Source of the DNA: an uncultured Candidatus Saccharibacteria bacterium
GTDB taxonomy: Bacteria > Patescibacteriota > Minisyncoccia > 2-02-FULL-40-12 > GWA2-44-9
Reading direction: 5' to 3'
Length of the DNA: 64,000 nucleotides
Assembly: GCA_964436165.1 (NCBI GenBank)
Contig: CAYTBY010000001.1
Span: 6,777-70,776 of the forward strand
A model generated the notes under the pieces. It was not told the origin of the DNA, made no database searches, and was given only the letters and a program-made list of their open reading frames with translations. Each line of letters starts with the position of its first letter. Within the stretch, counting starts at the first letter, position 1. The position numbers and the translations under genes were made by a program. This document shows, piece after piece, positions 1 through 64,000 of the stretch.

Positions 1-45
1 ATCAGTTTAAGCAAGAATGCCATATTTACTTTTTGGGATGACATC

Positions 46-681
46 ATGGCTATGGCTCTGGCTTACTTTTTTCTGCAGGAATCCAAGTTTTGGAACGTCT
101 CTCTTGCGGTAGGTGTGGTTTTAAGCCTGTCTTCTATGGTTATGTTTTCTTTGCACAAATATTATAAATCAAGAGTTAAAGGCAATGATTTAGGAGAAAA
201 TAATAGTAGTAAATTATCGGAATTTTTTATTTATGTAGCGATCTATAGTTTTATTTGGGGGGCGGTATTCTTCTTTATAAGGTATCAGGCTCTCAAGAAC
301 TTTCCTGTTACTGGCTTTCTTGCATTTTGGTTTATCGGAACCCTTTTAGCTGCTTCTTTAATACTTTTCATCAGCAAGAAAATTAACAATCGAGTTGCGA
401 ATACTGTCGACCACGATTTTTCTTATGACTTGTCCAGGAAAGATATACGGGGCGTGTTTTGGCTAAGCATCTCTATTGTTGCTTCTTTGGCCCTGACCTT
501 TTGGTCATATAAAGTAGCTCCACTAACCGTAAGCCAACCGATTTTCCTGGTGGGAGAAATGATTCTTCCGGCTTTTTTAGGCCTCTATTACTTTAAAGAA
601 ATTAAGAAACTAGATTTGAAGGAGAAATTAATTTTCTCGGTCGGTATTGTTGGCGGCCTGATCGTTATTCTCAGCTTTTAA
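46..681 (+). CDS. DMT/EamA-like polytopic membrane transporter. Probably the C-terminal part of a gene that begins upstream of the window.
   Basis: Multi-TM hydrophobic protein with paired EamA-like halves. The reading frame is open from nt 1 to 45, so the true start may lie upstream. Confidence 0.45.
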   Translation: MAMALAYFFLQESKFWNVSLAVGVVLSLSSMVMFSLHKYYKSRVKGNDLGENNSSKLSEFFIYVAIYSFIWGAVFFFIRYQALKNFPVTGFLAFWFIGTLLAASLILFISKKINNRVANTVDHDFSYDLSRKDIRGVFWLSISIVASLALTFWSYKVAPLTVSQPIFLVGEMILPAFLGLYYFKEIKKLDLKEKLIFSVGIVGGLIVILSF

Positions 682-702
682 CGCCGATCTTATGGTGTAA
701 AT

Positions 703-729
703 AAAAAAAGACCCATATCGCGGGTCTCG
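703..729 (-). terminator. Rho-independent terminator shared by convergent genes. The hairpin is AGACCC-atatcgc-GGGTCT with an A7 run on the plus strand, which is a T-run on the minus strand.
   Basis: GC stem-loop at 709-727. It is preceded by aaaaaaa and sits between the convergent CDS 46..681 and 745..1764. Confidence 0.55.
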
Positions 730-744
730 TAAGTTTAGATCATT

Positions 745-1764
745 TTAGATATTGGCAAAGATAGTCAGGGTTCCTATTAAACCGATGGCCATTGCCAGTT
801 TACCCTGCCTGGTAAAGTCCTTGAATTCATTAAATACATATAGGCCGATCAGAAGAGGGATCATGACTTGGCCCATTTGGAATATCGGCCGTACCTTCAA
901 TACTTCAGCTAGGGCGAAAGCCTGATAAGAAAGACCAAGACTGATAAATACTACCAGCGAGAGCAGTAATACTGGGTAAATACCTTTTAAAGTTAATTTA
1001 CCGGAAGCCTCTTCCTTGCTGCCAAGAAAAAGAATCAACAGAGAACCAATGAAACTGCTCCCATACCAAGCCGGTAGGAAGTAAAATATCGATAAGCCGT
1101 TAAGACTCAAAACTCTGAACATGAAACTTGTAAGCCCCCAGCCCAAATTATAACCCATTACCCATTTCCAAATCGTCCGATTGTTTTTTCTGCCCTGTTC
1201 TTGAAGAAGGGCTTTATTTTTGTCATCCGTGTCTTTGGGGATGGCGATGGGAGCAGTGACGAACAAAACTGCAGCAATTAAGACCAGGACAATGCCAAGG
1301 CTCCATGATAAGGTGATGACCTTGCTTTCGTTAAGGATGAAATAGGCCAGGATCATTGATAGGATATCATCACCTTGAGTGAAAAGGGCGGTTTTGGTCA
1401 CGTTTAGATCGGTGGCTCGCCATTGGCAGTAACAAGCTCCGCTATTTATTAGACCCATGCCCACTACTAACAAGAAAAAACCATTAAACTGGCTGGAGTC
1501 AAAATCGGTTGAAATAGCTCCAAAAACAAGAGATAAAAAAAAGCAGGTGAAAAACTGGAGGACCAATTTTTTTGTTCTTGATAAAGAACTGGCAACGATC
1601 TTAATAAGTATCGATGCTACTCCATTAGCTATCGCTACTCTCAGAAATACAGTCTGCTGCCAACCTGACAAAAAAATCGCGGCTATTACCATGAACGCAA
1701 AAGCGCTTATTATCGCCAGGAGTATTTTTTTCTGCTTTGTCACTCCCAACACCCTTGTTTTCAA
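745..1764 (-). CDS. DMT/EamA-family 10-TM membrane transporter
   Basis: 339 aa, about 10 predicted TM helices. Two-domain organisation typical of the drug/metabolite transporter superfamily. Confidence 0.45.
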   Translation of the reverse strand: MKTRVLGVTKQKKILLAIISAFAFMVIAAIFLSGWQQTVFLRVAIANGVASILIKIVASSLSRTKKLVLQFFTCFFLSLVFGAISTDFDSSQFNGFFLLVVGMGLINSGACYCQWRATDLNVTKTALFTQGDDILSMILAYFILNESKVITLSWSLGIVLVLIAAVLFVTAPIAIPKDTDDKNKALLQEQGRKNNRTIWKWVMGYNLGWGLTSFMFRVLSLNGLSIFYFLPAWYGSSFIGSLLILFLGSKEEASGKLTLKGIYPVLLLSLVVFISLGLSYQAFALAEVLKVRPIFQMGQVMIPLLIGLYVFNEFKDFTRQGKLAMAIGLIGTLTIFANI

Positions 1765-1827
1765 AGACCCGTAACTTCAAGATTACTATATTTGATAAAC
1801 CATGAAATGTCAAGCCTTGACAAATGA

Positions 1828-2466
1828 TCAGTATTTTTTTAGCAAAAATGCCGAATCAACATTATCACTGTTCAGATACTTGTATTTCTTTTCTTTTATT
1901 AGTTTTAGATCGATAAATTCATCCAGATACATTTTCGCAAAGTTGCCTTTCCAGAGACGGTTCTTGTGACCGCGATAGGTAATAGCTTGTGTCTGGGGGC
2001 TGAAATATTCAAATCCCCAGATGTATTTTCTTGATGTCCGGCAGATCTCTTTCATTATTTTTTTTATATCTTTAGGATTGATATGGATCAAAACTCCGGA
2101 AGTAAAAACAAGATCAAAATAATTGTCTTTGAACGGCAGGTCAAAAGCGCTTCCCTGAATGATGTTGATGTTTTTAGTATTTGTCTTTGCCAACTCCACC
2201 GCCTTAGGGAATATTTCAATTCCATATAGATTTTTAAATCCTTGCCCCTGAAGTATATTCAGCTGAACCCCAATATTACATCCCACCTCAAGAATGTTAT
2301 TTATTCCCAAATTCCCCAGAAAGTTTTTATTTAACCTCGAGCGAGAAATTCCAAAATTCCTAGTATAAAAATCATCCAGTTGTTTGGGAGAAAATGTATT
2401 CCTGTCTATATATTCTTGGCCGAAATTGGATGACCAAAATTTTTCCTGAATAGTTTGTTTCGTCAT
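1828..2466 (-). CDS. Class I SAM-dependent methyltransferase resembling the methylase associated with pseudaminic-acid clusters
   Basis: LEVGCNIGVQLNIL is a SAM motif I (hh[DE]hGxGxG-like). It has an acidic loop and an FDLVFTSGVLIHI motif. It overlaps the PseC-like gene by 4 nt (ATGA), so the two are translationally coupled. Confidence 0.55.
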   Translation of the reverse strand: MTKQTIQEKFWSSNFGQEYIDRNTFSPKQLDDFYTRNFGISRSRLNKNFLGNLGINNILEVGCNIGVQLNILQGQGFKNLYGIEIFPKAVELAKTNTKNINIIQGSAFDLPFKDNYFDLVFTSGVLIHINPKDIKKIMKEICRTSRKYIWGFEYFSPQTQAITYRGHKNRLWKGNFAKMYLDEFIDLKLIKEKKYKYLNSDNVDSAFLLKKY

Positions 2467-3623
2467 CTAAAGAAGTTTTTTATTTGATTGCAGATGTATT
2501 TTATGTTTTCTGGTTTTAAGTTCGGATAAAGGGGGAGAGTGATACAGGAGTTGTGATATATCTCTTCATTATTAAGCTTTATATTTTTGTGTCCGCTTTC
2601 TCTGTAATAGGGATGAGAGTATACGGCTGGATAGTGAAAATTTACACCGATACCCTGCCCCTTTAAATAAGATGCCAATTTATTTCGTATAGCCGGATTC
2701 TTCACTCTTATTACAAAAATGTGGTTGGCGGAAGTACCATCTTCAGTTGTCGAAGGAAGGACGATATCCTTTATGCTCTTTAATTTCTCAACATAAGCAT
2801 TAAAGATAGCTTGTCTTGCTTTTATAAATCCATCCAGTTTTTTAAGCTGGCTTAAGCCCAGGGCTGTTTGGATGTCAGTAAGTCTATAATTATGCCCTAA
2901 AGCAGTCATGACATTAAATCCGTCTTTATCTTTGTTTATTCCGTGGGACCGAAGATGTATTAATCTTTCGCAGTAGCTTTTATTGTTAGTTAATATTGCT
3001 CCGCCTTCACCGGTAGTGATTGATTTAACCGGATGAAAACTAAAAATAGTCATATCACCGATACTGCCTATTTTTTTGTTCTGATATGACGCCCCTAATG
3101 CATGACAGGCATCTTCGATAATCAGTAGTTTATATTTTTTAGCTACTTTGTTAATGACATCCATTTCGCAAGGATGGCCGGCAAAGTGAACGGGAACTAT
3201 GGCTTTTGTTCTGGGCGTGATCAGTTCCTCGATTTTGGATGCGTCTATATTATAATTATCCAGACGAATATCACAAAAGACCGGCTTGGCACCTACGGCC
3301 AGTAACATATTGGAAGTAGCAGCAAAGGTGTTGGGTGTAGTAATCACTTCATCGCCAGATTGGATATTTGCGGCTAAATAAGCTAAATGAAGGGCGGCGG
3401 TGCCACTAGAAACCGCAACAGCATAACTAGCTCCACAGTATTTAGCCAGAGCATTTTCAAATTCTTTTACTTTGGGACCCTGGGTCAGCCAATCGGATTT
3501 GAGAACGGCAATAACCGCCCTGATATCATCGGTATCGATTTTCTGGCGGCCATAGGGGATGAGAGTGTTTCCTAGGAAAGCGTTGGTTCTATTTTTGATT
3601 TGAGCTCTTGTTCTGTTAGCCAT
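2463..3623 (-). CDS. pseC: DegT/DnrJ/EryC1/StrS-family PLP-dependent sugar aminotransferase (PseC-like, UDP-4-keto-6-deoxy-HexNAc 4-aminotransferase)
   Basis: N-terminal LIPYGRQ. The block SSGTAALHLAY...DEVITTPNTF...IVPVHFAGH...EDACHALGA...FSFHPVKSITTGEGG contains the PLP lysine. The gene sits immediately downstream of the PseB-like gene. Confidence 0.8.
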   Translation of the reverse strand: MANRTRAQIKNRTNAFLGNTLIPYGRQKIDTDDIRAVIAVLKSDWLTQGPKVKEFENALAKYCGASYAVAVSSGTAALHLAYLAANIQSGDEVITTPNTFAATSNMLLAVGAKPVFCDIRLDNYNIDASKIEELITPRTKAIVPVHFAGHPCEMDVINKVAKKYKLLIIEDACHALGASYQNKKIGSIGDMTIFSFHPVKSITTGEGGAILTNNKSYCERLIHLRSHGINKDKDGFNVMTALGHNYRLTDIQTALGLSQLKKLDGFIKARQAIFNAYVEKLKSIKDIVLPSTTEDGTSANHIFVIRVKNPAIRNKLASYLKGQGIGVNFHYPAVYSHPYYRESGHKNIKLNNEEIYHNSCITLPLYPNLKPENIKYICNQIKNFFR

Positions 3624-4558
3624 GTATCGTTTGTATTACTGGCAAATGCGATATGGGTATTAAGCTTGGTGCCCATATCGAAGTAATGGTCAAAAAGTTT
3701 TGCCTTGGGTTTAAATTCGGGAAGAATGACAAAGTATCTATCCACTAATATAGTATTACGAGCCTCATGTTCAGTTAGGAGTGTCTCGTGGATTTTTTCT
3801 CCGGGTCGAATACCGATGATTACTTTTTTAGCCTGGGGGGCGAGAGCATCAAACAGTTCGGTGATTTTCATGCTGGGAATTTTGGGTACAATTATCTCTC
3901 CTCCGCCCATATGTTTAATAGCAAATGATACAAGTTGGAAGCTTTCCGGAAGAGTAAGCCAAAAACGGGTCATCTCTGGGTGGGTGATAAATACTTTTTC
4001 TGCCGCCGGTTTTTTTAGGAGGGTTTCAACGATACTGCCCCGGCTTCCCATTACATTACCGTAGCGCACGGCACTGAAGATACTACGTTTTGTAAGCGAT
4101 GTATAAGAATTTGCAGCTACAAAAAGTTTTTCGGCAGCCAGTTTAGTCGCTCCATACAGGTTGATTGGCTGAACCGCCTTGTCACTTGAGATGAGAAGCG
4201 TTTTTGAAACCTTTTGATCAATCGAAGCATCAATTATATTTTGCGAGCCGATTATGTTGGTTTTTACTGCTTCAAATGGATTGTACTCCAGCGTAGGAAC
4301 TTGTTTTAATGCGGCGGCATGGATAACCATATCTACGCCATAAAAGGCTCGCTGAAGGCGGGATAAATCCCGGACATCGCCGATAAAAAACCTAATTCGC
4401 GGATCACCTATCTCTTTTTGCATTTCATATTGCTTGAACTCGTCTCGACTGAAAATAATCAGTTTTTTTAGTTTGCTATTCTTAAGCAAAAATTTAGCAA
4501 AATTTTTGCCGAATGAACCAGTGCCGCCGGTTATAAGAATTGTCTTATTTTTAAACAT
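3572..4558 (-). CDS. pseB: UDP-N-acetylglucosamine 4,6-dehydratase of the PseB/FlaA1/CapE family
   Basis: ILITGGTGSFGK Rossmann motif, RDE(F)KQ.EM, DVRD, HAAALKQVP, PINLYGATK (YxxxK), and VRYGNVMGSRGS. Near-colinear with Helicobacter FlaA1/PseB from memory. Confidence 0.85.
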   Translation of the reverse strand: MFKNKTILITGGTGSFGKNFAKFLLKNSKLKKLIIFSRDEFKQYEMQKEIGDPRIRFFIGDVRDLSRLQRAFYGVDMVIHAAALKQVPTLEYNPFEAVKTNIIGSQNIIDASIDQKVSKTLLISSDKAVQPINLYGATKLAAEKLFVAANSYTSLTKRSIFSAVRYGNVMGSRGSIVETLLKKPAAEKVFITHPEMTRFWLTLPESFQLVSFAIKHMGGGEIIVPKIPSMKITELFDALAPQAKKVIIGIRPGEKIHETLLTEHEARNTILVDRYFVILPEFKPKAKLFDHYFDMGTKLNTHIAFASNTNDTWLTEQELKSKIEPTLS

Positions 4559-4570
4559 TGTCGTCTTTAA

Positions 4571-4610
4571 AGTCTATCAAATGGTGTCAAATAGTGTCAA
4601 ACGGTGTCAG
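4571..4610 (-). promoter_or_regulatory. Four tandem 10-bp direct repeats. The plus-strand consensus is nGTnTCAAA, which reads TTTGACAC on the minus strand. They lie immediately upstream of the pseB-like start and are a candidate operator/promoter.
   Basis: The repeats agtctatcaa / atggtgtcaa / atagtgtcaa / acggtgtcag have 10-bp periodicity. The same architecture recurs at 34697..34726. Confidence 0.45.
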
Positions 4611-4643
4611 AGAAAATGATTATAAATTCTTAGAAGCTGTCTT

Positions 4644-5729
4644 TCAGGTAAAGGAATTCATTATCGGCTTAAAATCTTTGTAATACTTGGAGCTCGGCTC
4701 TAAGACCTCATAGTGTAAATATTTTTTGCCGGTTTTAAGGGGTTTTACTTTGGTTCTATATATTTTTTTGATAATCGGAAAAGTGCTGCCAATCATTGAT
4801 CTCAGGCGGCGGTAGCGGATTGAATACTGACTTTCGGGTTTTTGGGCTGATGGAAATTCATCGCCGAAGTCTTTAATCAACAGCCAATTAAGAAATCCCC
4901 AAAGAGCTTTACGAAATGCAGTTTTTGCTTCTTTCTCGCCAATACCGTCAACGGCCATTATTTCTTTAGCAAGAATATCCTCGGCCATTTTATAAGATTT
5001 ATACCAGTGTTCCTTCATTATCCAATCAAAGGCATTATATGTGGCGAGATGGCGGTTGTGTATCTGCCTGACCAGACTTAAACAATCAATAATTTTCGAC
5101 TTACCCCCGACAAGCAATAAAGCGCTGGGAACAACCTCGGTGGCTAGAGAACGGTCGGGAATATCTTTTCCAGCGAGCCAATATCTGCGCATGGGATCCA
5201 TACGATGGACAGAAAATCCAGGCGTATAATATTCTCGGAAAAATTTGACGACCCTTTCGGATGCCGTCTCAAGTTCAATTTGTTTTCTGGGGTAATCCGC
5301 GAGGTAGTTTAATTCGCCGTGAACGCCGTTATTCTTGAGGCGAAAGCTTACCGCATAGCCGCCGGCCGATGCATAATCCGGATGCTCTTCAAGAAATTCT
5401 GCGCACTTTGTAAGAGAATCGGGTATGAAATAATCATCATCGCCGATACTTGCGCCGTATTTTTCTTTTATTAAAGATACCAGGTCGTTATGGCTATCGA
5501 TTTGTGTGAAAGATTCAGATTCTCGATATAGTTTATAGATTACTTTTAATGCGCCCTCCAGTTTTTTAATTGCCGTCTGGATTTTATTGCCATGTTCTTC
5601 GTCACTGCCGTCGGCGATATACACCGGATGGGGGGAATTTACGGATGCATAGTACTCCAACTGTCTAATTACAAAATCAGACCGGTTGCGAGTCCTAAAA
5701 TATATAGCCACCAGGGGTTTATTATCCAT
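4644..5729 (-). CDS. Hypothetical protein with a GT-A-like N-terminus (putative glycosyltransferase)
   Basis: VAIYFRTRNR...YIADGSDEE resembles the GT2 motifs (IIPTYNR ... DDGS). The rest of the protein has no recognisable motif. Confidence 0.3.
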   Translation of the reverse strand: MDNKPLVAIYFRTRNRSDFVIRQLEYYASVNSPHPVYIADGSDEEHGNKIQTAIKKLEGALKVIYKLYRESESFTQIDSHNDLVSLIKEKYGASIGDDDYFIPDSLTKCAEFLEEHPDYASAGGYAVSFRLKNNGVHGELNYLADYPRKQIELETASERVVKFFREYYTPGFSVHRMDPMRRYWLAGKDIPDRSLATEVVPSALLLVGGKSKIIDCLSLVRQIHNRHLATYNAFDWIMKEHWYKSYKMAEDILAKEIMAVDGIGEKEAKTAFRKALWGFLNWLLIKDFGDEFPSAQKPESQYSIRYRRLRSMIGSTFPIIKKIYRTKVKPLKTGKKYLHYEVLEPSSKYYKDFKPIMNSFT

Positions 5730-5766
5730 GGTGGTAATCTATCATAATTATAAAAAAACACCACAT

Positions 5767-6726
5767 TTATGTGGTGTAATGTTTTTTGTACCATTCAATA
5801 GTTTTTCTAATTCCTTCGTCTATATTTATTTCCGGTTGCCAGCCCAGTTGCTCTCTTGCCTTGCCGATGTCGATAGTAATAGAACTGTCTTTGATTGTCG
5901 GTTTGGAAAGATCGTTGACTATTTTGAGATCTTTTCCGGACTGTCTTACAATTTTTTCAACCAGTTCTCTGACCGAGACCGTCTCTCCCCGGCCCACATT
6001 GAATATTTCAAATGAGGTTTTTTGCCGATTCATCGCCATGCCGACAAACCGGACCAGGTCATCAATATAAAGCAAATCTCGTCTTTCCTCGCCCGTACCC
6101 CAAATTGTAATTTCTCCATTTGTTGCGTTTAATACTTTATTGATCGTGGCGCCAAAAACATGCGACTTTTCAAGATCAAACTTATCATGGGGGCCGTAGA
6201 TGTTGGAATGTCGAATAACGGTATACCGGGTTCTTCCCTGACGGGCATAGAACTCACATTGTTTTTCGAGGTAAATTTTTGTCCAGCCGGCGGCAAAATA
6301 ATCTCCTAATTCTCTGTTAAGATCCACGTCTGTTTCTTTAAGGAGCCGGTGTCCAAATTCATACATGATGGTACAGCTGAAGAATAACACGTGAGGAACT
6401 TTTCTCTGATGAGCGGCGCGGAAAATGAGAGAATTCATTATTGCATTATCCGTTACGTGTATTTCGGGGTGCTCCTTTATTATCTTAGAACCTGATGTGG
6501 TAGCGGCGGCTTGGACGATTACATCAAAACCTTCACTAAGCAAATTGTCGACGCTTGTTGGATCAGTCAGGTTAACTCGCCTGAGACTTTCGGCGGGAAT
6601 TAATGATGGTGGATTGGATCTGTAAGCACCCGTAACTTCGAGGTCGCTATTCTGCGATAGGGCATTGAAAATATTCCGGCCGATGAACCCGCTGGCGCCG
6701 CAAATAAGAATCCTTTTCTTTTTCAT
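5767..6726 (-). CDS. NAD-dependent epimerase/dehydratase (extended SDR)
   Basis: ILICGASGFIGRN Rossmann motif, YxxxK-type core, and a C-terminal substrate domain. The start at 6726 is preferred because it forms an ATGA overlap with the stop of the upstream gene. The ORF table start of 6765 adds 13 aa. Confidence 0.7.
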   Translation of the reverse strand: MKKKRILICGASGFIGRNIFNALSQNSDLEVTGAYRSNPPSLIPAESLRRVNLTDPTSVDNLLSEGFDVIVQAAATTSGSKIIKEHPEIHVTDNAIMNSLIFRAAHQRKVPHVLFFSCTIMYEFGHRLLKETDVDLNRELGDYFAAGWTKIYLEKQCEFYARQGRTRYTVIRHSNIYGPHDKFDLEKSHVFGATINKVLNATNGEITIWGTGEERRDLLYIDDLVRFVGMAMNRQKTSFEIFNVGRGETVSVRELVEKIVRQSGKDLKIVNDLSKPTIKDSSITIDIGKAREQLGWQPEINIDEGIRKTIEWYKKHYTT

Positions 6727-7709
6727 TGTTGAGCAACCTCCTCTTTTCTGACTGCTTGGCGGCAAGACTGCAGAAGGTATTCAACGCTTTCCTCGAAGCT
6801 ATATTTTGGTTCCCAACCCGTCTGTTTTTTGAATTTATCCGAATTTATAATCTGCAGAGTGGCATCCACCGGACGGAATAAATTTTGGTCGGCCTTGGAG
6901 GGTATCGGGCAGTGAGCTTTTCTTTTCAGCATTTCCAAAAACTCACCCACAGTTACGATCTTGTTTCCGCCGATATTATAGACCTCTCCCGCTGTTCCCT
7001 TTTCCATGGCTGTCCAATATGCGCTTGCACAGTCTCTTGCGTCCAGAATCGTCCGGGTGGATTCAAGGTTTCCGTGGAGAAGAACTTTCTGTAAGCCGGT
7101 TTCAATGCGCGCTACTTGCATTGCAAAAGCAGTAGCGAACAGGTCCGCTCTGCGGGGGTTGATGTAAGTAGACATCCGGGTGATGATAACTGGCAGACCG
7201 TAACCTTTAAAATATGAATAGCCGAGAGATTCTTGGGCAAACTTGGATACGGCGTATGGATTGTTCGGGTTAATCGGGCAATTCTCGTCTATCGGTATAT
7301 TTTTAGGATCTACTTGCCCGTAAACTTCGGGGGTACTGCACATCTGGACTCGGGGATGTATGTTGGCTAACCGGATCGCTTCCAACAGATTGGCTGTGCT
7401 GATAATATTGTTTCGAAGGGTAAAGGTTATCTTGTCCCAGGATTCTCTTACGTTGGCATAGGAGGCGATGTGGAAAACAAGGTCCGGTTTAAGTCCGGCA
7501 ACCAACTGATACGTGGCGGAATAATCATCCAAGTCGCAGTCGTGAAGAAACAGCTTGTCTGTAATATTTTGGATATTTTTTTGAGAGCGAGAACTACACG
7601 AGCGAAAAGTGCCATGAAGCTCCACTTCCGGATGGTTGTTAACAACATATTCGGCTAAATAGCTGGCTCCTGAACCTGTGATGCCGGTAATCAAAGCTTT
7701 TACAGGCAC
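6723..7709 (-). CDS. NAD-dependent sugar epimerase/dehydratase (extended SDR, GMD/4,6-dehydratase-like fold)
   Basis: ALITGITGSGASYLAEY resembles the TGxTGQDGSYLAE motif of NDP-sugar dehydratases. The YAVSK catalytic dyad is present. Confidence 0.65.
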   Translation of the reverse strand: MPVKALITGITGSGASYLAEYVVNNHPEVELHGTFRSCSSRSQKNIQNITDKLFLHDCDLDDYSATYQLVAGLKPDLVFHIASYANVRESWDKITFTLRNNIISTANLLEAIRLANIHPRVQMCSTPEVYGQVDPKNIPIDENCPINPNNPYAVSKFAQESLGYSYFKGYGLPVIITRMSTYINPRRADLFATAFAMQVARIETGLQKVLLHGNLESTRTILDARDCASAYWTAMEKGTAGEVYNIGGNKIVTVGEFLEMLKRKAHCPIPSKADQNLFRPVDATLQIINSDKFKKQTGWEPKYSFEESVEYLLQSCRQAVRKEEVAQQ

Positions 7710-7770
7710 TCCATATCTCCTTTTTAAGGTGCAAAGTTTCTATACGGATAACATAAAAGCTTATACTTGT

Positions 7771-7797
7771 ACAGAAAACCCGAGAATTTTTCTCGGG
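7771..7797 (-). terminator. Rho-independent terminator downstream of radical SAM gene 1
   Basis: CCCGAGAA-ttttt-CTCGGG hairpin. On the minus strand it is followed by a T-run. Confidence 0.5.
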
Positions 7798-7808
7798 CTG
7801 TAATTAGT

Positions 7809-9956
7809 TTAGTGATGGCCGGCAATTTCTTGGTGCGGGTTTTTATTGCCGTTATAGAGATAGGCACCTCGTCTATTGGAATACCAAACCATTTTCTGGT
7901 ACCAATCTTCCCATGTCGGCCACGTTTGAGATCTGCGGTCGATTGTGAATTCTTGAGGTTCATGAGCTAAAGGAATTTTTTGACCCACTAAAACCGATCT
8001 ATAAATACCCCAGGTATTGTAAGAAAGGCGGATACTTATATCTTCTGCCTGAAAAGGTATTTTTAGCAAATGGCGGTTGAGATTAATTGATTCTTCAAGG
8101 ATTTCGATCGGAACTTCAGAGTTTGACATCGCTAGATATCTCAAGAGCTGTCCGGCTTCTTTGTAAAAATCTTCGAGTTTACCTTCCCGGCACAGCTTAA
8201 TCAGGATATGTTCATCGGGCATCCAGTAGATTTTCAGCCACTCTTCCGAATATATGAATTCACCCTGCTTGCCTGCTTGAATGTCCCGGCCAGTTTGAGA
8301 GAAGAATCTGTTAATTTCTGAGAGTACCGGGAAATTGCCGTATTTTGAGAACTGATCAAAGCTGAAAAGTTCCAAGATCTGCCGATAACTAAAGCCATAA
8401 ACTTCGTGGAGGATAATTATGGGAATTTGAAGGAGTTTGCTGAAATAAAATAAGTTTACAGTCCAGCAAAGGATATATGTCTTAACCCAATCTTCGGGCG
8501 GCATAGTGTTGGTTCCAATGACGAATTCTTGTAATTCATCAATTCCGGTATCGGAGTCATTTTTACTGCCGTGAGCATTTATAATTTTTGTTTTTACCGT
8601 TTTGAATCCGTAGCGTTCCTGATATTCCCAATCCGCCATCTCGGTATTGCAAAGGATGGAAAGAATGTTGAACTGAATCCGATTATGCTGGCCGTTAGTA
8701 ATTAATGTTGCAATTCCGTCAAAAAAGGTATCGAATGTTTCCTCGGGCATGCCGGGGATCAGGTCGGTCATGGTAAAAATTCTTTGGGCAGCTAATTCTT
8801 TTTGAATTTCATAATATTGTTCCAGCTTCATGTTATCGCGTCTCACGGCTTTAAGGGTCGGAGGATTAAGTGATTGCTGTGACATTACGGTAGCTTTGTT
8901 GAGGCCGGCTCTTTCCAGGGCTTTTAGGGCTCTAATTGTGTGGGCTTTAGGATTTTTAGAATTCTGGGTTGAGACAGCTTCGGGATAGCCGTATTTTACT
9001 TTCGATTCGGCAAAGAATTCTGCAATTTGCTCGTCTCTTTCTTTGATGCCCCAGTTAGCATCGCAAATAAACCAGTAGGGAACTTTATGCTGTCCGCACC
9101 ACATGATGTCGTTGTATATTTGTGTCATTGGAAATTCGCTCACACGATCTTCTGTCGCTCCGCCCCAATCGCAATATGTGCATGAGAAAGGACAGCCCCG
9201 GTTAGTTTCGTACATTGTGATAAAAACCTGATCCGGATTCTCTTCGATCAACTTATCAAAAACCCCAGTTGTAAAAGGAGATGGTACTTCGGCTAATTCA
9301 TTGTTTTTCATCCGCTCGAGTTTGTTATTGTAACAGAAATTCCCATTTGCATCAGTATAGCTGATTGAAGGAATCAGTCTTTTATTATAGCATCCGTCGA
9401 TTGCCATTTGTTCAAGAATCTTTGTGAATACTCTTTCGCCCTCGCCGTGAACGCAAATATCTATTTCCGGATGAGCCCGATGATAATCAGGGGTAAAATT
9501 TATTCGCTGACGTTTTTGTTCTTCTGCCGTCAGCTCGGTTGTCCTGTTGAGGCGGAATTGCTTCTTACTGTCCGGAACTTGCGGTCCTCCAAAAACAAGA
9601 ATTCCATTCGGATTCCTTTTTTTATATTCCTGCCCCAAGACTAAGGAGTGCTGTTCTCCCCAGGTGTAATTTCCTACGCCAAGTATGTCGCATTCACTTA
9701 ATTTTTCACATATCTCATCAATCTCTCTCCGGTTCTTCGGGAACTTGTAAATTATTTCTTTGAATTCAAGATCGTCGGGATATGGAAAGTGCCGTTTCGC
9801 GTATGCCTGGATTAAACCAGCGGCAAAGGGAAAATAATATTGTCCGGAAAAAGACGTATTTAACTGTATTTGGCCGATCCTTATTTGCCCGTTAGGTTTC
9901 GGCACAATTCTAGGGGGATTTTCGGTCACCGTTTTGAGAGGAATTATAGATCCCAT
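7809..9956 (-). CDS. B12-binding-domain radical SAM enzyme (715 aa, paralog 1)
   Basis: CPFSCTYC has the CxxxCxxC radical SAM cluster motif. The N-terminal region is B12-binding-like. A C-terminal extension of about 250 aa is shared with 16508..18580. Confidence 0.75.
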   Translation of the reverse strand: MGSIIPLKTVTENPPRIVPKPNGQIRIGQIQLNTSFSGQYYFPFAAGLIQAYAKRHFPYPDDLEFKEIIYKFPKNRREIDEICEKLSECDILGVGNYTWGEQHSLVLGQEYKKRNPNGILVFGGPQVPDSKKQFRLNRTTELTAEEQKRQRINFTPDYHRAHPEIDICVHGEGERVFTKILEQMAIDGCYNKRLIPSISYTDANGNFCYNNKLERMKNNELAEVPSPFTTGVFDKLIEENPDQVFITMYETNRGCPFSCTYCDWGGATEDRVSEFPMTQIYNDIMWCGQHKVPYWFICDANWGIKERDEQIAEFFAESKVKYGYPEAVSTQNSKNPKAHTIRALKALERAGLNKATVMSQQSLNPPTLKAVRRDNMKLEQYYEIQKELAAQRIFTMTDLIPGMPEETFDTFFDGIATLITNGQHNRIQFNILSILCNTEMADWEYQERYGFKTVKTKIINAHGSKNDSDTGIDELQEFVIGTNTMPPEDWVKTYILCWTVNLFYFSKLLQIPIIILHEVYGFSYRQILELFSFDQFSKYGNFPVLSEINRFFSQTGRDIQAGKQGEFIYSEEWLKIYWMPDEHILIKLCREGKLEDFYKEAGQLLRYLAMSNSEVPIEILEESINLNRHLLKIPFQAEDISIRLSYNTWGIYRSVLVGQKIPLAHEPQEFTIDRRSQTWPTWEDWYQKMVWYSNRRGAYLYNGNKNPHQEIAGHH

Positions 9957-10020
9957 TTTTCCCTTAATTTTAAAGTTCTTGTCGTGTTATACCTTAAACT
10001 TCAAGTTTTGGCAAATTAAC

Positions 10021-10048
10021 CCCCACACTCATACATGAGTGTGTGGGG
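10021..10048. promoter_or_regulatory. Near-perfect palindrome CCCCACACTCAT-ac-ATGAGTGTGTGGGG just upstream of the radical SAM gene 1 start (minus strand)
   Basis: Inverted repeat read directly from the sequence. The same arms recur at 39576..39643, flanking a 66-bp AT-rich spacer. Confidence 0.4.
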
Positions 10049-10050
10049 TT

Positions 10051-10076
10051 AAAAAGCCCCACCTATTTAGCGGGGC
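10051..10076 (-). terminator. Rho-independent terminator for the aldo/keto reductase operon
   Basis: GCCCCAC-ctatttag-CGGGGC hairpin preceded on the plus strand by aaaaa, which is a T-run on the minus strand. Confidence 0.5.
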
Positions 10077-10108
10077 TTGGTTTAGAAGCCGTCTGAGAAG
10101 TCCATATT

Positions 10109-11059
10109 CTACTTAACAAAAAACTCATTATTGTCTTTGTATATTTTACGGATTTGTTCCACCGTCCCTTGGCTTAGAGGCGGTAAATTTGAGACAACAG
10201 TATTTTCTAAAACATCACTTACCGTAAGCAGGCCGGGGATGACAGTGCTTACTCCGTCAGCACTTAAGCAATAACGCAAGGCCAACATGGCTAACGGATG
10301 TTCTGGGTCAACTTCTGATAGTAACCGAGCGGCTTTTTGCCAGGACTCCCTCTGTTTCATCGGCCAAACCGATCTGTGGTCCTGCGGACCAAAGTTCAGA
10401 TCCATAGTTTTTCCATTATCGGTAAGAAAGCCGAAATTTAAGGGCGTGCGTGCAATAATTCCTACGCCTTGATTCCTAGCCTTTTCTATGAGGCCGTTAT
10501 CAATCGCTCTCTGGTCAATCATGCTTAGGTTGGCCTGGATAGAAGCAAATAGGCTGTATTTTAGCGCTAGAAGACCCTGATTAGGATGTTTAACCGAAAC
10601 ACCGAAAGCTTTGACCAGTCCTCGGGTTTTTAATTCCAGCAAGGCGTCAACGATGTCGTCCATGGGCAAATTTTGAATGTCCGGATTATGAAGCTGGTAA
10701 AGATCGACATAACCTGTTCCTAGATTCTCCAGACTTCTTTGAAGGGTGGCGGTAATATTTTGTCTCGAAAAATTTTGGGGAGTGTGGTGTTCCAGAAATC
10801 CAACCTTGGTGCCGATGACTACTTGGCCGCGGCAGTGCCTAAAGGTCTTTCCAATGAGGTTTTCGCTATGGCCATAGACTCCGGCAGTATCGTAGTAAGT
10901 TACTCCCTGATCAAACGCCTTTTCCAGGGTTTTTTGAGATTCGTTGTCGTCGGTCGGTCCGTAAGAGGTAGGACCGGGAGTTACACCGCCGATGCCCCAA
11001 CCGCCAAATCCGATTTCTGATACCATAATCCCGGTTGATCCGAAAGGACGATATTTCAT
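10109..11059 (-). CDS. Aldo/keto reductase family oxidoreductase
   Basis: N-terminus MKYRPFGSTGIMVSEIGFGGWGIGG. It has AKR-type YDTA..YG and a C-terminal block. Confidence 0.8.
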   Translation of the reverse strand: MKYRPFGSTGIMVSEIGFGGWGIGGVTPGPTSYGPTDDNESQKTLEKAFDQGVTYYDTAGVYGHSENLIGKTFRHCRGQVVIGTKVGFLEHHTPQNFSRQNITATLQRSLENLGTGYVDLYQLHNPDIQNLPMDDIVDALLELKTRGLVKAFGVSVKHPNQGLLALKYSLFASIQANLSMIDQRAIDNGLIEKARNQGVGIIARTPLNFGFLTDNGKTMDLNFGPQDHRSVWPMKQRESWQKAARLLSEVDPEHPLAMLALRYCLSADGVSTVIPGLLTVSDVLENTVVSNLPPLSQGTVEQIRKIYKDNNEFFVK

Positions 11060-11859
11060 GCGATTCTCGCTTTGGAATTTCCACCATCAAGTAAAATCCA
11101 TTGTCCGGTAACAAAGTTAGCTTGTTTGGAAGCAAGGAAAACCGTCCAGTTTGCGGCATCTTCCTCCGTGCCCTGTCTGCCCATTGGAATTTTACTCACG
11201 ACTTCTTTCGTCATGATCTCGCGCGCTTCCGCAACCGAGATATTCTTAGTTTGCGCCCGATCCCTGACGTCTCTCTCCCAGGTATCACAAGTTAATGAGT
11301 GGGGTGCAATTGCATTGACACAGATGCCCTTGGGCGCAAGTTCGTTGGACCAACGTTTATTTAAGAAATCCATAGCCGATTTAGCGGCGCCGTAGTGAGG
11401 ATTGTTCCAGCCTGGTTCGCGGGTGCATTTTGTGCTGACATTTATAATTCTTGCTTGATCAGATTTTTCTAAGAGTGGGATGCTAAATTCAGTGAACCAC
11501 TGCATACTCAGAGTATTTAATTTATACATATTGATCCATTGTTCTTCGGTAAGGCCATAAAGCTGAAGTGGTTTTTCGGTACCGCCACCGATGTTGTTCA
11601 CGAGGATATCGAGTTTGTCGATGTTGCCCAGGAATCCTCGAACCTCTTCACGGTTTGTTCCATCAACACACTTGGAATGAACACTGCCTTCGAAGCCCAT
11701 GGCAGCAATTTCTTTATGGGTTCTCTTAAGTTTTTCAAGCCCCCTGGCGCATAAAATTATATCGCAGCCCTCTTTAGCTAAAGCGATTGCGCATGTCTTG
11801 CCTATACTTTGGCTTGAGCCGGTAATAAGAGCTGTCCTACCTTTTAGTCCAAGATCCAT
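11056..11859 (-). CDS. Short-chain dehydrogenase/reductase (classical SDR)
   Basis: ALITGSSQSIGK is a TGxxxGIG motif. NNIG is an NNAG-like motif. Catalytic motif HYGAAKSAM (YxxxK). Confidence 0.8.
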   Translation of the reverse strand: MDLGLKGRTALITGSSQSIGKTCAIALAKEGCDIILCARGLEKLKRTHKEIAAMGFEGSVHSKCVDGTNREEVRGFLGNIDKLDILVNNIGGGTEKPLQLYGLTEEQWINMYKLNTLSMQWFTEFSIPLLEKSDQARIINVSTKCTREPGWNNPHYGAAKSAMDFLNKRWSNELAPKGICVNAIAPHSLTCDTWERDVRDRAQTKNISVAEAREIMTKEVVSKIPMGRQGTEEDAANWTVFLASKQANFVTGQWILLDGGNSKARIA

Positions 11860-11918
11860 TTTTCCCCTCTTTTCAAAGTTCTTGGCGCGTATTGTATTTT
11901 ATTTATTACAATATGTCA

Positions 11919-12000
11919 ATCCCGTTAGAGGTCCGGCCTGCCTGAAAGGCATGGCCGGCAGACGATCCGTCAAAGGCGGACGTCTTACCTCTAACGGGAT
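11919..12000 (-). other. Structured ~82-bp element. A 14-bp outer inverted repeat (ATCCCGTTAGAGGT / ACCTCTAACGGGAT) encloses nested hairpins. Possible cis-regulatory RNA or attenuator between the transketolase operon and the SDR/AKR genes.
   Basis: Inverted repeats read directly. The inner hairpin is CCGGCC-tgcctgaaaggca-TGGCCGG. It lacks a tRNA T-loop. Confidence 0.3.
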
Positions 12001-12004
12001 CAAG

Positions 12005-12026
12005 TAAAAAAGGCCCTTTCAGGCCT
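12005..12026 (-). terminator. Terminator overlapping the stop of the transketolase C-subunit gene
   Basis: aaaaaa + AGGCC-ctttca-GGCCT. On the minus strand this reads as a hairpin followed by TTTTTT. Confidence 0.4.
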
Positions 12027-12951
12027 TTCGATATAAATCCATAATTTGTTGAGCTACTGCTTCCGCATTTAATTTATAACAGCCCAGCATGTATTGATGG
12101 CTACCGGTGCGGTGATTGTATTCGTCAGGAATGCCCAGGCATCTGAAAAGCGGTTTTTTCTTGTAGTCATATTCACAAATAATCCTAGCGATACTTTCTC
12201 CTAGTCCACCGATGACATTGTGTTCTTCTAAGACAAATATCATATTTCTTGTTCGAACCGATTTTTCAATAAGCTCCTTGTCCAGCGGCTTTATTGTATG
12301 AATATTTATTACTTCTGTGCTAATTCCATGCTGTTCAAGAATATCACTGGCAGAAACAGCTTCTCTGACCATTGTGCCTGTAGCAAAGATTGTTATATTT
12401 TCTCCATGTTTAACAACTAATCCTTTACCGATTTCGAGACTATATTCTTTTTCGGCATTCGGTTCTCCGCCCTTGCCGATTCGCAGGTAGGCAGGATGAG
12501 ATGCGGTCAGAATGTATTTCGTGATTAACCGTGCTTCAAGCGGGTTCGAGGGGGAGTATATATGCATGTTTGGCAATGCTTTCATTGCGGCAATATCTTC
12601 AATGGCATGATGAGTGCAACCGCAAGTCGAATAAGCATAACCGGCGGCTACTCCGATAACCACAACCCCGACATTTTGATAACAGACATCTACTTTAATC
12701 TGTTCAAGACATCGCAGTGTGGCAAATGGGGCAATGGAATAAACAAAAACTCTATTTCCAGAAAGGGCAAGACCGGCGGCAATACTAATCATATTCTGTT
12801 CAGCGATGCCGACGTTTACATACTGATATTTATCTTGCAAGTTTTTTCTGAAATCATCCAAGTGAGCATGACCCAGGTCGCCAGTTAAAAATACAATCTT
12901 GGGATCGGCAAGCGCGGCTTGGTAGATTGTCTTTATTACTTCAAATCTCAT
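12019..12951 (-). CDS. Transketolase, C-terminal (pyrimidine-binding) subunit of a split transketolase
   Basis: GIAEQNMISIAAGLALSG and a C-terminal transketolase fold. It is coupled by an ATGA overlap to the N-subunit gene. Confidence 0.8.
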   Translation of the reverse strand: MRFEVIKTIYQAALADPKIVFLTGDLGHAHLDDFRKNLQDKYQYVNVGIAEQNMISIAAGLALSGNRVFVYSIAPFATLRCLEQIKVDVCYQNVGVVVIGVAAGYAYSTCGCTHHAIEDIAAMKALPNMHIYSPSNPLEARLITKYILTASHPAYLRIGKGGEPNAEKEYSLEIGKGLVVKHGENITIFATGTMVREAVSASDILEQHGISTEVINIHTIKPLDKELIEKSVRTRNMIFVLEEHNVIGGLGESIARIICEYDYKKKPLFRCLGIPDEYNHRTGSHQYMLGCYKLNAEAVAQQIMDLYRKA

Positions 12952-13856
12952 TGGACACCCCCATTCAACTCTTTTTTAGCCCTCTCGTATTCTTCCGGGC
13001 TTGGGCATTTGCCATGCCAGATATAATCGTCTTCCATGAATGGGACACCCTTACCCTTTATTGTCTGGGCAATTATCGCCAGAGGATTTCTCTCTCTATC
13101 CAAAGCCTCTTTTATCTGGGGGAAAGAGTGGCCGTCTATTTTTTTTACTTGCCAGCCAAAACTCTCGAACTTTTTATCTAGCGGTTCTATGCTTAGAATC
13201 TTATCTGTCTGTCCTAGCGTCTCAAGATTATTATTATCAATAATCAAGACAAGATTGCTAAGTTTATGGAATCCGGCGAACATTAACGCTTCCCAGTTTG
13301 AACCTTCCTGAAGCTCGCCATCGCCCGCAAGAACAAATACTCTTGATGACTTTCCGGCTTTCTTGGCGGCTAAAGCCATGCCAATACCAACCGATAAGCC
13401 ATGGCCAAGGGAGCCATTGGTTGTTTCAACTCCGGGCAAAGCACCACGGGTATTGTGGTCACCGATCGGAGTGCCGTCGCTGCCATATTCCCTCAGTTTC
13501 TCCAATGGAAAATAACCCCTCATTGCCAAAATCGCATACAATGCCACACAAGCGTGGCCTTTGCTTAAAATAAATTTATCCCTGTCTTCCCAATTAGGAT
13601 TTGAAGGATTGATTTTCATGAGGTCTCCGAAATATAGCGCAGTTAATATGTCGACTATAGAAAGAGCGCAGCCAAGATGGGACGACTTAGCTTCAAATAT
13701 CATGTCCAGTATCAGATGTCGGGCCGTTCTTGCCTGTTTGGTCAGGTAGGTATTATTTGTCATTTTACCCCTTGTTTTTTTAACGAACATGTTTAGAAGA
13801 CTATACAACCATATTTTTATCCAGTCAATGAGCGGAGTTGACCCCGCACTTATCAA
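12948..13856 (-). CDS. Transketolase, N-terminal (TPP-binding) subunit
   Basis: HLGCALSIVDILTALYF and SKGHACVALYAIL. GDGELQEGSNWEA is a ThDP-binding GDG...N motif. Confidence 0.8.
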   Translation of the reverse strand: MISAGSTPLIDWIKIWLYSLLNMFVKKTRGKMTNNTYLTKQARTARHLILDMIFEAKSSHLGCALSIVDILTALYFGDLMKINPSNPNWEDRDKFILSKGHACVALYAILAMRGYFPLEKLREYGSDGTPIGDHNTRGALPGVETTNGSLGHGLSVGIGMALAAKKAGKSSRVFVLAGDGELQEGSNWEALMFAGFHKLSNLVLIIDNNNLETLGQTDKILSIEPLDKKFESFGWQVKKIDGHSFPQIKEALDRERNPLAIIAQTIKGKGVPFMEDDYIWHGKCPSPEEYERAKKELNGGVQ

Positions 13857-14032
13857 GCTTTGGCGGTTTGATATTTCTTGATGATGATGGTTTATAAATT
13901 ATTATGATTCTATTAGTAATTATTTGTTTAGCTTATGACCGCGAGGAAATATAAGCTCGATAAGTGACGGGGTTGATTCTTGGCTTTAATTTGATACCAT
14001 AACCCAAGTCCTATTAAGAAAGGAGTTGGTAG

Positions 14033-14731
14033 GTGGAGAAAATTTCATACAAAACAGTTAGTTATAAAAACATAAAAGTAAATTATTTGCCTGAACTTGA
14101 GGGCGGAGGCAGGGGATTTGGGCAAGAGTATATTCGTGTTATTAGGGAAAAAGTTGGAAAAGTTGACCATGTTTTTGAATTTTGCGCCGGGCCGGGATTT
14201 ATAGGTTTTTCTTTACTGGCGCAGGGGCTTTGTAATAGATTGACATTAGCGGATATTAACCCGGAAGCGGTAGGGGCCTGTCAAAAAACCATAGAGGATA
14301 ACGACCTTGAAGACAGAGTCTCTGTTTACTTGTCTGATTGTCTAGACTCAATTCCTGTATCGGAAAAATGGGATTTAGTGGTAAGTAATCCCCCTCATTT
14401 TTGGACCGGATCAGAGGAAGTTCATAAACAGGATATTCGTACGTATGATATTGATTTTAGAGTTCATAGAAAATTTTACCAGGATATTAAGAAATTTCTT
14501 AAACCCGATGGCTCGGTTATAATTCAAGAAAATGGAAATGTTAACCGGCCAGGCTTTACAAGGCTTGAAGATTTTACTTCTATGATCGGGGAAGGAGGTC
14601 TGGAAATTGTGGAAGTTTTTTACGCCAGAGTTATGTCTGTTGAAGAGTGTCTTGGCGGAGGAGGAAGGATGGGGATGGATACTCAACAATCCCAGTTCTA
14701 TTTTATTTGGAGCAAAATAAAAACCGCCTAA
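14033..14731 (+). CDS. Class I SAM-dependent methyltransferase (small-domain/NPPY-like, motif VSNPPHF)
   Basis: FEFCAGPGFIG is SAM motif I. DLVVSNPPHF is an NPPY-like motif IV. It has a GTG start preceded by AGGAG at 14021-14025. Confidence 0.6.
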   Translation: MEKISYKTVSYKNIKVNYLPELEGGGRGFGQEYIRVIREKVGKVDHVFEFCAGPGFIGFSLLAQGLCNRLTLADINPEAVGACQKTIEDNDLEDRVSVYLSDCLDSIPVSEKWDLVVSNPPHFWTGSEEVHKQDIRTYDIDFRVHRKFYQDIKKFLKPDGSVIIQENGNVNRPGFTRLEDFTSMIGEGGLEIVEVFYARVMSVEECLGGGGRMGMDTQQSQFYFIWSKIKTA

Positions 14732-14744
14732 ACATGGCGGTTTT
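14719..14744. terminator. Bidirectional rho-independent terminator between convergent genes
   Basis: AAAACCGCC-taaacat-GGCGGTTTT. Confidence 0.55.
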
Positions 14745-15693
14745 AACTTAAAACAGTTTTTCGTGATATTTCAGAAATGCCCCAAGATTTGTGCGGATCC
14801 GCATTTTCTAGCGTGATCGGGTCGTTAATTGACGACTTAAACGTGATTAATTCTTCTCTGCCGATGTGGCAGAACCTATCATAACTTAACCGAGGATGGG
14901 TGGGATGATACAGTTCGCCGCCCCCGATATTCGCAAAAGAAAGATGGTCAATTGATACGCGCGGTCCGGCGTTCTCCTTAAGGTTTGATTTATGTATTAC
15001 AGAAATGTCGGAAAGATATGTAAAACCAGGTTCAGAGGATTCAAAAACAGGAATCGGGTCGTAGTAGCTAAAATATTCAGCCCCATCGAGAAACTTCAAA
15101 ATCTTTAGCCACCTATCGGAAAAGTTATCCGGTGGTGCATAGTAAGCGCAATTATTATCTTTAGTATCGCCGAAAATAGGCGTAATCGTATTCATACTAT
15201 GAGGCGACTCACCTAGCCAGGCATCAGAATGGGGATTTTCTGTTGAATAAGTTTTTGCCGAATTCTCACTGTTTGCCCATTTGCTTTTCGTCCACTCATC
15301 CTTGTGCCGGATAGTAGTTAGGGCGTAAAAACTGGCTATTAAACCGGTGAAGTTAAAACTCCTCATTATATCCCCGTAAGCTCTGTGAATCATATTATAT
15401 TCTAGAGTCAATTCGCGTTTAGGCAAAAGACAGCCATTATTGTTCTTGTTTTTTAACTCTGCTGATCTTTTGCTGAATTCGGCCATAATATCAGATTCAG
15501 CGGTAAGTACTTTTCTGCTTGGCAAGCATCGAGACATATAAAGCGCCACCGCACATCTTAAGGAATCAAATAGGTCGGGCTGTATTTTTAGTTTAAGAAT
15601 AAGCGGCGAAGGTCTTGCGCAGTCCGTTCTCGAAGCTAATTCGTCAAATCTGGCAATGCGTTTTTTGAGGTCTTCGGTCATTTTTCCTCCCAT
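14743..15693 (-). CDS. Hypothetical protein (316 aa)
   Basis: ORF with no recognisable motif. It overlaps the next gene by 16 nt and lies inside the sugar locus. Confidence 0.3.
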   Translation of the reverse strand: MGGKMTEDLKKRIARFDELASRTDCARPSPLILKLKIQPDLFDSLRCAVALYMSRCLPSRKVLTAESDIMAEFSKRSAELKNKNNNGCLLPKRELTLEYNMIHRAYGDIMRSFNFTGLIASFYALTTIRHKDEWTKSKWANSENSAKTYSTENPHSDAWLGESPHSMNTITPIFGDTKDNNCAYYAPPDNFSDRWLKILKFLDGAEYFSYYDPIPVFESSEPGFTYLSDISVIHKSNLKENAGPRVSIDHLSFANIGGGELYHPTHPRLSYDRFCHIGREELITFKSSINDPITLENADPHKSWGISEISRKTVLS

Positions 15694-16253
15694 GAGATTG
15701 CTTCACGAGTTCGGAGACTGTCGTCTGTTTCCTCCGGATCATGTCTAAAAATATATAACTGACCATCGCGGGTATCAAAGTAAACGGCTGGAACATATCC
15801 CCTAAAATCCCGAGTGGCATCACAGCGAGTAATATTTACAACATCCAGGTATTGACCGTCTGTCATCCAGGTAAACCACCTGCCCAACAAGAGGCGTTCA
15901 ATTAGCGTACTCCCATTGATGCCATCGGATTGGATATGGTTAGCTGATTTGTTTTTATATTTTTCCTCCGGCTCAACCCCATCACGAAACCAGGTTGTAT
16001 AGGTGCCTTTGTCAGCCGACCTAACCGATTTAGTAATTAAGTCTATATTATCATTCGTCCATCGCCAGACTGGGCATATGTCAGAGTAGCTGCAGATGAT
16101 TTGTTCAATCGTCAATGATTGGGGCATAACTACTCCCCAGCGAAAATCTGGGTGAGTTTTTGGAATTTTGATTGTGTCTTGAGCCGGCAAGCCTATCTTA
16201 AAAACTTCCCATAAAAATTTAGTCTGATTATCAAGGAATATTTCGATGTCCAA
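15678..16253 (-). CDS. Hypothetical protein (191 aa)
   Basis: ORF only. Confidence 0.3.
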   Translation of the reverse strand: MDIEIFLDNQTKFLWEVFKIGLPAQDTIKIPKTHPDFRWGVVMPQSLTIEQIICSYSDICPVWRWTNDNIDLITKSVRSADKGTYTTWFRDGVEPEEKYKNKSANHIQSDGINGSTLIERLLLGRWFTWMTDGQYLDVVNITRCDATRDFRGYVPAVYFDTRDGQLYIFRHDPEETDDSLRTREAISWEEK

Positions 16254-16306
16254 GACCCCCTCACTTTGTTAATGTTCTATCCTCAATAGTATGAGCTTTA
16301 TTTTAA

Positions 16307-16470
16307 AAGTCAAATTAGGACTTACGCGCTTGGGCTTTAAGAGCCCCAAAGCCAGCAAGCCCTAAAGGGTTTGGCCAATTTCTTCGTTAAAATCTCCGCT
16401 TAATCCTCGCCATACTTCTAGTATGGCTCGGCTTAATGCTCGATTTTGCCTCGAACTTGGCCAAACGCGT
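16307..16470. mobile_element. MITE-like structured repeat, copy A. The TA-flanked terminal inverted repeat is GGACTTACGCG...CGCGTAAGTCC. The interior is divergent.
   Basis: Termini are identical to the copies at 20930..21142 and 49451..49632. Intergenic. Contains internal palindromes, for example CCATACT-tct-AGTATGG. Confidence 0.45.
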
Positions 16471-16482
16471 AAGTCCTACTTC

Positions 16483-16501
16483 TAATTAAAAATCCCCGTA
16501 T
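16483..16501 (-). terminator. Terminator downstream of radical SAM gene 2
   Basis: AATCCCC-gtata-GGGGATT, with a T-run on the minus strand. Confidence 0.45.
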
Positions 16502-16507
16502 AGGGGA

Positions 16508-18580
16508 TTAAAAATGTCCGGCGATTTGAACAACGGCCTTACTGCCGTAAAGATAGGCACTTCTTTTACTGCCATACCAGACAACAAATCGGCACCAATC
16601 TTCCCAAGAATTCCATTGATCGGTATTGTAATCGATTGTAATCACCGATCCCCGTTTTTCCAACTGGATTGGTTCAGATCTAACCGCTGCTTTATAAAAT
16701 TCCCAAATATTATATGTTAGCGGCACTTCACGGTTACCGGTACGGAAAGGAAGTTTGAGCATATGTTCATTAAGTTCCACGGCTTCTCTTATCGCATCCC
16801 GATATTCACTCTTACCGTATCTGTCTAATAAAGATTCCAAGGCGCGATATGCTTCTTGGTAGAATGCAGAAAGATTCCCGTTAGTCGCGAGGTCTATTAG
16901 CATATATTCATCGGAGGGCCACCACATGTCAAGCCATTGGCTTGAATGGCAGAACTCTTCACCGCCCAGCTGAATTGACTGCGCTTTCTCAATAAAGAAC
17001 TGGTGAATTTTGTTAAGAATAGGGAAGTCAGCAGGTTGGCCAAACTGTCCTTCGGAAAAAAGCTCAATGAGTTTACTGTAACTTGCGCCGGTAAGCTCAT
17101 GGGTTAGGACCATCGGAATTTGAAATACTTTGTCAAAATGTAAAAATGCTGCGGTCCAGCTGAATGCGCGGACACGGACCCAATCTTCGCGCGGCATGGA
17201 TTTAGTGGTAATAACCATTTCTTGGTATTCAGGAACATCGTTTTCAATCTCTTTCCGGTTACCATGAATGTTAATTGTGCGTGCTTCAACCGTCTCCATG
17301 CCGAACTTTTCCCGATAGCTGGGATCAGCCATTTCAGCATTGGGTAAAATGGTTAAAATATAGAATAAAATTCTATCATGTAATCCGTTTCTGATGAGTT
17401 GATCTACGCCGTTGGTAAATGAGTCGTATGTTTCTCCCGGTAATCCGAGGACGATATCGGTAAAAGATGACACGCCATCGAGTTTCATTCTCTGCTGAAT
17501 TTCCTGATATGAGTCAAGACTGATGTTGTCCCGCTTGATATCTCTAAGAGTTCCAGGATCCATTGATTGCATTGAGAGCGAGGCTCCGGCAGCAAGTCCG
17601 GCTTCAGCAAAAATTTTCTGTACTTCATAAGAACGATCGGTTGCATTTTTCGTGTTTGAAACGGTAATTGAAGTCGGATAGCCGGTTCGTTTTCGAGTTT
17701 CAGCGCAGTATCTGGCTATATCAATATCTCGGGGAAGAATTCCTAAGTTTGCGTCAGCTAAGAAAATAAATTCAACTTTGTGATCTGCGAACCAATCCAT
17801 TTCTCTATATACTCGTTCCATCTCCCATTTATAAACCTTGGATGCTATCGCGGAACCCCAATCGCAAAATGTGCATGAAAATGGACAACCGCGATTTGTT
17901 TCCCAAACAGTAATCCATTTGATGTCGGGATTAGCCTTGATTATAGGTTCAAAAGTGCCCTCAAGGTATGGTGAAGGTAGTTCGTCAAGCTCTTTAAGAC
18001 GGGCGATTCTTTCGGTCTGAACAATGTATCTATCCTTATCTAAATAACTGATTGACGGAATCTTTCCCCAGTCCCCATATATATTTTCCAGGAGCAGTGA
18101 AAAAGGTCTTTCGCCCTCACCATGGCAAGCGATATCAATATAAGAGTTATCTCGTAAGTAGGCCTCTGTTCTTGCTAATGCGGGATCGCTTGAGTTTGGT
18201 TGATTTTTTTTCAAACTGCTAATCGTAATCGGAAGCTGTTTATTTTGTATGTGTGATTTATATTTATCCGGCACATGGGGCCCGCCTACCACAATAACAA
18301 TGTTCGGCTTTCTTGCCTTTAGCTCTTTGGCTATTGCAAGAGATAACTGATTATTCCAGACATAAAGACTGAAGCATGCGATATTGGAAGATATTAATTT
18401 TTTGACAGCTGAATCTACCGATTCTCGCGTAAAAATCGGAGAAAGGAATTGAAACCTGTCAATATTGGGAAGATTTTTACGCGCGTATGCTTCCAGAAGC
18501 CCAACGGAATACGGCAAATAGCTTGCTCCGGAAAAACCGGCGTTTATTTGGCATAAACCGACGGTAATTTTTTGATTCAT
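16508..18580 (-). CDS. B12-binding-domain radical SAM enzyme (690 aa, paralog 2)
   Basis: CPFSCTFC motif. Colinear with 7809..9956 from the N-terminus to the C-terminal ...WYGSKRSAYLYG. Confidence 0.75.
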   Translation of the reverse strand: MNQKITVGLCQINAGFSGASYLPYSVGLLEAYARKNLPNIDRFQFLSPIFTRESVDSAVKKLISSNIACFSLYVWNNQLSLAIAKELKARKPNIVIVVGGPHVPDKYKSHIQNKQLPITISSLKKNQPNSSDPALARTEAYLRDNSYIDIACHGEGERPFSLLLENIYGDWGKIPSISYLDKDRYIVQTERIARLKELDELPSPYLEGTFEPIIKANPDIKWITVWETNRGCPFSCTFCDWGSAIASKVYKWEMERVYREMDWFADHKVEFIFLADANLGILPRDIDIARYCAETRKRTGYPTSITVSNTKNATDRSYEVQKIFAEAGLAAGASLSMQSMDPGTLRDIKRDNISLDSYQEIQQRMKLDGVSSFTDIVLGLPGETYDSFTNGVDQLIRNGLHDRILFYILTILPNAEMADPSYREKFGMETVEARTINIHGNRKEIENDVPEYQEMVITTKSMPREDWVRVRAFSWTAAFLHFDKVFQIPMVLTHELTGASYSKLIELFSEGQFGQPADFPILNKIHQFFIEKAQSIQLGGEEFCHSSQWLDMWWPSDEYMLIDLATNGNLSAFYQEAYRALESLLDRYGKSEYRDAIREAVELNEHMLKLPFRTGNREVPLTYNIWEFYKAAVRSEPIQLEKRGSVITIDYNTDQWNSWEDWCRFVVWYGSKRSAYLYGSKAVVQIAGHF

Positions 18581-18663
18581 TAATTTTTGCCCATCCTTTA
18601 AATTTTAAAGAGCAATTTGTAGTACTTATAACACATATCATATAACTCGTCTATAAAGGGCAT

Positions 18664-18686
18664 AAAAAAGAGCCTCCTCGGCTCTT
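18664..18686 (-). terminator. Terminator overlapping the stop of the SDR gene
   Basis: aaaaaa + AGAGCC-tcct-CGGCTCT. Confidence 0.45.
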
Positions 18687-19635
18687 AAGTGTTTGTATAC
18701 TTATTGTTTCTGATAACCTGATATCCCTTGATTAGTTCTACAATCCCATCCCGTAACGATATTTGGGGCTTAAATCCGGTACTTTCTATCTTTTCGTTGC
18801 TTACAATGTAATTACGTTTATCCGGGTCTTCTCCGATGGACGCTTCGTGAAAATAAAAAGAGGGAATTTGTTTTTGTATTTCCTGGCATAGTTCAAGCTT
18901 GCTAAGATTGGCATTGCTTAAGCCGACATTGTATACTTGATTTTTCATTTGATCGAAGTTCTTGATGCAATGCAGGAACGCCCTGGCTACATCTCGGACA
19001 TGGATATAGTTTCTTTTGAAATGAGCCTCAAAGAGAACTAAGTAGCGGTCATTTAATGCACGATATACAAAATCATTGACAAGAAGGTCAAGCCGCATTC
19101 GAGGGCTTATTCCGAATACCGTGGCTAGGCGCAGTACGATTGAATTACCCCTCTCTAATACTAATTTTTCTGCTTCAACTTTTTGGCGGCCGTAAAGAGA
19201 GATCGGGTTAAGAGGAGCCTCCTCTGTGCAGTAAATACTGTCTTGACCTATGCCATAACCACTGTTGGTATTCGGGAAGATTACTTTTGGCGTCGAATCT
19301 TCAACCCATTTTTGGCATACTTCCACTACGCCGCCGATATTGACCGTGGTAGAAGTTACGGGATCTTTATCGCAAGCGGATGCTCCGACAATAGCGGCAA
19401 GAGGAAAAACATACTCGGGTTTATAATCTTTAAAAATTTTATCTATTAATTTCTCATCCCTTGTGTCGCCTCGGATTAGATTGAACCTATCAGGATAAGA
19501 GAAACATTCCAGAAGAGTGGTCTGACCATACATGAAATTATCTAATACGATTACCTCGTGGCCTTCATTAAGAAGTGTCGGTACTAAAACAGAACCGATA
19601 TATCCGGCACCGCCGGTGACTAGGATTTTAGACAT
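18685..19635 (-). CDS. NAD-dependent epimerase/dehydratase (extended SDR)
   Basis: [12 protein letters not shown] motif and a YxxxK motif. Confidence 0.7.
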   Translation of the reverse strand: MSKILVTGGAGYIGSVLVPTLLNEGHEVIVLDNFMYGQTTLLECFSYPDRFNLIRGDTRDEKLIDKIFKDYKPEYVFPLAAIVGASACDKDPVTSTTVNIGGVVEVCQKWVEDSTPKVIFPNTNSGYGIGQDSIYCTEEAPLNPISLYGRQKVEAEKLVLERGNSIVLRLATVFGISPRMRLDLLVNDFVYRALNDRYLVLFEAHFKRNYIHVRDVARAFLHCIKNFDQMKNQVYNVGLSNANLSKLELCQEIQKQIPSFYFHEASIGEDPDKRNYIVSNEKIESTGFKPQISLRDGIVELIKGYQVIRNNKYTNT

Positions 19636-20819
19636 CAGCTACCTCTACAGATTCTCAAAACTACATTCGAAATTAATTCGATATCTTTAGGTTCAAGGGA
19701 CGGATTGTTGGGAAGGAATAGACCGCAATCATAAATTCTTGTAGCCATAGGGGCTTGGAATTTGCCGTAATTATCATACCAGAAGGGATGAAGACCAAGG
19801 TTGCCGGCGGAGTAAAGTCTTGTTTCTATCCCATTTTCTTTCAGACTGGTGGCTATTTTGTCTCTTTCGGTTGAATCTTTAGCTAAGATGGCAAAATGGA
19901 TACTGGAGACCACTGAATCTTTATCGTAATTTTGGGTGTAAACATAATCGCCTAGTAAGCCTCGATACAGTTCATGATTTTCTCTTCTTCGCTTGATTGT
20001 CCATTCCAATTTATCCAATTGTCCCAATCCAATGAATGCTTGTATGTCGGTAGGCCGGACATTAAATCCGGGATAAAAGAAAGCAAAGGGACGATGGGCG
20101 GTGTCAATATTGTATTTACCAAAGATTCTGTTGTATGTTTCAGGATCCAGATGTTGGCCCCAGCCATGACTTCTGATCATTACCAGAATATTGTAAAACT
20201 CTTGGTCGTCAGTAAAAACAAGTCCTCCTTCAACGGTTGGCGATTGGTGGCCATAGTAAGTTGAAAAACTGGACATATCTCCGAATGTCCCGACTTTTCG
20301 GTTTTTGTAGCTTGATCCCACAGAAGCACAGGCATCCTCCAGTAAAAGGAATCTGTATTTTTCTTTCAAAGCTAGAATCTCATCCATTTTATGAGGCACA
20401 CCGAGAACTTGAACAAGCATTACTGTGGCGGGATGGTGTCTTTTGAGAAGTTCTTCCAAATGGCTTAAATCTAATCCGAATGTGTCTGGGTCGGCTTCGC
20501 ACATGATAGGTTCAAAACCAAATTGAATCGCTGGAGAAATTGTTGTTACCCAACCCACGCTAGGAACAATAACTTTCTTATTCATTAACTTACTGGAACA
20601 AAGAAGCGTATAATACATCAGTTGGTTGGCTGAAGATCCAGAGTTAACAAAGACGGCATGGTTGCTTCCCAACCATTCAGCCCATTTTTTCTCATATTGC
20701 TTGGTCATTTCATCCATTGTTAATCTCGGATTAGTTCTTAGCCAAGCAATTAGCTTTTCAATATCTTCCCGGTCAATGGTGTCGCCGGCTAAAGGATGTT
20801 TAGGAGTCGCGCTGTCCAT
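19635..20819 (-). CDS. DegT-fold PMP-dependent sugar 3-dehydratase (ColD/E1-like). The canonical PLP-lysine is replaced by histidine.
   Basis: DMSSFSTYYGHQSPTVEGG aligns residue-for-residue with DMTIFSFHPVKSITTGEGG of the PseC-like protein, and the H falls at the K position. This is the known hallmark of ColD/E1 dehydratases. Confidence 0.55.
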   Translation of the reverse strand: MDSATPKHPLAGDTIDREDIEKLIAWLRTNPRLTMDEMTKQYEKKWAEWLGSNHAVFVNSGSSANQLMYYTLLCSSKLMNKKVIVPSVGWVTTISPAIQFGFEPIMCEADPDTFGLDLSHLEELLKRHHPATVMLVQVLGVPHKMDEILALKEKYRFLLLEDACASVGSSYKNRKVGTFGDMSSFSTYYGHQSPTVEGGLVFTDDQEFYNILVMIRSHGWGQHLDPETYNRIFGKYNIDTAHRPFAFFYPGFNVRPTDIQAFIGLGQLDKLEWTIKRRRENHELYRGLLGDYVYTQNYDKDSVVSSIHFAILAKDSTERDKIATSLKENGIETRLYSAGNLGLHPFWYDNYGKFQAPMATRIYDCGLFLPNNPSLEPKDIELISNVVLRICRGS

Positions 20820-20890
20820 AAAACCACCTCTTGATTTTCAAAGTTCTTTCCCTGTGTTATATGAAACTTTTACGAATTCGTCAAATAAAA

Positions 20891-20918
20891 TCCCTCACCT
20901 TTCCGAAAGGTGAGGGGT
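20891..20918 (-). terminator. Hairpin CCCTCACCT-ttccgaa-AGGTGAGGG, probable terminator for the carbamoyltransferase transcript
   Basis: 9-bp GC-rich stem. On the minus strand it is followed by an A/T-rich tract. Confidence 0.35.
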
Positions 20919-20929
20919 AAAAACTATCA

Positions 20930-21142
20930 TAGGACTTACGCGTTTGCCCAAGATTGAGGCAAAATGCTTAAGTTTTTATGAGACGTACTAGGAGTACGAC
21001 GAGGAAAAACTTAAGTATTTTAACGACCGCGTGCCGCCTTAGCTTTAGCGGTGGCGCAAAAGATTGGGCAAACCTTTATGGCTTGAGCCACGTAAAGCCC
21101 TACTGATTTCGGGCTTCGTGGCTCAAGCGCGTAAGTCCTATA
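20930..21142. mobile_element. MITE-like structured repeat, copy B (about 213 bp)
   Basis: TA-GGACTTACGCG...CGCGTAAGTCC-TA termini. Interior nearly identical to copy C, plus about 30 extra bp. Confidence 0.5.
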
Positions 21143-21147
21143 TCAGA

Positions 21148-22842
21148 TTAGGCAGTTTTAGCGACTAGGTATCTGGCATTTAATACCAGGTAATCTATAT
21201 CCGTACCCAAGAAACAGTCGATTGCTTCTTGGGGTGTATTTATGATTGGTTGGCCCATGACATTGAACGAGGTATTTAATATAACTCCAATTCCGGTTAG
21301 ATGCTTGAATGCTTTCAGCAGTTTATAAAGGTTGGGATTTTGTTCTTCCTTTAGGGTCTGAACTCTTGCGGTCCCATCAATGTGGGTGATGGCCGGAACG
21401 ATACTTCTCTTTTCTTTCCTAACCCCGTAAGTTAAAAGCATATATGGCGATTGGTGGGTATTATCAAAATATTCTCCGCAATCTTCCTCCAAAACTATTG
21501 GCGCAAAAGGCCTGAAGCCTTCCCGATGCTTAACTCTTGAATTAAGAATATCTTTTATTTCTGCTGGAAATGGCGCAGTAAGAATCGAACGATTTCCGAG
21601 GGCTCGAGGGCCGAACTCAAATCTTCCGTTAAACCAGGCAATGATTTTTTGATCAGCCAGTAATTTAGCTACCAAAAGGAATAAGTCCTTAGGGTCGGTA
21701 TACTTTACTGAATTATTGATCAGAACACTTTTGATTTGTTCGTCCGTGTATTCGTTGCCCAAATAGGCGTTTTCCATCGTGTTGCGTTTGGCTTCGGGAT
21801 TCGCTTGGTAATGGTAGTTGAGCGCGGCTCCGATGCCAAGGCCGGCATCATTAGCGGCAGGTTGAATAAAGATATTTTTAAAAGGCGTTTCGGTTAGTAT
21901 TTTGCCATTGGCGACGCAGTTTAATGCTACCCCGCCAGCAAGGCAGAGATTTGATTCTCCAGTTTCAAGGTGTAAATTATTAGCGGCATGCACTAAAGCT
22001 TTTTCAGTTATATATTGCGCTCCGGCGGCGATATCTTTATGTTGCTGGGTAATTTTTTCTTGTGGCTCTCTAGCCGGACCACAAATCTCGGCAAATTTTG
22101 ACGACATGGTTGAACCTTGTATGAACGGATAATCAAAATAGCTCAAGTCCATTTCAAATTTGCCGTTAGGTTTTAGTTGGATAATATCATCAAAAACTTC
22201 TCTGTATTTTTCAATGTTTCCATAGGGCGCAAGACCCATGATTTTTCCTTCATCGCAATGTTTCTTGAAACCTAGCCAACCAGTAATGCAAGTATAGAGA
22301 ACTCCCAAAGAGCTTGGCCATTCAACATTATTTTCTTCGTAAGTGTATATATGGTTATCTTGTCCTCGTCCAATCATCAAACTTTCAATTTCGCCAACAC
22401 CGTCAACGGACAGTAGCGCACTGTGAGAAAATCCCGAGAGATAATAGGCGCTTGCCATGTGGGCAATGTGATGTCGACAAAAAGCAACTTCTTTTTTGAA
22501 GTTTAATTGTTCGCGTATTTCTTTTTCAATGTCCATGACCCTGTTGATCCATTTAAATTCAGATTCCATCCGAGGCCTTACTTGAGGATAATGGTTGAGC
22601 CAATGTCTAATAAATCTAAGACGTACGTGGGCGACCGGATCGGTCGGCACGCAGAAAACATCAACGTCTTCCATACTGATTTTTGCAAAGTCCAGGCAGG
22701 CCCTAATTGCATTATGAGGAAATTTTGGAGTGTGTTTTTCTCTGTTGAATCTCTCTTCTTCGGCGGCGTAAAGTAGCCGGCCATCCTTAACAATGGCCGC
22801 CGCGGCATCGTGGGAGAATGTCATCGCCCCAATAATTATCAT
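21148..22842 (-). CDS. Carbamoyltransferase (NodU/CmcH family)
   Basis: MIIIGAMTFSHDAAAAIVKDGRLLYAAEEERFNREKH N-terminus. C-terminal YrdC-like carbamoyl-adenylate domain. Confidence 0.8.
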   Translation of the reverse strand: MIIIGAMTFSHDAAAAIVKDGRLLYAAEEERFNREKHTPKFPHNAIRACLDFAKISMEDVDVFCVPTDPVAHVRLRFIRHWLNHYPQVRPRMESEFKWINRVMDIEKEIREQLNFKKEVAFCRHHIAHMASAYYLSGFSHSALLSVDGVGEIESLMIGRGQDNHIYTYEENNVEWPSSLGVLYTCITGWLGFKKHCDEGKIMGLAPYGNIEKYREVFDDIIQLKPNGKFEMDLSYFDYPFIQGSTMSSKFAEICGPAREPQEKITQQHKDIAAGAQYITEKALVHAANNLHLETGESNLCLAGGVALNCVANGKILTETPFKNIFIQPAANDAGLGIGAALNYHYQANPEAKRNTMENAYLGNEYTDEQIKSVLINNSVKYTDPKDLFLLVAKLLADQKIIAWFNGRFEFGPRALGNRSILTAPFPAEIKDILNSRVKHREGFRPFAPIVLEEDCGEYFDNTHQSPYMLLTYGVRKEKRSIVPAITHIDGTARVQTLKEEQNPNLYKLLKAFKHLTGIGVILNTSFNVMGQPIINTPQEAIDCFLGTDIDYLVLNARYLVAKTA

Positions 22843-22911
22843 CTCGCCATCCTTTTTAAGAAGCTGGGCATTATATACATGATTTTTAATAGTTAGTCAA
22901 TAAGCGTAATA

Positions 22912-22938
22912 AAAAAGACCGTCTTAGAACGGTCCTTT
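22912..22938 (-). terminator. Terminator overlapping the stop of the E1-beta gene
   Basis: GACCGT-cttagaa-CGGTC with TTTTTT on the minus strand. Confidence 0.45.
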
Positions 22939-23970
22939 AAATTTATTTTCCCAAGTATGGAATTTTTCTTGGTTTAAATCTGTTTTGGTTAATCCTAACT
23001 TTTTTTCTACTGCGCGTACAATATCAACAGCGTTGGGATAGAATAAATTTTCCAGCGGTCTGGTGGTTGGACATGGAGTGGGAGCAAAACCGATTCTGGT
23101 TACAGGAGATTTGAGTTTTCCAAAACACTTTTCAGAAATGCGGGCCGCTACTTCAGCGCTGAATCCGCAGTTAAGCCAGTCATAATCAGCCACAACGCAA
23201 TGACCAGTTTTGTTAACTGATTTAATCATCACCTCATCATCCAGGGGACTGACTGTCCGCGGATCAATTATCTCTAAGCCTATCCCTCTTTTGGCAAGAA
23301 CTTGAGCGGCATCGTGGGCCTCCACGTTCATCCAGGAGGTAGCGACGACAGTAATATCAGAACCTTGTCGTATAACGCGGCTCTGGCCAATTGGCACAGT
23401 GTATGGCTCTTCAGGTACATTGCCCTCTATCCAGTAAAGCCAGCGATGTTCCAGACAAATTACCGGGTTGTTATCTCTTATCGCCGAGATCATTAACCCC
23501 TTCATATCGTATGGCGTGGTAGGCATAATTACTTTTAGTCCTGGAATATGGGCGAAAATTGATTGTAAACTTTTGCTGTGTTGAAATCCTTGTCCCCAGC
23601 CTCGGCCAATGACGGCTCTTATTACGATTGGAACGGATAAATTTCCGTTACTGCCATATCTTAGGGAGGAAGCAATATTTATCAATTGATTCATGGCCAG
23701 CAATAAAAACTCTACTCTTATGTGGACATTGATTGGCCTTAACCCGCTAAGGGCGGCTCCGATCCCAAATCCCAGCAGAGCTTCTTCAGAAAGAGGAGTA
23801 CTAAAACATCTTTTTGGTCCGAATTTTTCTAATCCGTTTGTTGAGCCAAAAATTGCCTTGTGGTCGGCTACATCTAAACCATAGACGAACACTCTTTCAT
23901 CCGCGGCCATTTCCTGGCTTATCGCCTCATTAATCGCTTGCTGATAAGTGATTATTCGCTGGTTACTCAT
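22924..23970 (-). CDS. TPP-dependent 2-oxoacid/acetoin dehydrogenase E1 component, beta subunit
   Basis: Transketolase-like pyrimidine-binding and C-terminal domains. ATGA overlap with the alpha-subunit gene. Confidence 0.75.
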   Translation of the reverse strand: MSNQRIITYQQAINEAISQEMAADERVFVYGLDVADHKAIFGSTNGLEKFGPKRCFSTPLSEEALLGFGIGAALSGLRPINVHIRVEFLLLAMNQLINIASSLRYGSNGNLSVPIVIRAVIGRGWGQGFQHSKSLQSIFAHIPGLKVIMPTTPYDMKGLMISAIRDNNPVICLEHRWLYWIEGNVPEEPYTVPIGQSRVIRQGSDITVVATSWMNVEAHDAAQVLAKRGIGLEIIDPRTVSPLDDEVMIKSVNKTGHCVVADYDWLNCGFSAEVAARISEKCFGKLKSPVTRIGFAPTPCPTTRPLENLFYPNAVDIVRAVEKKLGLTKTDLNQEKFHTWENKFKGPF

Positions 23971-24946
23971 CGTAAACTCCGTGATAGAGATCTTTCGGTT
24001 CTGGAAATGGCGCGTTTTGGGCTAGAATGATAGCTTGATCTATCTGCCGGATTACGGTTTCTTCAATTTTTATTACCTCGTTTTCTAGTCCAGCTTTTAT
24101 CAATTTCGCTCTTTGCATGTCAACCGGATCTTTTTCTCGCCATTTTAAAAATTCTTCTTTAGGCCGATAGCCAGCCTCAAAGTCTTCATTTGTCCCCACA
24201 TGTTCAAGATAGCGATAATATTTTAAAGACATAAGAATTGGACCAGATTCAAGGTGTTCCAGGGCAGTTTTAGTTAAATTAAATATTTCCTCTACTTCGG
24301 TGCCAGGGTATTTAACACAATGACATCCAAACTGTTTTACAATAACAGCAAGGTTGGCATAACTGTGTCGCGATGCGGTGTGAGCATGAATAGCAAGGCC
24401 GTTGTCTTCATACACAAACAAAACAGGCAGTTTCCAAAGGCAAGCCAGATTGATGCTTTCCCAAAAAACACCTTCATCTACTGCGCCGTCGCCGAAAAAG
24501 ACAACGGCAATTTTATTATTATCAAGATAATGGTTAGCAAAGGCATTACCGAGTGCCGGAGCGATATTAGTTCCAACTACGGCCGAGCTGAACATTACCC
24601 CCTTCTCCGGATTGGCTAAATGCATTGATCCCGCTTTTCCGCCCGCTGGCCCGCTGGCCTTACCATAAAGTTCAGCAAAAAAGCCATTTATATCTTCGGT
24701 CGCGGCAAGATAAACAGCATGACTGCGGTAAGTGCTGAAAATTTGATGCCTTCCTTCAAGGGCCGTGCAAACTCCGGCGGCGATAGCTTCTTCGCCCATC
24801 GACATGTGCATTGGAGTTTTCATTTCATCGTGGCTGTATTCTTGGATTATTTTTTTTTCCGCCTGGCGTATTAGATACATCTTACGGTAGAGATCTAGCG
24901 AGAGATTAGCCGGTTTTATGTTCAAAGTAGCTCCTGTTATTGTCAA
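23963..24946 (-). CDS. TPP-dependent 2-oxoacid/acetoin dehydrogenase E1 component, alpha subunit
   Basis: GDGAVDEG...YEDNGLAIH ThDP-binding motif. YRSHA motif. Confidence 0.75.
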   Translation of the reverse strand: MTITGATLNIKPANLSLDLYRKMYLIRQAEKKIIQEYSHDEMKTPMHMSMGEEAIAAGVCTALEGRHQIFSTYRSHAVYLAATEDINGFFAELYGKASGPAGGKAGSMHLANPEKGVMFSSAVVGTNIAPALGNAFANHYLDNNKIAVVFFGDGAVDEGVFWESINLACLWKLPVLFVYEDNGLAIHAHTASRHSYANLAVIVKQFGCHCVKYPGTEVEEIFNLTKTALEHLESGPILMSLKYYRYLEHVGTNEDFEAGYRPKEEFLKWREKDPVDMQRAKLIKAGLENEVIKIEETVIRQIDQAIILAQNAPFPEPKDLYHGVYDE

Positions 24947-25002
24947 AATACTTTGACCAAATGTACAACATTAAAATCCAATCGTCAACCCTTCGTAAAA
25001 AT

Positions 25003-25032
25003 AAAAAACCGATGTGTTTAACATCGGCAAAT
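25003..25032 (-). terminator. Rho-independent terminator of the Nudix gene
   Basis: CCGATGT-gttta-ACATCGG with a T-run on the minus strand. Confidence 0.5.
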
Positions 25033-25033
25033 T

Positions 25034-25621
25034 TTAAATTAGTCCAAGTTTCTCAAGGCGAGGCTTGGCTAATAGTGTAGTTACGATCGAATAAGAACTA
25101 TTCGATTTAATCTGATATACAGCATTAAGCCAATCATTCCATGTCATGAGGTCAACTTCGATATCTTCATGCTTGTCAAGGTTTCTTTTACCAGTATCCA
25201 CGCAATCAAGGCAAAGAAATGGGTAATATGATATATCTGAACTCGCCGGGTCGTGGCAAATATTTAAGTCATTTGAAAGTGAAATAATTTTACCTGATTG
25301 GTAGCCGGTCTCTTCTTTCAGTTCTCTTTCGGCTGCATTAGCCGGACTTTCTCCGGGCATAATATTACCCCCCGGTAATTCGACAACCACTTCATCCGGC
25401 CCCATTCGGTATTGCCTAATTACAACCACTCTGCCATCTGAAGTAAGGGGTAGAATGAAAGATGAGATGTATTTACCCTTAAACTTTCCATAGGATTCGA
25501 CAGTTCCGGTCTTAGGCATTTCATAATCTTGGCTGATAAGTATTTTGCTGAAAACTTTAGCGACAACTTTTTCTTCACCGACCTTGCGCGGGATTCTGAT
25601 GGCCATTAGACAACACCCCAT
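25034..25621 (-). CDS. Nudix hydrolase (paralog 1)
   Basis: Nudix box GGNIMPGESPANAAERELKEETGY. 16-nt overlap with the IMPase-family gene. Confidence 0.7.
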   Translation of the reverse strand: MGCCLMAIRIPRKVGEEKVVAKVFSKILISQDYEMPKTGTVESYGKFKGKYISSFILPLTSDGRVVVIRQYRMGPDEVVVELPGGNIMPGESPANAAERELKEETGYQSGKIISLSNDLNICHDPASSDISYYPFLCLDCVDTGKRNLDKHEDIEVDLMTWNDWLNAVYQIKSNSSYSIVTTLLAKPRLEKLGLI

Positions 25622-26466
25622 CTACTGATATGTTCAGCCGTTTCGTCCCTGAATTTATTGACAAGCAACTCATGAATGATTGGATTTGCCGCAAGTATTG
25701 ATTTATAACCTACTTTCCATGGCTTGAGTTCTAGATTGGTGACTTTTGCTCCTGCCCCTTTCAAAATAATAGCGGCCGCGGCTATGTCTTCGGAGTCGAG
25801 TCCGGTAGCAAGAACTGCTTCAAGTCTGCCGTCGGCCACAAAGCTCAACGATGCTACAGCGCACGCAAATCCCACATCCGTCATAATACAAGGATTTTCC
25901 ATGGCTTTTACTAGGAAAGGCAGATGACTAGTTCTAAAACCTTGTTTATTTTTTAACTCTTTGCCAGAGTAAAAGCTCATGATAACCTTATTGAGTGAAT
26001 CTGCGTTGTTGACCTTAATTTGTTTACCATTGAGCCGTGAAGGTTCTCCAGCAACTCCGGTATACAGATAATCTTTAAACGGCATGTATATTACACCCAA
26101 TACAGGATCGCTACCTATACACAATGCCCGTGAAAAACAAAATCCATCAAAGTAGCGTCTTGTATATGCGATTGTTCCATCAAGTTCATCGTCAATCCAA
26201 GTGAAGGGGCTATCAGTTTTGTGGTCGTCTGATTCTTCAGAGTGAATATTGTGTTCCGGATAGGTTTCAGCGAGTTGTTTCCTTAACATAGCCGATACTC
26301 TAGTATCAGCTTCAGTTCTGAAATGAACCCTTCCCGTCCATTCGATATCGTGATTAGAGTCGTATAAATCCATATGGATTTTACCGGCAGCTTTGGCCGA
26401 GGCAGTCGCAAATTCTAAAAATTCTGACTTTCTTTGTATAAATTCAGTCCATGGGTCTGGGTGCAT
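25606..26466 (-). CDS. Inositol monophosphatase / CysQ family phosphatase
   Basis: EE metal site (SEESDD), WIDDELDGT, and a C-terminal DxxD-type motif. Confidence 0.65.
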   Translation of the reverse strand: MHPDPWTEFIQRKSEFLEFATASAKAAGKIHMDLYDSNHDIEWTGRVHFRTEADTRVSAMLRKQLAETYPEHNIHSEESDDHKTDSPFTWIDDELDGTIAYTRRYFDGFCFSRALCIGSDPVLGVIYMPFKDYLYTGVAGEPSRLNGKQIKVNNADSLNKVIMSFYSGKELKNKQGFRTSHLPFLVKAMENPCIMTDVGFACAVASLSFVADGRLEAVLATGLDSEDIAAAAIILKGAGAKVTNLELKPWKVGYKSILAANPIIHELLVNKFRDETAEHISRWGVV

Positions 26467-26573
26467 TTTGTGCCCTTTTCTTTTTTAATGAACAGACCGT
26501 TACATATTGTATCCCTAATCATTCCAAGAGTCAAGTTGCTAATTCTTATAGGAATGTTAAAGTATTTGTATTT

Positions 26574-27071
26574 ATGGCTATAATTACAAAAAAAGATTTT
26601 ATTAAAATTAGACAAAAACACTCAGATAAAAAGATTGTCTATTGCGACGGCTCTTTTGATCTTACTCATGCCGGTCATGTATTATTTTTTGAAGAGGGTA
26701 AATCAATGGGGGATGTATTAGTGGTTGGAGTCGGTGCGGATTCAGATATTAAAAAATATAAAGGCAAGACTAGGCCGATTCTTAACCAAAGCGTGAGATT
26801 GAAAACAATAGATTCTCTCAAGCCGGTGGATTATAGTTTTTTGAATAAGCTTCCTAGTCAAAAAAACCTTCTTTCGCATTTGGAAGTTAATTTTAATAAG
26901 TTAAAACCCGACGTCTATCTAATTAATGAAGATGCGTTTAATATTGAATATCGAAAAAAAATTTCAAAACAATATAGTGTGAAAATAGTAATGGCTCATC
27001 GGGTTTGTCCCCCCAATTTTGATAAGATCTCCACGTCTAAGATCATAGATAAAATTAAGAGACTAGACTAA
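26574..27071 (+). CDS. Cytidylyltransferase-family nucleotidyltransferase, HxGH class (paralog 1)
   Basis: CDGSFDLTHAGHV is an HxGH motif. The ISTSKI motif is present. An ATG at 26574 is preferred; the ORF table start at 26451 adds 41 non-conserved residues. Confidence 0.6.
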   Translation: MAIITKKDFIKIRQKHSDKKIVYCDGSFDLTHAGHVLFFEEGKSMGDVLVVGVGADSDIKKYKGKTRPILNQSVRLKTIDSLKPVDYSFLNKLPSQKNLLSHLEVNFNKLKPDVYLINEDAFNIEYRKKISKQYSVKIVMAHRVCPPNFDKISTSKIIDKIKRLD

Positions 27072-27697
27072 TGTCTACTATCCATCCAAAATTTCAAAAA
27101 ACTCGTCTTCCTAGAATAGTCATAACTGGTCCGCCTGGTGCTGGAAAAACGACCATGGTTAAAATTTTTGGTGATGAATTCGGTCATGTTATTCGTCCAG
27201 TGCCTGAAGTTGCTACGATGACAATCGTTAAATTGGGGCTTATTCCCGGCACACCGAGGTCTGAAATTGTTTTTGAAAGCGTTTTTCAGCATATGATGTA
27301 TCGAATGCAGGAGTTATTTGAGCATATGGCCGATGTGTTGGCTAGGGAGACCGGGAAAAAGGTTTTGCTTTCGGATAAGGGAAGGGTTGATATCGCTGGA
27401 CATATTCGTGGCGGGAAGAAGGAATATGAAGAACTTTTTAAAACCACTCTTAAAAAAGATTATTCTTTATATGATTTAGTATTGTTTTTAGAATTACCAT
27501 CTAAAAAAGTGTACAACCAAATTCGTAAAAATAATCCTGCCCGAGGAGAAACTTATGAAGATGCCAAAGCTACGGAGGCGAAAGTAAAAAAAGCATGGCA
27601 AAATCATCCAAATTTTAAATCTATTTCAAATTATGGTGGTTGGGAGGGGAAAGTTCAGAAAGCTCGTCTGGCGATAGCAGAATTTTTAAAAATTTGA
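27071..27697 (+). CDS. P-loop NTPase, putative small-molecule or nucleotide kinase
   Basis: Walker A motif GPPGAGKTT. TAATG coupling to the upstream gene. Confidence 0.4.
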   Translation: MSTIHPKFQKTRLPRIVITGPPGAGKTTMVKIFGDEFGHVIRPVPEVATMTIVKLGLIPGTPRSEIVFESVFQHMMYRMQELFEHMADVLARETGKKVLLSDKGRVDIAGHIRGGKKEYEELFKTTLKKDYSLYDLVLFLELPSKKVYNQIRKNNPARGETYEDAKATEAKVKKAWQNHPNFKSISNYGGWEGKVQKARLAIAEFLKI

Positions 27698-27751
27698 CAG
27701 ATCAATAAAAGAACTGTATATTTGAACGAGTAATTTAAAAAAGGATTGATC

Positions 27752-28354
27752 ATGGCTATCATCTGTCCGGAAAAGGTAAATGAAGAAAAAATTATCGGCC
27801 AAGTACACAATAAAGTATTAATTACCCAGGATTTTAAAGATCCAAGAACCGGAGAAATTATACCCTGGGGCATGTTGAAAGGATTAAAGCTGTCTTCAAT
27901 TATTTTACCGCTAACGATAGATTATAAAGTAATAGCCATTCGTCAGTTTCGATATGGGGCTAACCAGGTTGTTCTAGAATTGCCAGGCGGAAATATAGAA
28001 GGAGACCAAACTTCGCAAGATGCGGCACAATCTGAATTATTACAGGAGACGGGCTATGTAGCAGAAAAAATAATACCTCTTTCTTCAAGTGGTATTATCG
28101 CAGAGCCGTCTTGCCTTCAAGGGGCTGCTTATTTTGGTTTTCTGGGGTTGAACTGTGTCTGGAAACAAAAGCCCAAATTAGATGACAGTGAAGATATAGA
28201 GGTGGTAACAATGGACTTAGATGAATGGATTTGGATGATGTACAATATTCCAAATAAAGTCAATGGCATGCTTGCATTGACATTTTTGGCCCTTCCCCAT
28301 CTTGGACTTTTTTCACCTGGAGAACCCAAACCAACTTGGCAGAACGTTTCTTAG
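27752..28354 (+). CDS. Nudix hydrolase (paralog 2)
   Basis: Nudix box GGNIEGDQTSQDAAQSELLQETGY. Colinear with 25034..25621. ATG at 27752 with AAGGA 6 nt upstream; the table start at 27746 is TTG. Confidence 0.7.
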   Translation: MAIICPEKVNEEKIIGQVHNKVLITQDFKDPRTGEIIPWGMLKGLKLSSIILPLTIDYKVIAIRQFRYGANQVVLELPGGNIEGDQTSQDAAQSELLQETGYVAEKIIPLSSSGIIAEPSCLQGAAYFGFLGLNCVWKQKPKLDDSEDIEVVTMDLDEWIWMMYNIPNKVNGMLALTFLALPHLGLFSPGEPKPTWQNVS

Positions 28355-28419
28355 ATCGCATATTTAATGCGATTTTTTATTGTTGACAGATCTTCTTTAA
28401 GGTATACAATTTAATAATT

Positions 28420-28929
28420 ATGGAGAGTAAGAAAACCATTGCTCAGATAAAAAAAGATTTGATAGCTTTACGCAAAAATAATCCTGGCAAAAAAATTGTT
28501 TTTTGTTCGGGAAGTTTCGATCTTCCTCATGCCGGACATGTTCTTTTTTTTGAAGAGTGTAAAAAACTAGGCGATATTTTGGTAGTCGATTTAGGCAGTG
28601 ACAAGTCTTTGAGATTGACGAAAACGCCCGATCGCCCGATTCTTAATGAGCATGTGAGATTTAAAGTCGTTTCTTCTTTGAAGCCGGTTGATTATTGTTT
28701 TGTGGATAGAACAAAAAACGGACATAAAGTAAGTTCACTTATTTACTACTTCAAAACTTTAAAACCTGATATTTACGTTAACAATACAGATGCCAAGCGA
28801 TTAACTGAGGGCCAGGAAGTGGCTAGGAAAAACGGAGTAAAAATGGTTGTTTTGGACCGGACATGTCCCCCGGAGTTTATATCTATTTCTACCACTAAGA
28901 TTATTGAAAAAATTAAAAATCTCAATTAA
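28420..28929 (+). CDS. Cytidylyltransferase-family nucleotidyltransferase, HxGH class (paralog 2)
   Basis: CSGSFDLPHAGHV and ISTTKI, a paralog of 26574..27071. Confidence 0.6.
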   Translation: MESKKTIAQIKKDLIALRKNNPGKKIVFCSGSFDLPHAGHVLFFEECKKLGDILVVDLGSDKSLRLTKTPDRPILNEHVRFKVVSSLKPVDYCFVDRTKNGHKVSSLIYYFKTLKPDIYVNNTDAKRLTEGQEVARKNGVKMVVLDRTCPPEFISISTTKIIEKIKNLN

Positions 28930-28931
28930 AA

Positions 28932-28955
28932 ATCCCGCTTGTGGCGGGTTTTAAT
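28932..28955. terminator. Bidirectional terminator
   Basis: CCCGC-ttgtg-GCGGG followed by TTTT. Confidence 0.45.
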
Positions 28956-29538
28956 GTTTGTGCTCAATATATGAAGCGCCTTTTCTGTCTCTATCTGATA
29001 AAATCGGATCAGTGGTTGGCCAGCTGATATTAAATCTCGGGTCGTTCCATTTAACTACATTTTGGATTTCAGGGCCTGAATAATATTGGGATTGATTATA
29101 ATGGAAAAGGATCTGATCGCTTAGAGCCAGGTGGCCGTTACAGTGCCTGGGCGGGACTAATATTTGTAGGCCATTCTCGGCCGATAAAATAAATGACTCC
29201 CATTTGCCGAAGTGTTCCGAAGCCGGATTATAATTCAGGACTACTAAGTAAAATTCTCCCAAAAGGCAAGTTATCAATTTCCAGGTTCTAGAATCGCCGT
29301 GCAGTCCGCGTAGGGCATTTTTTATTGAAAAAGAAGCAGTTTGTTCGCCATCCTCGAAGTCTATAGTGATTCCATTGGCGAAGTAGACTCTTTTGCTATA
29401 AAGTTCCGCATAGTAGCCACGATGATCTTTGGTTACTTTTCTTTTTATTTTTAATACTCCTGGTAGAGTAGTCTCTTGAACTGTAATGTTTTTAGCTAAT
29501 TCCTCATCATTCGGTCCAAGCTGGTATTTATTAACCAC
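28951..29538 (-). CDS. RmlC-like cupin, NDP-4-keto-6-deoxy-sugar 3,5-epimerase family
   Basis: The conserved RGLH motif is present, followed by ...KLITCLLGEFYLVVLNY. Cupin-sized (195 aa). Equivalent to DdahB/MlghB-type epimerases in 6-deoxyheptose pathways. Confidence 0.6.
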   Translation of the reverse strand: MVNKYQLGPNDEELAKNITVQETTLPGVLKIKRKVTKDHRGYYAELYSKRVYFANGITIDFEDGEQTASFSIKNALRGLHGDSRTWKLITCLLGEFYLVVLNYNPASEHFGKWESFILSAENGLQILVPPRHCNGHLALSDQILFHYNQSQYYSGPEIQNVVKWNDPRFNISWPTTDPILSDRDRKGASYIEHKH

Positions 29539-29627
29539 CAGAGCCCCCCATATTTATTAAAAGACTAAAAACACAATACAATATTTTAGTTGAGTTTGTC
29601 AAAAATCTTAGAAGGATCGGTCATCGG

Positions 29628-30611
29628 TCACATGTTGTAATAAATCACCTGGCTGCCCTGATTCTCAAATTTAAATGGAACATGAAGAAGTCTTTTTAAT
29701 TTTTCTTTGATCCGAGGTTGAATTTCGGGCGGGGCAAAAAATAATATAAATCCTCCTCCTCCAGCCCCCAACAACTTACCGCCAAGAGCGCCAGCTTTGA
29801 TGGCCGTGTCGTAAATTGCATCAATTCTGGGATTGCTTATTTTACTGGACAATTTTTTCTTATATTCCCAGCTTGTTTTTAGAAGTTTGCCAAAATCTTC
29901 AATGGGCTTTTCATCTTTAATAATTGAAAAACCTTCGCTAGCTATGGCGGTCATGATTTTTAGTTCTTCGTTGGTCTTTTTTATGTTTTTTATCTGTATT
30001 TTAGCGATCTCTGAAGCGTTGCGAGACAAGCCGGTAAAAAATAGCATACAATGGTCCTGAAGCAGGTTCAGGTGTTCTGGACGCATTATTATCGGTTGAA
30101 TGGAAATATGATGTGAGCCGCCGAAATCTATTTTATTAAAACCGCCGAAAGCTGCTGCTGTCTGGTCTTGCGAGCCGACATTTTCTTTGATCATATTCTG
30201 CTCAATGTGAATAGCTTCAAGCGCCAATTCTTTCTTGCTTTTCATTATGCCCTTTAGGCCATACAGGGCATTTATAAGTCCAACCGTAAATGACGAGCTA
30301 GAGCCTAGGCCTGATCTGGCCGGCAGATCGCCGTCATGATGGATTTCTAGTCCGTGGTCTATATTAATGAATCGGAGACATTCTCTGACCGAAGGGTGGT
30401 CAATTTTATTTATATCTTTGACATTCTCTGATTGAGAATAAACAATACGGTGTTTGTATTTAAAAAACGGCGGCAAAGGACGGCAAGTTATGTAGCAGTA
30501 TTTATCTATGGTCGTAGATAAAACAGTCCCGCCGTTCTCTTTGTACCAGCCGGGGTAATCGGTTCCTCCGCCGAAAAACGATATTCTAAAAGGTGTTCTG
30601 GTGATAATCAT
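29628..30611 (-). CDS. GHMP kinase, D-glycero-D-manno-heptose 7-phosphate kinase (HddA)-like
   Basis: GHMP ATP motif LPARSGLGSSSSF. N-terminus MIITRTPFRISFFGGGTDYP is typical of HddA and fucokinase. Confidence 0.7.
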   Translation of the reverse strand: MIITRTPFRISFFGGGTDYPGWYKENGGTVLSTTIDKYCYITCRPLPPFFKYKHRIVYSQSENVKDINKIDHPSVRECLRFINIDHGLEIHHDGDLPARSGLGSSSSFTVGLINALYGLKGIMKSKKELALEAIHIEQNMIKENVGSQDQTAAAFGGFNKIDFGGSHHISIQPIIMRPEHLNLLQDHCMLFFTGLSRNASEIAKIQIKNIKKTNEELKIMTAIASEGFSIIKDEKPIEDFGKLLKTSWEYKKKLSSKISNPRIDAIYDTAIKAGALGGKLLGAGGGGFILFFAPPEIQPRIKEKLKRLLHVPFKFENQGSQVIYYNM

Positions 30612-30665
30612 TGATAGGTTTTAGGTATTTAGCTTTTAGGTGTTAGAATCCTAAGAAGTTAAAAC

Positions 30666-32639
30666 CTAATTCTCTAAATTCCTTGTATTTAATAGCCAAG
30701 CATATCCTCGCCAGCGGTCTTTTTTTGTGATTTCATGTAAAATCAAATCTCGGAAACCGGTTACTTCGCTTTCCACTGGCCAAATATTGCTAGTTCCCAT
30801 AGTTTTAAATTTAGCCGTGGCTATTTTCTCCATATCCCTTGTTTCCAGTAATTTATTTAGGACAGGGTCCTTGGTATAATCTCCGCCTTCGATTGCTTCC
30901 ATCTCCGTGTTCATATAAAGCGATTTACTGCTTGTACAAGGAATCACTATCCATCCGTTTTTAACATCAGCTATGCTGTTAATATAGTGCACAATATAGG
31001 GCGGCGCCATATCTTTGGGGGGCAGATAATCTGATTTTCCTATGCCATGAATTGCTTCTATGAAAGATTTATTATAGTTGGTGTTGTAAGTGTAAAATTC
31101 TTTTATTCCAAGGCGATCCAATGTGTTTATTAAGTTAGTCACGCTCATTCTTGCTGGATAAACATCTGAAAAAAATTTCCATAAATTCCAAACAAGAGCG
31201 ACCAAAATCAGGACTATAAAAATTGGGACACTCTTATCATAGAAAAATAATTGAATTAAATACGCACCACTACCGATAGCCAAAAAAATACCCACCAGTC
31301 CCGGAGAATATGTTCTGGAAAGCTGGGGAGCCTTGGTTATTTCTGCCCAAATAACAGGTGATAAGGAAAACAACAAAATTAAAACCATGCCCACTTCATT
31401 GAAAATTAAATTACCTTGCAAGAAAAAGGGAGAGACAATTAGGCCAATGGCAGAGGCTGTGAATATTATAGTATGAACGGGGACCATCCTAAAAAATACT
31501 TTTGGCAACCAAATTAACCCCGCTCCTTGGGTATAGCGAGTAACGGTCAAACCTTTCTTTGCGAAATAATCAACATATAGCCTGAAGTGTGATTTTTTTC
31601 TGATTTGAGTCTCCAGCAAAAATGCAAAGAAATATTTAAAACTTTTTTTAATATCCGGCAAGGTTAAAGTTAAAAAGCCGATAATGAATCCAATTAAAAT
31701 TAGTAAAAGATATCCCCAGCTGATCAGATTAACTAACAGTAATAAGGCGACAGTAGCATAAAGACCCCAGACAGTTAGTTGTTTGACTCTTTTGCGGGCA
31801 TGCTCTAAGTAGAAGTCTAAAGAAAATTTATCTCTCCCGCGGATTAGTTTATTTAGGAATCTTGGCGCTGTCTGATAGTATATTGAGGCAACTATTTTTT
31901 TATGGACAAGCCATAGAAAAACTATCGTTAAGCCGTATAAAATTAGCATTGTCATGTTAAATAATACCAATTGATTATTCCAGATTTGAGTATAAATATT
32001 ATCAAAAGCATTATTGGCGATTATTGTTCGGTGGCTTGAATAAAAAACAGCAGTAAAGAAGAGAGGTGTATATTTAATTGTTGAGGCAGAGGCAAATTGG
32101 GCAAAACAAAATATTATTCCTGCCCCGATTAGCCAGATGGCCGATTCCGGCCAACCGCCATTTGCTTGTTGTATAAACAGAACAGATAAGAGAAAAAGCA
32201 TGGTGGCTACATTGGCATGGCCTCCATAAAGAGCAACTTGCCAGCTCCATAGGGAAGTCAAGAATAGTATTCCTAGAAATAAAGCGATGGCAGGGTTCCA
32301 ATATCCAAGTGCGATAAGAAATATTAAAAATGAAGAAAAAGCGGTGGATATGCCGCCCAGGGCAGTATATGGATAATCTCCGGTTTTATTGCGAAATATT
32401 TTCTGAAAGACAGCCATCAGTATAATAGTCATATCTTTCATGCCAGTTTTTCCAAGGCCCATTTTATGTAAATCTGAAAACCATCGCCATCTTGAAGACG
32501 TCGCCGCGGCATAAGCCATTAGTTCGTTGTCGGTATTGGGACCATTGAATTGCACCCCGCGGACCAGGAACATAAAAATCAACGCTGCCATAGATGAAGA
32601 CAGGGCCATAAATATTATGCTGGTGATTGGATCTGACAT
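30666..32639 (-). CDS. Large polytopic membrane protein (657 aa) with a C-terminal soluble domain; putative glycan polymerase or GT-C-like transferase
   Basis: More than 12 hydrophobic segments. No diagnostic motif recognised. Confidence 0.3.
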   Translation of the reverse strand: MSDPITSIIFMALSSSMAALIFMFLVRGVQFNGPNTDNELMAYAAATSSRWRWFSDLHKMGLGKTGMKDMTIILMAVFQKIFRNKTGDYPYTALGGISTAFSSFLIFLIALGYWNPAIALFLGILFLTSLWSWQVALYGGHANVATMLFLLSVLFIQQANGGWPESAIWLIGAGIIFCFAQFASASTIKYTPLFFTAVFYSSHRTIIANNAFDNIYTQIWNNQLVLFNMTMLILYGLTIVFLWLVHKKIVASIYYQTAPRFLNKLIRGRDKFSLDFYLEHARKRVKQLTVWGLYATVALLLLVNLISWGYLLLILIGFIIGFLTLTLPDIKKSFKYFFAFLLETQIRKKSHFRLYVDYFAKKGLTVTRYTQGAGLIWLPKVFFRMVPVHTIIFTASAIGLIVSPFFLQGNLIFNEVGMVLILLFSLSPVIWAEITKAPQLSRTYSPGLVGIFLAIGSGAYLIQLFFYDKSVPIFIVLILVALVWNLWKFFSDVYPARMSVTNLINTLDRLGIKEFYTYNTNYNKSFIEAIHGIGKSDYLPPKDMAPPYIVHYINSIADVKNGWIVIPCTSSKSLYMNTEMEAIEGGDYTKDPVLNKLLETRDMEKIATAKFKTMGTSNIWPVESEVTGFRDLILHEITKKDRWRGYAWLLNTRNLEN

Positions 32640-34441
32640 TAGCGTATGTTATAAACTTTATAGAAATACGAGTCTTTATTTTTAAGCAGTTCTGCGGGTG
32701 ATCCTTGTTCTGTAACTGTACCACCGTTCATGACTATCAGGCGGTCTGAGCTTGTTACAGTTGAAAGGCGATGGGCAATAGCAATGACCGTAAGAGAGCG
32801 CTTTAATTCATCTATGGATTTTTGAATATGAACTTCTGATTCGTTATCTAAGGCGCTGGTAGCTTCATCTAGGATTAATATCTCCGGTTTTCTTAATAAG
32901 ACTCTTGCGAGGATGATTCTTTGGCGTTGACCGGCTGAAAGCTTAACACCATTTTCACCCACAAGCGTTTGGAATTTATCGGGAAGTTCGTTTATAAAAT
33001 CATAAGCTTGACTGATTTTGGCGGCTTCTGCTATCTCTTTTTTGGTAGCCATATCATTGTAAAATCTGATGTTGTTTTCTACCGTATCATTCAGTAAAAA
33101 TATCTCTTGCGAGACGTAGCCAACTTTACTGCGCCACTGAAATAAATCTATTCTTGAGATAGGCTTACCGTCGATAAGAATTTCTCCAGCTCCTAATTCA
33201 AATAGCCTTAGAAGGATATCAACCAACGTAGTTTTACCGACTCCGGATGGCCCGATTATGCCTATCATTTCACCGCGCTTTAATGAAAAGCTAAGATTAT
33301 TGAGGACTTTTACGTCATTGTTGTAGCCGAAAGTGATATTGTTAATTTCAAGTTTGTCTTTAAACTCAAATGATAAAATACCGGTATTGATTTCTTGGTG
33401 GCGGTCAGCCTCTTTTTCATAGTCTGAGATCACTTGCAGATATGGCAAAGCCTCATTGACGCCATTTAGTTGGGTGTGCATCGCCTGACTAAATGCAAGT
33501 ATTTTTTGAATTAAATATATTGTTGCAGCAAATGAAGCGATATTAAATTCTGTATTATAGAGATATTCAAATGCAAAAAGGCCTGAAATATAAAATAGTC
33601 CGACAGGTTCAATAAATGAACCAGGCGCTCGGTTGTAGGCCGCTATTTTGAGTCGTATCTGACGCAATTTTGCAAGGTATGAGTTGGTATGATCAATAAT
33701 CTGATCTTCTGTGGCGGTTACTTTAACTGTTTTTGAACCCAGGGCATGCTGACTGATATGATGATTTAAGCTTCTGTTAACACCAGATAATTTATGAGCC
33801 TCTTCTCTAATCCCGTACATCAGAGGCTTTACAAAAAGAAAGATTATTAAACTTACTACTAAGGTTAATATTGTCAGAGAGAGCGAGATATTAATTGCTA
33901 CGATCGTATATGCAATAAGACTCGTTAGAGTCATGATCATCGCATTGATAGTACCAAGAATTCCCGAACACGCATTAACGTCATACATTAATATTGATTC
34001 AAGGTGGCCGGTTTTTTGCTCCATCAGATAGGGCCAGTCTGCTTTTAAGGTCTTTTCGAACAATTCACTGCGCTTTTTCATCTCGTAGTCAGCGGAGACT
34101 TTTTCGTTGTAATAAAATGCACAATAAGTGATGATGCCTTTAAGAATAAACAAAACTAGCACTAAGCCTAGAACATAGAAAAGATTATAGGGTATATGAA
34201 AGAAAGCTAAACCATCTTGTATAAACTTAGATATACTATCCAACTCCTTAATGTTTACTCCTCCTCGACTTCCGACTAGGGCAAACAGGGGAATGACTGC
34301 TCCGATTCCAATACCACCGAATAAACCAGTTATGAACCCCAGGATTGTGGTAACGATAAATCTTCTGCGATAATACCAGAATGATGTCCGGATGATCTTT
34401 AGAGTATTTGTAATTTTTTGGGCGTCGATTAATGCGGGCAT
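32639..34441 (-). CDS. ABC transporter, fused permease/ATPase exporter (type I, MsbA-like)
   Basis: Walker A GPSGVGKTT, ABC signature LSAGQRQR, and Walker B ILILDEATSALD. The N-terminal domain has 6 TM helices. Confidence 0.85.
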   Translation of the reverse strand: MPALIDAQKITNTLKIIRTSFWYYRRRFIVTTILGFITGLFGGIGIGAVIPLFALVGSRGGVNIKELDSISKFIQDGLAFFHIPYNLFYVLGLVLVLFILKGIITYCAFYYNEKVSADYEMKKRSELFEKTLKADWPYLMEQKTGHLESILMYDVNACSGILGTINAMIMTLTSLIAYTIVAINISLSLTILTLVVSLIIFLFVKPLMYGIREEAHKLSGVNRSLNHHISQHALGSKTVKVTATEDQIIDHTNSYLAKLRQIRLKIAAYNRAPGSFIEPVGLFYISGLFAFEYLYNTEFNIASFAATIYLIQKILAFSQAMHTQLNGVNEALPYLQVISDYEKEADRHQEINTGILSFEFKDKLEINNITFGYNNDVKVLNNLSFSLKRGEMIGIIGPSGVGKTTLVDILLRLFELGAGEILIDGKPISRIDLFQWRSKVGYVSQEIFLLNDTVENNIRFYNDMATKKEIAEAAKISQAYDFINELPDKFQTLVGENGVKLSAGQRQRIILARVLLRKPEILILDEATSALDNESEVHIQKSIDELKRSLTVIAIAHRLSTVTSSDRLIVMNGGTVTEQGSPAELLKNKDSYFYKVYNIR

Positions 34442-34443
34442 TT

Positions 34444-34689
34444 TTACCAGTGTTTTATTCGTGATTTTATTTTTTTCTTCAGGTCTGAGTAGGCTCTAAC
34501 TGCCCTTCTTTCCATGCGGGGAGAGACTAATCTTAGCAGTTCTTTCCCCAGGACTCTATATTGACCGCCGACCTTATTAGCTCTAATCAAACCCTTTTTC
34601 AGGAGTCGTTTCAGGGTGCTGTTTGATATTTTTAGAAGTAACCTGGCTTCGTTAGTTGTGTAAACTTCGTTCGGATTTATATCTGGCAT
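34444..34689 (-). CDS. Small helix-turn-helix DNA-binding protein (excisionase/MerR-like HTH)
   Basis: LLKISNSTLKRLLKKGLIRANKVGGQYRV is an HTH pattern. 81 aa. Sits just downstream of the tandem repeat array. Confidence 0.45.
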   Translation of the reverse strand: MPDINPNEVYTTNEARLLLKISNSTLKRLLKKGLIRANKVGGQYRVLGKELLRLVSPRMERRAVRAYSDLKKKIKSRIKHW

Positions 34690-34696
34690 TCTCTAA

Positions 34697-34726
34697 ACGT
34701 ATCAAAAAGTGTCAAAAGGTGTCAAA
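34697..34726 (-). promoter_or_regulatory. Three tandem 10-bp direct repeats (acgtatcaaa / aagtgtcaaa / aggtgtcaaa), the same motif as at 4571..4610
   Basis: Read directly from the sequence. On the minus strand they read TTTGACAC / TTTGATAC. Confidence 0.45.
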
Positions 34727-34741
34727 TAAAGTAATAAACAT

Positions 34742-35323
34742 TTAGACATGATTTTTGAAAGCATTATCTATCAGTGAACATAACTCATGAATCATCATTA
34801 TGTGGGCTTCCTGAATATGCTGGGTATTATGAGAGGGTACAACCAGCTTAAGGTCGCATAAATTACTCATTTGTCCGCCGTCTTTACCCAATAACCCGAC
34901 TGTCATCAACCCATTCTTTTTCGCGATGTTCAGGGCATTAATTAAATTAAGGGAATTACCGCTTGTGGAAATGCCGACGAATATATCGCCGTATTTGCCA
35001 AGACCCTCGATTTGTCTCGAAAAAACATAGTCATAGCCGAAATCATTGCCGATAGCGGTAATTATGGATGAATTCGTTGTTAGGGCGATGGCTGGCAGGC
35101 CTTTGCGTTTATGGATAAATTGTCCAGCCAGCTCTGCGGCAAAATGCTGGGTATCGGCCGCTGAACCGCCGTTGCCGGCGATTAAAATCTTTCGGCCCAT
35201 CTTTAGGGCAGTTATCATCCGGCTGGCAATTTTCTCAATTTCAAGTAAAAATTCCTTGTCTGATGCGATTTTAAGCTTAGTTTCTATTGATTCGAGAATT
35301 GATTTTTTAATATCCCTTATCAT
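34742..35323 (-). CDS. gmhA: D-sedoheptulose 7-phosphate isomerase (SIS domain)
   Basis: [24 protein letters not shown], and the HELC motif of the GmhA family. Confidence 0.8.
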
Positions 35324-36290
35324 TTAAATACCGGTCAATTGTTTTTTTGAGGCCATTTTCAAAATCAGTAGTGGCTTTAAAGCCGAATTCTTTTTTGGCT
35401 AAAGTTGCGTCAACCATGCGCCTTGGTTGGCCATCGGGTTTTGATTTATCCCAGTGGATTTCACCCCTAAAATTCATAAGTCTGCAAATTATCTTTACGA
35501 GATCGCGTATTTTTATTTCTCTGTTTGCTCCTAAGTTAACCGGATCTGGTTTGTCGTATTTTTCTGTGGCTAAAATTATGCCTTCAGCGCAATCGTCCAC
35601 ATAGAGAAATTCTCTGGAAGCTGTGCCTGTTCCCCAGACGTCTATGTATTTCTTTTCCGCTTTTTGGGCATCAGCCACTTTTTTTATAAGTGCCGGAATG
35701 ACATGGGAAGTTTCAGGATTGAAATTATCACCTGGGCCGTAGAGATTTACCGGCAGAAGGTAAATCGCATTGAAATTGTACTGCTGGCGATAGGCTTGAG
35801 CTTGGACGAGGAGCATTTTTTTAGCAAGTCCGTAAGGGGCATTTGTTTCCTCCGGATAGCCGTGCCAGAGAGTTGTTTCGGCAAAGGGGACTGACGTGTG
35901 CTTGGGGTAGGCACAAATGGTTCCAATAGCGACGAATTTTTTTACTCCAGCTTGGCGGGCCGTCTCCATTAATTGAGAACCCATCATTAGATTGTCGTAA
36001 AACATTTGACCGGGAATCTTTTGGTTATATCCTATTCCGCCAACAACAGCGGCAAGATGAATTATAATGTCCTGGTTTTTTACAACTTTTTGACAGTTTT
36101 CCCACTTAGTCAGGTCATAATCCTTAGAGCGGGGGACTGATATATTTTTTTTGGGCACTCCCCGTTCCAACAATTTTTTCACCACAAAAGAGCCAAGAAA
36201 CCCGGCTCCACCGGTAACGAGAATTTTTCTAGTGCTGAGATTTACCAAAGCACTAGCCCTGAGCTTTGTCGAAGGGTTTGCGGAGTTCAT
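35307..36290 (-). CDS. GDP-L-fucose synthase family 3,5-epimerase/4-reductase (Fcl/WcaG-like); could act on a GDP-4-keto-6-deoxy-hexose or -heptose
   Basis: Motifs [29 protein letters not shown] and KPDGQPR, colinear with E. coli Fcl from memory. Confidence 0.75.
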
Positions 36291-36298
36291 TTAAATTT

Positions 36299-39200
36299 TT
36301 ATTTTTTCTCGTTTATGTCTGCCCAGACCATTATTTTAACGAGATCTTTAAATTTTGTCTTTGGTTGCCAACCGAGCATTTTTTTAGCTTTTGAGGAGTC
36401 GGCAATGAGATGATGGACTTCAGCCGGGCGGTAATAGCGGGGGTCTATCTCGACATATTTTTTGTAGTCGCCAAGGCCGGCTTCTTGAAAGGCAAGTTGT
36501 ACGAACTCGCGAACGGTATGGGTTTCTCCGGTGCCGATGACATAGTCATCCGGCTTTGGCTGCTGCATCATCAGCCACATAGCTTCGCAAAACTCCGGGG
36601 CATAACCCCAGTCGCGTCTAGCGTCAAGATTACCGAGGTATAATTTTTTATCCAGACCGGCTTTTATTCTGGCAATTCCTCTTGTAATTTTTCTGGTAAC
36701 AAATGTCTCACCGCGGCGGGGGCTGTTATGTATCCAAGTAAGACCTATGCCCGCAGAGAAAGTATTGCTCTCGGTTTCTAAGTCAAATAGCCAGCCGGTA
36801 TAGCCATGATTTTTTATTAGTTTAATCTCTGTCAGTTCTCTTTGCAGGTGTTTGCCTTTTCCGGTTTTTTGGTTCGAATTTATATTAAGGTGGTAATAAA
36901 GATAATTTTTTCTAAATTCCGGATGTAGGGTCATTCTTAGTTCTAGTGTATTTTTAACTAAATACCACAAACTTGCTGCTAACACGGAAGAGTTTGTGGT
37001 AAATGATTTAAATTCTGTCTTTTGATGACCGCCCCTAAGTCCATCACAGGAGTTATAGCCACTTAGAAACGCCAGGACCACCTCGTGGTTAGAATTTAAG
37101 ATGCGCTTAGGAACTCTTTTGAATAATTTTTGAGTGTAAATTTCTTTCCATATAAAACGCAAGTAATCCGCATTTCCTCTTAGCTCTGTCGATTTAATTT
37201 TATTAGCAGGGTTAAATCCGCTTGGATGATCATCTTCCCGACTACTTCCTCCGCTAACCTTTTGCCACAAATCAGCAAACCTCCTTCTTAAATTATCAGT
37301 ATTATTTATAAATCGTCCTTTCCCGTCACTGCTTATATAGCCATCAGCAACTAACATTCCCAATAATTCTGCCTCCTCTAATGTAGTAATTGTAATTCTT
37401 TGTAAGGGCGGAAGAGTTTTTAATTCTAAATTATCCCCTGGCTTTAAATTGCCTGTTTTTATTTCAGTAGCTCCTTTTAAAAATGATATATGATCTTCTG
37501 TGGCCTCATAATATCCTCCTCTACATATTACTCGCTTAATTTTTTTGTCTTTTGATGAGCCGTATTCATTCCAGGTGGCAGTCAAGGTTTTAATTTTTGA
37601 CCACTTATCTCCATCCCAAATTTCTACACCCCCGTTGCCCATAGTAATATACTTTTTTCCTTTTGTTGGATCCTCTCGATGGGGCACTATCTCTTCAATA
37701 GGAAGAATATCAATTAAGCCACCCCTTCTGATTATTACTGGTGTTTGCGCCGTGATACATTCGTGATTGAACAAAATTCCGTTAACGGCAAAAATTCCAT
37801 AGGCTTCGCGGTAGAGATTGGTCATGTTATAGGCGAAAAGCTTTGCCGCTCCGTATGGGCTCTGGGGATTGAAGGGTGTTTTCTCATTTTGGGGCGGGGG
37901 AGACGAACCGAACATTTCGGAACTTGAGGCTTGGTAAAATTTAACTTTTTTACTCGCCAAGCCGGAGCCTTTGGCGTAGCGCTGGCCCATATCTTCTTGG
38001 AAATCTCTTATTGCTTCAAGAACCCGCAGAGCTCCATTGCCGGTGATATCCATTGTATATTCTGGAATCTCAAAAGAAACCTTTACGTGGGAATTATGAA
38101 CTACTATATTGCCGACGCCTACAGCGAAATTATGTACTTCAGCCACGGTTATATCATAAACCCAGCCGTTATAATCTATCCATTCTAATTTTTTACTATT
38201 TCCTTGATTTGGCTGGTATGTAGTGCATTCTCTAAAATGCCAAACCGAATGATAGCCTGTGTTTTTATTATTTTCCTCGTTAACGGTATAGTCGTAGTTC
38301 AACAGCGTGAACAACAAACTTAATTGACATGCAAGTTTATATGAATTAGTTGTATACCTAAAGCCGGTACCAGGATTTATACATCCATCGCCTTCGCACA
38401 TTTTTTCCCAAATTTCTTCTAAAAATTTAGCCTCAATCTGAGAGAACCAATAGGGAAGCTGTTTTGTTTTAGAGTTTTCTCCCAGTAATTTTCGAAGTAG
38501 ATTATACAATGCCCTTGATTTTATTTGTAGCTCCCAAACATCTTTATAATTGTCTTTTTTATGCTTGACATACCAACAACTGCCAACATAAAATTTTTTA
38601 AGATCTGATTCAAGGCTTTTAAGCCACTCTTTATTATTTGAGCTTATACCGACATACCAATTTTTATTTGCTTTATTAAAACTTGTATGACCTTCTGCAA
38701 TAAATGCCCCTGTAAATCTACAGAAAGATTTTAACGTATCTCCTTTAACTTTTCTTAAAACCTTGCTGATTAAGCCGTGCTCATCTAGCCAGAAGTATTT
38801 ATTATCAAATTTATAAACCCCGTCTAGTTTTAAAGAAATAGATTTTCTATACCTATTCGGTTTATAATTGAGTTTTCTGATGTTTAATAACCATGGATTT
38901 TCAGATGGACGACAAATTTTTCCAGTTACATCAATTACAGAATGATTAGGCGTTACAGTTACTGATCCAAATTTTTGAGATAATTTTGCGACTTTGCCGC
39001 TCCACCTATGTCTAGATATTTGTTTTATTGGGAAAAACGTTCCCATTCCATTCCACATTCCCAAAGCCCTAAGCTGAGTATTGTTTGATAAATCAATAAC
39101 TTCAACATTAGTATCATCCATTTTCTCTACTCTAACTTTACCCCTCTTTTTTACCTGTTCGCTCCACAAGTCTTCTAATGTTCTATATTCAAGTTTTTGT

Positions 39201-39517
39201 GCAGACAAAATCGGACATAGACATTCACCTGTTACTGATTGCGCCCCCAAATTATATATTTCATCGGGTTTAACTTGATAAATAATTTTTCTGATAGTTC
39301 CTGAATCTGCCAAATCACCGTGATGCAAAAACAACCTCTTGTTTCTTTCGTGAGGATCCTGGTATAAGTGGTTGAGTCGGGAAGTATTAAAAGTCGAGGC
39401 TCTTCTGACTACTCCATGAACAAAATAGCCCTTCTTCAAGAGAAGCTCGGTAAGGTAGGAACCGTCTTGTCCTGTACAGCCAAAAACCAAAGCTATTTTA
39501 TTTTTGTTTTTTACCAT
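36299..39517 (-). CDS. gmd: GDP-mannose 4,6-dehydratase homolog interrupted by two inteins
   Basis: Exteins: [12 protein letters not shown]...YNLGAQ / [12 protein letters not shown]...NGILFNHE / [18 protein letters not shown]. They sum to about 345 aa, colinear with E. coli Gmd. The start at 39517 ([13 protein letters not shown]) is preferred. The ORF is open to 39568. Confidence 0.8.
   Translation of the reverse strand: [1072 protein letters not shown]
36725..37759 (-). mobile_element. Intein 2 (about 345 aa) in Gmd, between FNHE and SPRRGETF. Starts with Cys, ends ...WIHN, with +1 Ser. Contains LAGLIDADG homing-endonuclease motifs ([24 protein letters not shown]).
   Basis: The [21 protein letters not shown] block of Gmd is split exactly at HE|SP. 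Canonical C1 and HN intein termini. Confidence 0.75.
38093..39238 (-). mobile_element. Intein 1 (about 382 aa) in Gmd, between NLGAQ and SHVKVSF. Ends ...VVHN with +1 Ser. Contains LAGLIDADG-like motifs ([17 protein letters not shown]).
   Basis: The insertion splits the contiguous LGAMSHVAVSFE-type extein motif. C-terminal HN. The first intein residue is ambiguous (Ser111 or Cys116). Confidence 0.65.
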
Positions 39518-39575
39518 AAGATTTAGGATAAATATTATCTGTTCAACTGACAATATTGACGCCCACACTCATCTG

Positions 39576-39643
39576 TTATCTAATTTTTAAATTACATTAC
39601 TTAAAAATTAAAACAAGGCCAGTAAACAGAATGAGTGTGGGGG
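39576..39643. promoter_or_regulatory. CCCACACTCAT ... ATGAGTGTGGGGG inverted repeat flanking a 66-bp AT-rich spacer, in the divergent promoter region between gmd and the paralog island
   Basis: Same arms as the palindrome at 10021..10048. Confidence 0.35.
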
Positions 39644-39672
39644 TTGACATGGCAACTACAATCGTTTATACT
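39644..39672 (+). promoter_or_regulatory. Sigma70-like promoter for the plus-strand island: TTGACA, a 17-nt spacer, then TATACT
   Basis: -35 at 39644-39649 and -10 at 39667-39672. GGAAGGGG RBS before the ATG at 39711. Confidence 0.45.
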
Positions 39673-39710
39673 ATGTAAGTTTCAAGTTATTTTAAAAATA
39701 GGAAGGGGAT

Positions 39711-40190
39711 ATGGGCCAAGTAATAGCTGTGGGTGGTTTACAAACTGGCGGTGGGAATCTTATAAAACAGACACCCAAAGAAGAATTGTTGATTGAATTG
39801 CGTAGAATTAAGATGAATAATCTTTCCTCTGCCCAAGTCCAAAAGTTGTCTGATAATAAAAAAGTTTTTTGCAGATCTTTCAAGGAGCTTTGCTATTCCA
39901 GATTCGGGTTATCTCCTGATCAGTTAATACAGTTTAAGGATGAGCATTTAAAAGAACTGGATAATCTGCTGTTCGGAAGAGCCAAATGGGCGCGCTTACC
40001 CCCGTATTTAATTTTTTTAATCCCAGTATTTGGACAAGTTGCTTTTTTCGTTGCACGCAATGGAGTATTAGGGATTGGCAATCATGGACCATATTATGTT
40101 GCCCGTAAATTTCTTAAAAAAACTCTTGGTAAAGATTATTTTCCGATTGATGAGCTAAGGAAATATTTAGAGATGGAGGCCAAGCCATGA
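39711..40190 (+). CDS. Hypothetical single-pass membrane protein, family P member 1 (N-terminal LIKQT motif; C-terminal KKTLGKDYFPIDELRKYLE tail)
   Basis: Shares a central ELCYSRFGLSPDQL...LKELDNLLFGRAK block and a C-terminal tail motif with 40852..41433, 42533..43048, 44635..45165 and 45954..46367. Confidence 0.4.
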   Translation: MGQVIAVGGLQTGGGNLIKQTPKEELLIELRRIKMNNLSSAQVQKLSDNKKVFCRSFKELCYSRFGLSPDQLIQFKDEHLKELDNLLFGRAKWARLPPYLIFLIPVFGQVAFFVARNGVLGIGNHGPYYVARKFLKKTLGKDYFPIDELRKYLEMEAKP

Positions 40191-40741
40191 CGGTAAGATA
40201 TAACTCACCGATCATTTTAACCTTTGCTCTTATATCAACAGCAGTTCTCGCCATTTTCATGGCTACCGGTACTACATTCTACCATCTGTTTACTGCGCCG
40301 ACAGATTTCAGGATTTTTTCTCCGTTTACCTACTTTTGCCTGGTGTCGCATATTTTCGGCCATAAAGACTGGAATCACCTCTTGAGTAATTTCATGATAA
40401 TACTGCTCATCGGCCCGCTGGTAGAAGAAAAATATTCTTCGATCGTGCTTTTACTGATGATTCTGATCACGGCCATGGTAACCGGAATTCTAAATATTAT
40501 CCTTTTTTCTACCAGTTTAATGGGAGCGAGCGGTATTGCTTTCATGTTAATTATCCTGGGTTCTTTGACTAATATTAGAAGGAAAGAAGTGCCTCTGACG
40601 TTTTTGCTGGTCATCGCTATTTTTATAGGCGGTGAAGTGCTTAACAGTTTACAGGCAGATAATATTTCTCAATTTGCCCATGTCTTAGGCGGAGTGTGCG
40701 GAGCCGGTTTCGGGCTTACCTTTGCTAAAAAATCTTATTAA
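40187..40741 (+). CDS. Rhomboid-family intramembrane serine protease (6-TM short form)
   Basis: GASGIAF matches the GxSG catalytic Ser motif. AHVLGGVCGAGFG has the catalytic His followed by GxxxG. ATGA overlap with the upstream family-P gene. Confidence 0.65.
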   Translation: MTVRYNSPIILTFALISTAVLAIFMATGTTFYHLFTAPTDFRIFSPFTYFCLVSHIFGHKDWNHLLSNFMIILLIGPLVEEKYSSIVLLLMILITAMVTGILNIILFSTSLMGASGIAFMLIILGSLTNIRRKEVPLTFLLVIAIFIGGEVLNSLQADNISQFAHVLGGVCGAGFGLTFAKKSY

Positions 40742-40757
40742 GTCGTATTTCATTTCC

Positions 40758-40785
40758 GGGCTAAGGCCCGGAGTTTTTGTAAATG
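40758..40785 (+). terminator. Rho-independent terminator after the rhomboid gene
   Basis: CCGGGC-taag-GCCCGG followed by agttttt. Confidence 0.5.
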
Positions 40786-40851
40786 TTGACGACAAATACA
40801 TTTAGTGTATAATATGGCCATCATAAGTTGTTTGAAAAGGGAGAACAAAAG

Positions 40852-41433
40852 ATGTCTAGCAAACTGACTTTGCAGAAAGAGCAAACTGGCCGTTTGATTT
40901 TAGACGGACCTCAGGAAGTAATAAGTTCAAGTCTTGCCAGGTTCAGAGATCTGAATAAAGAAGAAGCCACTAAAGCCGCTCAAGAGGCAACTATTGCACA
41001 TAAAGAAAGTGTAATCAAGAACGCCCAACGAGAAAAAGAATTATATGCCATGAACTTCATGGCTTGCTTTCAGCGTTTTTCACGGATAAATAGCGATCAG
41101 TTTAGAGATATTGTTACCAAGCTGAAAGATAGTGAAATGAGCGCCCTAGAAGATGTAGTAGCTAAAACAATGTATAGGCGAGCCTTTCTGTCATTGAGTT
41201 TCATTTCTCTGGTGTTGATTTCCGGCCTTTCCTGTTTTCTTTACTATTCTTCTAACGATAATTCAGGTTTAGCGACGATGTCATTATTCTTGTCTCTAAT
41301 AACCTTAGGCTTCTTTTTTACAGATACCACTTCTTCAAGAGCCCTCCTTTTTAAAAGGAGAAAATTAAAGAAAATATATGGCCAAAACTACTTTCCATAT
41401 CAGGAATTAAAAAATAAGCTAGAACTAAAATAA
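40852..41433 (+). CDS. Hypothetical 2-TM membrane protein, family P member 2
   Basis: C-terminal KKIYGQNYFPYQELKNKLE tail and central FQRFSRINSDQF...LEDVVAKTMYRRA block. ATG at 40852 with AAAGGGAG RBS; the table start at 40828 is TTG. Confidence 0.4.
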   Translation: MSSKLTLQKEQTGRLILDGPQEVISSSLARFRDLNKEEATKAAQEATIAHKESVIKNAQREKELYAMNFMACFQRFSRINSDQFRDIVTKLKDSEMSALEDVVAKTMYRRAFLSLSFISLVLISGLSCFLYYSSNDNSGLATMSLFLSLITLGFFFTDTTSSRALLFKRRKLKKIYGQNYFPYQELKNKLELK

Positions 41434-41451
41434 TAAAAACGATAAAATCAA

Positions 41452-41478
41452 AAAGCCCCGCCTTGACGGGGCTGTTTT
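41452..41478. terminator. Bidirectional terminator
   Basis: AGCCCCGCC-ttga-CGGGGCT followed by gtttt. Confidence 0.5.
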
Positions 41479-41479
41479 A

Positions 41480-42514
41480 TTAGTTAGCTTGAGCGGAAAC
41501 GGAAACATCAATTATTTCTGCTTCGGCTGGATTTAACATTTTTGTTTGAACCGAAGCTGATTCCAGGGCTAAAGTCCTCTTTCTGTCCTCGCTTGCCAAG
41601 AGCTTCAGTTTCTCGTCAATTCTCCGACTCCCTGTTTCTAAGAGCTTCTGCATATCGGCCGAGACGATAGAGTGGTCGCGGCATTTTCTGACCGCATCCA
41701 GGGCGTTATCAATGGCCCTGATAGAAATATCGCATGTTGTCACCAGAGCATCTCTTCCCGAATACATTATATCGCCTGCCTCAACTAGGGTCTTGGCCGT
41801 ATCTCTAATCGCGGCAAATGGCTTATAAACATTGACAAAGTTATAGTATTCGCCAGCCGCGGCTTCACAAACTTCAAGACTGGCGTAACAGGCCTTAACC
41901 CCGAATATTACCAGGGCTCTACCCTGAGAGAGGTTGTCCTCAAGCTGTTGAAGAAGTCTTTTTCTGCGGTTTTCTTTTTCTTCCTCGCCAAGAACATTGA
42001 ACTTATCATCAAGAAGTTCTGCTATTTCTTCGTCTACTTCAATATCGGCCTGTCTGAATATATATTCATGGAGCTCTCGGGCATTCAAATTTTTTTCTCG
42101 GGCTTCTTCAATATCTGCTTTTTGGGCTTCAATCTCTAGCCCTTTTTCTCTGATGGCATGAGTCAGGTTCTTGGTTGCCATCTGAACGTTGGTTACTCTG
42201 GTTCGATATTCTCCTTCGGCGGCCTCAAGGGCATCTAGTTCTTCGGCTATCATCTTGGTTAGGGGAGCAGGCAGTTTGTGATAAAAACTCTGAGGAATTA
42301 TCAGGTGCAGTCCTCTGGCCAGCCAGCTCTTGGTCCGGTTGGCCGGCAGTTTAAGGATCTGCCTGATGTAATCGTTCAATTCTACAAATTCATCCCGGCT
42401 TCTTTTGACCTCTCTTATTGATTCCTGCAAGGCCCGGTCAGATGCTGACTTAAGGGTTCTTTCCCTGGCTAGTGACGAATTTCTTTTTCCCGAACTGACG
42501 AGTTCTAGCGGCAT
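41480..42514 (-). CDS. Hypothetical coiled-coil-rich protein (344 aa)
   Basis: Extensive heptad-like charged and Leu patterning. No enzymatic motif. Confidence 0.3.
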   Translation of the reverse strand: MPLELVSSGKRNSSLARERTLKSASDRALQESIREVKRSRDEFVELNDYIRQILKLPANRTKSWLARGLHLIIPQSFYHKLPAPLTKMIAEELDALEAAEGEYRTRVTNVQMATKNLTHAIREKGLEIEAQKADIEEAREKNLNARELHEYIFRQADIEVDEEIAELLDDKFNVLGEEEKENRRKRLLQQLEDNLSQGRALVIFGVKACYASLEVCEAAAGEYYNFVNVYKPFAAIRDTAKTLVEAGDIMYSGRDALVTTCDISIRAIDNALDAVRKCRDHSIVSADMQKLLETGSRRIDEKLKLLASEDRKRTLALESASVQTKMLNPAEAEIIDVSVSAQAN

Positions 42515-42532
42515 GTCTGTTCCTCCTTTTTA

Positions 42533-43048
42533 TTACCTTTCTTGAATCTTCAAGTCGGGACAAAAGTTTTTACCGGATAGTGTTCGTATTTTTTTATACC
42601 AATAACAGTATCTGTTATTTTTATATTGGGCATCTTTGCCATAATTTATTTTGTCCATCATGCGTGCGCTACCTTCGCCAGTGATAGTAACTGCTAAAAT
42701 CAACCATCCAAAGAGGGGAATACACAGCAAGATGCCTGTTTGAATAAAACTGGGTATTTTTGACCGTTCATAGATAATCGCCGCTAGTTCATTCAGGTCG
42801 TCTTGTTCTAACTTCTGTAGTTGTTCCAGCGAAACACCCAACTTACTCCAGCAAAGCTGTATAAATAAACGGCTTAGGCCATCCCTTAGCACGTTGTAAT
42901 ATACTATTTCTTTTGCCGTCATATTCTCCGTTTTAAAGGAGTGTAATCTTGTTAATAATGCCTCGCGTTTGGTTTGCAGAATTAGGGCTCGGCTCGTTTC
43001 CTGACTTTTTGTAACGCCAGTCTGTCCTATAGTTAGGGCCTGTTCCAT
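42533..43048 (-). CDS. Hypothetical single-pass membrane protein, family P member 3 (opposite strand)
   Basis: LCWSKLGVSLEQLQKLEQDDLNELAAIIYERSK block and KKIRTLSGKNFCPDLK tail. Confidence 0.35.
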   Translation of the reverse strand: MEQALTIGQTGVTKSQETSRALILQTKREALLTRLHSFKTENMTAKEIVYYNVLRDGLSRLFIQLCWSKLGVSLEQLQKLEQDDLNELAAIIYERSKIPSFIQTGILLCIPLFGWLILAVTITGEGSARMMDKINYGKDAQYKNNRYCYWYKKIRTLSGKNFCPDLKIQER

Positions 43049-43049
43049 T

Positions 43050-43388
43050 TTATTTCTCTTCCTTTACTTCAGTTTTCTGGAGGGACCTAAGGACGGCTTC
43101 AGTTGTCCTGCTTACCGATTTGCCCGTGTATTCCATAGCCTCGTCGTGGCTAAAGTTTGCCTTTATCAGGGCATTATATTGCTCTCTGATTCTTCCGGCT
43201 AAACGTAGATCGGGATCAATAGCTTCATGAAAGTTCTGAACGATAGTTGTCTTTAGCCGGCCAAGCTTGGCTTTTAGCACTCTCTTGGTTATTTCGACGG
43301 CCAGATCCAGATCTTCTTTTGTAAAGGGACTTTCAGTTGTTGATGCCATGGTTCCTCCTTTTCTCTTTTGGAAACGGACACCACTCAA
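43050..43388 (-). CDS. Hypothetical protein (112 aa)
   Basis: ORF only. Confidence 0.25.
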   Translation of the reverse strand: MSGVRFQKRKGGTMASTTESPFTKEDLDLAVEITKRVLKAKLGRLKTTIVQNFHEAIDPDLRLAGRIREQYNALIKANFSHDEAMEYTGKSVSRTTEAVLRSLQKTEVKEEK

Positions 43389-43507
43389 ACCGTGGCCACA
43401 TGTTATTATATTACTTAAGATATGTCAAGAGGTCAATATTGACTTATTACCCTACATTTGTTATATATTCAGCCATAAGTTCTTCGACAACTTAGTAGGA
43501 GTTGAAG

Positions 43508-44062
43508 ATGGAGACAGCCATGCAACTTATTAAAAGCACTTGTTTTGAGCAACTATTGCAAAATATTCGGCAGGAAGAATTAAGGAGAATGGAATCAGAA
43601 CGATTAAAACAGGAGAAAGATAAAAACCATGAGCTTATTAACAGATCATTTCGTGTAATTTATTTATCGGTCATGTCATCATATTTCTATTTAAGACGTG
43701 TGCACAATATGCCAGAAAGACCTCTTACGCTTCAGGAGTTTGAAGCTGTTACTGAACATCTAAAAAAAATAGGCGGACAAACCGTTAAAAAATTTAGACA
43801 TAGATTAGTTCACGCCTTCCGGATTGATACGGCTTGGCATTATTATCTAAAGCATGGCCATTTTCCAGAGAAGAAAACTCCTTTCGGAAGGTGGTACGAT
43901 AATCACCCACTCATTGGTTTTAACCATTTTGATCCTTTTGCGGATCGTAAAAGTTATCGGGACGATTATAATTATAGTATTCCACCTAATATAGATGCAT
44001 TGATTAGAGAAATAAAGGATAAACAACTTGGCCAATGCGAGTCAGAAAGGAAGGGGGAGTGA
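43508..44062 (+). CDS. Hypothetical soluble protein, family Q member 1 (N-terminal METAMQLIKST)
   Basis: Colinear with 46380..46964 (SIMSIYFYLRKVHNM, GWHYYLEYG, FGWWY, IPPN). AGGAG RBS 6 nt upstream of the ATG at 43508. Confidence 0.4.
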   Translation: METAMQLIKSTCFEQLLQNIRQEELRRMESERLKQEKDKNHELINRSFRVIYLSVMSSYFYLRRVHNMPERPLTLQEFEAVTEHLKKIGGQTVKKFRHRLVHAFRIDTAWHYYLKHGHFPEKKTPFGRWYDNHPLIGFNHFDPFADRKSYRDDYNYSIPPNIDALIREIKDKQLGQCESERKGE

Positions 44063-44577
44063 TGGAAACGATAGCGTTAATTAAGTCGACGGCATTTGAG
44101 GGCTTGGTCTCTAAATACCGAGAGGAACAAGAGAAGTATTCGAATTCAGACCTGAATATAGGTCGGGTTAATATAATTACTCGGCAAGTAAAGACCGCTT
44201 ATAATTTTCTGTGTAAATTTGGCAAGCCCCACTCCAGTATGACTTTTGATGAATTTGAAGTGACTGATGGTGAAATAAAAAGAATTCAGCAAGACGAGCT
44301 TCGTATAAATGAAGAGAACCTAAAGGAAACACCGTTTTTTAGGTTCATTAAAAGGCACTCAATATCACAAACGATTTCTAAGAGTCGTTATATTCTTAAA
44401 TGTGGCTATTATCCAGCTTTTTACAAGAATACCTTTTTGGGCCAGTGGACTAATTATAGAGAAGAAGTTCCCCTTAACTTACCAGAGCTAGTGAAAGAGA
44501 TTTGTTTGGCTCGTTGGTGTGTCAGTATCAAACCAGAAGAGATTAACCGTTATAATGAAAACGATAGTCAGAGTTAA
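44062..44577 (+). CDS. Hypothetical soluble protein, family Q member 2 (N-terminal METIALIKSTAFEGL)
   Basis: TGATG stop/start overlap with member 1. AAGGGGGAG RBS. The table start at 44035 would overlap the upstream gene by 28 nt. Confidence 0.35.
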   Translation: METIALIKSTAFEGLVSKYREEQEKYSNSDLNIGRVNIITRQVKTAYNFLCKFGKPHSSMTFDEFEVTDGEIKRIQQDELRINEENLKETPFFRFIKRHSISQTISKSRYILKCGYYPAFYKNTFLGQWTNYREEVPLNLPELVKEICLARWCVSIKPEEINRYNENDSQS

Positions 44578-44634
44578 TGAATTGAACCCAAACACATCAC
44601 ATCTATCTACAGAACCAGAAAGGAGCGCAGAGTG

Positions 44635-45165
44635 ATGGAAACAGCAGTTCAGACAAGGGAAGAGTCAAAACTGATTCTGCCTTCAGGAACGGAAAAATTG
44701 ATGGCCAGAGTCAGGGTCTTAGAGGCCCAGGCATTAAGCGCGAGAAGTGCCGAAATATCAGGAGAATATAAGGGCCAATATAAATTTGCCCTCAGTAGGC
44801 TTGCTCGAAGGTGGCTATCTTTAAAGGAAATTGGTCAATTATCAGAAGAAGAGTACTCAGCGCTGGATTTTATTGTTTATAAAAAATCAGTTCGTCAGTT
44901 AACAATCTGGGGCTTGGCAAATACAGTTATTCTTATTGCGGGGACTTGCCCAGTATTATTGATTCCTGGTTTTGGAACATCCGTGCTGATTTTTATTGTC
45001 TTAGTACTCCTTGCGATGGCTAATGGGCTTTACTTTGATCCTGATCCTAAGAATCCTATGTCGTTCGGAAATTCTATATTTAAATTCTTGAGAGCAAGAA
45101 GGTTTTTGAAAGAACAAGGTTGTCTTGGCCTGGAAATTAAAAATGATGCCAACAGCAGAAGTTAA
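44635..45165 (+). CDS. Hypothetical 2-TM membrane protein, family P member 4
   Basis: LSLKEIGQLSEEEYSALDFIVYKKS block. N-terminal METAVQ. Confidence 0.35.
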   Translation: METAVQTREESKLILPSGTEKLMARVRVLEAQALSARSAEISGEYKGQYKFALSRLARRWLSLKEIGQLSEEEYSALDFIVYKKSVRQLTIWGLANTVILIAGTCPVLLIPGFGTSVLIFIVLVLLAMANGLYFDPDPKNPMSFGNSIFKFLRARRFLKEQGCLGLEIKNDANSRS

Positions 45166-45841
45166 TCAATCTGCCCCTCTTTTTCTTAACCCGGCTGAGT
45201 CTATCATCAGGTCAGACAATATATTATTTAAGTTACGAGCAAAACTGGAAAGTAAAAAATCACCAAAACTTCTGGCCTCTGTAGTTTATTGTCTAGCCCT
45301 TAAAGCTCAAAAGAAAATATTGGCCTATCTCAACGATGATGATTTTTTCTGCCAAGTATTGTGGGATTCAAGGATCGGTTTACCGAGTTCTCCCTCGCTG
45401 GCGGCAGATGTGGCCAAATGCGCAGAGGTATTTGATTTGTCTCCAGAACTGAAATCATTGCTAAATTCTTTGTCCGGCTGGGTTCTTTTTAAAAAAGAAC
45501 AAATGCCATGTTGCTGTGGAGGCAAAGAAAGAATGGTGGATATAGATATTATGATGAATACTATCCTGAAAGTCGAAAACAGCAGTTTGACCGTAAAGTT
45601 TCTTGTCGGAGTAAAAAGCGATGATCAAGACCATCTCGAAAAGCATTATAAGACAAAGAGGCAGAGCAAGGTTGATAGCGGTTTAATTATTATTTTTACT
45701 TGTGAGAATCAAATTACGGCATCAAGCGACGGCCTAATGCCGGTAATAGAATCGATGGATTTCAGTCATGATGAACAGTTACATGTCCCAGAGCTTGAGA
45801 AAAATATTTGGAGCGCAGTCGCTTCAATGGCGGAGTCATAA
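45125..45841 (+). CDS. Hypothetical protein (238 aa), Cys-rich (CCCGG)
   Basis: ORF only. The true start is probably an internal Met, because it overlaps the upstream gene by 41 nt. Confidence 0.25.
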   Translation: MAWKLKMMPTAEVNQSAPLFLNPAESIIRSDNILFKLRAKLESKKSPKLLASVVYCLALKAQKKILAYLNDDDFFCQVLWDSRIGLPSSPSLAADVAKCAEVFDLSPELKSLLNSLSGWVLFKKEQMPCCCGGKERMVDIDIMMNTILKVENSSLTVKFLVGVKSDDQDHLEKHYKTKRQSKVDSGLIIIFTCENQITASSDGLMPVIESMDFSHDEQLHVPELEKNIWSAVASMAES

Positions 45842-45858
45842 GACCCCGCTTTTTGTTT
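45829..45858 (+). terminator. Probable terminator
   Basis: GCGGAGTC-ataa-GACCCCGC with one mismatch, followed by TTTTTG. Confidence 0.35.
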
Positions 45859-45953
45859 GTAAATTTTAATAAAACCCGTACTTGACATTGAGTCAATATT
45901 TTGTTATCAATTTTTCAGTGAATGTGTTGGTCCCTTAACAAAAAGGACTCCAG

Positions 45954-46367
45954 ATGGAAACAGGAACCCTTATTAAGCAGACTATCGAGGAACAGGTGTT
46001 TATCAAGATAAACGTGATGAGACAGAACGAGCTGACCGCAAAACAAGCGAATGAGATTGAAAAGCTGGAAGGACGTATTAAGTGTGATTTCTTTCTTCTA
46101 GTATGGAAATATTTTGGTATTAGTGAATGTCAGGCAAAGCAATTCTCGGACCAGGAGCTCAAGGCCTTATTTTTTATTGTTCATAAAAAAGCTGAAAAAA
46201 CAGCTGTGTATATAAAAACACTATCTGCTATTACGGTGGTCGGTTGGTTTATGGTCAATTCTTATGGTGCTGGTTCAGATACGGTAGATTTTACAAATTC
46301 CGTCCGAAAACTTAAGAAAAAGTTGGGTAATAGTTTTGATCCGGTTAAAATATTACGTTCTATATAA
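45954..46367 (+). CDS. Hypothetical single-pass membrane protein, family P member 5 (N-terminal METGTLIKQT)
   Basis: LLVWKYFGISECQAKQFSDQELKALFFIVHKKAEK block and LKKKLGNSFDPVKIL tail. Confidence 0.4.
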   Translation: METGTLIKQTIEEQVFIKINVMRQNELTAKQANEIEKLEGRIKCDFFLLVWKYFGISECQAKQFSDQELKALFFIVHKKAEKTAVYIKTLSAITVVGWFMVNSYGAGSDTVDFTNSVRKLKKKLGNSFDPVKILRSI

Positions 46368-46379
46368 GGAGGAACAAAA

Positions 46380-46964
46380 ATGACTGAAACCGAACTGGCT
46401 CTTTCGGAGAGTAATATTGACGGACGGCTTATTAAGAGTACTCGTTTTGAAGGTATTTTGGCCAATATCAAGGCTGAACAGGATAAGCACAATCAGGAAA
46501 TGTTGAAGGAATTTGAAAAAAATAAAACAAATGAACTGGTTCAGAATGAATTTCGTAAAATATTCAGATCAATTATGTCGATATATTTCTATTTAAGGAA
46601 GGTTCACAATATGGACAGAAGGGATTTATCTATTGAAGAATATGAGGCGACTAGAGATCATTTGAAAGAAATGGGAGTTAGAGAAGTAAATAAATTAAGG
46701 AACAGATTATTCGGTTCCTTGGGGATAAAAACCGGGTGGCATTATTATTTGGAATATGGATATTTCAAAATTGGCCGAACTCCTTTCGGGTGGTGGTATA
46801 GGTCTCATCCGCTATTTAGCCATGAAGGGTTTGATCCGTTTGAGAGATCTGATCAATTTAGTTCTGGTACCGGTAATTATAGTTATTGCATACCCCCCAA
46901 CATGAAAGTTTTAATGGAGGAATTATTTAAGAAACAAAGTTGCGGAGGAAAGGATTCAAATTGA
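46380..46964 (+). CDS. Hypothetical soluble protein, family Q member 3
   Basis: Colinear with 43508..44062. AAGGAGG RBS. Confidence 0.4.
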   Translation: MTETELALSESNIDGRLIKSTRFEGILANIKAEQDKHNQEMLKEFEKNKTNELVQNEFRKIFRSIMSIYFYLRKVHNMDRRDLSIEEYEATRDHLKEMGVREVNKLRNRLFGSLGIKTGWHYYLEYGYFKIGRTPFGWWYRSHPLFSHEGFDPFERSDQFSSGTGNYSYCIPPNMKVLMEELFKKQSCGGKDSN

Positions 46965-47002
46965 ATGCCATTTAAGATTAACCGAGTTGATTATCAGCGG
47001 AG

Positions 47003-47027
47003 CACTAAGCTCCGTTTTTTATTGAGT
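47003..47027 (+). terminator. Rho-independent terminator
   Basis: CGGAGC-actaa-GCTCCG followed by TTTTTT. Confidence 0.5.
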
Positions 47028-47056
47028 AAAGCCCAGGTTTCTGTTATTTTTATAAG

Positions 47057-48382
47057 GTGATAAATCTAGTATTGAATAGGCTCAATTACTACCGACAGAG
47101 TTTGTTTGTCAGGAATGTGGCGACATTGCAGGTAGGGAGTTTTGGGGGAACATTGGTTCAGGCGGTTTTTGGAATACTTATTGCCCGGCTCTTACAGCCG
47201 GAGCTTTTTGGTGTTTACAGCTTATCTATCGGTCTGGCCGCTTTAGCCGGTTTGCTTTTGGGGGCCGGAATGCAGGATGCGGTGGGGACTTTGGTCGGTT
47301 CGGCTTATGCTAAAAATGACAGAGAAGAACTACAAAATGCCTTGGCTTTTCTTTTAAAAATCACTTTCTATGCCGGAATTTTAACTTTAATTATTTTCTT
47401 TTTTCTTCCGTCGCTGACCGAATATTTTTATAGTAATTCGCTTATCGGCTGGTATGCCGGCATAGTTCTGCTGGCCGTCTTTTTTTCCACTTCTTTCAAC
47501 GCTGTAGTCCAGTTAAGTTTGCAGGTGGCCGGCAAAATTAAAGCCCTGGCTTTACTGGTTTTTGGCGATCAGTTTCTGCGGTCAGGGTTGTCGCTACTTT
47601 TGATATTTGTCGGCCTCGGTGTTTTCGGCGGAGTAAGCGGACAGTTAGTCGGTTCTATAGGTGTATTTATTTTTTCTATTTTAATGTGGCGGAAATTAAG
47701 GAAGGTTTATTCAATCTTTCCATCATTGACGGAGCTTTTTAACCGAACCAAAAGTGTCTCGGTATTTAAATATTTTGGTTTCAGTTTCTGGGTGGCGGTG
47801 GATAGGAATATGGGTAATTTATATATGGCTTTGCCGGTGGTATTAACCGGTATTTATGTCTCGACGGGAGAGGTGTCTTTTTTTAAGCTTGCCTTTGGTT
47901 ATCTTAACATTGCCTTGAGCTTACTCGGCCCCATATCAGTTCTTTTAAACATGGAGTTTCCCAAGATTCAGGTTGAAGATTCCCGTCAGTTGAGGAATAA
48001 CTTTATTAAGATTTCGGTGTTTGGTCTGGTTATTTCCATTGTCCTTACTCTTGCCGCTATTCTTGTATCTCCGTTGGCCTTCAGAATTTTATATGGTGAA
48101 AGTTTTCTGCCCAGCGTCAGCTATGTTTTTGGCCTGGCGGCCTATGGAGCGTTATATGGAATTGGCGTCGGTCTTGGGCCGATGTGGCGGGCGATAAACA
48201 AGGTTAAAGTTTCAATACTTATCAATATCATTATCTTGGGAGGAGGTATTCCGCTCGGCCTTTGGCTCATAAAGCACTACGGTCTTTGGGGTTCAGTTGT
48301 AATGGTGACACTTTGGTTTACTATTTCGCATTTGATATCATTTATTTATCTGATGAAAAAATTAAATAATCGGAATGTATAA
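47057..48382 (+). CDS. Polysaccharide biosynthesis protein, Wzx-like flippase (MOP superfamily)
   Basis: 441 aa, about 12-14 TM helices. N-terminal region typical of oligosaccharide flippases. Confidence 0.55.
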   Translation: MINLVLNRLNYYRQSLFVRNVATLQVGSFGGTLVQAVFGILIARLLQPELFGVYSLSIGLAALAGLLLGAGMQDAVGTLVGSAYAKNDREELQNALAFLLKITFYAGILTLIIFFFLPSLTEYFYSNSLIGWYAGIVLLAVFFSTSFNAVVQLSLQVAGKIKALALLVFGDQFLRSGLSLLLIFVGLGVFGGVSGQLVGSIGVFIFSILMWRKLRKVYSIFPSLTELFNRTKSVSVFKYFGFSFWVAVDRNMGNLYMALPVVLTGIYVSTGEVSFFKLAFGYLNIALSLLGPISVLLNMEFPKIQVEDSRQLRNNFIKISVFGLVISIVLTLAAILVSPLAFRILYGESFLPSVSYVFGLAAYGALYGIGVGLGPMWRAINKVKVSILINIIILGGGIPLGLWLIKHYGLWGSVVMVTLWFTISHLISFIYLMKKLNNRNV

Positions 48383-49478
48383 AAAACCAGCCATCATGTT
48401 AGTTATTGTTATCGGATCAGTGCTTATTTACTTTTTGATTGCTACACCCATAATGATGGATGACGGTACTCACTATGAAGGATTTACTGAGTCGTTGGCA
48501 ATGGGTAACTTGGATTTCAAATCTTTTTATGGTTTTCAGGGCCTGTCTATTTTATCGGTGCCGATATTTTGGCTTACTGGTTCGCACATATCAATTATCA
48601 TCACTTCCGCCATTTTGTATTTATTGGCTTTGCCTTTAGCATATTTTATTGGACGTAGTTATTATCAAAGCAATAGGGCTGGGTTTTATTTTGTGGCGTT
48701 GATTTTGCTTATGCCCTACACTTATACGACAATGATGCGAGGATTTCAGGAAGCGGGGCTTTTATTTTTTATTCTTCTTATCATTTACGGGGCAATTAGT
48801 AAAAAAACATGGACGCCTGTCTCATGGGCTGTCGGAGGAATTGTTAAACCTTTCGCCTTGGTCCTGTTCCCTCTTTTTGCCAAAGATTTTTTTGACCGGA
48901 AGAAAATTATCTGGATTATTGTTGCCGGTGCGATCGGCACTGCCTATTTGAGTGCTAGCTATTATCAAACCGGACATTTGATAAATAATGCGGCCATTAA
49001 TTCTTATCAAGGAAACTTTGATACCGGCAATCCTCCGCCCCTGACCGAGAGTTTCACCGTCGGCATAAAAGGATTTTTGAGGGTTGGAGCTAATTTATTT
49101 TTACACTATAGGAAAATTTTAATATCGCCGTTGATTATTATTCTTGGCGGTTTAACTCTGCTCCTAAAAAAAGACCTAAGATTGCGGAAGGAAATAATGT
49201 TGGCTATTTTATTAAATTTTATCTTGGTTGGAAGTTTGACGTTTTCTTTTTCAAAATATCTTTTACCGATGGCAGTTCTGCTGGCCCTGGTTTCGGTTAA
49301 TTATTTGTTAAAATATAAATGGCTGATGCCGTTAGTTCTAGCCGACTCCTTATTTATATTTCTGCCGATATGGGGCTATTTTGGCGTTGATTTTTGGAGT
49401 AATATCTACCTATATCTAGCCCCATATTATTTAGCTGTCTTTATCTATATTAGGACTTACGCGTTTGCCCAAGATTAA
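48375..49478 (+). CDS. Polytopic membrane protein (367 aa); possible glycan polymerase or GT-C-like enzyme
   Basis: About 10 or more TM helices. The last 9 codons and the stop lie inside MITE copy C. Confidence 0.3.
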   Translation: MYKKPAIMLVIVIGSVLIYFLIATPIMMDDGTHYEGFTESLAMGNLDFKSFYGFQGLSILSVPIFWLTGSHISIIITSAILYLLALPLAYFIGRSYYQSNRAGFYFVALILLMPYTYTTMMRGFQEAGLLFFILLIIYGAISKKTWTPVSWAVGGIVKPFALVLFPLFAKDFFDRKKIIWIIVAGAIGTAYLSASYYQTGHLINNAAINSYQGNFDTGNPPPLTESFTVGIKGFLRVGANLFLHYRKILISPLIIILGGLTLLLKKDLRLRKEIMLAILLNFILVGSLTFSFSKYLLPMAVLLALVSVNYLLKYKWLMPLVLADSLFIFLPIWGYFGVDFWSNIYLYLAPYYLAVFIYIRTYAFAQD

Positions 49479-49632
49479 GGCAAAATGCTTAAGTTTTTAT
49501 GAGACGTACTAGGAGTACGGCGAGTAAAAACTTAAGCATTTTAACGAAAAGATTGGGCAAACCCTTGCGGCTTGAGCTACGCTAAGCCCTATAGATTTTG
49601 GGCTTCGTAGCTCAAGCGCGTAAGTCCTATAT
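49451..49632. mobile_element. MITE-like structured repeat, copy C (182 bp)
   Basis: TA|GGACTTACGCG...CGCGTAAGTCC|TA termini. Three nested stem-loops, including a perfect 17-bp inverted repeat AAAATGCTTAAGTTTTT/AAAAACTTAAGCATTTT and a 12-bp inverted repeat GCTTGAGCTACG/CGTAGCTCAAGC. Confidence 0.55.
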
Positions 49633-49636
49633 ATTT

Positions 49637-50335
49637 ATGCAACGAGAATCAGTCGTTTTAATCCCAACTCTTAACGAGAGGAAAAATCTGGAAAAACTTA
49701 TTCCGGCGATATTTAGTTCTATGCCGGAAATTTCGGTTTTAGTCATGGACGATAATTCTGGCGATGGGACGGCCCAGTTTCTGAATTCTATTCAAGCCAG
49801 ATTTCCCAATCTATTTTTTTTAAATCGGGATAAGGATTTTGGCTACGGCAAGGCCTGTCTGGATGGTTTCAGGTGGGCGTTGGGAGGGGGATATAAACAC
49901 ATTGTGACAATGGACGCTGATTTTTCTCATGACTTTAAAAGCATTCCCGGTTTTCTTAATAAACTTGAGAATAATGATGTTGTCATCGGTTCGCGTTATA
50001 TAGCCGGAGGGAAGATAGAAAATTGGGGACTTCATCGTAGAATTTTAAGTAAAGCCGCCAATTTCTATGTCCGGACGATTTTGAATCTGAAAATTAAGGA
50101 CTTGACGACTGGTTTCAACGCTTACCGCCGAGAAATTCTGTCCAAGATAAATTTTGATGATATTAAATCCGACGGTTATGCTTTTTTGGTCGAGCTGAAA
50201 TACAAATTGTTCAAATCGGGTGCTAAAATTACTGAATATCCGATTACGTTTTACGAAAGACGGGAGGGCGAATCAAAAATGACCGGCAAAGTAATTTTAG
50301 AATCAATTAAAATGCCTTGGCGGTTGAGGTTTTAA
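49637..50335 (+). CDS. GT2 polyprenol-phosphate glycosyltransferase (dolichol-phosphate mannose synthase-like)
   Basis: VLIPTLNE and VMDDNSGDGT (DxD-like) are GT2 motifs. MDADFSHD has the DAD and the family-typical SHD pattern. The start at 49637 lies just outside the MITE. Confidence 0.8.
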   Translation: MQRESVVLIPTLNERKNLEKLIPAIFSSMPEISVLVMDDNSGDGTAQFLNSIQARFPNLFFLNRDKDFGYGKACLDGFRWALGGGYKHIVTMDADFSHDFKSIPGFLNKLENNDVVIGSRYIAGGKIENWGLHRRILSKAANFYVRTILNLKIKDLTTGFNAYRREILSKINFDDIKSDGYAFLVELKYKLFKSGAKITEYPITFYERREGESKMTGKVILESIKMPWRLRF

Positions 50336-50358
50336 AATATAAGTTTTATTATTGATCT

Positions 50359-52593
50359 ATGCGGGAATCCCTATTAGCCAAAATAATTACGTATCTTATT
50401 TACGCGGTTGCTTTTGTGCCGTTGATCATTTTTTCTGACTTTGTTTCGCCGTTTCATTTCGGCAAGGTTATTGTCTTTCGGAGTCTAGTCTATATTCTCA
50501 CAGCCTCTTATCTGTTGCTTATATTGAAGGACCGGTCATATCTTCCGAAAATGACAAAGGTAAGCTGGGCTTTTTTCTTTTTTGCGGCCGCTTTTTCAAT
50601 AACTACTTTTGCCAGCGTTCTGCCTTATGCAAGTTTTTGGGGAACGCTTGAAAGAATGGGCGGTCTTTTCACCTTCTGGCATTATTTCATTTATTTTATA
50701 ATTTTAACCGCCGTCTTTAAAACTGAAAAAAAATGGATGAGTTTATTCAACCTCGTAATTTTTATCGGCGTTCTCTCGGCCATTTACGGATTTGGCCAAA
50801 GAACGAATATAGAATTTTTTGTCGGTTCTGGCGGGCGCTCCAGAATATTCGGTACTATCGGCAACCCGGCCTTATTTGCCGGTTACCAGATTTTAGTTTC
50901 CTTTCTGTCGATGATGCTTGTTTTTCGTTCCGGCATCGGCCGTAATTTACGGCTTTTTTACGCCGGTTCCGGTTTGATTACGATGATTGCCGCTCTCATA
51001 ACTGCCGTCAGGGGATCAATTCTCGGCATTGGTATCGGACTGCTCGCTTTTGTACTTTTATATTCTGCGGCTTATAGGTCTAAAAAGGCAAAAAAAGCTT
51101 TCTTATTTATGATTGCTTTTTTGTTTTTATTTGTGGCCTCGGCTTTAATATTTAAGGACTCTTCTTTCGTAAAAAGGTCAGGTTATTTGAGCCGTATTAC
51201 CGATTTTTCTTTGACATCATTTACGGTACAAACCCGATTCTGGGCTTGGGAGGCTGGATTTAAGGGCTGGAAAGAAACGTCTAAAACAGTGCTTTTGGGT
51301 TGGGGGCCGGAGAACTTCAATATACCTTTTTCGAGACATTTTAACCCTAAGTTTTATGCCGGACCCGGCGCCGAAACACTTTTTGACCGGGCTCATAATA
51401 TGTTCGTTGAAATTACGGTAACGATGGGCCTTTTGGGACTGTTAGCGTATTTATGGGTATTCGGCGCGAGTTTAAAAGTTTTGTGGAGAAAAATACACAA
51501 TAAGGACACGATGCTTTACGGGATCGGTTTGATTCCTCTTTTAATTGCTTACGCTATTCATAATTCATTTATATTTGATACTTCGGCTAACTTTCTGACC
51601 TTTTTTACTATTTTAGGTTTTATATCTTTTCTGGCCTTGCCAAGACAGGCAGAAGAAAAGAGGGTTGTTCGCCGGCCCGAAGTTAATGACCTTGCGGTGG
51701 CTTTATCTGTTGTCGTCCTTTTTATTGCTGTTTTAGCGGCGATATATTTTATAAACGTTAAGCCGTCACAAGCTAATTATGCGACGACGCGGGCGATTGT
51801 CGCCGGTTGGGGAGGGGACTTTGACGGGGCGGTTGCAAAATACAAAGAAGCTATTTCTTATGATGTTCCCGGCAAGTACGAATACCGCCACAGATTCGGC
51901 CAGTATATACTCGAGAAGACCAGTTCCGGCAAATTAACCGATAAACAAAAAGAGATAATCTTATTTACTATCGGCGAGATTCAAAAAAACGTTGATGAAA
52001 ATAAAGTTGATTATCTGCCCTATCTTTACATAGCTCGGCTTTATATAATTCTTGGCAAAAATGATCCGGATTCGGAGTATAATAACCGGTCTCTAGATTA
52101 TTCTTTAAAGGCCTTGGAAATTGCGCCTACGTTTGTCCGAAGTTACTTTGAGGTAGCTCAGGCCTATTTGAATAAAAATGATCTCGATAAAGGGGCCGAA
52201 TACTTTAGAAAAGCGGCCGAACTCAATCCTGATGCCCGCATTTCCCGCTGGTATTGGGGGATAATCGAAGTAGAAAGGGGAAATGTCAATCTCGGCCTTG
52301 AAGTAATCGAGGGCGTTCTTAAGACTGGATATATTCTTTCAGAAGGTGATCTTAACCGGGTCTTGAATGTTTATGTAGCTAGGGGCGATCTGGCTAAGGT
52401 TACCTGGATATCCGAATTGTTAGTTGAGGTCAATCCGACCAAGGCCCAATACCGGGCCTCCCTTGCTTTTGCTTACGCCCGAATCGGAAAAATAGACGAG
52501 GCGGTTAAACAAGCCCATGAAGCGGTCAAAATTGATCCAGCGTTTGAATCCGAAGCCCGCTCCTTCGTCGAATCTCTCGGTAGAGAATGGTAG
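50359..52593 (+). CDS. O-antigen ligase (Wzy_C) domain membrane protein with C-terminal TPR repeats
   Basis: About 12 TM helices. The periplasmic-loop motif FDRAHNMFVE is typical of O-antigen ligase-like proteins. TPR-like repeats fall at 660-744. Confidence 0.6.
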   Translation: MRESLLAKIITYLIYAVAFVPLIIFSDFVSPFHFGKVIVFRSLVYILTASYLLLILKDRSYLPKMTKVSWAFFFFAAAFSITTFASVLPYASFWGTLERMGGLFTFWHYFIYFIILTAVFKTEKKWMSLFNLVIFIGVLSAIYGFGQRTNIEFFVGSGGRSRIFGTIGNPALFAGYQILVSFLSMMLVFRSGIGRNLRLFYAGSGLITMIAALITAVRGSILGIGIGLLAFVLLYSAAYRSKKAKKAFLFMIAFLFLFVASALIFKDSSFVKRSGYLSRITDFSLTSFTVQTRFWAWEAGFKGWKETSKTVLLGWGPENFNIPFSRHFNPKFYAGPGAETLFDRAHNMFVEITVTMGLLGLLAYLWVFGASLKVLWRKIHNKDTMLYGIGLIPLLIAYAIHNSFIFDTSANFLTFFTILGFISFLALPRQAEEKRVVRRPEVNDLAVALSVVVLFIAVLAAIYFINVKPSQANYATTRAIVAGWGGDFDGAVAKYKEAISYDVPGKYEYRHRFGQYILEKTSSGKLTDKQKEIILFTIGEIQKNVDENKVDYLPYLYIARLYIILGKNDPDSEYNNRSLDYSLKALEIAPTFVRSYFEVAQAYLNKNDLDKGAEYFRKAAELNPDARISRWYWGIIEVERGNVNLGLEVIEGVLKTGYILSEGDLNRVLNVYVARGDLAKVTWISELLVEVNPTKAQYRASLAFAYARIGKIDEAVKQAHEAVKIDPAFESEARSFVESLGREW

Positions 52594-52796
52594 AATTTAT
52601 TTCCCGCTCTCGCCATTCCTATTTCTCATCCGGTTCGCCGCATCAATAAATTACTACGATATTTACTCATTTTCTTGAATAAAAATCGGCTCCCTTCGTA
52701 AGACTACATCCCAATTTTGTATTCAATAAGAAAATATCGTAAATATCTTGAATTTGTATTGAAGCGGCTCAAAGGATTCGAAATAGAAATGGCTAT

Positions 52797-52849
52797 GCTG
52801 GAAATACTGCATTTCCAGAGTTGACATATAACTTGAGCCGTGCTATCAT
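52797..52849 (+). promoter_or_regulatory. Promoter with an adjacent operator-like palindrome: CTGGAAAT-actgc-ATTTCCAG, then TTGACA, a 17-nt spacer, and TATCAT
   Basis: -35 at 52821-52826 and -10 at 52844-52849. Palindrome at 52797-52817. Confidence 0.5.
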
Positions 52850-52897
52850 AGAACACGGTTAAAGATGGTTTTCAGTTACTTCACAAGGAGAAGAAGA

Positions 52898-53242
52898 ATG
52901 AAGACGACACGGATCATTGTCATACTGATTCTTGGACTATGTGTCCCAGCCCTGTCGGGCTGTAACAATCAGAAAATCTGTTCAAATGGTTTCTATGAAA
53001 TCAATGGTAAAGTTGTTAAAAAGGGCATAGCTGCGGAAAATAACCCAACTGGAATGACGGCGGGAACTTTCTGGGCTCGGGTGGGTGATGGCTATATTCG
53101 CTTCAAGGAAAGAAATACTTGGGAATCCACAGAAATCAACAAGTCATTTGTCGTAAAATTTGACTGTAGTGGCTGGGTAATCTCCATTATCCCCAGTATA
53201 GTCAACAAGGACTTCGTTGTTGTTGGGGATACTCTAAAATAG
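52898..53242 (+). CDS. Small lipoprotein (signal peptide with lipobox LSGC)
   Basis: MKTTRIIVILILGLCVPALSGC. AAGGAG RBS 7 nt upstream of the ATG at 52898. The table start at 52865 adds 11 aa. Confidence 0.55.
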   Translation: MKTTRIIVILILGLCVPALSGCNNQKICSNGFYEINGKVVKKGIAAENNPTGMTAGTFWARVGDGYIRFKERNTWESTEINKSFVVKFDCSGWVISIIPSIVNKDFVVVGDTLK

Positions 53243-53258
53243 CATCCATTCCTTTACA

Positions 53259-53285
53259 GAGCTCGTACTTGCGAGCTCTTTTTAT
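53259..53285 (+). terminator. Rho-independent terminator
   Basis: AGAGCTCG-tact-TGCGAGCTCT followed by TTTTT. Confidence 0.6.
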
Positions 53286-53344
53286 TACCTTTTAGGAGCG
53301 TGCTTTAGCCGCTTCTGGAATCGCCTCAGCGGGCAGGGTTAAAC

Positions 53345-53377
53345 AATTATGTTAAACATCGGATGTTTAACATAATT
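53345..53377. repeat. Perfect 16-bp-arm palindrome AATTATGTTAAACATC-g-GATGTTTAACATAATT
   Basis: Read directly. Lies in the convergent intergenic region. Confidence 0.5.
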
Positions 53378-53472
53378 ACTTAGAGCGAAGGAGCGGCGCA
53401 GTGAGAGCTCTCGCTGGGAGCTCGAACGGTAGCGAGAGGATATTCATATTTGCTGTAAATTCCATGGATAAC

Positions 53473-54867
53473 CTACCATCCAAACAACTTGCCAATCTCC
53501 TCTGGAGTTTCGCGTTTACGTGCGATTTTTATTTCGCCGTTTGAGGCGACTAATTTAGCCGGACTTGATAAGAGGCAATGATGGGAAGCAAAAGAATCCT
53601 GATAAGCGCCGGTATCAGTGAAAGCGACATAAAGTTCGTCCACGTCTTCAAGGCGGGGGAGAAGGACATGTCTTCCGCTCGAAGTATATCGGTCATCGCT
53701 GTCACAGCTTGAACCGGCCAGCCAGACTTTTTGGAGTTTTTTAGAATTAAGATTATTGATCGGAATTATATTCCATTTTTGACGGCGGACAGACCAGGTA
53801 TCAGCTAAGTCATTAATAAAACTTCCATCAACAAAATACCATCTGATGTCGGTCTTATTGGTAATCGACTTTTCAGCCAGTACTTTATAAATAGTTATTT
53901 GAGCCGGACCGACAACATAGCTTCCCCATTCGCTTATTATGTTGGGATGTTTTACGCCCAATTTATCGCACTCATTCTTAGCCCCCTTTACAAGTTGGTT
54001 GATTAAATTTTTCAGGGAATAGAGTTTTTTTCTTTTTTCAAAAGGTATTCCGACTCCGCCGCCGATATCGATCGTATCAAGACCAGGATTCTTTTCTCTT
54101 AAAGTTTTATAAATGCCGATGGCTCGTTTTAATGGTTTAACGAAATCCTCAATTTTTTCTATTTGGCAGGAAAGATGGTAGTGGAGGATCGAGAGATTGC
54201 GTATTTTGCCCAGCTTAAGCAGTTCTTCCTCTGAAAAACCAAAGTGATTATACTTTTTGTCAAAGTGGGCGTTTATTTTAACGGCCAGATCAACCCGGAT
54301 GCCTATCTCGCCTCTGAATTTTTTCAGCCGGTCTAATTCTGCCTGATTTTCAATTACCGGAATGACTATCAGCCCCTTATTTTTTAACTCTTCAATGAGG
54401 GCAATGTATTTTTCTGTTTTCGGGCCATTGCAGGTAACCCGTATCTTTCGGTTGAATTTCTCTTCCTCAATCATCCGCTTTACCAGATACAGCTCATTAA
54501 CACTTGAGACTTCTATATTTGCCCCTTCAGCGATAGCCGGCAGAACAAATTCCTTATTTTGATTGACCTTCATTACATAATGGTAGAAAAATTTGCCCTT
54601 GTAGTTCAGGATTTTAATATAGGCGTTAAAAGTATCAATCAGGTCGCGGACTCTGTTCTCGATTATAGTTGGAAAAAGAATCTCAGTACTTGTTCCGTAC
54701 TTTTTAATGACGTCATAAATATTGTATTGGAAGTTTCCTTCTCTGACGATCAGCTCGCCGTCGGGGCTGATGTCGAAGTTCTGGGTGTTTAATTCTTCAA
54801 AACCAAATTTCCAGAACTTCTTGAACCCATTTTTCTTTTTTCGCTTCCGGCCTTTTCGTTTATCCAT
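53473..54867 (-). CDS. Fold-type III PLP-dependent decarboxylase (Orn/DAP/Arg decarboxylase family; SpeA-like)
   Basis: YVMKVN resembles the PLP-lysine motif (YAVKAN-like). GGGVGIPF is a glycine-rich phosphate loop. Lys-rich N-terminus. Confidence 0.55.
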   Translation of the reverse strand: MDKRKGRKRKKKNGFKKFWKFGFEELNTQNFDISPDGELIVREGNFQYNIYDVIKKYGTSTEILFPTIIENRVRDLIDTFNAYIKILNYKGKFFYHYVMKVNQNKEFVLPAIAEGANIEVSSVNELYLVKRMIEEEKFNRKIRVTCNGPKTEKYIALIEELKNKGLIVIPVIENQAELDRLKKFRGEIGIRVDLAVKINAHFDKKYNHFGFSEEELLKLGKIRNLSILHYHLSCQIEKIEDFVKPLKRAIGIYKTLREKNPGLDTIDIGGGVGIPFEKRKKLYSLKNLINQLVKGAKNECDKLGVKHPNIISEWGSYVVGPAQITIYKVLAEKSITNKTDIRWYFVDGSFINDLADTWSVRRQKWNIIPINNLNSKKLQKVWLAGSSCDSDDRYTSSGRHVLLPRLEDVDELYVAFTDTGAYQDSFASHHCLLSSPAKLVASNGEIKIARKRETPEEIGKLFGW

Positions 54868-54941
54868 TTATTACTTTTATTATATACTAAAACAAAACTT
54901 TGCAAAACAAAAATCCCGCATTAGGTCGGGATTTTATCATC

Positions 54942-55613
54942 TCATCTGGAGATATTTATTTTAGGATTGTATTTGCCAATCTTTTTGCTTAAGTTTCGTA
55001 TTCGATTAGCCATTGAGTCCAGTCGCCTATCTTCCCATGCCTCCGCTACTAACCGCACAAGTATTCCCAATAATACAACTAATAACACGATTGAACCGGT
55101 TGTCACTAATGTCCAAAATAAGTATTTGTATAAGAGCCATGTGTATAGCACTATACCCACGGGTATAATCGGCACAATCGATATACGGTCAGCGATTGTC
55201 GGAAGATATATTTGTTTAGGGTTTATAAATAAAGGATTTTCGCCTTCACTCATGACATCAAAACTAGGAATAGGATAATATCCAAATAGCAGCATAAATG
55301 GCGCGTATAAGATGATTTTCACTGTTTCCCACAAAATTAGAATCGGCCAGCCCAGTAGAAGCATGAAGAATATCTTTGTCCAATATGAAAAGAAGTTTTG
55401 GGCCAGATTGCCGTAATCCGGACTGCGACTAAACTTTTTAAATGGATAAGCGACTCTTCCATGCCAAGAGCTAATCCTGATTACGGGTTTTCCCGTTATC
55501 GGATCTTTTAAAAGAGTGCTTATAAAAATAAAGAATAAAGCGCCCAAAAATATATAAGCGCCGATATTTATAAGCAGAAGAATTTTTATTGTCTCCAATA
55601 TTGTCTCAAACAT
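54942..55613 (-). CDS. Hypothetical 5-6 TM membrane protein
   Basis: ORF plus hydrophobicity. Confidence 0.3.
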   Translation of the reverse strand: MFETILETIKILLLINIGAYIFLGALFFIFISTLLKDPITGKPVIRISSWHGRVAYPFKKFSRSPDYGNLAQNFFSYWTKIFFMLLLGWPILILWETVKIILYAPFMLLFGYYPIPSFDVMSEGENPLFINPKQIYLPTIADRISIVPIIPVGIVLYTWLLYKYLFWTLVTTGSIVLLVVLLGILVRLVAEAWEDRRLDSMANRIRNLSKKIGKYNPKINISR

Positions 55614-55625
55614 TCGTTTTCTCCT

Positions 55626-56165
55626 CTATTCCGACAATTTATCTGCGACAATAAAAGGCACTAATGGTTTGAAAGATTTCTTAACGGCATCCGACATTCT
55701 TAGACATTCATCTTTCTCCAGCTTTTTTTTCTTTACAACCTTATCTACTGCCTTCGTTAACTTTTTAAATGCCGGCTTTAAGAGCTGGCTGAAAACTATA
55801 AAGCAAGACATAGCAGAATTGGTGTTTTGAGAACTGAATTGGATCATATTTTGAAGATCAAGAGGGTGCCGGCAAGTTACATCTATCGTCCCGCCTCGCG
55901 CTATATCCATTTCTATAACAACGATTCTTTTTCTGATTCTGACTATTTTCGAATTAATGTCTTTCTCCGGCCACCATATTCTTCTTAGGCCTAAACTAAA
56001 ACCTACACTTTGGCCAGTATCAGGCCAGTAGGGCAATTTAAATTGAGGAATATCAAAAGCAGACAACTGTACAGTTTCTTCTGTCAGCTCCGGCCCCAGG
56101 GCACTAAAGTTATCAATGAATTTTCTTAGTTCAACCGCCGCTTCTTTGTTTGTCATAAGGACCAC
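55626..56165 (-). CDS. Hypothetical protein, family V member 1 (IPQFKLPYWP ... KPLVPFIVADKL)
   Basis: Shares N- and C-terminal motifs with 56236..56823 and 59163..59660. Confidence 0.4.
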   Translation of the reverse strand: MVLMTNKEAAVELRKFIDNFSALGPELTEETVQLSAFDIPQFKLPYWPDTGQSVGFSLGLRRIWWPEKDINSKIVRIRKRIVVIEMDIARGGTIDVTCRHPLDLQNMIQFSSQNTNSAMSCFIVFSQLLKPAFKKLTKAVDKVVKKKKLEKDECLRMSDAVKKSFKPLVPFIVADKLSE

Positions 56166-56235
56166 TGTTTTTAAAAAAACTTACCAGTATTATACGTATT
56201 TTAAATAAAAAAGCAAACTCTGCGAGTTTGCTTGG

Positions 56236-56823
56236 TCATTTCGCCATCTTATCGGCGACAATGAATGGAATCAACGGTTCAAAGGATCGCTTGACCGCTT
56301 CGACAAGGGCTTGGCTGTTTTTGATCTTATCTTTCAGGTTTTTTGTATCTTGGTTTAGCAGTTTAATTATCTCATTATATATTTCTTTAAGGAATTGATG
56401 AAACACGACAAAACATCTTAATCTTTCAAGGGCATCGAATGCATTAGAATATGCGCCGTAACTTTCTTCTAGTTCGTCATGGAAGGGATATTTTTTATGA
56501 TTCCAGAGAGCTACACGCACTACTCCAGAGGGGCTTATCCGGAAAGTTAGAGCCTCGACTTTTTTTTGACTCAATACAATCATGTTTTTTATGGACGGCT
56601 CTGTTCTAAGAGTTGAGTTAAGTTCTGGAAATTCTATTGTTCGTTTACCGAGATCTATATTTAAATCATTCATATCTTTTGGCCAATTAGGTAGACGGAA
56701 TTGGGGAACATCATCTATTTTCTCCATATTTTCTATATACGTTCGCAGTTTCTTTATCTCTGGTTCATATGTATTTAAGAAGAAATCAATTAGTGATTGA
56801 AGTATCGCCGTGTCATTCATCAT
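56236..56823 (-). CDS. Hypothetical protein, family V member 2 (VPQFRLPNWP ... EPLIPFIVADKM)
   Basis: Paralog. 4-nt overlap with the vWA gene. Confidence 0.4.
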   Translation of the reverse strand: MMNDTAILQSLIDFFLNTYEPEIKKLRTYIENMEKIDDVPQFRLPNWPKDMNDLNIDLGKRTIEFPELNSTLRTEPSIKNMIVLSQKKVEALTFRISPSGVVRVALWNHKKYPFHDELEESYGAYSNAFDALERLRCFVVFHQFLKEIYNEIIKLLNQDTKNLKDKIKNSQALVEAVKRSFEPLIPFIVADKMAK

Positions 56824-58001
56824 TGCGTCTCCATAATTATTTTTTCTCCCCAGGGAACGTTATATTCTTGATTCAAGAGCCAGATGACGGGATACTCTGG
56901 CGGACGAGCCGGATAGCTGCCCATTCCGTCCGTCTGATAGACAAGAGCGGATATTTCTAGGCGTCTTTTTTCAATTTCCGCGAATACTGGTTCAAAGGCC
57001 GTACCGCCACCATGTTTAGGAAAAAATTTCGGCCAGACATCCTGAGGGGTTATCTCAAAGTAATCGTGGATACCCGCATCGCAGAAAAATAGGTGAAGAG
57101 TATAATCTTCAAACTGATCGGTTAAGCCCCTTGTTTCAGCCATGAACTCTTGGAATTGTTTTTTACTGACCGAACCGGAAGTATCAATAGCGCAGGCAAT
57201 TTCTAGCTTCTCTCCGTAAACGGATGGGAGGTATATGCCTCGCCAAAGATGTTTTTTAGCCGGTGGATAAAAACGGAAATCGTTCTTAGCCGTTGAGATA
57301 ACCTTGTCTCTTAAAAGGGTTTTCCAATCCTGTTTCGGTTCAAGGATGTCTTCAACCAGCTTTGCTATTGAACCTGGCAAGTGACCTCTGCCTTTGGCAA
57401 AATTTGCCGCTCTGGCTATGCGGTCTTTCCACTGGTCCGCAAGATCCTGGTTTTCTTTATTAACATCTTGGGCGCTAATATTATTTCCATCCTGGTTATC
57501 ATTGGATTCTGTGCTTGTACCTTGATTCTTGTTCGGTTTTCCCGGCCATTTATGGTGGGAATCCGCTAGTCTGCCCTTGATTGTTTTCGGATCGGGCAGT
57601 AAATCATATATTCTTTCAGCTGACATTCCTTCGTATTTTTTGTCCAGCAATATGCCCGGCGGAAGCTGGAGACCCTCTTTTGTTACAATGAGATTTATTG
57701 CAAAATCAGTGGCATAATTCCATTTCAAAAACTCTCTGCCGCCCCTTCTCCAAATATGTCCAAGGGCGCAGTGGAGTACTTCGTGGACGAGAGTGCCTCT
57801 TAGCTGTTCCGGTGGTACGTTATTAACAAAGTCAGGGTGATAGAACAAGTGCTTTCCGTCTGTTGCCATTGTCGGGATGGGCAGATCTCTGGTTTCAACC
57901 GGTTCAAGTCCCAGGGCAAGATATCCGAAAAAACTGTACTCGTCTCTCATAAGGACCATTCGTTCTTTAAGGATGCGGTTTCTGGGAGAGAGTTTTGGCA
58001 T
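56820..58001 (-). CDS. Fusion of a putative HExxH metallopeptidase-like domain with a vWA domain (DUF2201-like partner of a MoxR ATPase)
   Basis: TLVHEVLHCALGH is an HExxH motif. ACAIDTSGSVS is a vWA MIDAS motif (DxSxS). Confidence 0.6.
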   Translation of the reverse strand: MPKLSPRNRILKERMVLMRDEYSFFGYLALGLEPVETRDLPIPTMATDGKHLFYHPDFVNNVPPEQLRGTLVHEVLHCALGHIWRRGGREFLKWNYATDFAINLIVTKEGLQLPPGILLDKKYEGMSAERIYDLLPDPKTIKGRLADSHHKWPGKPNKNQGTSTESNDNQDGNNISAQDVNKENQDLADQWKDRIARAANFAKGRGHLPGSIAKLVEDILEPKQDWKTLLRDKVISTAKNDFRFYPPAKKHLWRGIYLPSVYGEKLEIACAIDTSGSVSKKQFQEFMAETRGLTDQFEDYTLHLFFCDAGIHDYFEITPQDVWPKFFPKHGGGTAFEPVFAEIEKRRLEISALVYQTDGMGSYPARPPEYPVIWLLNQEYNVPWGEKIIMETQ

Positions 58002-58013
58002 GTTTGGTTTTCC

Positions 58014-59012
58014 TTAATCAAAAGTCAGTAGTTCGTAATATTCTTTCGCTAGCTTTGTCCAGGAGGGACTTTGAACCACGGTCTGTTTATTCTTCTGGAG
58101 CATAAGTTTTATCATTAAGACGGCTATCTCCTTCGGTTCTAAATAATCGGAATACTGAAGTAAGCGCTCAAATTGTTCCGGTCGAGCTTTTACGACCAAA
58201 CCGGTAACTAGGGCATAAGAAGTATCAATTCCGCCTTTTACTATTAGGTTCTTGCCTCTCAATATTTCGTCAAGATCAGGCATTTCAGCTCTAACTCTAA
58301 GGTAGCCCTTGAATTCAATTGCTGTACCCTCGCCGATTGTACCTTGGATCAACTTTTCCTTTAAATTTTGACTCAAGGTGTCGGTCTTTAATATTCTAGA
58401 AACGAATTCCCATGTCCGGGGAGTGGGGAAGGCATTATCATGTCTGGCCGGATCAAAACGGTAGAGTTTGTCGGGCATAAAACTTATGAATTCGATAACT
58501 TCAGATGCAATTCCTATTTTCATTGCCCATTCGCGCCAATCGTCAGTATGAATTTCAACATCAGCATGTATAAAACGGTTTCTTAGGGGAGCTGCCATTT
58601 TATATACGTTCGCTCCATGTTCGGCTTTGTTTCCGGCAGCAATCATATACCATCCATCCGGGACTAGATATTCACCGACTCTCCTGTCCAAAATCAATTG
58701 ATATGCGCTGGCTTGAACTAGAGGAGGAGCCAGATTCATCTCGTCAAGAAGCCAGATGCCTCGGCCATCTCGCGGGAATTCGTGGGGGGCCAGCCATTTT
58801 GCTCTGTCATTTTCAGGAAAAGGCAGTCCTTTAATATCACTCGGGTCCATCATTGATAATCTCGTGTCAATGAATCCGATTTTCTCCTCTTGAGCTACTT
58901 GGCAGCAAATTCTTGATTTCCCGCATCCGGGCGGTCCCCAAAGGTGGAGAGCCGGCATGCCCTGACTGTTAACGATAGCTCTGATGAGTTCGGTAACTTC
59001 TTTCGGGCGCAT
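58014..59012 (-). CDS. MoxR-like AAA+ ATPase
   Basis: Walker A GPPGCGKS. Walker B LLDEMN. About 330 aa and AAA_5-like. Confidence 0.7.
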   Translation of the reverse strand: MRPKEVTELIRAIVNSQGMPALHLWGPPGCGKSRICCQVAQEEKIGFIDTRLSMMDPSDIKGLPFPENDRAKWLAPHEFPRDGRGIWLLDEMNLAPPLVQASAYQLILDRRVGEYLVPDGWYMIAAGNKAEHGANVYKMAAPLRNRFIHADVEIHTDDWREWAMKIGIASEVIEFISFMPDKLYRFDPARHDNAFPTPRTWEFVSRILKTDTLSQNLKEKLIQGTIGEGTAIEFKGYLRVRAEMPDLDEILRGKNLIVKGGIDTSYALVTGLVVKARPEQFERLLQYSDYLEPKEIAVLMIKLMLQKNKQTVVQSPSWTKLAKEYYELLTFD

Positions 59013-59162
59013 TTTGTTGTTCTCCTTTATTGTGAACGAACTGGAATCGTATCCGCTTTATATAATAATAAGTTAAAAATGTCAATACTTTACAAATATT
59101 TATTATCGTGGTATTCTCCTGGGTAGTTAATTTTCCTTTACAACTACAACGGGGAGTAAGTC

Positions 59163-59660
59163 ATGGAGAGAACTCTTGATATTAGTTCTGGACTTGGTGA
59201 TTTTTTTCAGAAAGTTAGAAAAGTTGAGATCGAAGAATTAAAAGTGCCGGATTTTTATATTTCGGGGTGGCCAAGGGCAGTCGGTAGAATAGATATAAGG
59301 TTGAGAAAGCCCGGAATTGTTTATCGGTGGAGGTCAATTAACGGGACTTTATATAAAATTACTAGATGGTTTTGTACGGGGTTCTATGGATTTAAGTTCT
59401 CAATATTAGACACCGGAGAGATTTATATTAATTCTACGGACGCGGCATATTTATCAAGAGAGACTCCATATCGTAGTACTAATAATACATCAAGAGCTGT
59501 TTGTCTCATGTTGTTCGATCAATTTAAAAGCAGGGCATTGCCAAAAATAATTGCTAAAGTTGAAAGAGATTCAAGGTATAATCAAAAAGCAGTTGAAGCC
59601 GTCAAAAAAGCTCTTGAACCATTCATTCCCCAGATTGTTGCCGACCAGCTGGCAAGCTGA
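59163..59660 (+). CDS. Hypothetical protein, family V member 3 (VPDFYISGWP ... EPFIPQIVADQL)
   Basis: Paralog on the opposite strand, divergent from the MoxR operon. Confidence 0.4.
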   Translation: MERTLDISSGLGDFFQKVRKVEIEELKVPDFYISGWPRAVGRIDIRLRKPGIVYRWRSINGTLYKITRWFCTGFYGFKFSILDTGEIYINSTDAAYLSRETPYRSTNNTSRAVCLMLFDQFKSRALPKIIAKVERDSRYNQKAVEAVKKALEPFIPQIVADQLAS

Positions 59661-59662
59661 CA

Positions 59663-59687
59663 GGCTCCGAAATCTCGGAGCTTTTTA
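59663..59687. terminator. Bidirectional terminator
   Basis: GCTCCGA-aatc-TCGGAGC followed by TTTTT. Confidence 0.55.
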
Positions 59688-59692
59688 ATTTT

Positions 59693-61009
59693 TTATCTTC
59701 CGGCTTGGCGGAGAGAGATGTTTATTGTTTTGAGAATAATTCCTAGGTCGAGAATGAGAGAGCGGTTTTTTATATAGTAGAGGTCGTATTGCAATTTTTC
59801 GGCGGCATCGGCGACGGATGAACTATAGCGGTAATTTATCTGAGCCCAGCCGGTAAGTCCTGGTTTAATAATATACCTCTCTTCATAAAAGGGTATGTTC
59901 TTTTTTAAACTCTCATGGAATTCCGGTCTTTCGGCCCGCGGGCCGACGAATGACATCTCTCCTTTGATGATATTCCAGAGCTGGGGAAGTTCGTCTATTC
60001 TTGCTTTGCGGAGGAGTTTACCGAGCCAGGTTATTCTGGGGTCGTTTTCTTGAGCCCAAACGGCGCCGGTTTCTTTTTCGGCATCTTTTTTCATGGTTCG
60101 AAATTTTATTATTTCAAAATTTTTCCCATTCTGGCCGACTCTTTTCTGGCGGTAAAATATTGGTCCAGGCGAGCCGGTTTTTATTGTTAAGGCAATCAGG
60201 GGTATAAACGGCAAAACGACGGCTCCAAGGACGAATGAAAAAATGAGATCAAAAAACCTCTTCAGTTCTTCGTATGTTTTTTTACTGCCCTCGGTTAGGT
60301 TTTCCAAAAACCAAACTTGGTTAATGGCGCCAAGAGGAACTTTATTGGTTATTTGTTCATAGAATGATGAAAGGTTGCGGAAGGTAACCCGGTTTTCAAG
60401 CGAGCGATAAAATGTATCGATGATCTGGGGAATCTGATAAGTTTCTGGAGAGATGACGACGGTGTTTATTTTTTCCTGACGAATAATTTGGTCCACATTT
60501 CTTATTCCTTCTTTGACTAAGTCCATTAAATATTTTAACTCGTAACCAAGCTGAGGATTTTCTTCCACAAATTTTGCCAGTTCTAAGGATTGGTTGTTTA
60601 CCCCGACAATTAAAAGAGGCTTCTTGTAACCGCTGGCATTGGCTTTATTAAAAAGAGTTCGGCTGGCGATAACTATTCCCGAGGATAGGGCCGTAAATAG
60701 GGCCAAATTTGTTTTTGGTGTTATCTGGAATATCGGGATTAAATAAAAGAAAATGACGGAGATAGCCGAGGCGGTGATGATTGCCCGAGAAAGGCCGGAG
60801 TAAAAGTCGAGGTTGTTTCTTAAAAACCCGAAGTCATACAAGTTGGTGATGTAGAAAATAAAGAGCCAGAGGGCAAAAATAAACAAAAAAGGCATTGAGT
60901 GAATGCCGTATTGGTAGCCGAAACTATCCCTATAACGTACAAAAAGGGTAATGGCCAGAGCTCCATATAAAGCCCCGATATCCAATAAAAAAAGGCCGAA
61001 TCTTCTCAT
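59693..61009 (-). CDS. Polyprenyl-phosphate hexose-1-phosphate transferase (WbaP/WcaJ-type bacterial sugar transferase)
   Basis: PIFYRQKRVGQNGKNFEIIKFRTM ... DELPQLWNIIKGEMSFVGPRAERPEF is the canonical sugar-transferase C-terminal domain. Four or five N-terminal TM helices. Confidence 0.85.
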   Translation of the reverse strand: MRRFGLFLLDIGALYGALAITLFVRYRDSFGYQYGIHSMPFLFIFALWLFIFYITNLYDFGFLRNNLDFYSGLSRAIITASAISVIFFYLIPIFQITPKTNLALFTALSSGIVIASRTLFNKANASGYKKPLLIVGVNNQSLELAKFVEENPQLGYELKYLMDLVKEGIRNVDQIIRQEKINTVVISPETYQIPQIIDTFYRSLENRVTFRNLSSFYEQITNKVPLGAINQVWFLENLTEGSKKTYEELKRFFDLIFSFVLGAVVLPFIPLIALTIKTGSPGPIFYRQKRVGQNGKNFEIIKFRTMKKDAEKETGAVWAQENDPRITWLGKLLRKARIDELPQLWNIIKGEMSFVGPRAERPEFHESLKKNIPFYEERYIIKPGLTGWAQINYRYSSSVADAAEKLQYDLYYIKNRSLILDLGIILKTINISLRQAGR

Positions 61010-61049
61010 GATTGTGGTTAATAATAACCCAAAACCGATAAAGCGTCAA

Positions 61050-61086
61050 TTGCAAGCACTCATTAAGTGGGTATAATGCCTGTATG
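61050..61086 (+). promoter_or_regulatory. Sigma70-like promoter (TTGCAA, 16-nt spacer, TATAAT). The predicted TSS coincides with the ATG, implying a leaderless mRNA.
   Basis: -35 at 61050-61055 and -10 at 61072-61077. The ATG at 61084 is 7 nt after the -10. No SD sequence is present. Confidence 0.4.
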
Positions 61087-62058
61087 GCAACTAATAAAAT
61101 AAAAATTGGTATTATCGGTCTGGGGATGGTGGGCGAGCCGATAAGAAGGTGGTTTGAAGATGTAAACGGCTATAAAAGAGGCCGGGATTTGTTTTGCTAT
61201 GATGTTGACTCAAAAAAGGGCTATTCCGACGATGTTAATAGGGCCGATGTAATTTTTGTCTCGGTTCCGACGCCGACAAATCCGGACGGCAGTTGTAATG
61301 TATCTATTGTTGAGTCGGCTGTGGCCGGTGTTGGGGATAGGAAAATAGTCGTAATTAAATCAACGGTTTCACCCGGGACGGTGGAGAAGCTTCAGAAAAA
61401 ACATCCCAAAAAGCGGTTTATCTTTAATCCGGAATTTTTGACAGAATCTCAAGCCTGGGAGGATTTTATTTCTCCCGACCGGCAAATAGTCGGAACAACT
61501 GCGAAAAGCATGAGCGATGCGGTAGAGGTTCTTAATCTTTTGCCCAAAAAGAATTTTATTCGTCCTTGGACATCTGACTATGCCAAAAAATCAGTCAATG
61601 CTACTGAAGCTGAATTTGGTAAATACGCCTCGAACGTTTTCGGCTATATCAAAGTGATCTATGGAAATATCTTAGCTGATATGTGCTACTCAATGAGTAA
61701 AATAAATGGAGTAAAAGTAGATTACGAAAATGTTAAAGAGCTGATAGGCGCCGATTTACGTATTGGTCCGGCTTGGCTGAATGTTAATCACGGTAATTAC
61801 TCGGGGAGTGGGGGGTACTGCTTTCCGAAGGATATGAATGCTTTTATCGCTTTTGGCGAGACGCTTGAAAAAGATGCGATCAAGAAGAAATTATTAGACA
61901 AGGAACATCTCAAGATTCTTCAGGGCGGCCTGGCGGTTCTGAAAGCAGTCCGGGATTATAATAAAGTTCTCATTGAATCTCAGGGACTCTCAATGGAAGA
62001 CGTTTCGAGGCATGATAAGGAAATAATTGTCCAGAAAAGAAAGAAGATACGGGTATAA
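61084..62058 (+). CDS. NAD-dependent nucleotide-sugar dehydrogenase-like protein (UDP-glucose/GDP-mannose dehydrogenase family, short form)
   Basis: KIGIIGLGMVG Rossmann motif. A central GSGGYCFPKD resembles the catalytic-Cys region (GGxCxxKD). Confidence 0.55.
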   Translation: MATNKIKIGIIGLGMVGEPIRRWFEDVNGYKRGRDLFCYDVDSKKGYSDDVNRADVIFVSVPTPTNPDGSCNVSIVESAVAGVGDRKIVVIKSTVSPGTVEKLQKKHPKKRFIFNPEFLTESQAWEDFISPDRQIVGTTAKSMSDAVEVLNLLPKKNFIRPWTSDYAKKSVNATEAEFGKYASNVFGYIKVIYGNILADMCYSMSKINGVKVDYENVKELIGADLRIGPAWLNVNHGNYSGSGGYCFPKDMNAFIAFGETLEKDAIKKKLLDKEHLKILQGGLAVLKAVRDYNKVLIESQGLSMEDVSRHDKEIIVQKRKKIRV

Positions 62059-62143
62059 ATTAACCTAATTTCTAATTAACCTAATCAAATTCCAATGACC
62101 AAATTCTTATTTTAGACATTAGAAATTAAAACATTGGACATTG

Positions 62144-62186
62144 ATTAGAATAATTAGGTCAATTAGAATAATTAGAAATTTCTAAT
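62144..62186. repeat. AT-rich direct repeats (2x ATTAGAATAATTAG) ending in the palindrome ATTAGAAATTTCTAAT, which overlaps the start codon
   Basis: Read directly from the sequence. Confidence 0.4.
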
Positions 62187-63087
62187 GAGATTACTCGTAA
62201 CCGGCGGCGCCGGATTCATAGGGTCGAATTTAGTTGATGTTCTGATTGAGCGTGGTTTTGAGGTTCATGTGATTGATGACCTATCTAACGGCAAGAAGGA
62301 GAACGTTAACAAAAAGGCAGTTCTGCATACTCTTGATGTCACTGACCTTGGTTCCATAAAACCTATTTTTACGGGAGTAGATTATGTCTTTCATTTGGCA
62401 GCTTTGCCCAGAGTTCAATATTCCATTGAGTGTCCGGCCGAATCAAACAAAACTAATGTTGAGGGTACGTTGAATGTTTTGATATCCTCAGTCGAAGCAA
62501 AAGTCAAAAAATTTATTTATTCAGCTTCCAGTTCGGCTTACGGCGATCAGGTAGCGATGCCATTAAAAGAAGACATGATTCCATCTCCGAAAAGTCCGTA
62601 TGGTTTGCAAAAATATTTAGGTGAGCTTTACTGCAGGTTATGGAGGGAGGTTTATAATCTTCCAACCGTTTCTCTCCGTTATTTTAATGTATATGGTCCG
62701 AGATATAATCCTGATGGCGCTTACGCTCTTGTTATCGGAAAATTTTTAAAGCAAAGATTAAATGGCGAACCGATGACAATCACAGGTGATGGGGAACAAA
62801 CGAGGGACTTTACTCATGTTAGGGATGTCGTTCGGGCTAATATACTGGCCATGGAAAGTCAGATGGTGGGTAGGGGCGAAGTAATAAATATCGGAGCCGG
62901 TAAAAATCAATCCATGAACAGAATCGCCCAGCTGATTGGGGGACCGGCAACCTATATACCTGCCAGGTTGGAGCCTAAGCATACTTTGGCCGACAATACT
63001 CTGGCCCGTGAACTTTTAGGCTGGAAGCCTGAAATTGACCTGGAAGAAGGCATCTCGGAATTAAAAAAAATGGCCGGTCTTATCTAG
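62185..63087 (+). CDS. NAD-dependent sugar epimerase (extended SDR, UDP-hexose 4-epimerase-like)
   Basis: [14 protein letters not shown] motif and YGLQK (YxxxK). Confidence 0.75.
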   Translation: MRLLVTGGAGFIGSNLVDVLIERGFEVHVIDDLSNGKKENVNKKAVLHTLDVTDLGSIKPIFTGVDYVFHLAALPRVQYSIECPAESNKTNVEGTLNVLISSVEAKVKKFIYSASSSAYGDQVAMPLKEDMIPSPKSPYGLQKYLGELYCRLWREVYNLPTVSLRYFNVYGPRYNPDGAYALVIGKFLKQRLNGEPMTITGDGEQTRDFTHVRDVVRANILAMESQMVGRGEVINIGAGKNQSMNRIAQLIGGPATYIPARLEPKHTLADNTLARELLGWKPEIDLEEGISELKKMAGLI

Positions 63088-63090
63088 AAT

Positions 63091-63099
63091 TGGTATAAT
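63091..63099 (+). promoter_or_regulatory. Extended -10 promoter element TGgTATAAT
   Basis: Exact TGnTATAAT match 21 nt upstream of the ATG at 63121. Confidence 0.4.
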
Positions 63100-63120
63100 G
63101 ATGAAATGGGTTTAGTTAAA

Positions 63121-64000
63121 ATGGCTAAATTTTTGTGTTTTCTGCTGATTCTTATCAGCTTTTTTGTTGGTAAACCTGTTTATGCCGATAGTCTTGGCCA
63201 GAGAACGAATTTTAATGTAAATCCAGAATTTGATAAATACGAGAGGACATCTTTAACTGCGACATTGCGTCATATCGGCGAGAATCTTTATTTTTACATT
63301 GAAGACAGTTATTGGGATGGCCTTGGTTTTGCTGGACAAAATTCTCTTCTAACAAACATTAAATTTTTAGCCGACGAGTTTGATAAAAATATTTACCCAA
63401 AAGAAACGGCTCTTTGGGGGTCGGAGCCGAAACCTGGCATTGATGGTGATCCCAAGATTACTATTCTTCTGGAGGAGCTTTTAACTAATAATGGGGGGTA
63501 TTTTGATACTGCTAACGGTTACGCCAAAGAATCATCGAAGGATTCTAACGAGCGGGAGATGATTTCCTTGAATGCCGAAGTTTTGGTTTCGGATTCTTTT
63601 GTAGAAAAAATGTTTCTGGCCCATGAGTTTCAGCACCTCATTTCTTTTAATCAGAAAGAGCTAATCAACAATTCATCGGAAGACGTTTGGTTAAATGAAC
63701 TGCGCTCGGAATACTCAATTTCTGTGGCCGGTTATAATGATTCTTACCCGAATTCTAATTTGGATCGAAGAGCTTATATCTTTTCCGGCAATCAATCTGA
63801 TAGTTTGACCGAGTGGCCGAATAAAAATTCAGATTATGCCATGGTTGCATTGTTTGCTGAATATTTAGTCGAGCAGTTTGGCCCTAATATTTTATCGGAA
63901 ATGCTGAGAAGCTCTTTGACCGGAATCTCTTCGTTGAATAAATATTTTACAGATAAGGGCTATTATAGTCCGTCATCCGCCCCTTCTGGCGGAAGCGGAT
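63121..64000 (+). CDS. Secreted protein with an HExxH motif (putative metallopeptidase-like). Partial: it runs off the window end.
   Basis: The frame is open from 63121 to 64000 with no stop, which is why it is absent from the ORF table. Signal peptide MAKFLCFLLILISFFVGKPVYA. HEFQH motif. Confidence 0.45.
   Translation, partial: MAKFLCFLLILISFFVGKPVYADSLGQRTNFNVNPEFDKYERTSLTATLRHIGENLYFYIEDSYWDGLGFAGQNSLLTNIKFLADEFDKNIYPKETALWGSEPKPGIDGDPKITILLEELLTNNGGYFDTANGYAKESSKDSNEREMISLNAEVLVSDSFVEKMFLAHEFQHLISFNQKELINNSSEDVWLNELRSEYSISVAGYNDSYPNSNLDRRAYIFSGNQSDSLTEWPNKNSDYAMVALFAEYLVEQFGPNILSEMLRSSLTGISSLNKYFTDKGYYSPSSAPSGGSG

What the first reader, a model, noticed from the sequence alone, without database searches (positions are those of the whole stretch)
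36299..39568. GDP-mannose 4,6-dehydratase homolog split by two inteins with LAGLIDADG-like endonuclease motifs
The 1089-aa ORF resolves into three extein blocks that are contiguous in intein-free Gmd: ...YNLGAQ | SHVKVSFE... and ...NGILFNHE | [13 protein letters not shown].... They sum to about 345 aa. Between them lie two insertions of about 382 aa and 345 aa. Each ends in His-Asn followed by Ser. The second begins with Cys and carries two clear LAGLIDADG motifs. Both insertion points fall inside highly conserved active-site-proximal motifs, which is typical intein homing behaviour. Inteins in nucleotide-sugar dehydratases are rare, and two in one gene is notable. This also makes expression of the whole downstream heptose/6-deoxy-sugar operon dependent on protein splicing.
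Basis: partly seen in the sequence, partly recalled or inferred. Interest (0 to 1): 0.8.

Follow-up and report, generated by a model that had tools for sequence, protein, structure and literature searches.

The report
Two homing inteins inside gmd
A sugar-nucleotide enzyme gene (GDP-mannose 4,6-dehydratase) of an uncultured candidate-phyla-radiation bacterium is interrupted in frame by two self-splicing, endonuclease-carrying protein introns (inteins); this is a clean, real example of a known kind of selfish element, and many other metagenomic copies of this gene carry inteins at the same two sites.

Summary
ORF 36299-39568 (-) encodes a 123-kDa precursor. Its three extein blocks align without a gap to solved GDP-mannose 4,6-dehydratases and to an intein-free, syntenic allele in Ca. 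Yanofskybacteria.

Two insertions break the enzyme exactly at GAQ|SHV and NHE|SPRRG.
- Insertion 1 is 382 aa (Ser1...His-Asn|Ser+1).
- Insertion 2 is 345 aa (Cys1...His-Asn|Ser+1).

Both have intein blocks A, B, F and G and two LAGLIDADG motifs with the acidic residues intact. Both give confident AlphaFold models (pLDDT 93) whose best PDB matches are intein homing endonucleases (PI-PkoII, TliVMA, PI-PfuI, PI-SceI).

Intein 1 is under purifying selection (dN/dS 0.11). Its DNA is much closer to that of a relative (86% identity) than the flanking gmd/fcl DNA is (71-77%), which points to recent lateral homing. Relatives with 83-85% identical exteins carry no intein, only a, only b, or both.

It is not rare in metagenomes. 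All 120 listed Gmd homologues carry at least one intein, about 16 have both sites filled, and a few have three. A gmd intein is already published for Thermosynechococcus.

Verdict: a new member of a known kind, of moderate-to-low interest.

The parts
36299..39568 (-). Full ORF of the Gmd precursor (1089 codons from GTG). The probable real start is the ATG at 39517, giving a 1072-aa, 123-kDa precursor.
   Evidence: ORF list. TIGR01472 gmd scores 462 bits against a cutoff of 415, and PF16363 gives E=2e-124 in 3 stretches. Start codons and masses. The identical protein is P0001, present in NCBI and ENA assemblies.
39239..39517 (-). N-extein (aa 18-110), ending ...YNLGAQ. It contains the GxxGxxG NADP motif (39461-39481) and the RR motif (39395-39409).
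   Evidence: Aligns to 1n7g residues 26-117. Motif coordinates.
38093..39238 (-). Intein 1 (Gmd site a): 382 aa, 44.5 kDa, Ser1...His-Asn followed by Ser+1.
- Block A: 39206-39238
- NX-type Arg-His: 39008-39019
- Block B (TPNH): 38936-38962
- LAGLIDADG motif 1 (FTGAFIAEG): 38690-38716
- LAGLIDADG motif 2 ([10 protein letters not shown]): 38384-38413
- Block F: 38120-38164
- Block G: 38090-38113
   Evidence: Pfam LAGLIDADG_3 E=4.6e-11, Intein_splicing E=3e-7, TIGR01443 above cutoff. PDB sequence hits to PI-PkoII and the Pho RadA intein. AF2 pLDDT 92.6, and Foldseek finds PI-PkoII at 4e-20 and TliVMA at 1e-19. S1, R76, H77, T96-H99, D362, H381 and N382 are invariant in 41/41 allelic inteins. dN/dS is 0.11.
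37760..38092 (-). Middle extein (aa 493-603), SHVKVSFE...NGILFNHE. It holds the catalytic Ser-Ser-Glu (37907-37927) and YxxxK (37841-37855).
   Evidence: Aligns to 1n7g residues 117-216. Motif coordinates.
36725..37759 (-). Intein 2 (Gmd site b): 345 aa, 39.3 kDa, Cys1...His-Asn followed by Ser+1.
- Block A: 37730-37759
- Block B (TEDH): 37484-37510
- LAGLIDADG motif 1 (LLGMLVADG): 37340-37366
- LAGLIDADG motif 2 ([10 protein letters not shown]): 37040-37069
- Block F: 36752-36793
- Block G: 36722-36745
   Evidence: Pfam LAGLIDADG_3 E=9e-6. TIGR01445 intein_Nterm covers residues 604-693 of the whole protein at 24.2 bits, just under its 24.5-bit cutoff. PDB sequence hit to the TliVMA intein. 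AF2 pLDDT 93.4, and Foldseek finds TliVMA at 1.7e-22 and PI-PfuI at 4.5e-17. H90, G140, G240, D326 and N345 are invariant, and D139/E and D239 are conserved, in 43 allelic inteins.
36302..36724 (-). C-extein (aa 949-1089), starting [13 protein letters not shown]. The stop codon is at 36299-36301.
   Evidence: Aligns to 1n7g residues 215-353. The second Arg of SPRRG is 35 residues after the catalytic Tyr, the same offset as the substrate-orienting Arg190 of BceN (PMC3584063).
35307..36290 (-). Downstream GDP-L-fucose-synthase-like epimerase/reductase. It consumes the Gmd product and is the pathway step that depends on spliced Gmd.
   Evidence: Best hit is NF047922 GDPFucSynFcl at 8e-82, below the equivalog cutoff. 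PF01370 hit.

Best explanation
The gene encodes a bona fide GDP-mannose 4,6-dehydratase interrupted by two independent class-1 'maxi' inteins. Each intein is a Hint splicing domain with a nested double-motif LAGLIDADG homing endonuclease.

After translation of the 123-kDa precursor, each intein is inferred to excise itself:
- Intein 1 would use oxyester chemistry: an N-O acyl shift at Ser111, attack by Ser493, cyclisation of Asn492, then an O-N shift. An Arg-His 'NX' dyad and the block-B His would assist.
- Intein 2 would use a thioester at Cys604, followed by attack by Ser949 and cyclisation of Asn948.

The three exteins are joined into a 345-aa, 39.5-kDa enzyme with an intact NADP motif, Ser/Glu/Tyr/Lys catalytic set and SPRRG substrate loop. 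Both insertions sit inside invariant core motifs, so the unspliced precursor should be inactive.

The free inteins (44.5 and 39.3 kDa) are inferred to act as site-specific endonucleases. They would cut intein-free gmd alleles at GAQ|SHV and NHE|SPRRG and spread by homing.

Shown here: the anatomy, the fold, conservation of catalytic residues, purifying selection, an empty allele, and a lateral-transfer signature for intein 1. Inferred: actual splicing and actual DNA cleavage.
For: - Exteins are contiguous against solved GMD structures and against a syntenic intein-free allele.
- The junction residues are canonical.
- Intein and LAGLIDADG family models hit both inserts, as do solved inteins.
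- Both AF2 models are confident, and the best structural matches are intein homing endonucleases.
- All splicing and endonuclease catalytic positions are invariant or near-invariant across 41 and 43 allelic inteins.
- Intein 1 has dN/dS 0.11, and its endonuclease part 0.08.
- Against L006, intein 1 DNA is 86% identical and 74% of conserved residues use identical codons (shuffle expectation 49%, 12 sd above). Flanking exteins and fcl are 71-77% and 43-51%.
- Relatives with 83-85% identical exteins show all occupancy states: none (L002), a only (P0002), b only (P0003, P0005), and both (the window).
- The two inteins are only distantly related to each other (28% identity over 112 aa), so they were acquired separately.
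- The R76-H77 dyad and E46 match the NX motif described for Ser1 inteins (PMC10189870).
Against: - There is no experimental evidence of splicing or DNA cleavage.
- Intein 2 lacks the block-F His (SNTF instead of HNF).
- Intein 2's Pfam Intein_splicing score is weak (E=0.1). As an isolated sequence it also falls below the NCBIfam cutoff (TIGR01445, 16.5 bits against 24.5).
- Synonymous sites of intein 2 are saturated against its nearest relative, so nothing can be said about recent mobility for it.
- The lateral-transfer signal for intein 1 rests on one pairwise comparison.
Confidence: 0.88

Rival explanations
1. The inteins are real and splice, but one or both endonuclease domains are no longer active. 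The elements would then be inherited only vertically and persist because imprecise deletion would destroy an essential motif.
For: Intein 2 is already saturated at synonymous sites against its closest relative, so there is no sign of recent transfer for it. Degeneration of the endonuclease is a normal phase of the homing cycle (established knowledge).
Against: The acidic residues of all four LAGLIDADG motifs are conserved (E182/D284 in intein 1, D139/D239 in intein 2). The endonuclease part of intein 1 has dN/dS 0.08. Intein 1 shows a lateral-transfer signature. Close relatives are polymorphic for presence or absence of both inteins.
Confidence: 0.25
2. The inteins work as conditional post-translational switches, for example sensitive to redox state, temperature or metal. 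They would gate Gmd activity, and therefore surface-glycan synthesis, rather than being purely selfish.
For: Both sit in catalytic-core motifs, so the precursor should be inactive. Two inteins in one protein with different nucleophile chemistry (Ser1 versus Cys1) resemble the M. smegmatis DnaB case, where two inteins respond differently to stress (abstract of PMC6195587). Intein 1 has Cys at positions 6 and 8, next to Ser1.
Against: Nothing in the sequence shows regulation. Close relatives function with zero or one intein, so the inteins are dispensable. Insertion in conserved motifs is equally expected from homing-site selection alone.
Confidence: 0.1
3. The gene is a dead, non-splicing pseudogene, or an assembly chimera.
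For: The sequence comes from metagenome-assembled contigs. No expression data exist.
Against: The ORF stays open over 1089 codons in AT-rich DNA (P about 1e-14 and 3e-13 for the two inserts). All catalytic residues of the exteins and inteins are intact. There is purifying selection. The same protein is on record from both NCBI and ENA, with a longest contig of 152,652 bp, and the ENA contig that was read is 108,771 bp. More than 100 independent proteins share this architecture.
Confidence: 0.03

Closest known systems
PI-PkoII / PI-TkoII (Thermococcus kodakarensis DNA polymerase intein 2, PDB 2cw7)
   Same: It is the best sequence and structure match of intein 1. It is a bifunctional Hint plus LAGLIDADG intein. 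It is cited as a functionally characterised cis-intein of the Ser1/Ser+1(Thr+1) group (PMC10189870). The R-H dyad aligns (ikqisRH / kaliRH).
   Different: The host is an archaeal family-B DNA polymerase. It is 537 aa long with extra domains. Structure-based identity is only 14%.
TliVMA / PhoVMA inteins (V-ATPase A subunit, PDB 7qss, 7qsu, 7qst) and PI-PfuI, PI-SceI
   Same: These are the best matches of intein 2. They are Cys1 inteins with a nested double LAGLIDADG endonuclease, and both LAGLIDADG helices align with conserved Asp.
   Different: The host proteins and insertion sites differ. Identity is 12-20%. Intein 2 is smaller, at 345 aa.
gmd intein of Thermosynechococcus (Front Microbiol 2022, PMC9403480)
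   Same: A full-length intein with a homing endonuclease domain, reported inside gmd (GDP-D-mannose dehydratase).
   Different: It is cyanobacterial and a single intein. I could not verify whether it occupies site a or site b.
Metagenomic Gmd proteins with inteins at sites a and b (e.g. P0010, P0011, P0015, P0018, P0020, P0022-P0024, P0026, P0027, P0037, P0079)
   Same: They have the same two insertion points, the same Ser1 family at site a, and homologous inteins at site b.
   Different: Overall identity to the window protein is only 34-46%. Several carry a Thr1 intein at site b instead of Cys1. None belongs to the window's close extein clade.
Mycobacterium smegmatis DnaB with two inteins (PMC6195587)
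   Same: One protein carries two inteins, which splice independently and at different rates (abstract).
   Different: The host is a replicative helicase, and conditional splicing was demonstrated experimentally there. Nothing of the kind is shown here.

Membership tests
Class 1 intein (Hint splicing domain) | Nucleophile (Cys/Ser/Thr) as the first intein residue | tested here: met
   Intein 1 starts with Ser111 and intein 2 with Cys604. Ser1 is present in 41/41 site-a alleles.
Class 1 intein (Hint splicing domain) | Block B Thr-x-x-His | tested here: met
   TPNH (intein 1 residues 96-99) is invariant. In TEDH (intein 2 residues 87-90) the His is invariant and Thr is present in 41/43.
Class 1 intein (Hint splicing domain) | C-terminal (His-)Asn followed by Cys/Ser/Thr at +1 (blocks F and G) | tested here: met
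   VVHN|S and WIHN|S. TIGR01443 scores 25.8 bits against a cutoff of 15.6 for intein 1. Block-F Asp is invariant in both families. The block-F His is absent in intein 2.
Class 1 intein (Hint splicing domain) | Hint (horseshoe beta) fold | tested here: met
   The AF2 models have pLDDT 92.6 and 93.4. Foldseek hits PI-PkoII, TliVMA, PI-PfuI, PI-SceI and the mini-inteins RadA, TFIIB and PolII.
Class 1 intein (Hint splicing domain) | Precise in-frame insertion, with exteins contiguous in intein-free homologues | tested here: met
   Shown by the 1n7g alignment and by the Ca. Yanofskybacteria empty allele at DNA and protein level.
Class 1 intein (Hint splicing domain) | Demonstrated protein splicing | not testable with these tools
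   This needs expression followed by mass spectrometry or a western blot.
LAGLIDADG homing endonuclease (monomeric, two-motif) | Two LAGLIDADG helices, each ending in an acidic residue followed by Gly | tested here: met
   Intein 1 has ...IAEG and ...EGDG. Intein 2 has ...VADG and ...SCDG. PF14528 gives E=4.6e-11 and 9e-6. Conservation is shown.
LAGLIDADG homing endonuclease (monomeric, two-motif) | Pseudo-dimeric alpha-beta-beta-alpha-beta-beta-alpha fold | tested here: met
   Foldseek matches to I-SceI, I-DmoI, I-AniI and WhiA over about 185 columns.
LAGLIDADG homing endonuclease (monomeric, two-motif) | Site-specific cleavage of the intein-free allele | not testable with these tools
   There is indirect support only: the lateral-transfer signature of intein 1 and presence/absence polymorphism among close relatives.
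Ser1/Ser+1 oxyester inteins with NX motif (Pasch et al. 2023) | Ser at positions 1 and +1, and a conserved His preceded by Arg/Lys upstream of block B, paired with a Glu in a preceding strand | tested here: met
   Ser1/Ser+1. R76-H77 are invariant in 41/41 and E46 is present in 40/41. Both lie in predicted beta-strands. The motif definition comes from PMC10189870. Spatial proximity to Ser1 was not measured.
GDP-mannose 4,6-dehydratase (TIGR01472 / PF16363) | Equivalog model score above the curated cutoff | tested here: met
   462.3 bits against a cutoff of 415, even with both inteins in place.
GDP-mannose 4,6-dehydratase (TIGR01472 / PF16363) | GxxGxxG, GxxRR, Ser/Thr + Glu, YxxxK, and the substrate-orienting Arg | tested here: met
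   GCTGQDG, VVRRAS, SSSE, YGAAK and SPRRG are all present. The feature list comes from PMC3584063.
GDP-mannose 4,6-dehydratase (TIGR01472 / PF16363) | Substrate is GDP-mannose rather than GDP-heptose | not testable with these tools
   GmhA-like and HddA-like genes lie in the same cluster. The solved GDP-heptose dehydratase 7us5 is a far weaker match (1e-14) than GMDs are (1e-116).

The most novel reading that the evidence does not exclude
Gmd may be a large and essentially undescribed non-replicative niche for inteins in uncultured bacteria. It shows at least five insertion sites, up to three or four inteins per gene, and a Thr1 subfamily at site b. In this CPR genome the two still-mobile inteins, with different nucleophile chemistry (Ser1 oxyester and Cys1 thioester), might act as conditional post-translational gates on 6-deoxy-sugar supply for the cell envelope.
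Probability: 0.12. Interest if true: 0.6.

Novelty: new member of a known kind. Interest (0 to 1): 0.3.

Why it matters
The biology is textbook: inteins home into the most conserved motifs of conserved enzymes. The locus is nevertheless useful in three ways.
1. It is a clean natural set for studying the homing cycle. Close relatives have both sites empty, only a filled, only b filled, or both filled, and intein 1 shows a measurable lateral-transfer signature.
2. It offers a compact Ser1/Ser+1 intein with the recently described NX histidine motif. Such inteins are sought for cysteine-independent protein ligation.
3. It extends inteins to sugar-nucleotide metabolism in CPR bacteria, a host class and a lineage that the intein literature I could search barely mentions.

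Tried and rejected
- **Pfam Hint model.** PF14890 and the TIGR models hit instead.
- **Literature.** Searches for 'Ndse' plus intein (from my memory of an InBase entry for a Trichodesmium nucleotide-sugar epimerase) and for inteins plus 'candidate phyla radiation' returned nothing useful. The Novikova 2016 survey mentions only UDP-glucose/GDP-mannose dehydrogenase, not the dehydratase, and its supplements are not held. Hits in moumouvirus and Geobacillus papers were irrelevant.
- **Active-site contacts.** I tried to confirm the contacts of both sites from a human GMD paper and failed. For site b I used the BceN paper's feature list. Proximity of site a to the cofactor rests only on general SDR knowledge.
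- **Intein 2 mobility.** The dN/dS and lateral-transfer test against P0003 was uninformative because synonymous sites are saturated.
- **Organism names.** Cluster look-ups to name the organisms of NCBI-sourced homologues returned no names.
- **Intein duplication.** The idea that intein 2 is a duplicate of intein 1 is rejected. They share only 28% identity over the C-terminal 112 aa.
- **BLAST artefact.** The HSPs that begin at extein residue 79, inside the C-terminus of intein 1, come from a weak VYDITV..HNFAVG / EIYNLGAQ resemblance. They are not a duplication.
- **RNA genes.** Rfam and tRNA scans of the window found nothing.
Full report
**1. Observation**

The minus-strand ORF 36299-39568 is real and 1089 codons long. 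Upstream alternatives and homologue alignments place the likely start at the ATG at 39517 (M18, [13 protein letters not shown]...). The public copy of this protein, P0001, was called from a TTG five codons into the ORF.

phmmer against all PDB chains splits the protein into three blocks. These map onto consecutive residues of A. thaliana GMD (1n7g): query 21-111 to 26-117, 493-603 to 117-216, and 947-1086 to 215-353. The same pattern holds for ten other GMD structures.

The whole protein exceeds the curated cutoff of the NCBIfam gmd equivalog (462 bits against 415) despite about 727 foreign residues. The insertions are aa 111-492 (382 aa, window 38093-39238) and aa 604-948 (345 aa, window 36725-37759). 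The exteins from M18 sum to 345 aa and 39.5 kDa.

Given the base composition of the inserts, stop-free stretches of these lengths have probabilities of about 1e-14 and 3e-13. The inserts are also more AT-rich than the exteins: GC 0.34 and 0.37 against 0.38-0.47.

**2. An intein-free allele in the same genomic context**

A scan of one genome per species found a gmd in Ca. Yanofskybacteria (MGKI01000014.1, locus L002). It aligns to the in-silico spliced CDS as one HSP (positions 1-1028, 71.6% nt identity). The neighbours (fcl-like gene, HTH gene, ABC exporter) are syntenic.

At both junctions the empty allele reads straight through...[14 protein letters not shown]... and ...[15 protein letters not shown]....

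**3. The inserts are inteins with nested LAGLIDADG endonucleases**

Intein 1 starts with Ser and ends VVHN, followed by Ser. Intein 2 starts with Cys and ends WIHN, followed by Ser.

Family models:
- PF14528 (LAGLIDADG_3) hits both inserts, at E=4.6e-11 and 9e-6.
- PF14890 (Intein_splicing) hits intein 1 clearly and intein 2 weakly.
- TIGR01443 (intein C-terminus) passes its cutoff on intein 1.
- TIGR01445 (intein N-terminus) covers the start of intein 2, at 24.2 bits in the whole-protein scan against a 24.5-bit cutoff.

The closest solved sequences are PI-PkoII, the Pho RadA intein and the TFIIB mini-inteins for intein 1, and the TliVMA intein for intein 2. The alignments run through the LAGLIDADG helices and blocks F and G.

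I aligned each intein with about 40 allelic inteins from metagenomic Gmd proteins (A1 and A2) and predicted the structures. The models have pLDDT 92.6 and 93.4, and pTM 0.92 for both.

Foldseek against the PDB returns intein homing endonucleases as the top hits:
- Intein 1: PI-PkoII 4e-20, TliVMA 1e-19, PI-PfuI 7e-15, PI-SceI 7e-9.
- Intein 2: TliVMA 1.7e-22, PhoVMA 8e-19, PI-PfuI 4.5e-17.

These are followed by free-standing LAGLIDADG enzymes (I-SceI, I-DmoI) and mini-inteins.

Conservation across the allelic families marks exactly the catalytic positions.
- Site a: S1, R76, H77, T96-P-N-H99, D362, N370, F371, H381 and N382 are invariant in 41/41. E182-G183 and G283-D284-G285 (the two LAGLIDADG ends) are near-invariant.
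- Site b: H90, G140, G240, D326, T329 and N345 are invariant. T87, D139 (or E), D239 and H344 are near-invariant.

The two inteins share only 28% identity over 112 C-terminal residues. They are therefore separate acquisitions, not a duplication.

**4. Mechanism: shown and inferred**

Shown: all residues needed for the four-step class-1 pathway are present in both inteins. The ligated exteins retain GxxGxxG, GxxRR, Ser-Ser-Glu, YxxxK and SPRRG (feature list from PMC3584063).

Inferred: intein 1 uses oxyester chemistry (Ser111 and Ser493) and intein 2 starts from a thioester (Cys604).

Intein 1 belongs to the minority Ser1/Ser+1 group. Only about 10% of catalogued inteins have just Ser or Thr at positions 1 and +1 (PMC10189870). 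That paper defines an 'NX' motif specific to this group: a His invariably preceded by Arg or Lys, partnered with a Glu in a preceding strand. Intein 1 and all 40 allelic relatives have R76-H77, and E46 is present in 40/41. Both lie in predicted beta-strands. The same RH aligns in PI-PkoII.

Site b lies four residues before the second Arg of SPRRG. That Arg is at the same offset from the catalytic Tyr (+35) as the substrate- and cofactor-orienting Arg190 of BceN. Site a cuts the invariant NL(A/G)AQ|SHV motif at the end of a Rossmann strand. Its cofactor proximity rests on general knowledge of extended SDRs and was not tested here. An unspliced precursor is therefore expected to be inactive.

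**5. Evidence that the elements are alive and mobile**

I compared the window with the closest site-a relative, P0002 on contig L006.
- Intein 1 has dN/dS 0.11 overall and 0.08 in the endonuclease segment.
- Synonymous sites in the three exteins are saturated (pS 0.74-0.83), whereas pS in the intein is 0.43.
- Nucleotide identity is 86% in the intein, 71-77% in the exteins and 71% across the C-extein and the start of the downstream fcl gene.
- At conserved residues, 74% of codons are identical in the intein (shuffle expectation 49%, 12 sd above). In the exteins the figure is 43-51% (expectation 34-42%).
- The step in third-position identity coincides with the intein boundaries.

The simplest reading is that intein 1 moved laterally, by homing or conversion, after the two host genes diverged. 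This rests on one pair.

For intein 2 the nearest relative (P0003, 68% aa identity) is saturated, so the test is uninformative.

Independent support comes from relatives with 83-85% identical exteins, which show every occupancy state: none (L002), a only (P0002), b only (P0003, P0005), and both (this window). In addition, several site-a inteins are more similar to the window's intein (70-74%) than their exteins are to the window's exteins (60-65%).

**6. How unusual is it?**

It is not very unusual in sequence space. The homologue search returned 216 proteins with E <= 1e-10. All 120 listed carry at least one intein-sized insertion. By site, the counts are roughly:

| Occupancy | Number of proteins |
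|---|---|
| Site b only | about 58 |
| Site a only | about 39 |
| Sites a and b | 13, including this protein |
| Three inteins | three or four (P0016, P0019, P0039) |
| Further sites near extein residues 148, 174 and 245-250 | the remainder |

An exhaustive phmmer of intein 1 against 1.84 billion cluster representatives gave 519 hits at E <= 1e-3 and 33 at E <= 1e-30. The top hits are Gmd-sized proteins with the intein at residues about 84-107. A search with intein 2 alone found only Gmd hosts.

Named sources include Patescibacteria, Falkowbacteria, Deltaproteobacteria and Syntrophothermus. The literature I could search contains one explicit report, a full-length intein in gmd of Thermosynechococcus (PMC9403480). 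The large intein survey of 2016 does not list this host.

The finding is therefore a new member of a known kind. The double a+b arrangement recurs elsewhere, although not among the close relatives of this gene.

**7.

Protein splicing acts after translation. It cannot control expression of the downstream genes. It only controls whether the Fcl-like enzyme (35307-36290) receives its substrate.

The context is indeed a large glycan-synthesis island. It includes GmhA-like, HddA-like, RmlC-like and Fcl-like genes, aminotransferases, a carbamoyltransferase, radical-SAM proteins, a flippase, a Wzy-like ligase and an ABC exporter. Because of the heptose genes, the real substrate could be GDP-heptose. 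Sequence similarity favours a true GMD: 1e-116 against 1e-14 for the solved heptose dehydratase.

**8. Verdict**

This is a well-preserved pair of homing inteins in gmd of a CPR (Yanofskybacteria-like) bacterium. They are probably splicing-competent, and intein 1 at least was recently mobile.

Interest is moderate to low (0.3). The locus has practical value as a natural homing-cycle series and as a source of a Ser1/Ser+1 NX-motif intein.

Noticed in passing
Related proteins P0015, P0016, P0019, P0023, P0026, P0027, P0055, P0058, P0059, P0061, P0068, P0070, P0072, P0074, P0078, P0080, P0081, P0084, P0095, P0105, P0119, P0120 (not in the window): 22 of 69 Gmd site-b inteins begin with Thr instead of Cys (384-406 aa, ending HN|S). 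One sister sequence (P0071) has Ser at that position. This subfamily has a conserved His (SAYPHD) where the Cys1 alleles have TATWN, which recalls the NX histidine of oxyester inteins, although it is preceded by Pro rather than Arg or Lys. From memory, Thr1 is allowed by the class-1 definition but is very uncommon in nature. A further 16 site-b inteins end GN, SN or AN rather than HN.
   Followed up: partly
Related proteins P0016 (1519 aa), P0019 (1448 aa), P0039 (1661 aa), P0036, P0092, P0108: Gmd has further intein insertion points near extein residues 148, 174 and 245-250, and some genes carry three or four inteins. P0036 has a 173-aa mini-intein at about residue 174.
   Followed up: partly
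window 21040-21143 (+), 49530-49636 (+), partial 16365-16451; also L007:132-231: A roughly 100-nt intergenic repeat has a 24-bp perfect-like hairpin (GGCTTGAGCCACG..AAGCCC...GGGCTTCGTGGCTCAAGC). Its RNA minimum free energy is -40.5 kcal/mol (z = -4.5). It occurs two or three times in the glycan island and also upstream of gmd in a related genome. It has no Rfam match and is not present upstream of gmd in this window.
   Followed up: partly
P0157 (1461 aa), P0160 (792 aa) and neighbours: Some of the nearest non-Gmd relatives of intein 1 that were checked (28-32% identity) sit in proteins with phage portal and terminase-large-subunit domains. This hints that phages may shuttle this intein lineage.
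   Followed up: partly
window 34742-35323 (-), 29628-30611 (-), 28951-29538 (-): GmhA-like sedoheptulose-7-P isomerase, HddA-like heptose-7-P kinase and RmlC-like epimerase genes share the strand and cluster with gmd and fcl. The 'Gmd' might therefore serve a GDP-6-deoxy-heptose pathway rather than, or as well as, GDP-fucose.
   Followed up: no
window 34444-34689 (-): An 81-aa HTH_17 (excisionase/MerR-like) gene is wedged between gmhA and the ABC exporter. The start of the exporter ORF (ends at 34441) is only a few bases from its stop (34444). It is also conserved in the Yanofskybacteria locus.
   Followed up: no
window 30666-32639 (-) and 41480-42514 (-), 39711-40190 (+): ORFs of 657, 344 and 159 aa have no Pfam or NCBIfam match at all.
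   Followed up: no
window 7809-9956 (-) and 16508-18580 (-): Two unusually large (715 and 690 aa) radical-SAM proteins lie inside the sugar-modification island, next to DegT-type aminotransferases and a carbamoyltransferase.
   Followed up: no
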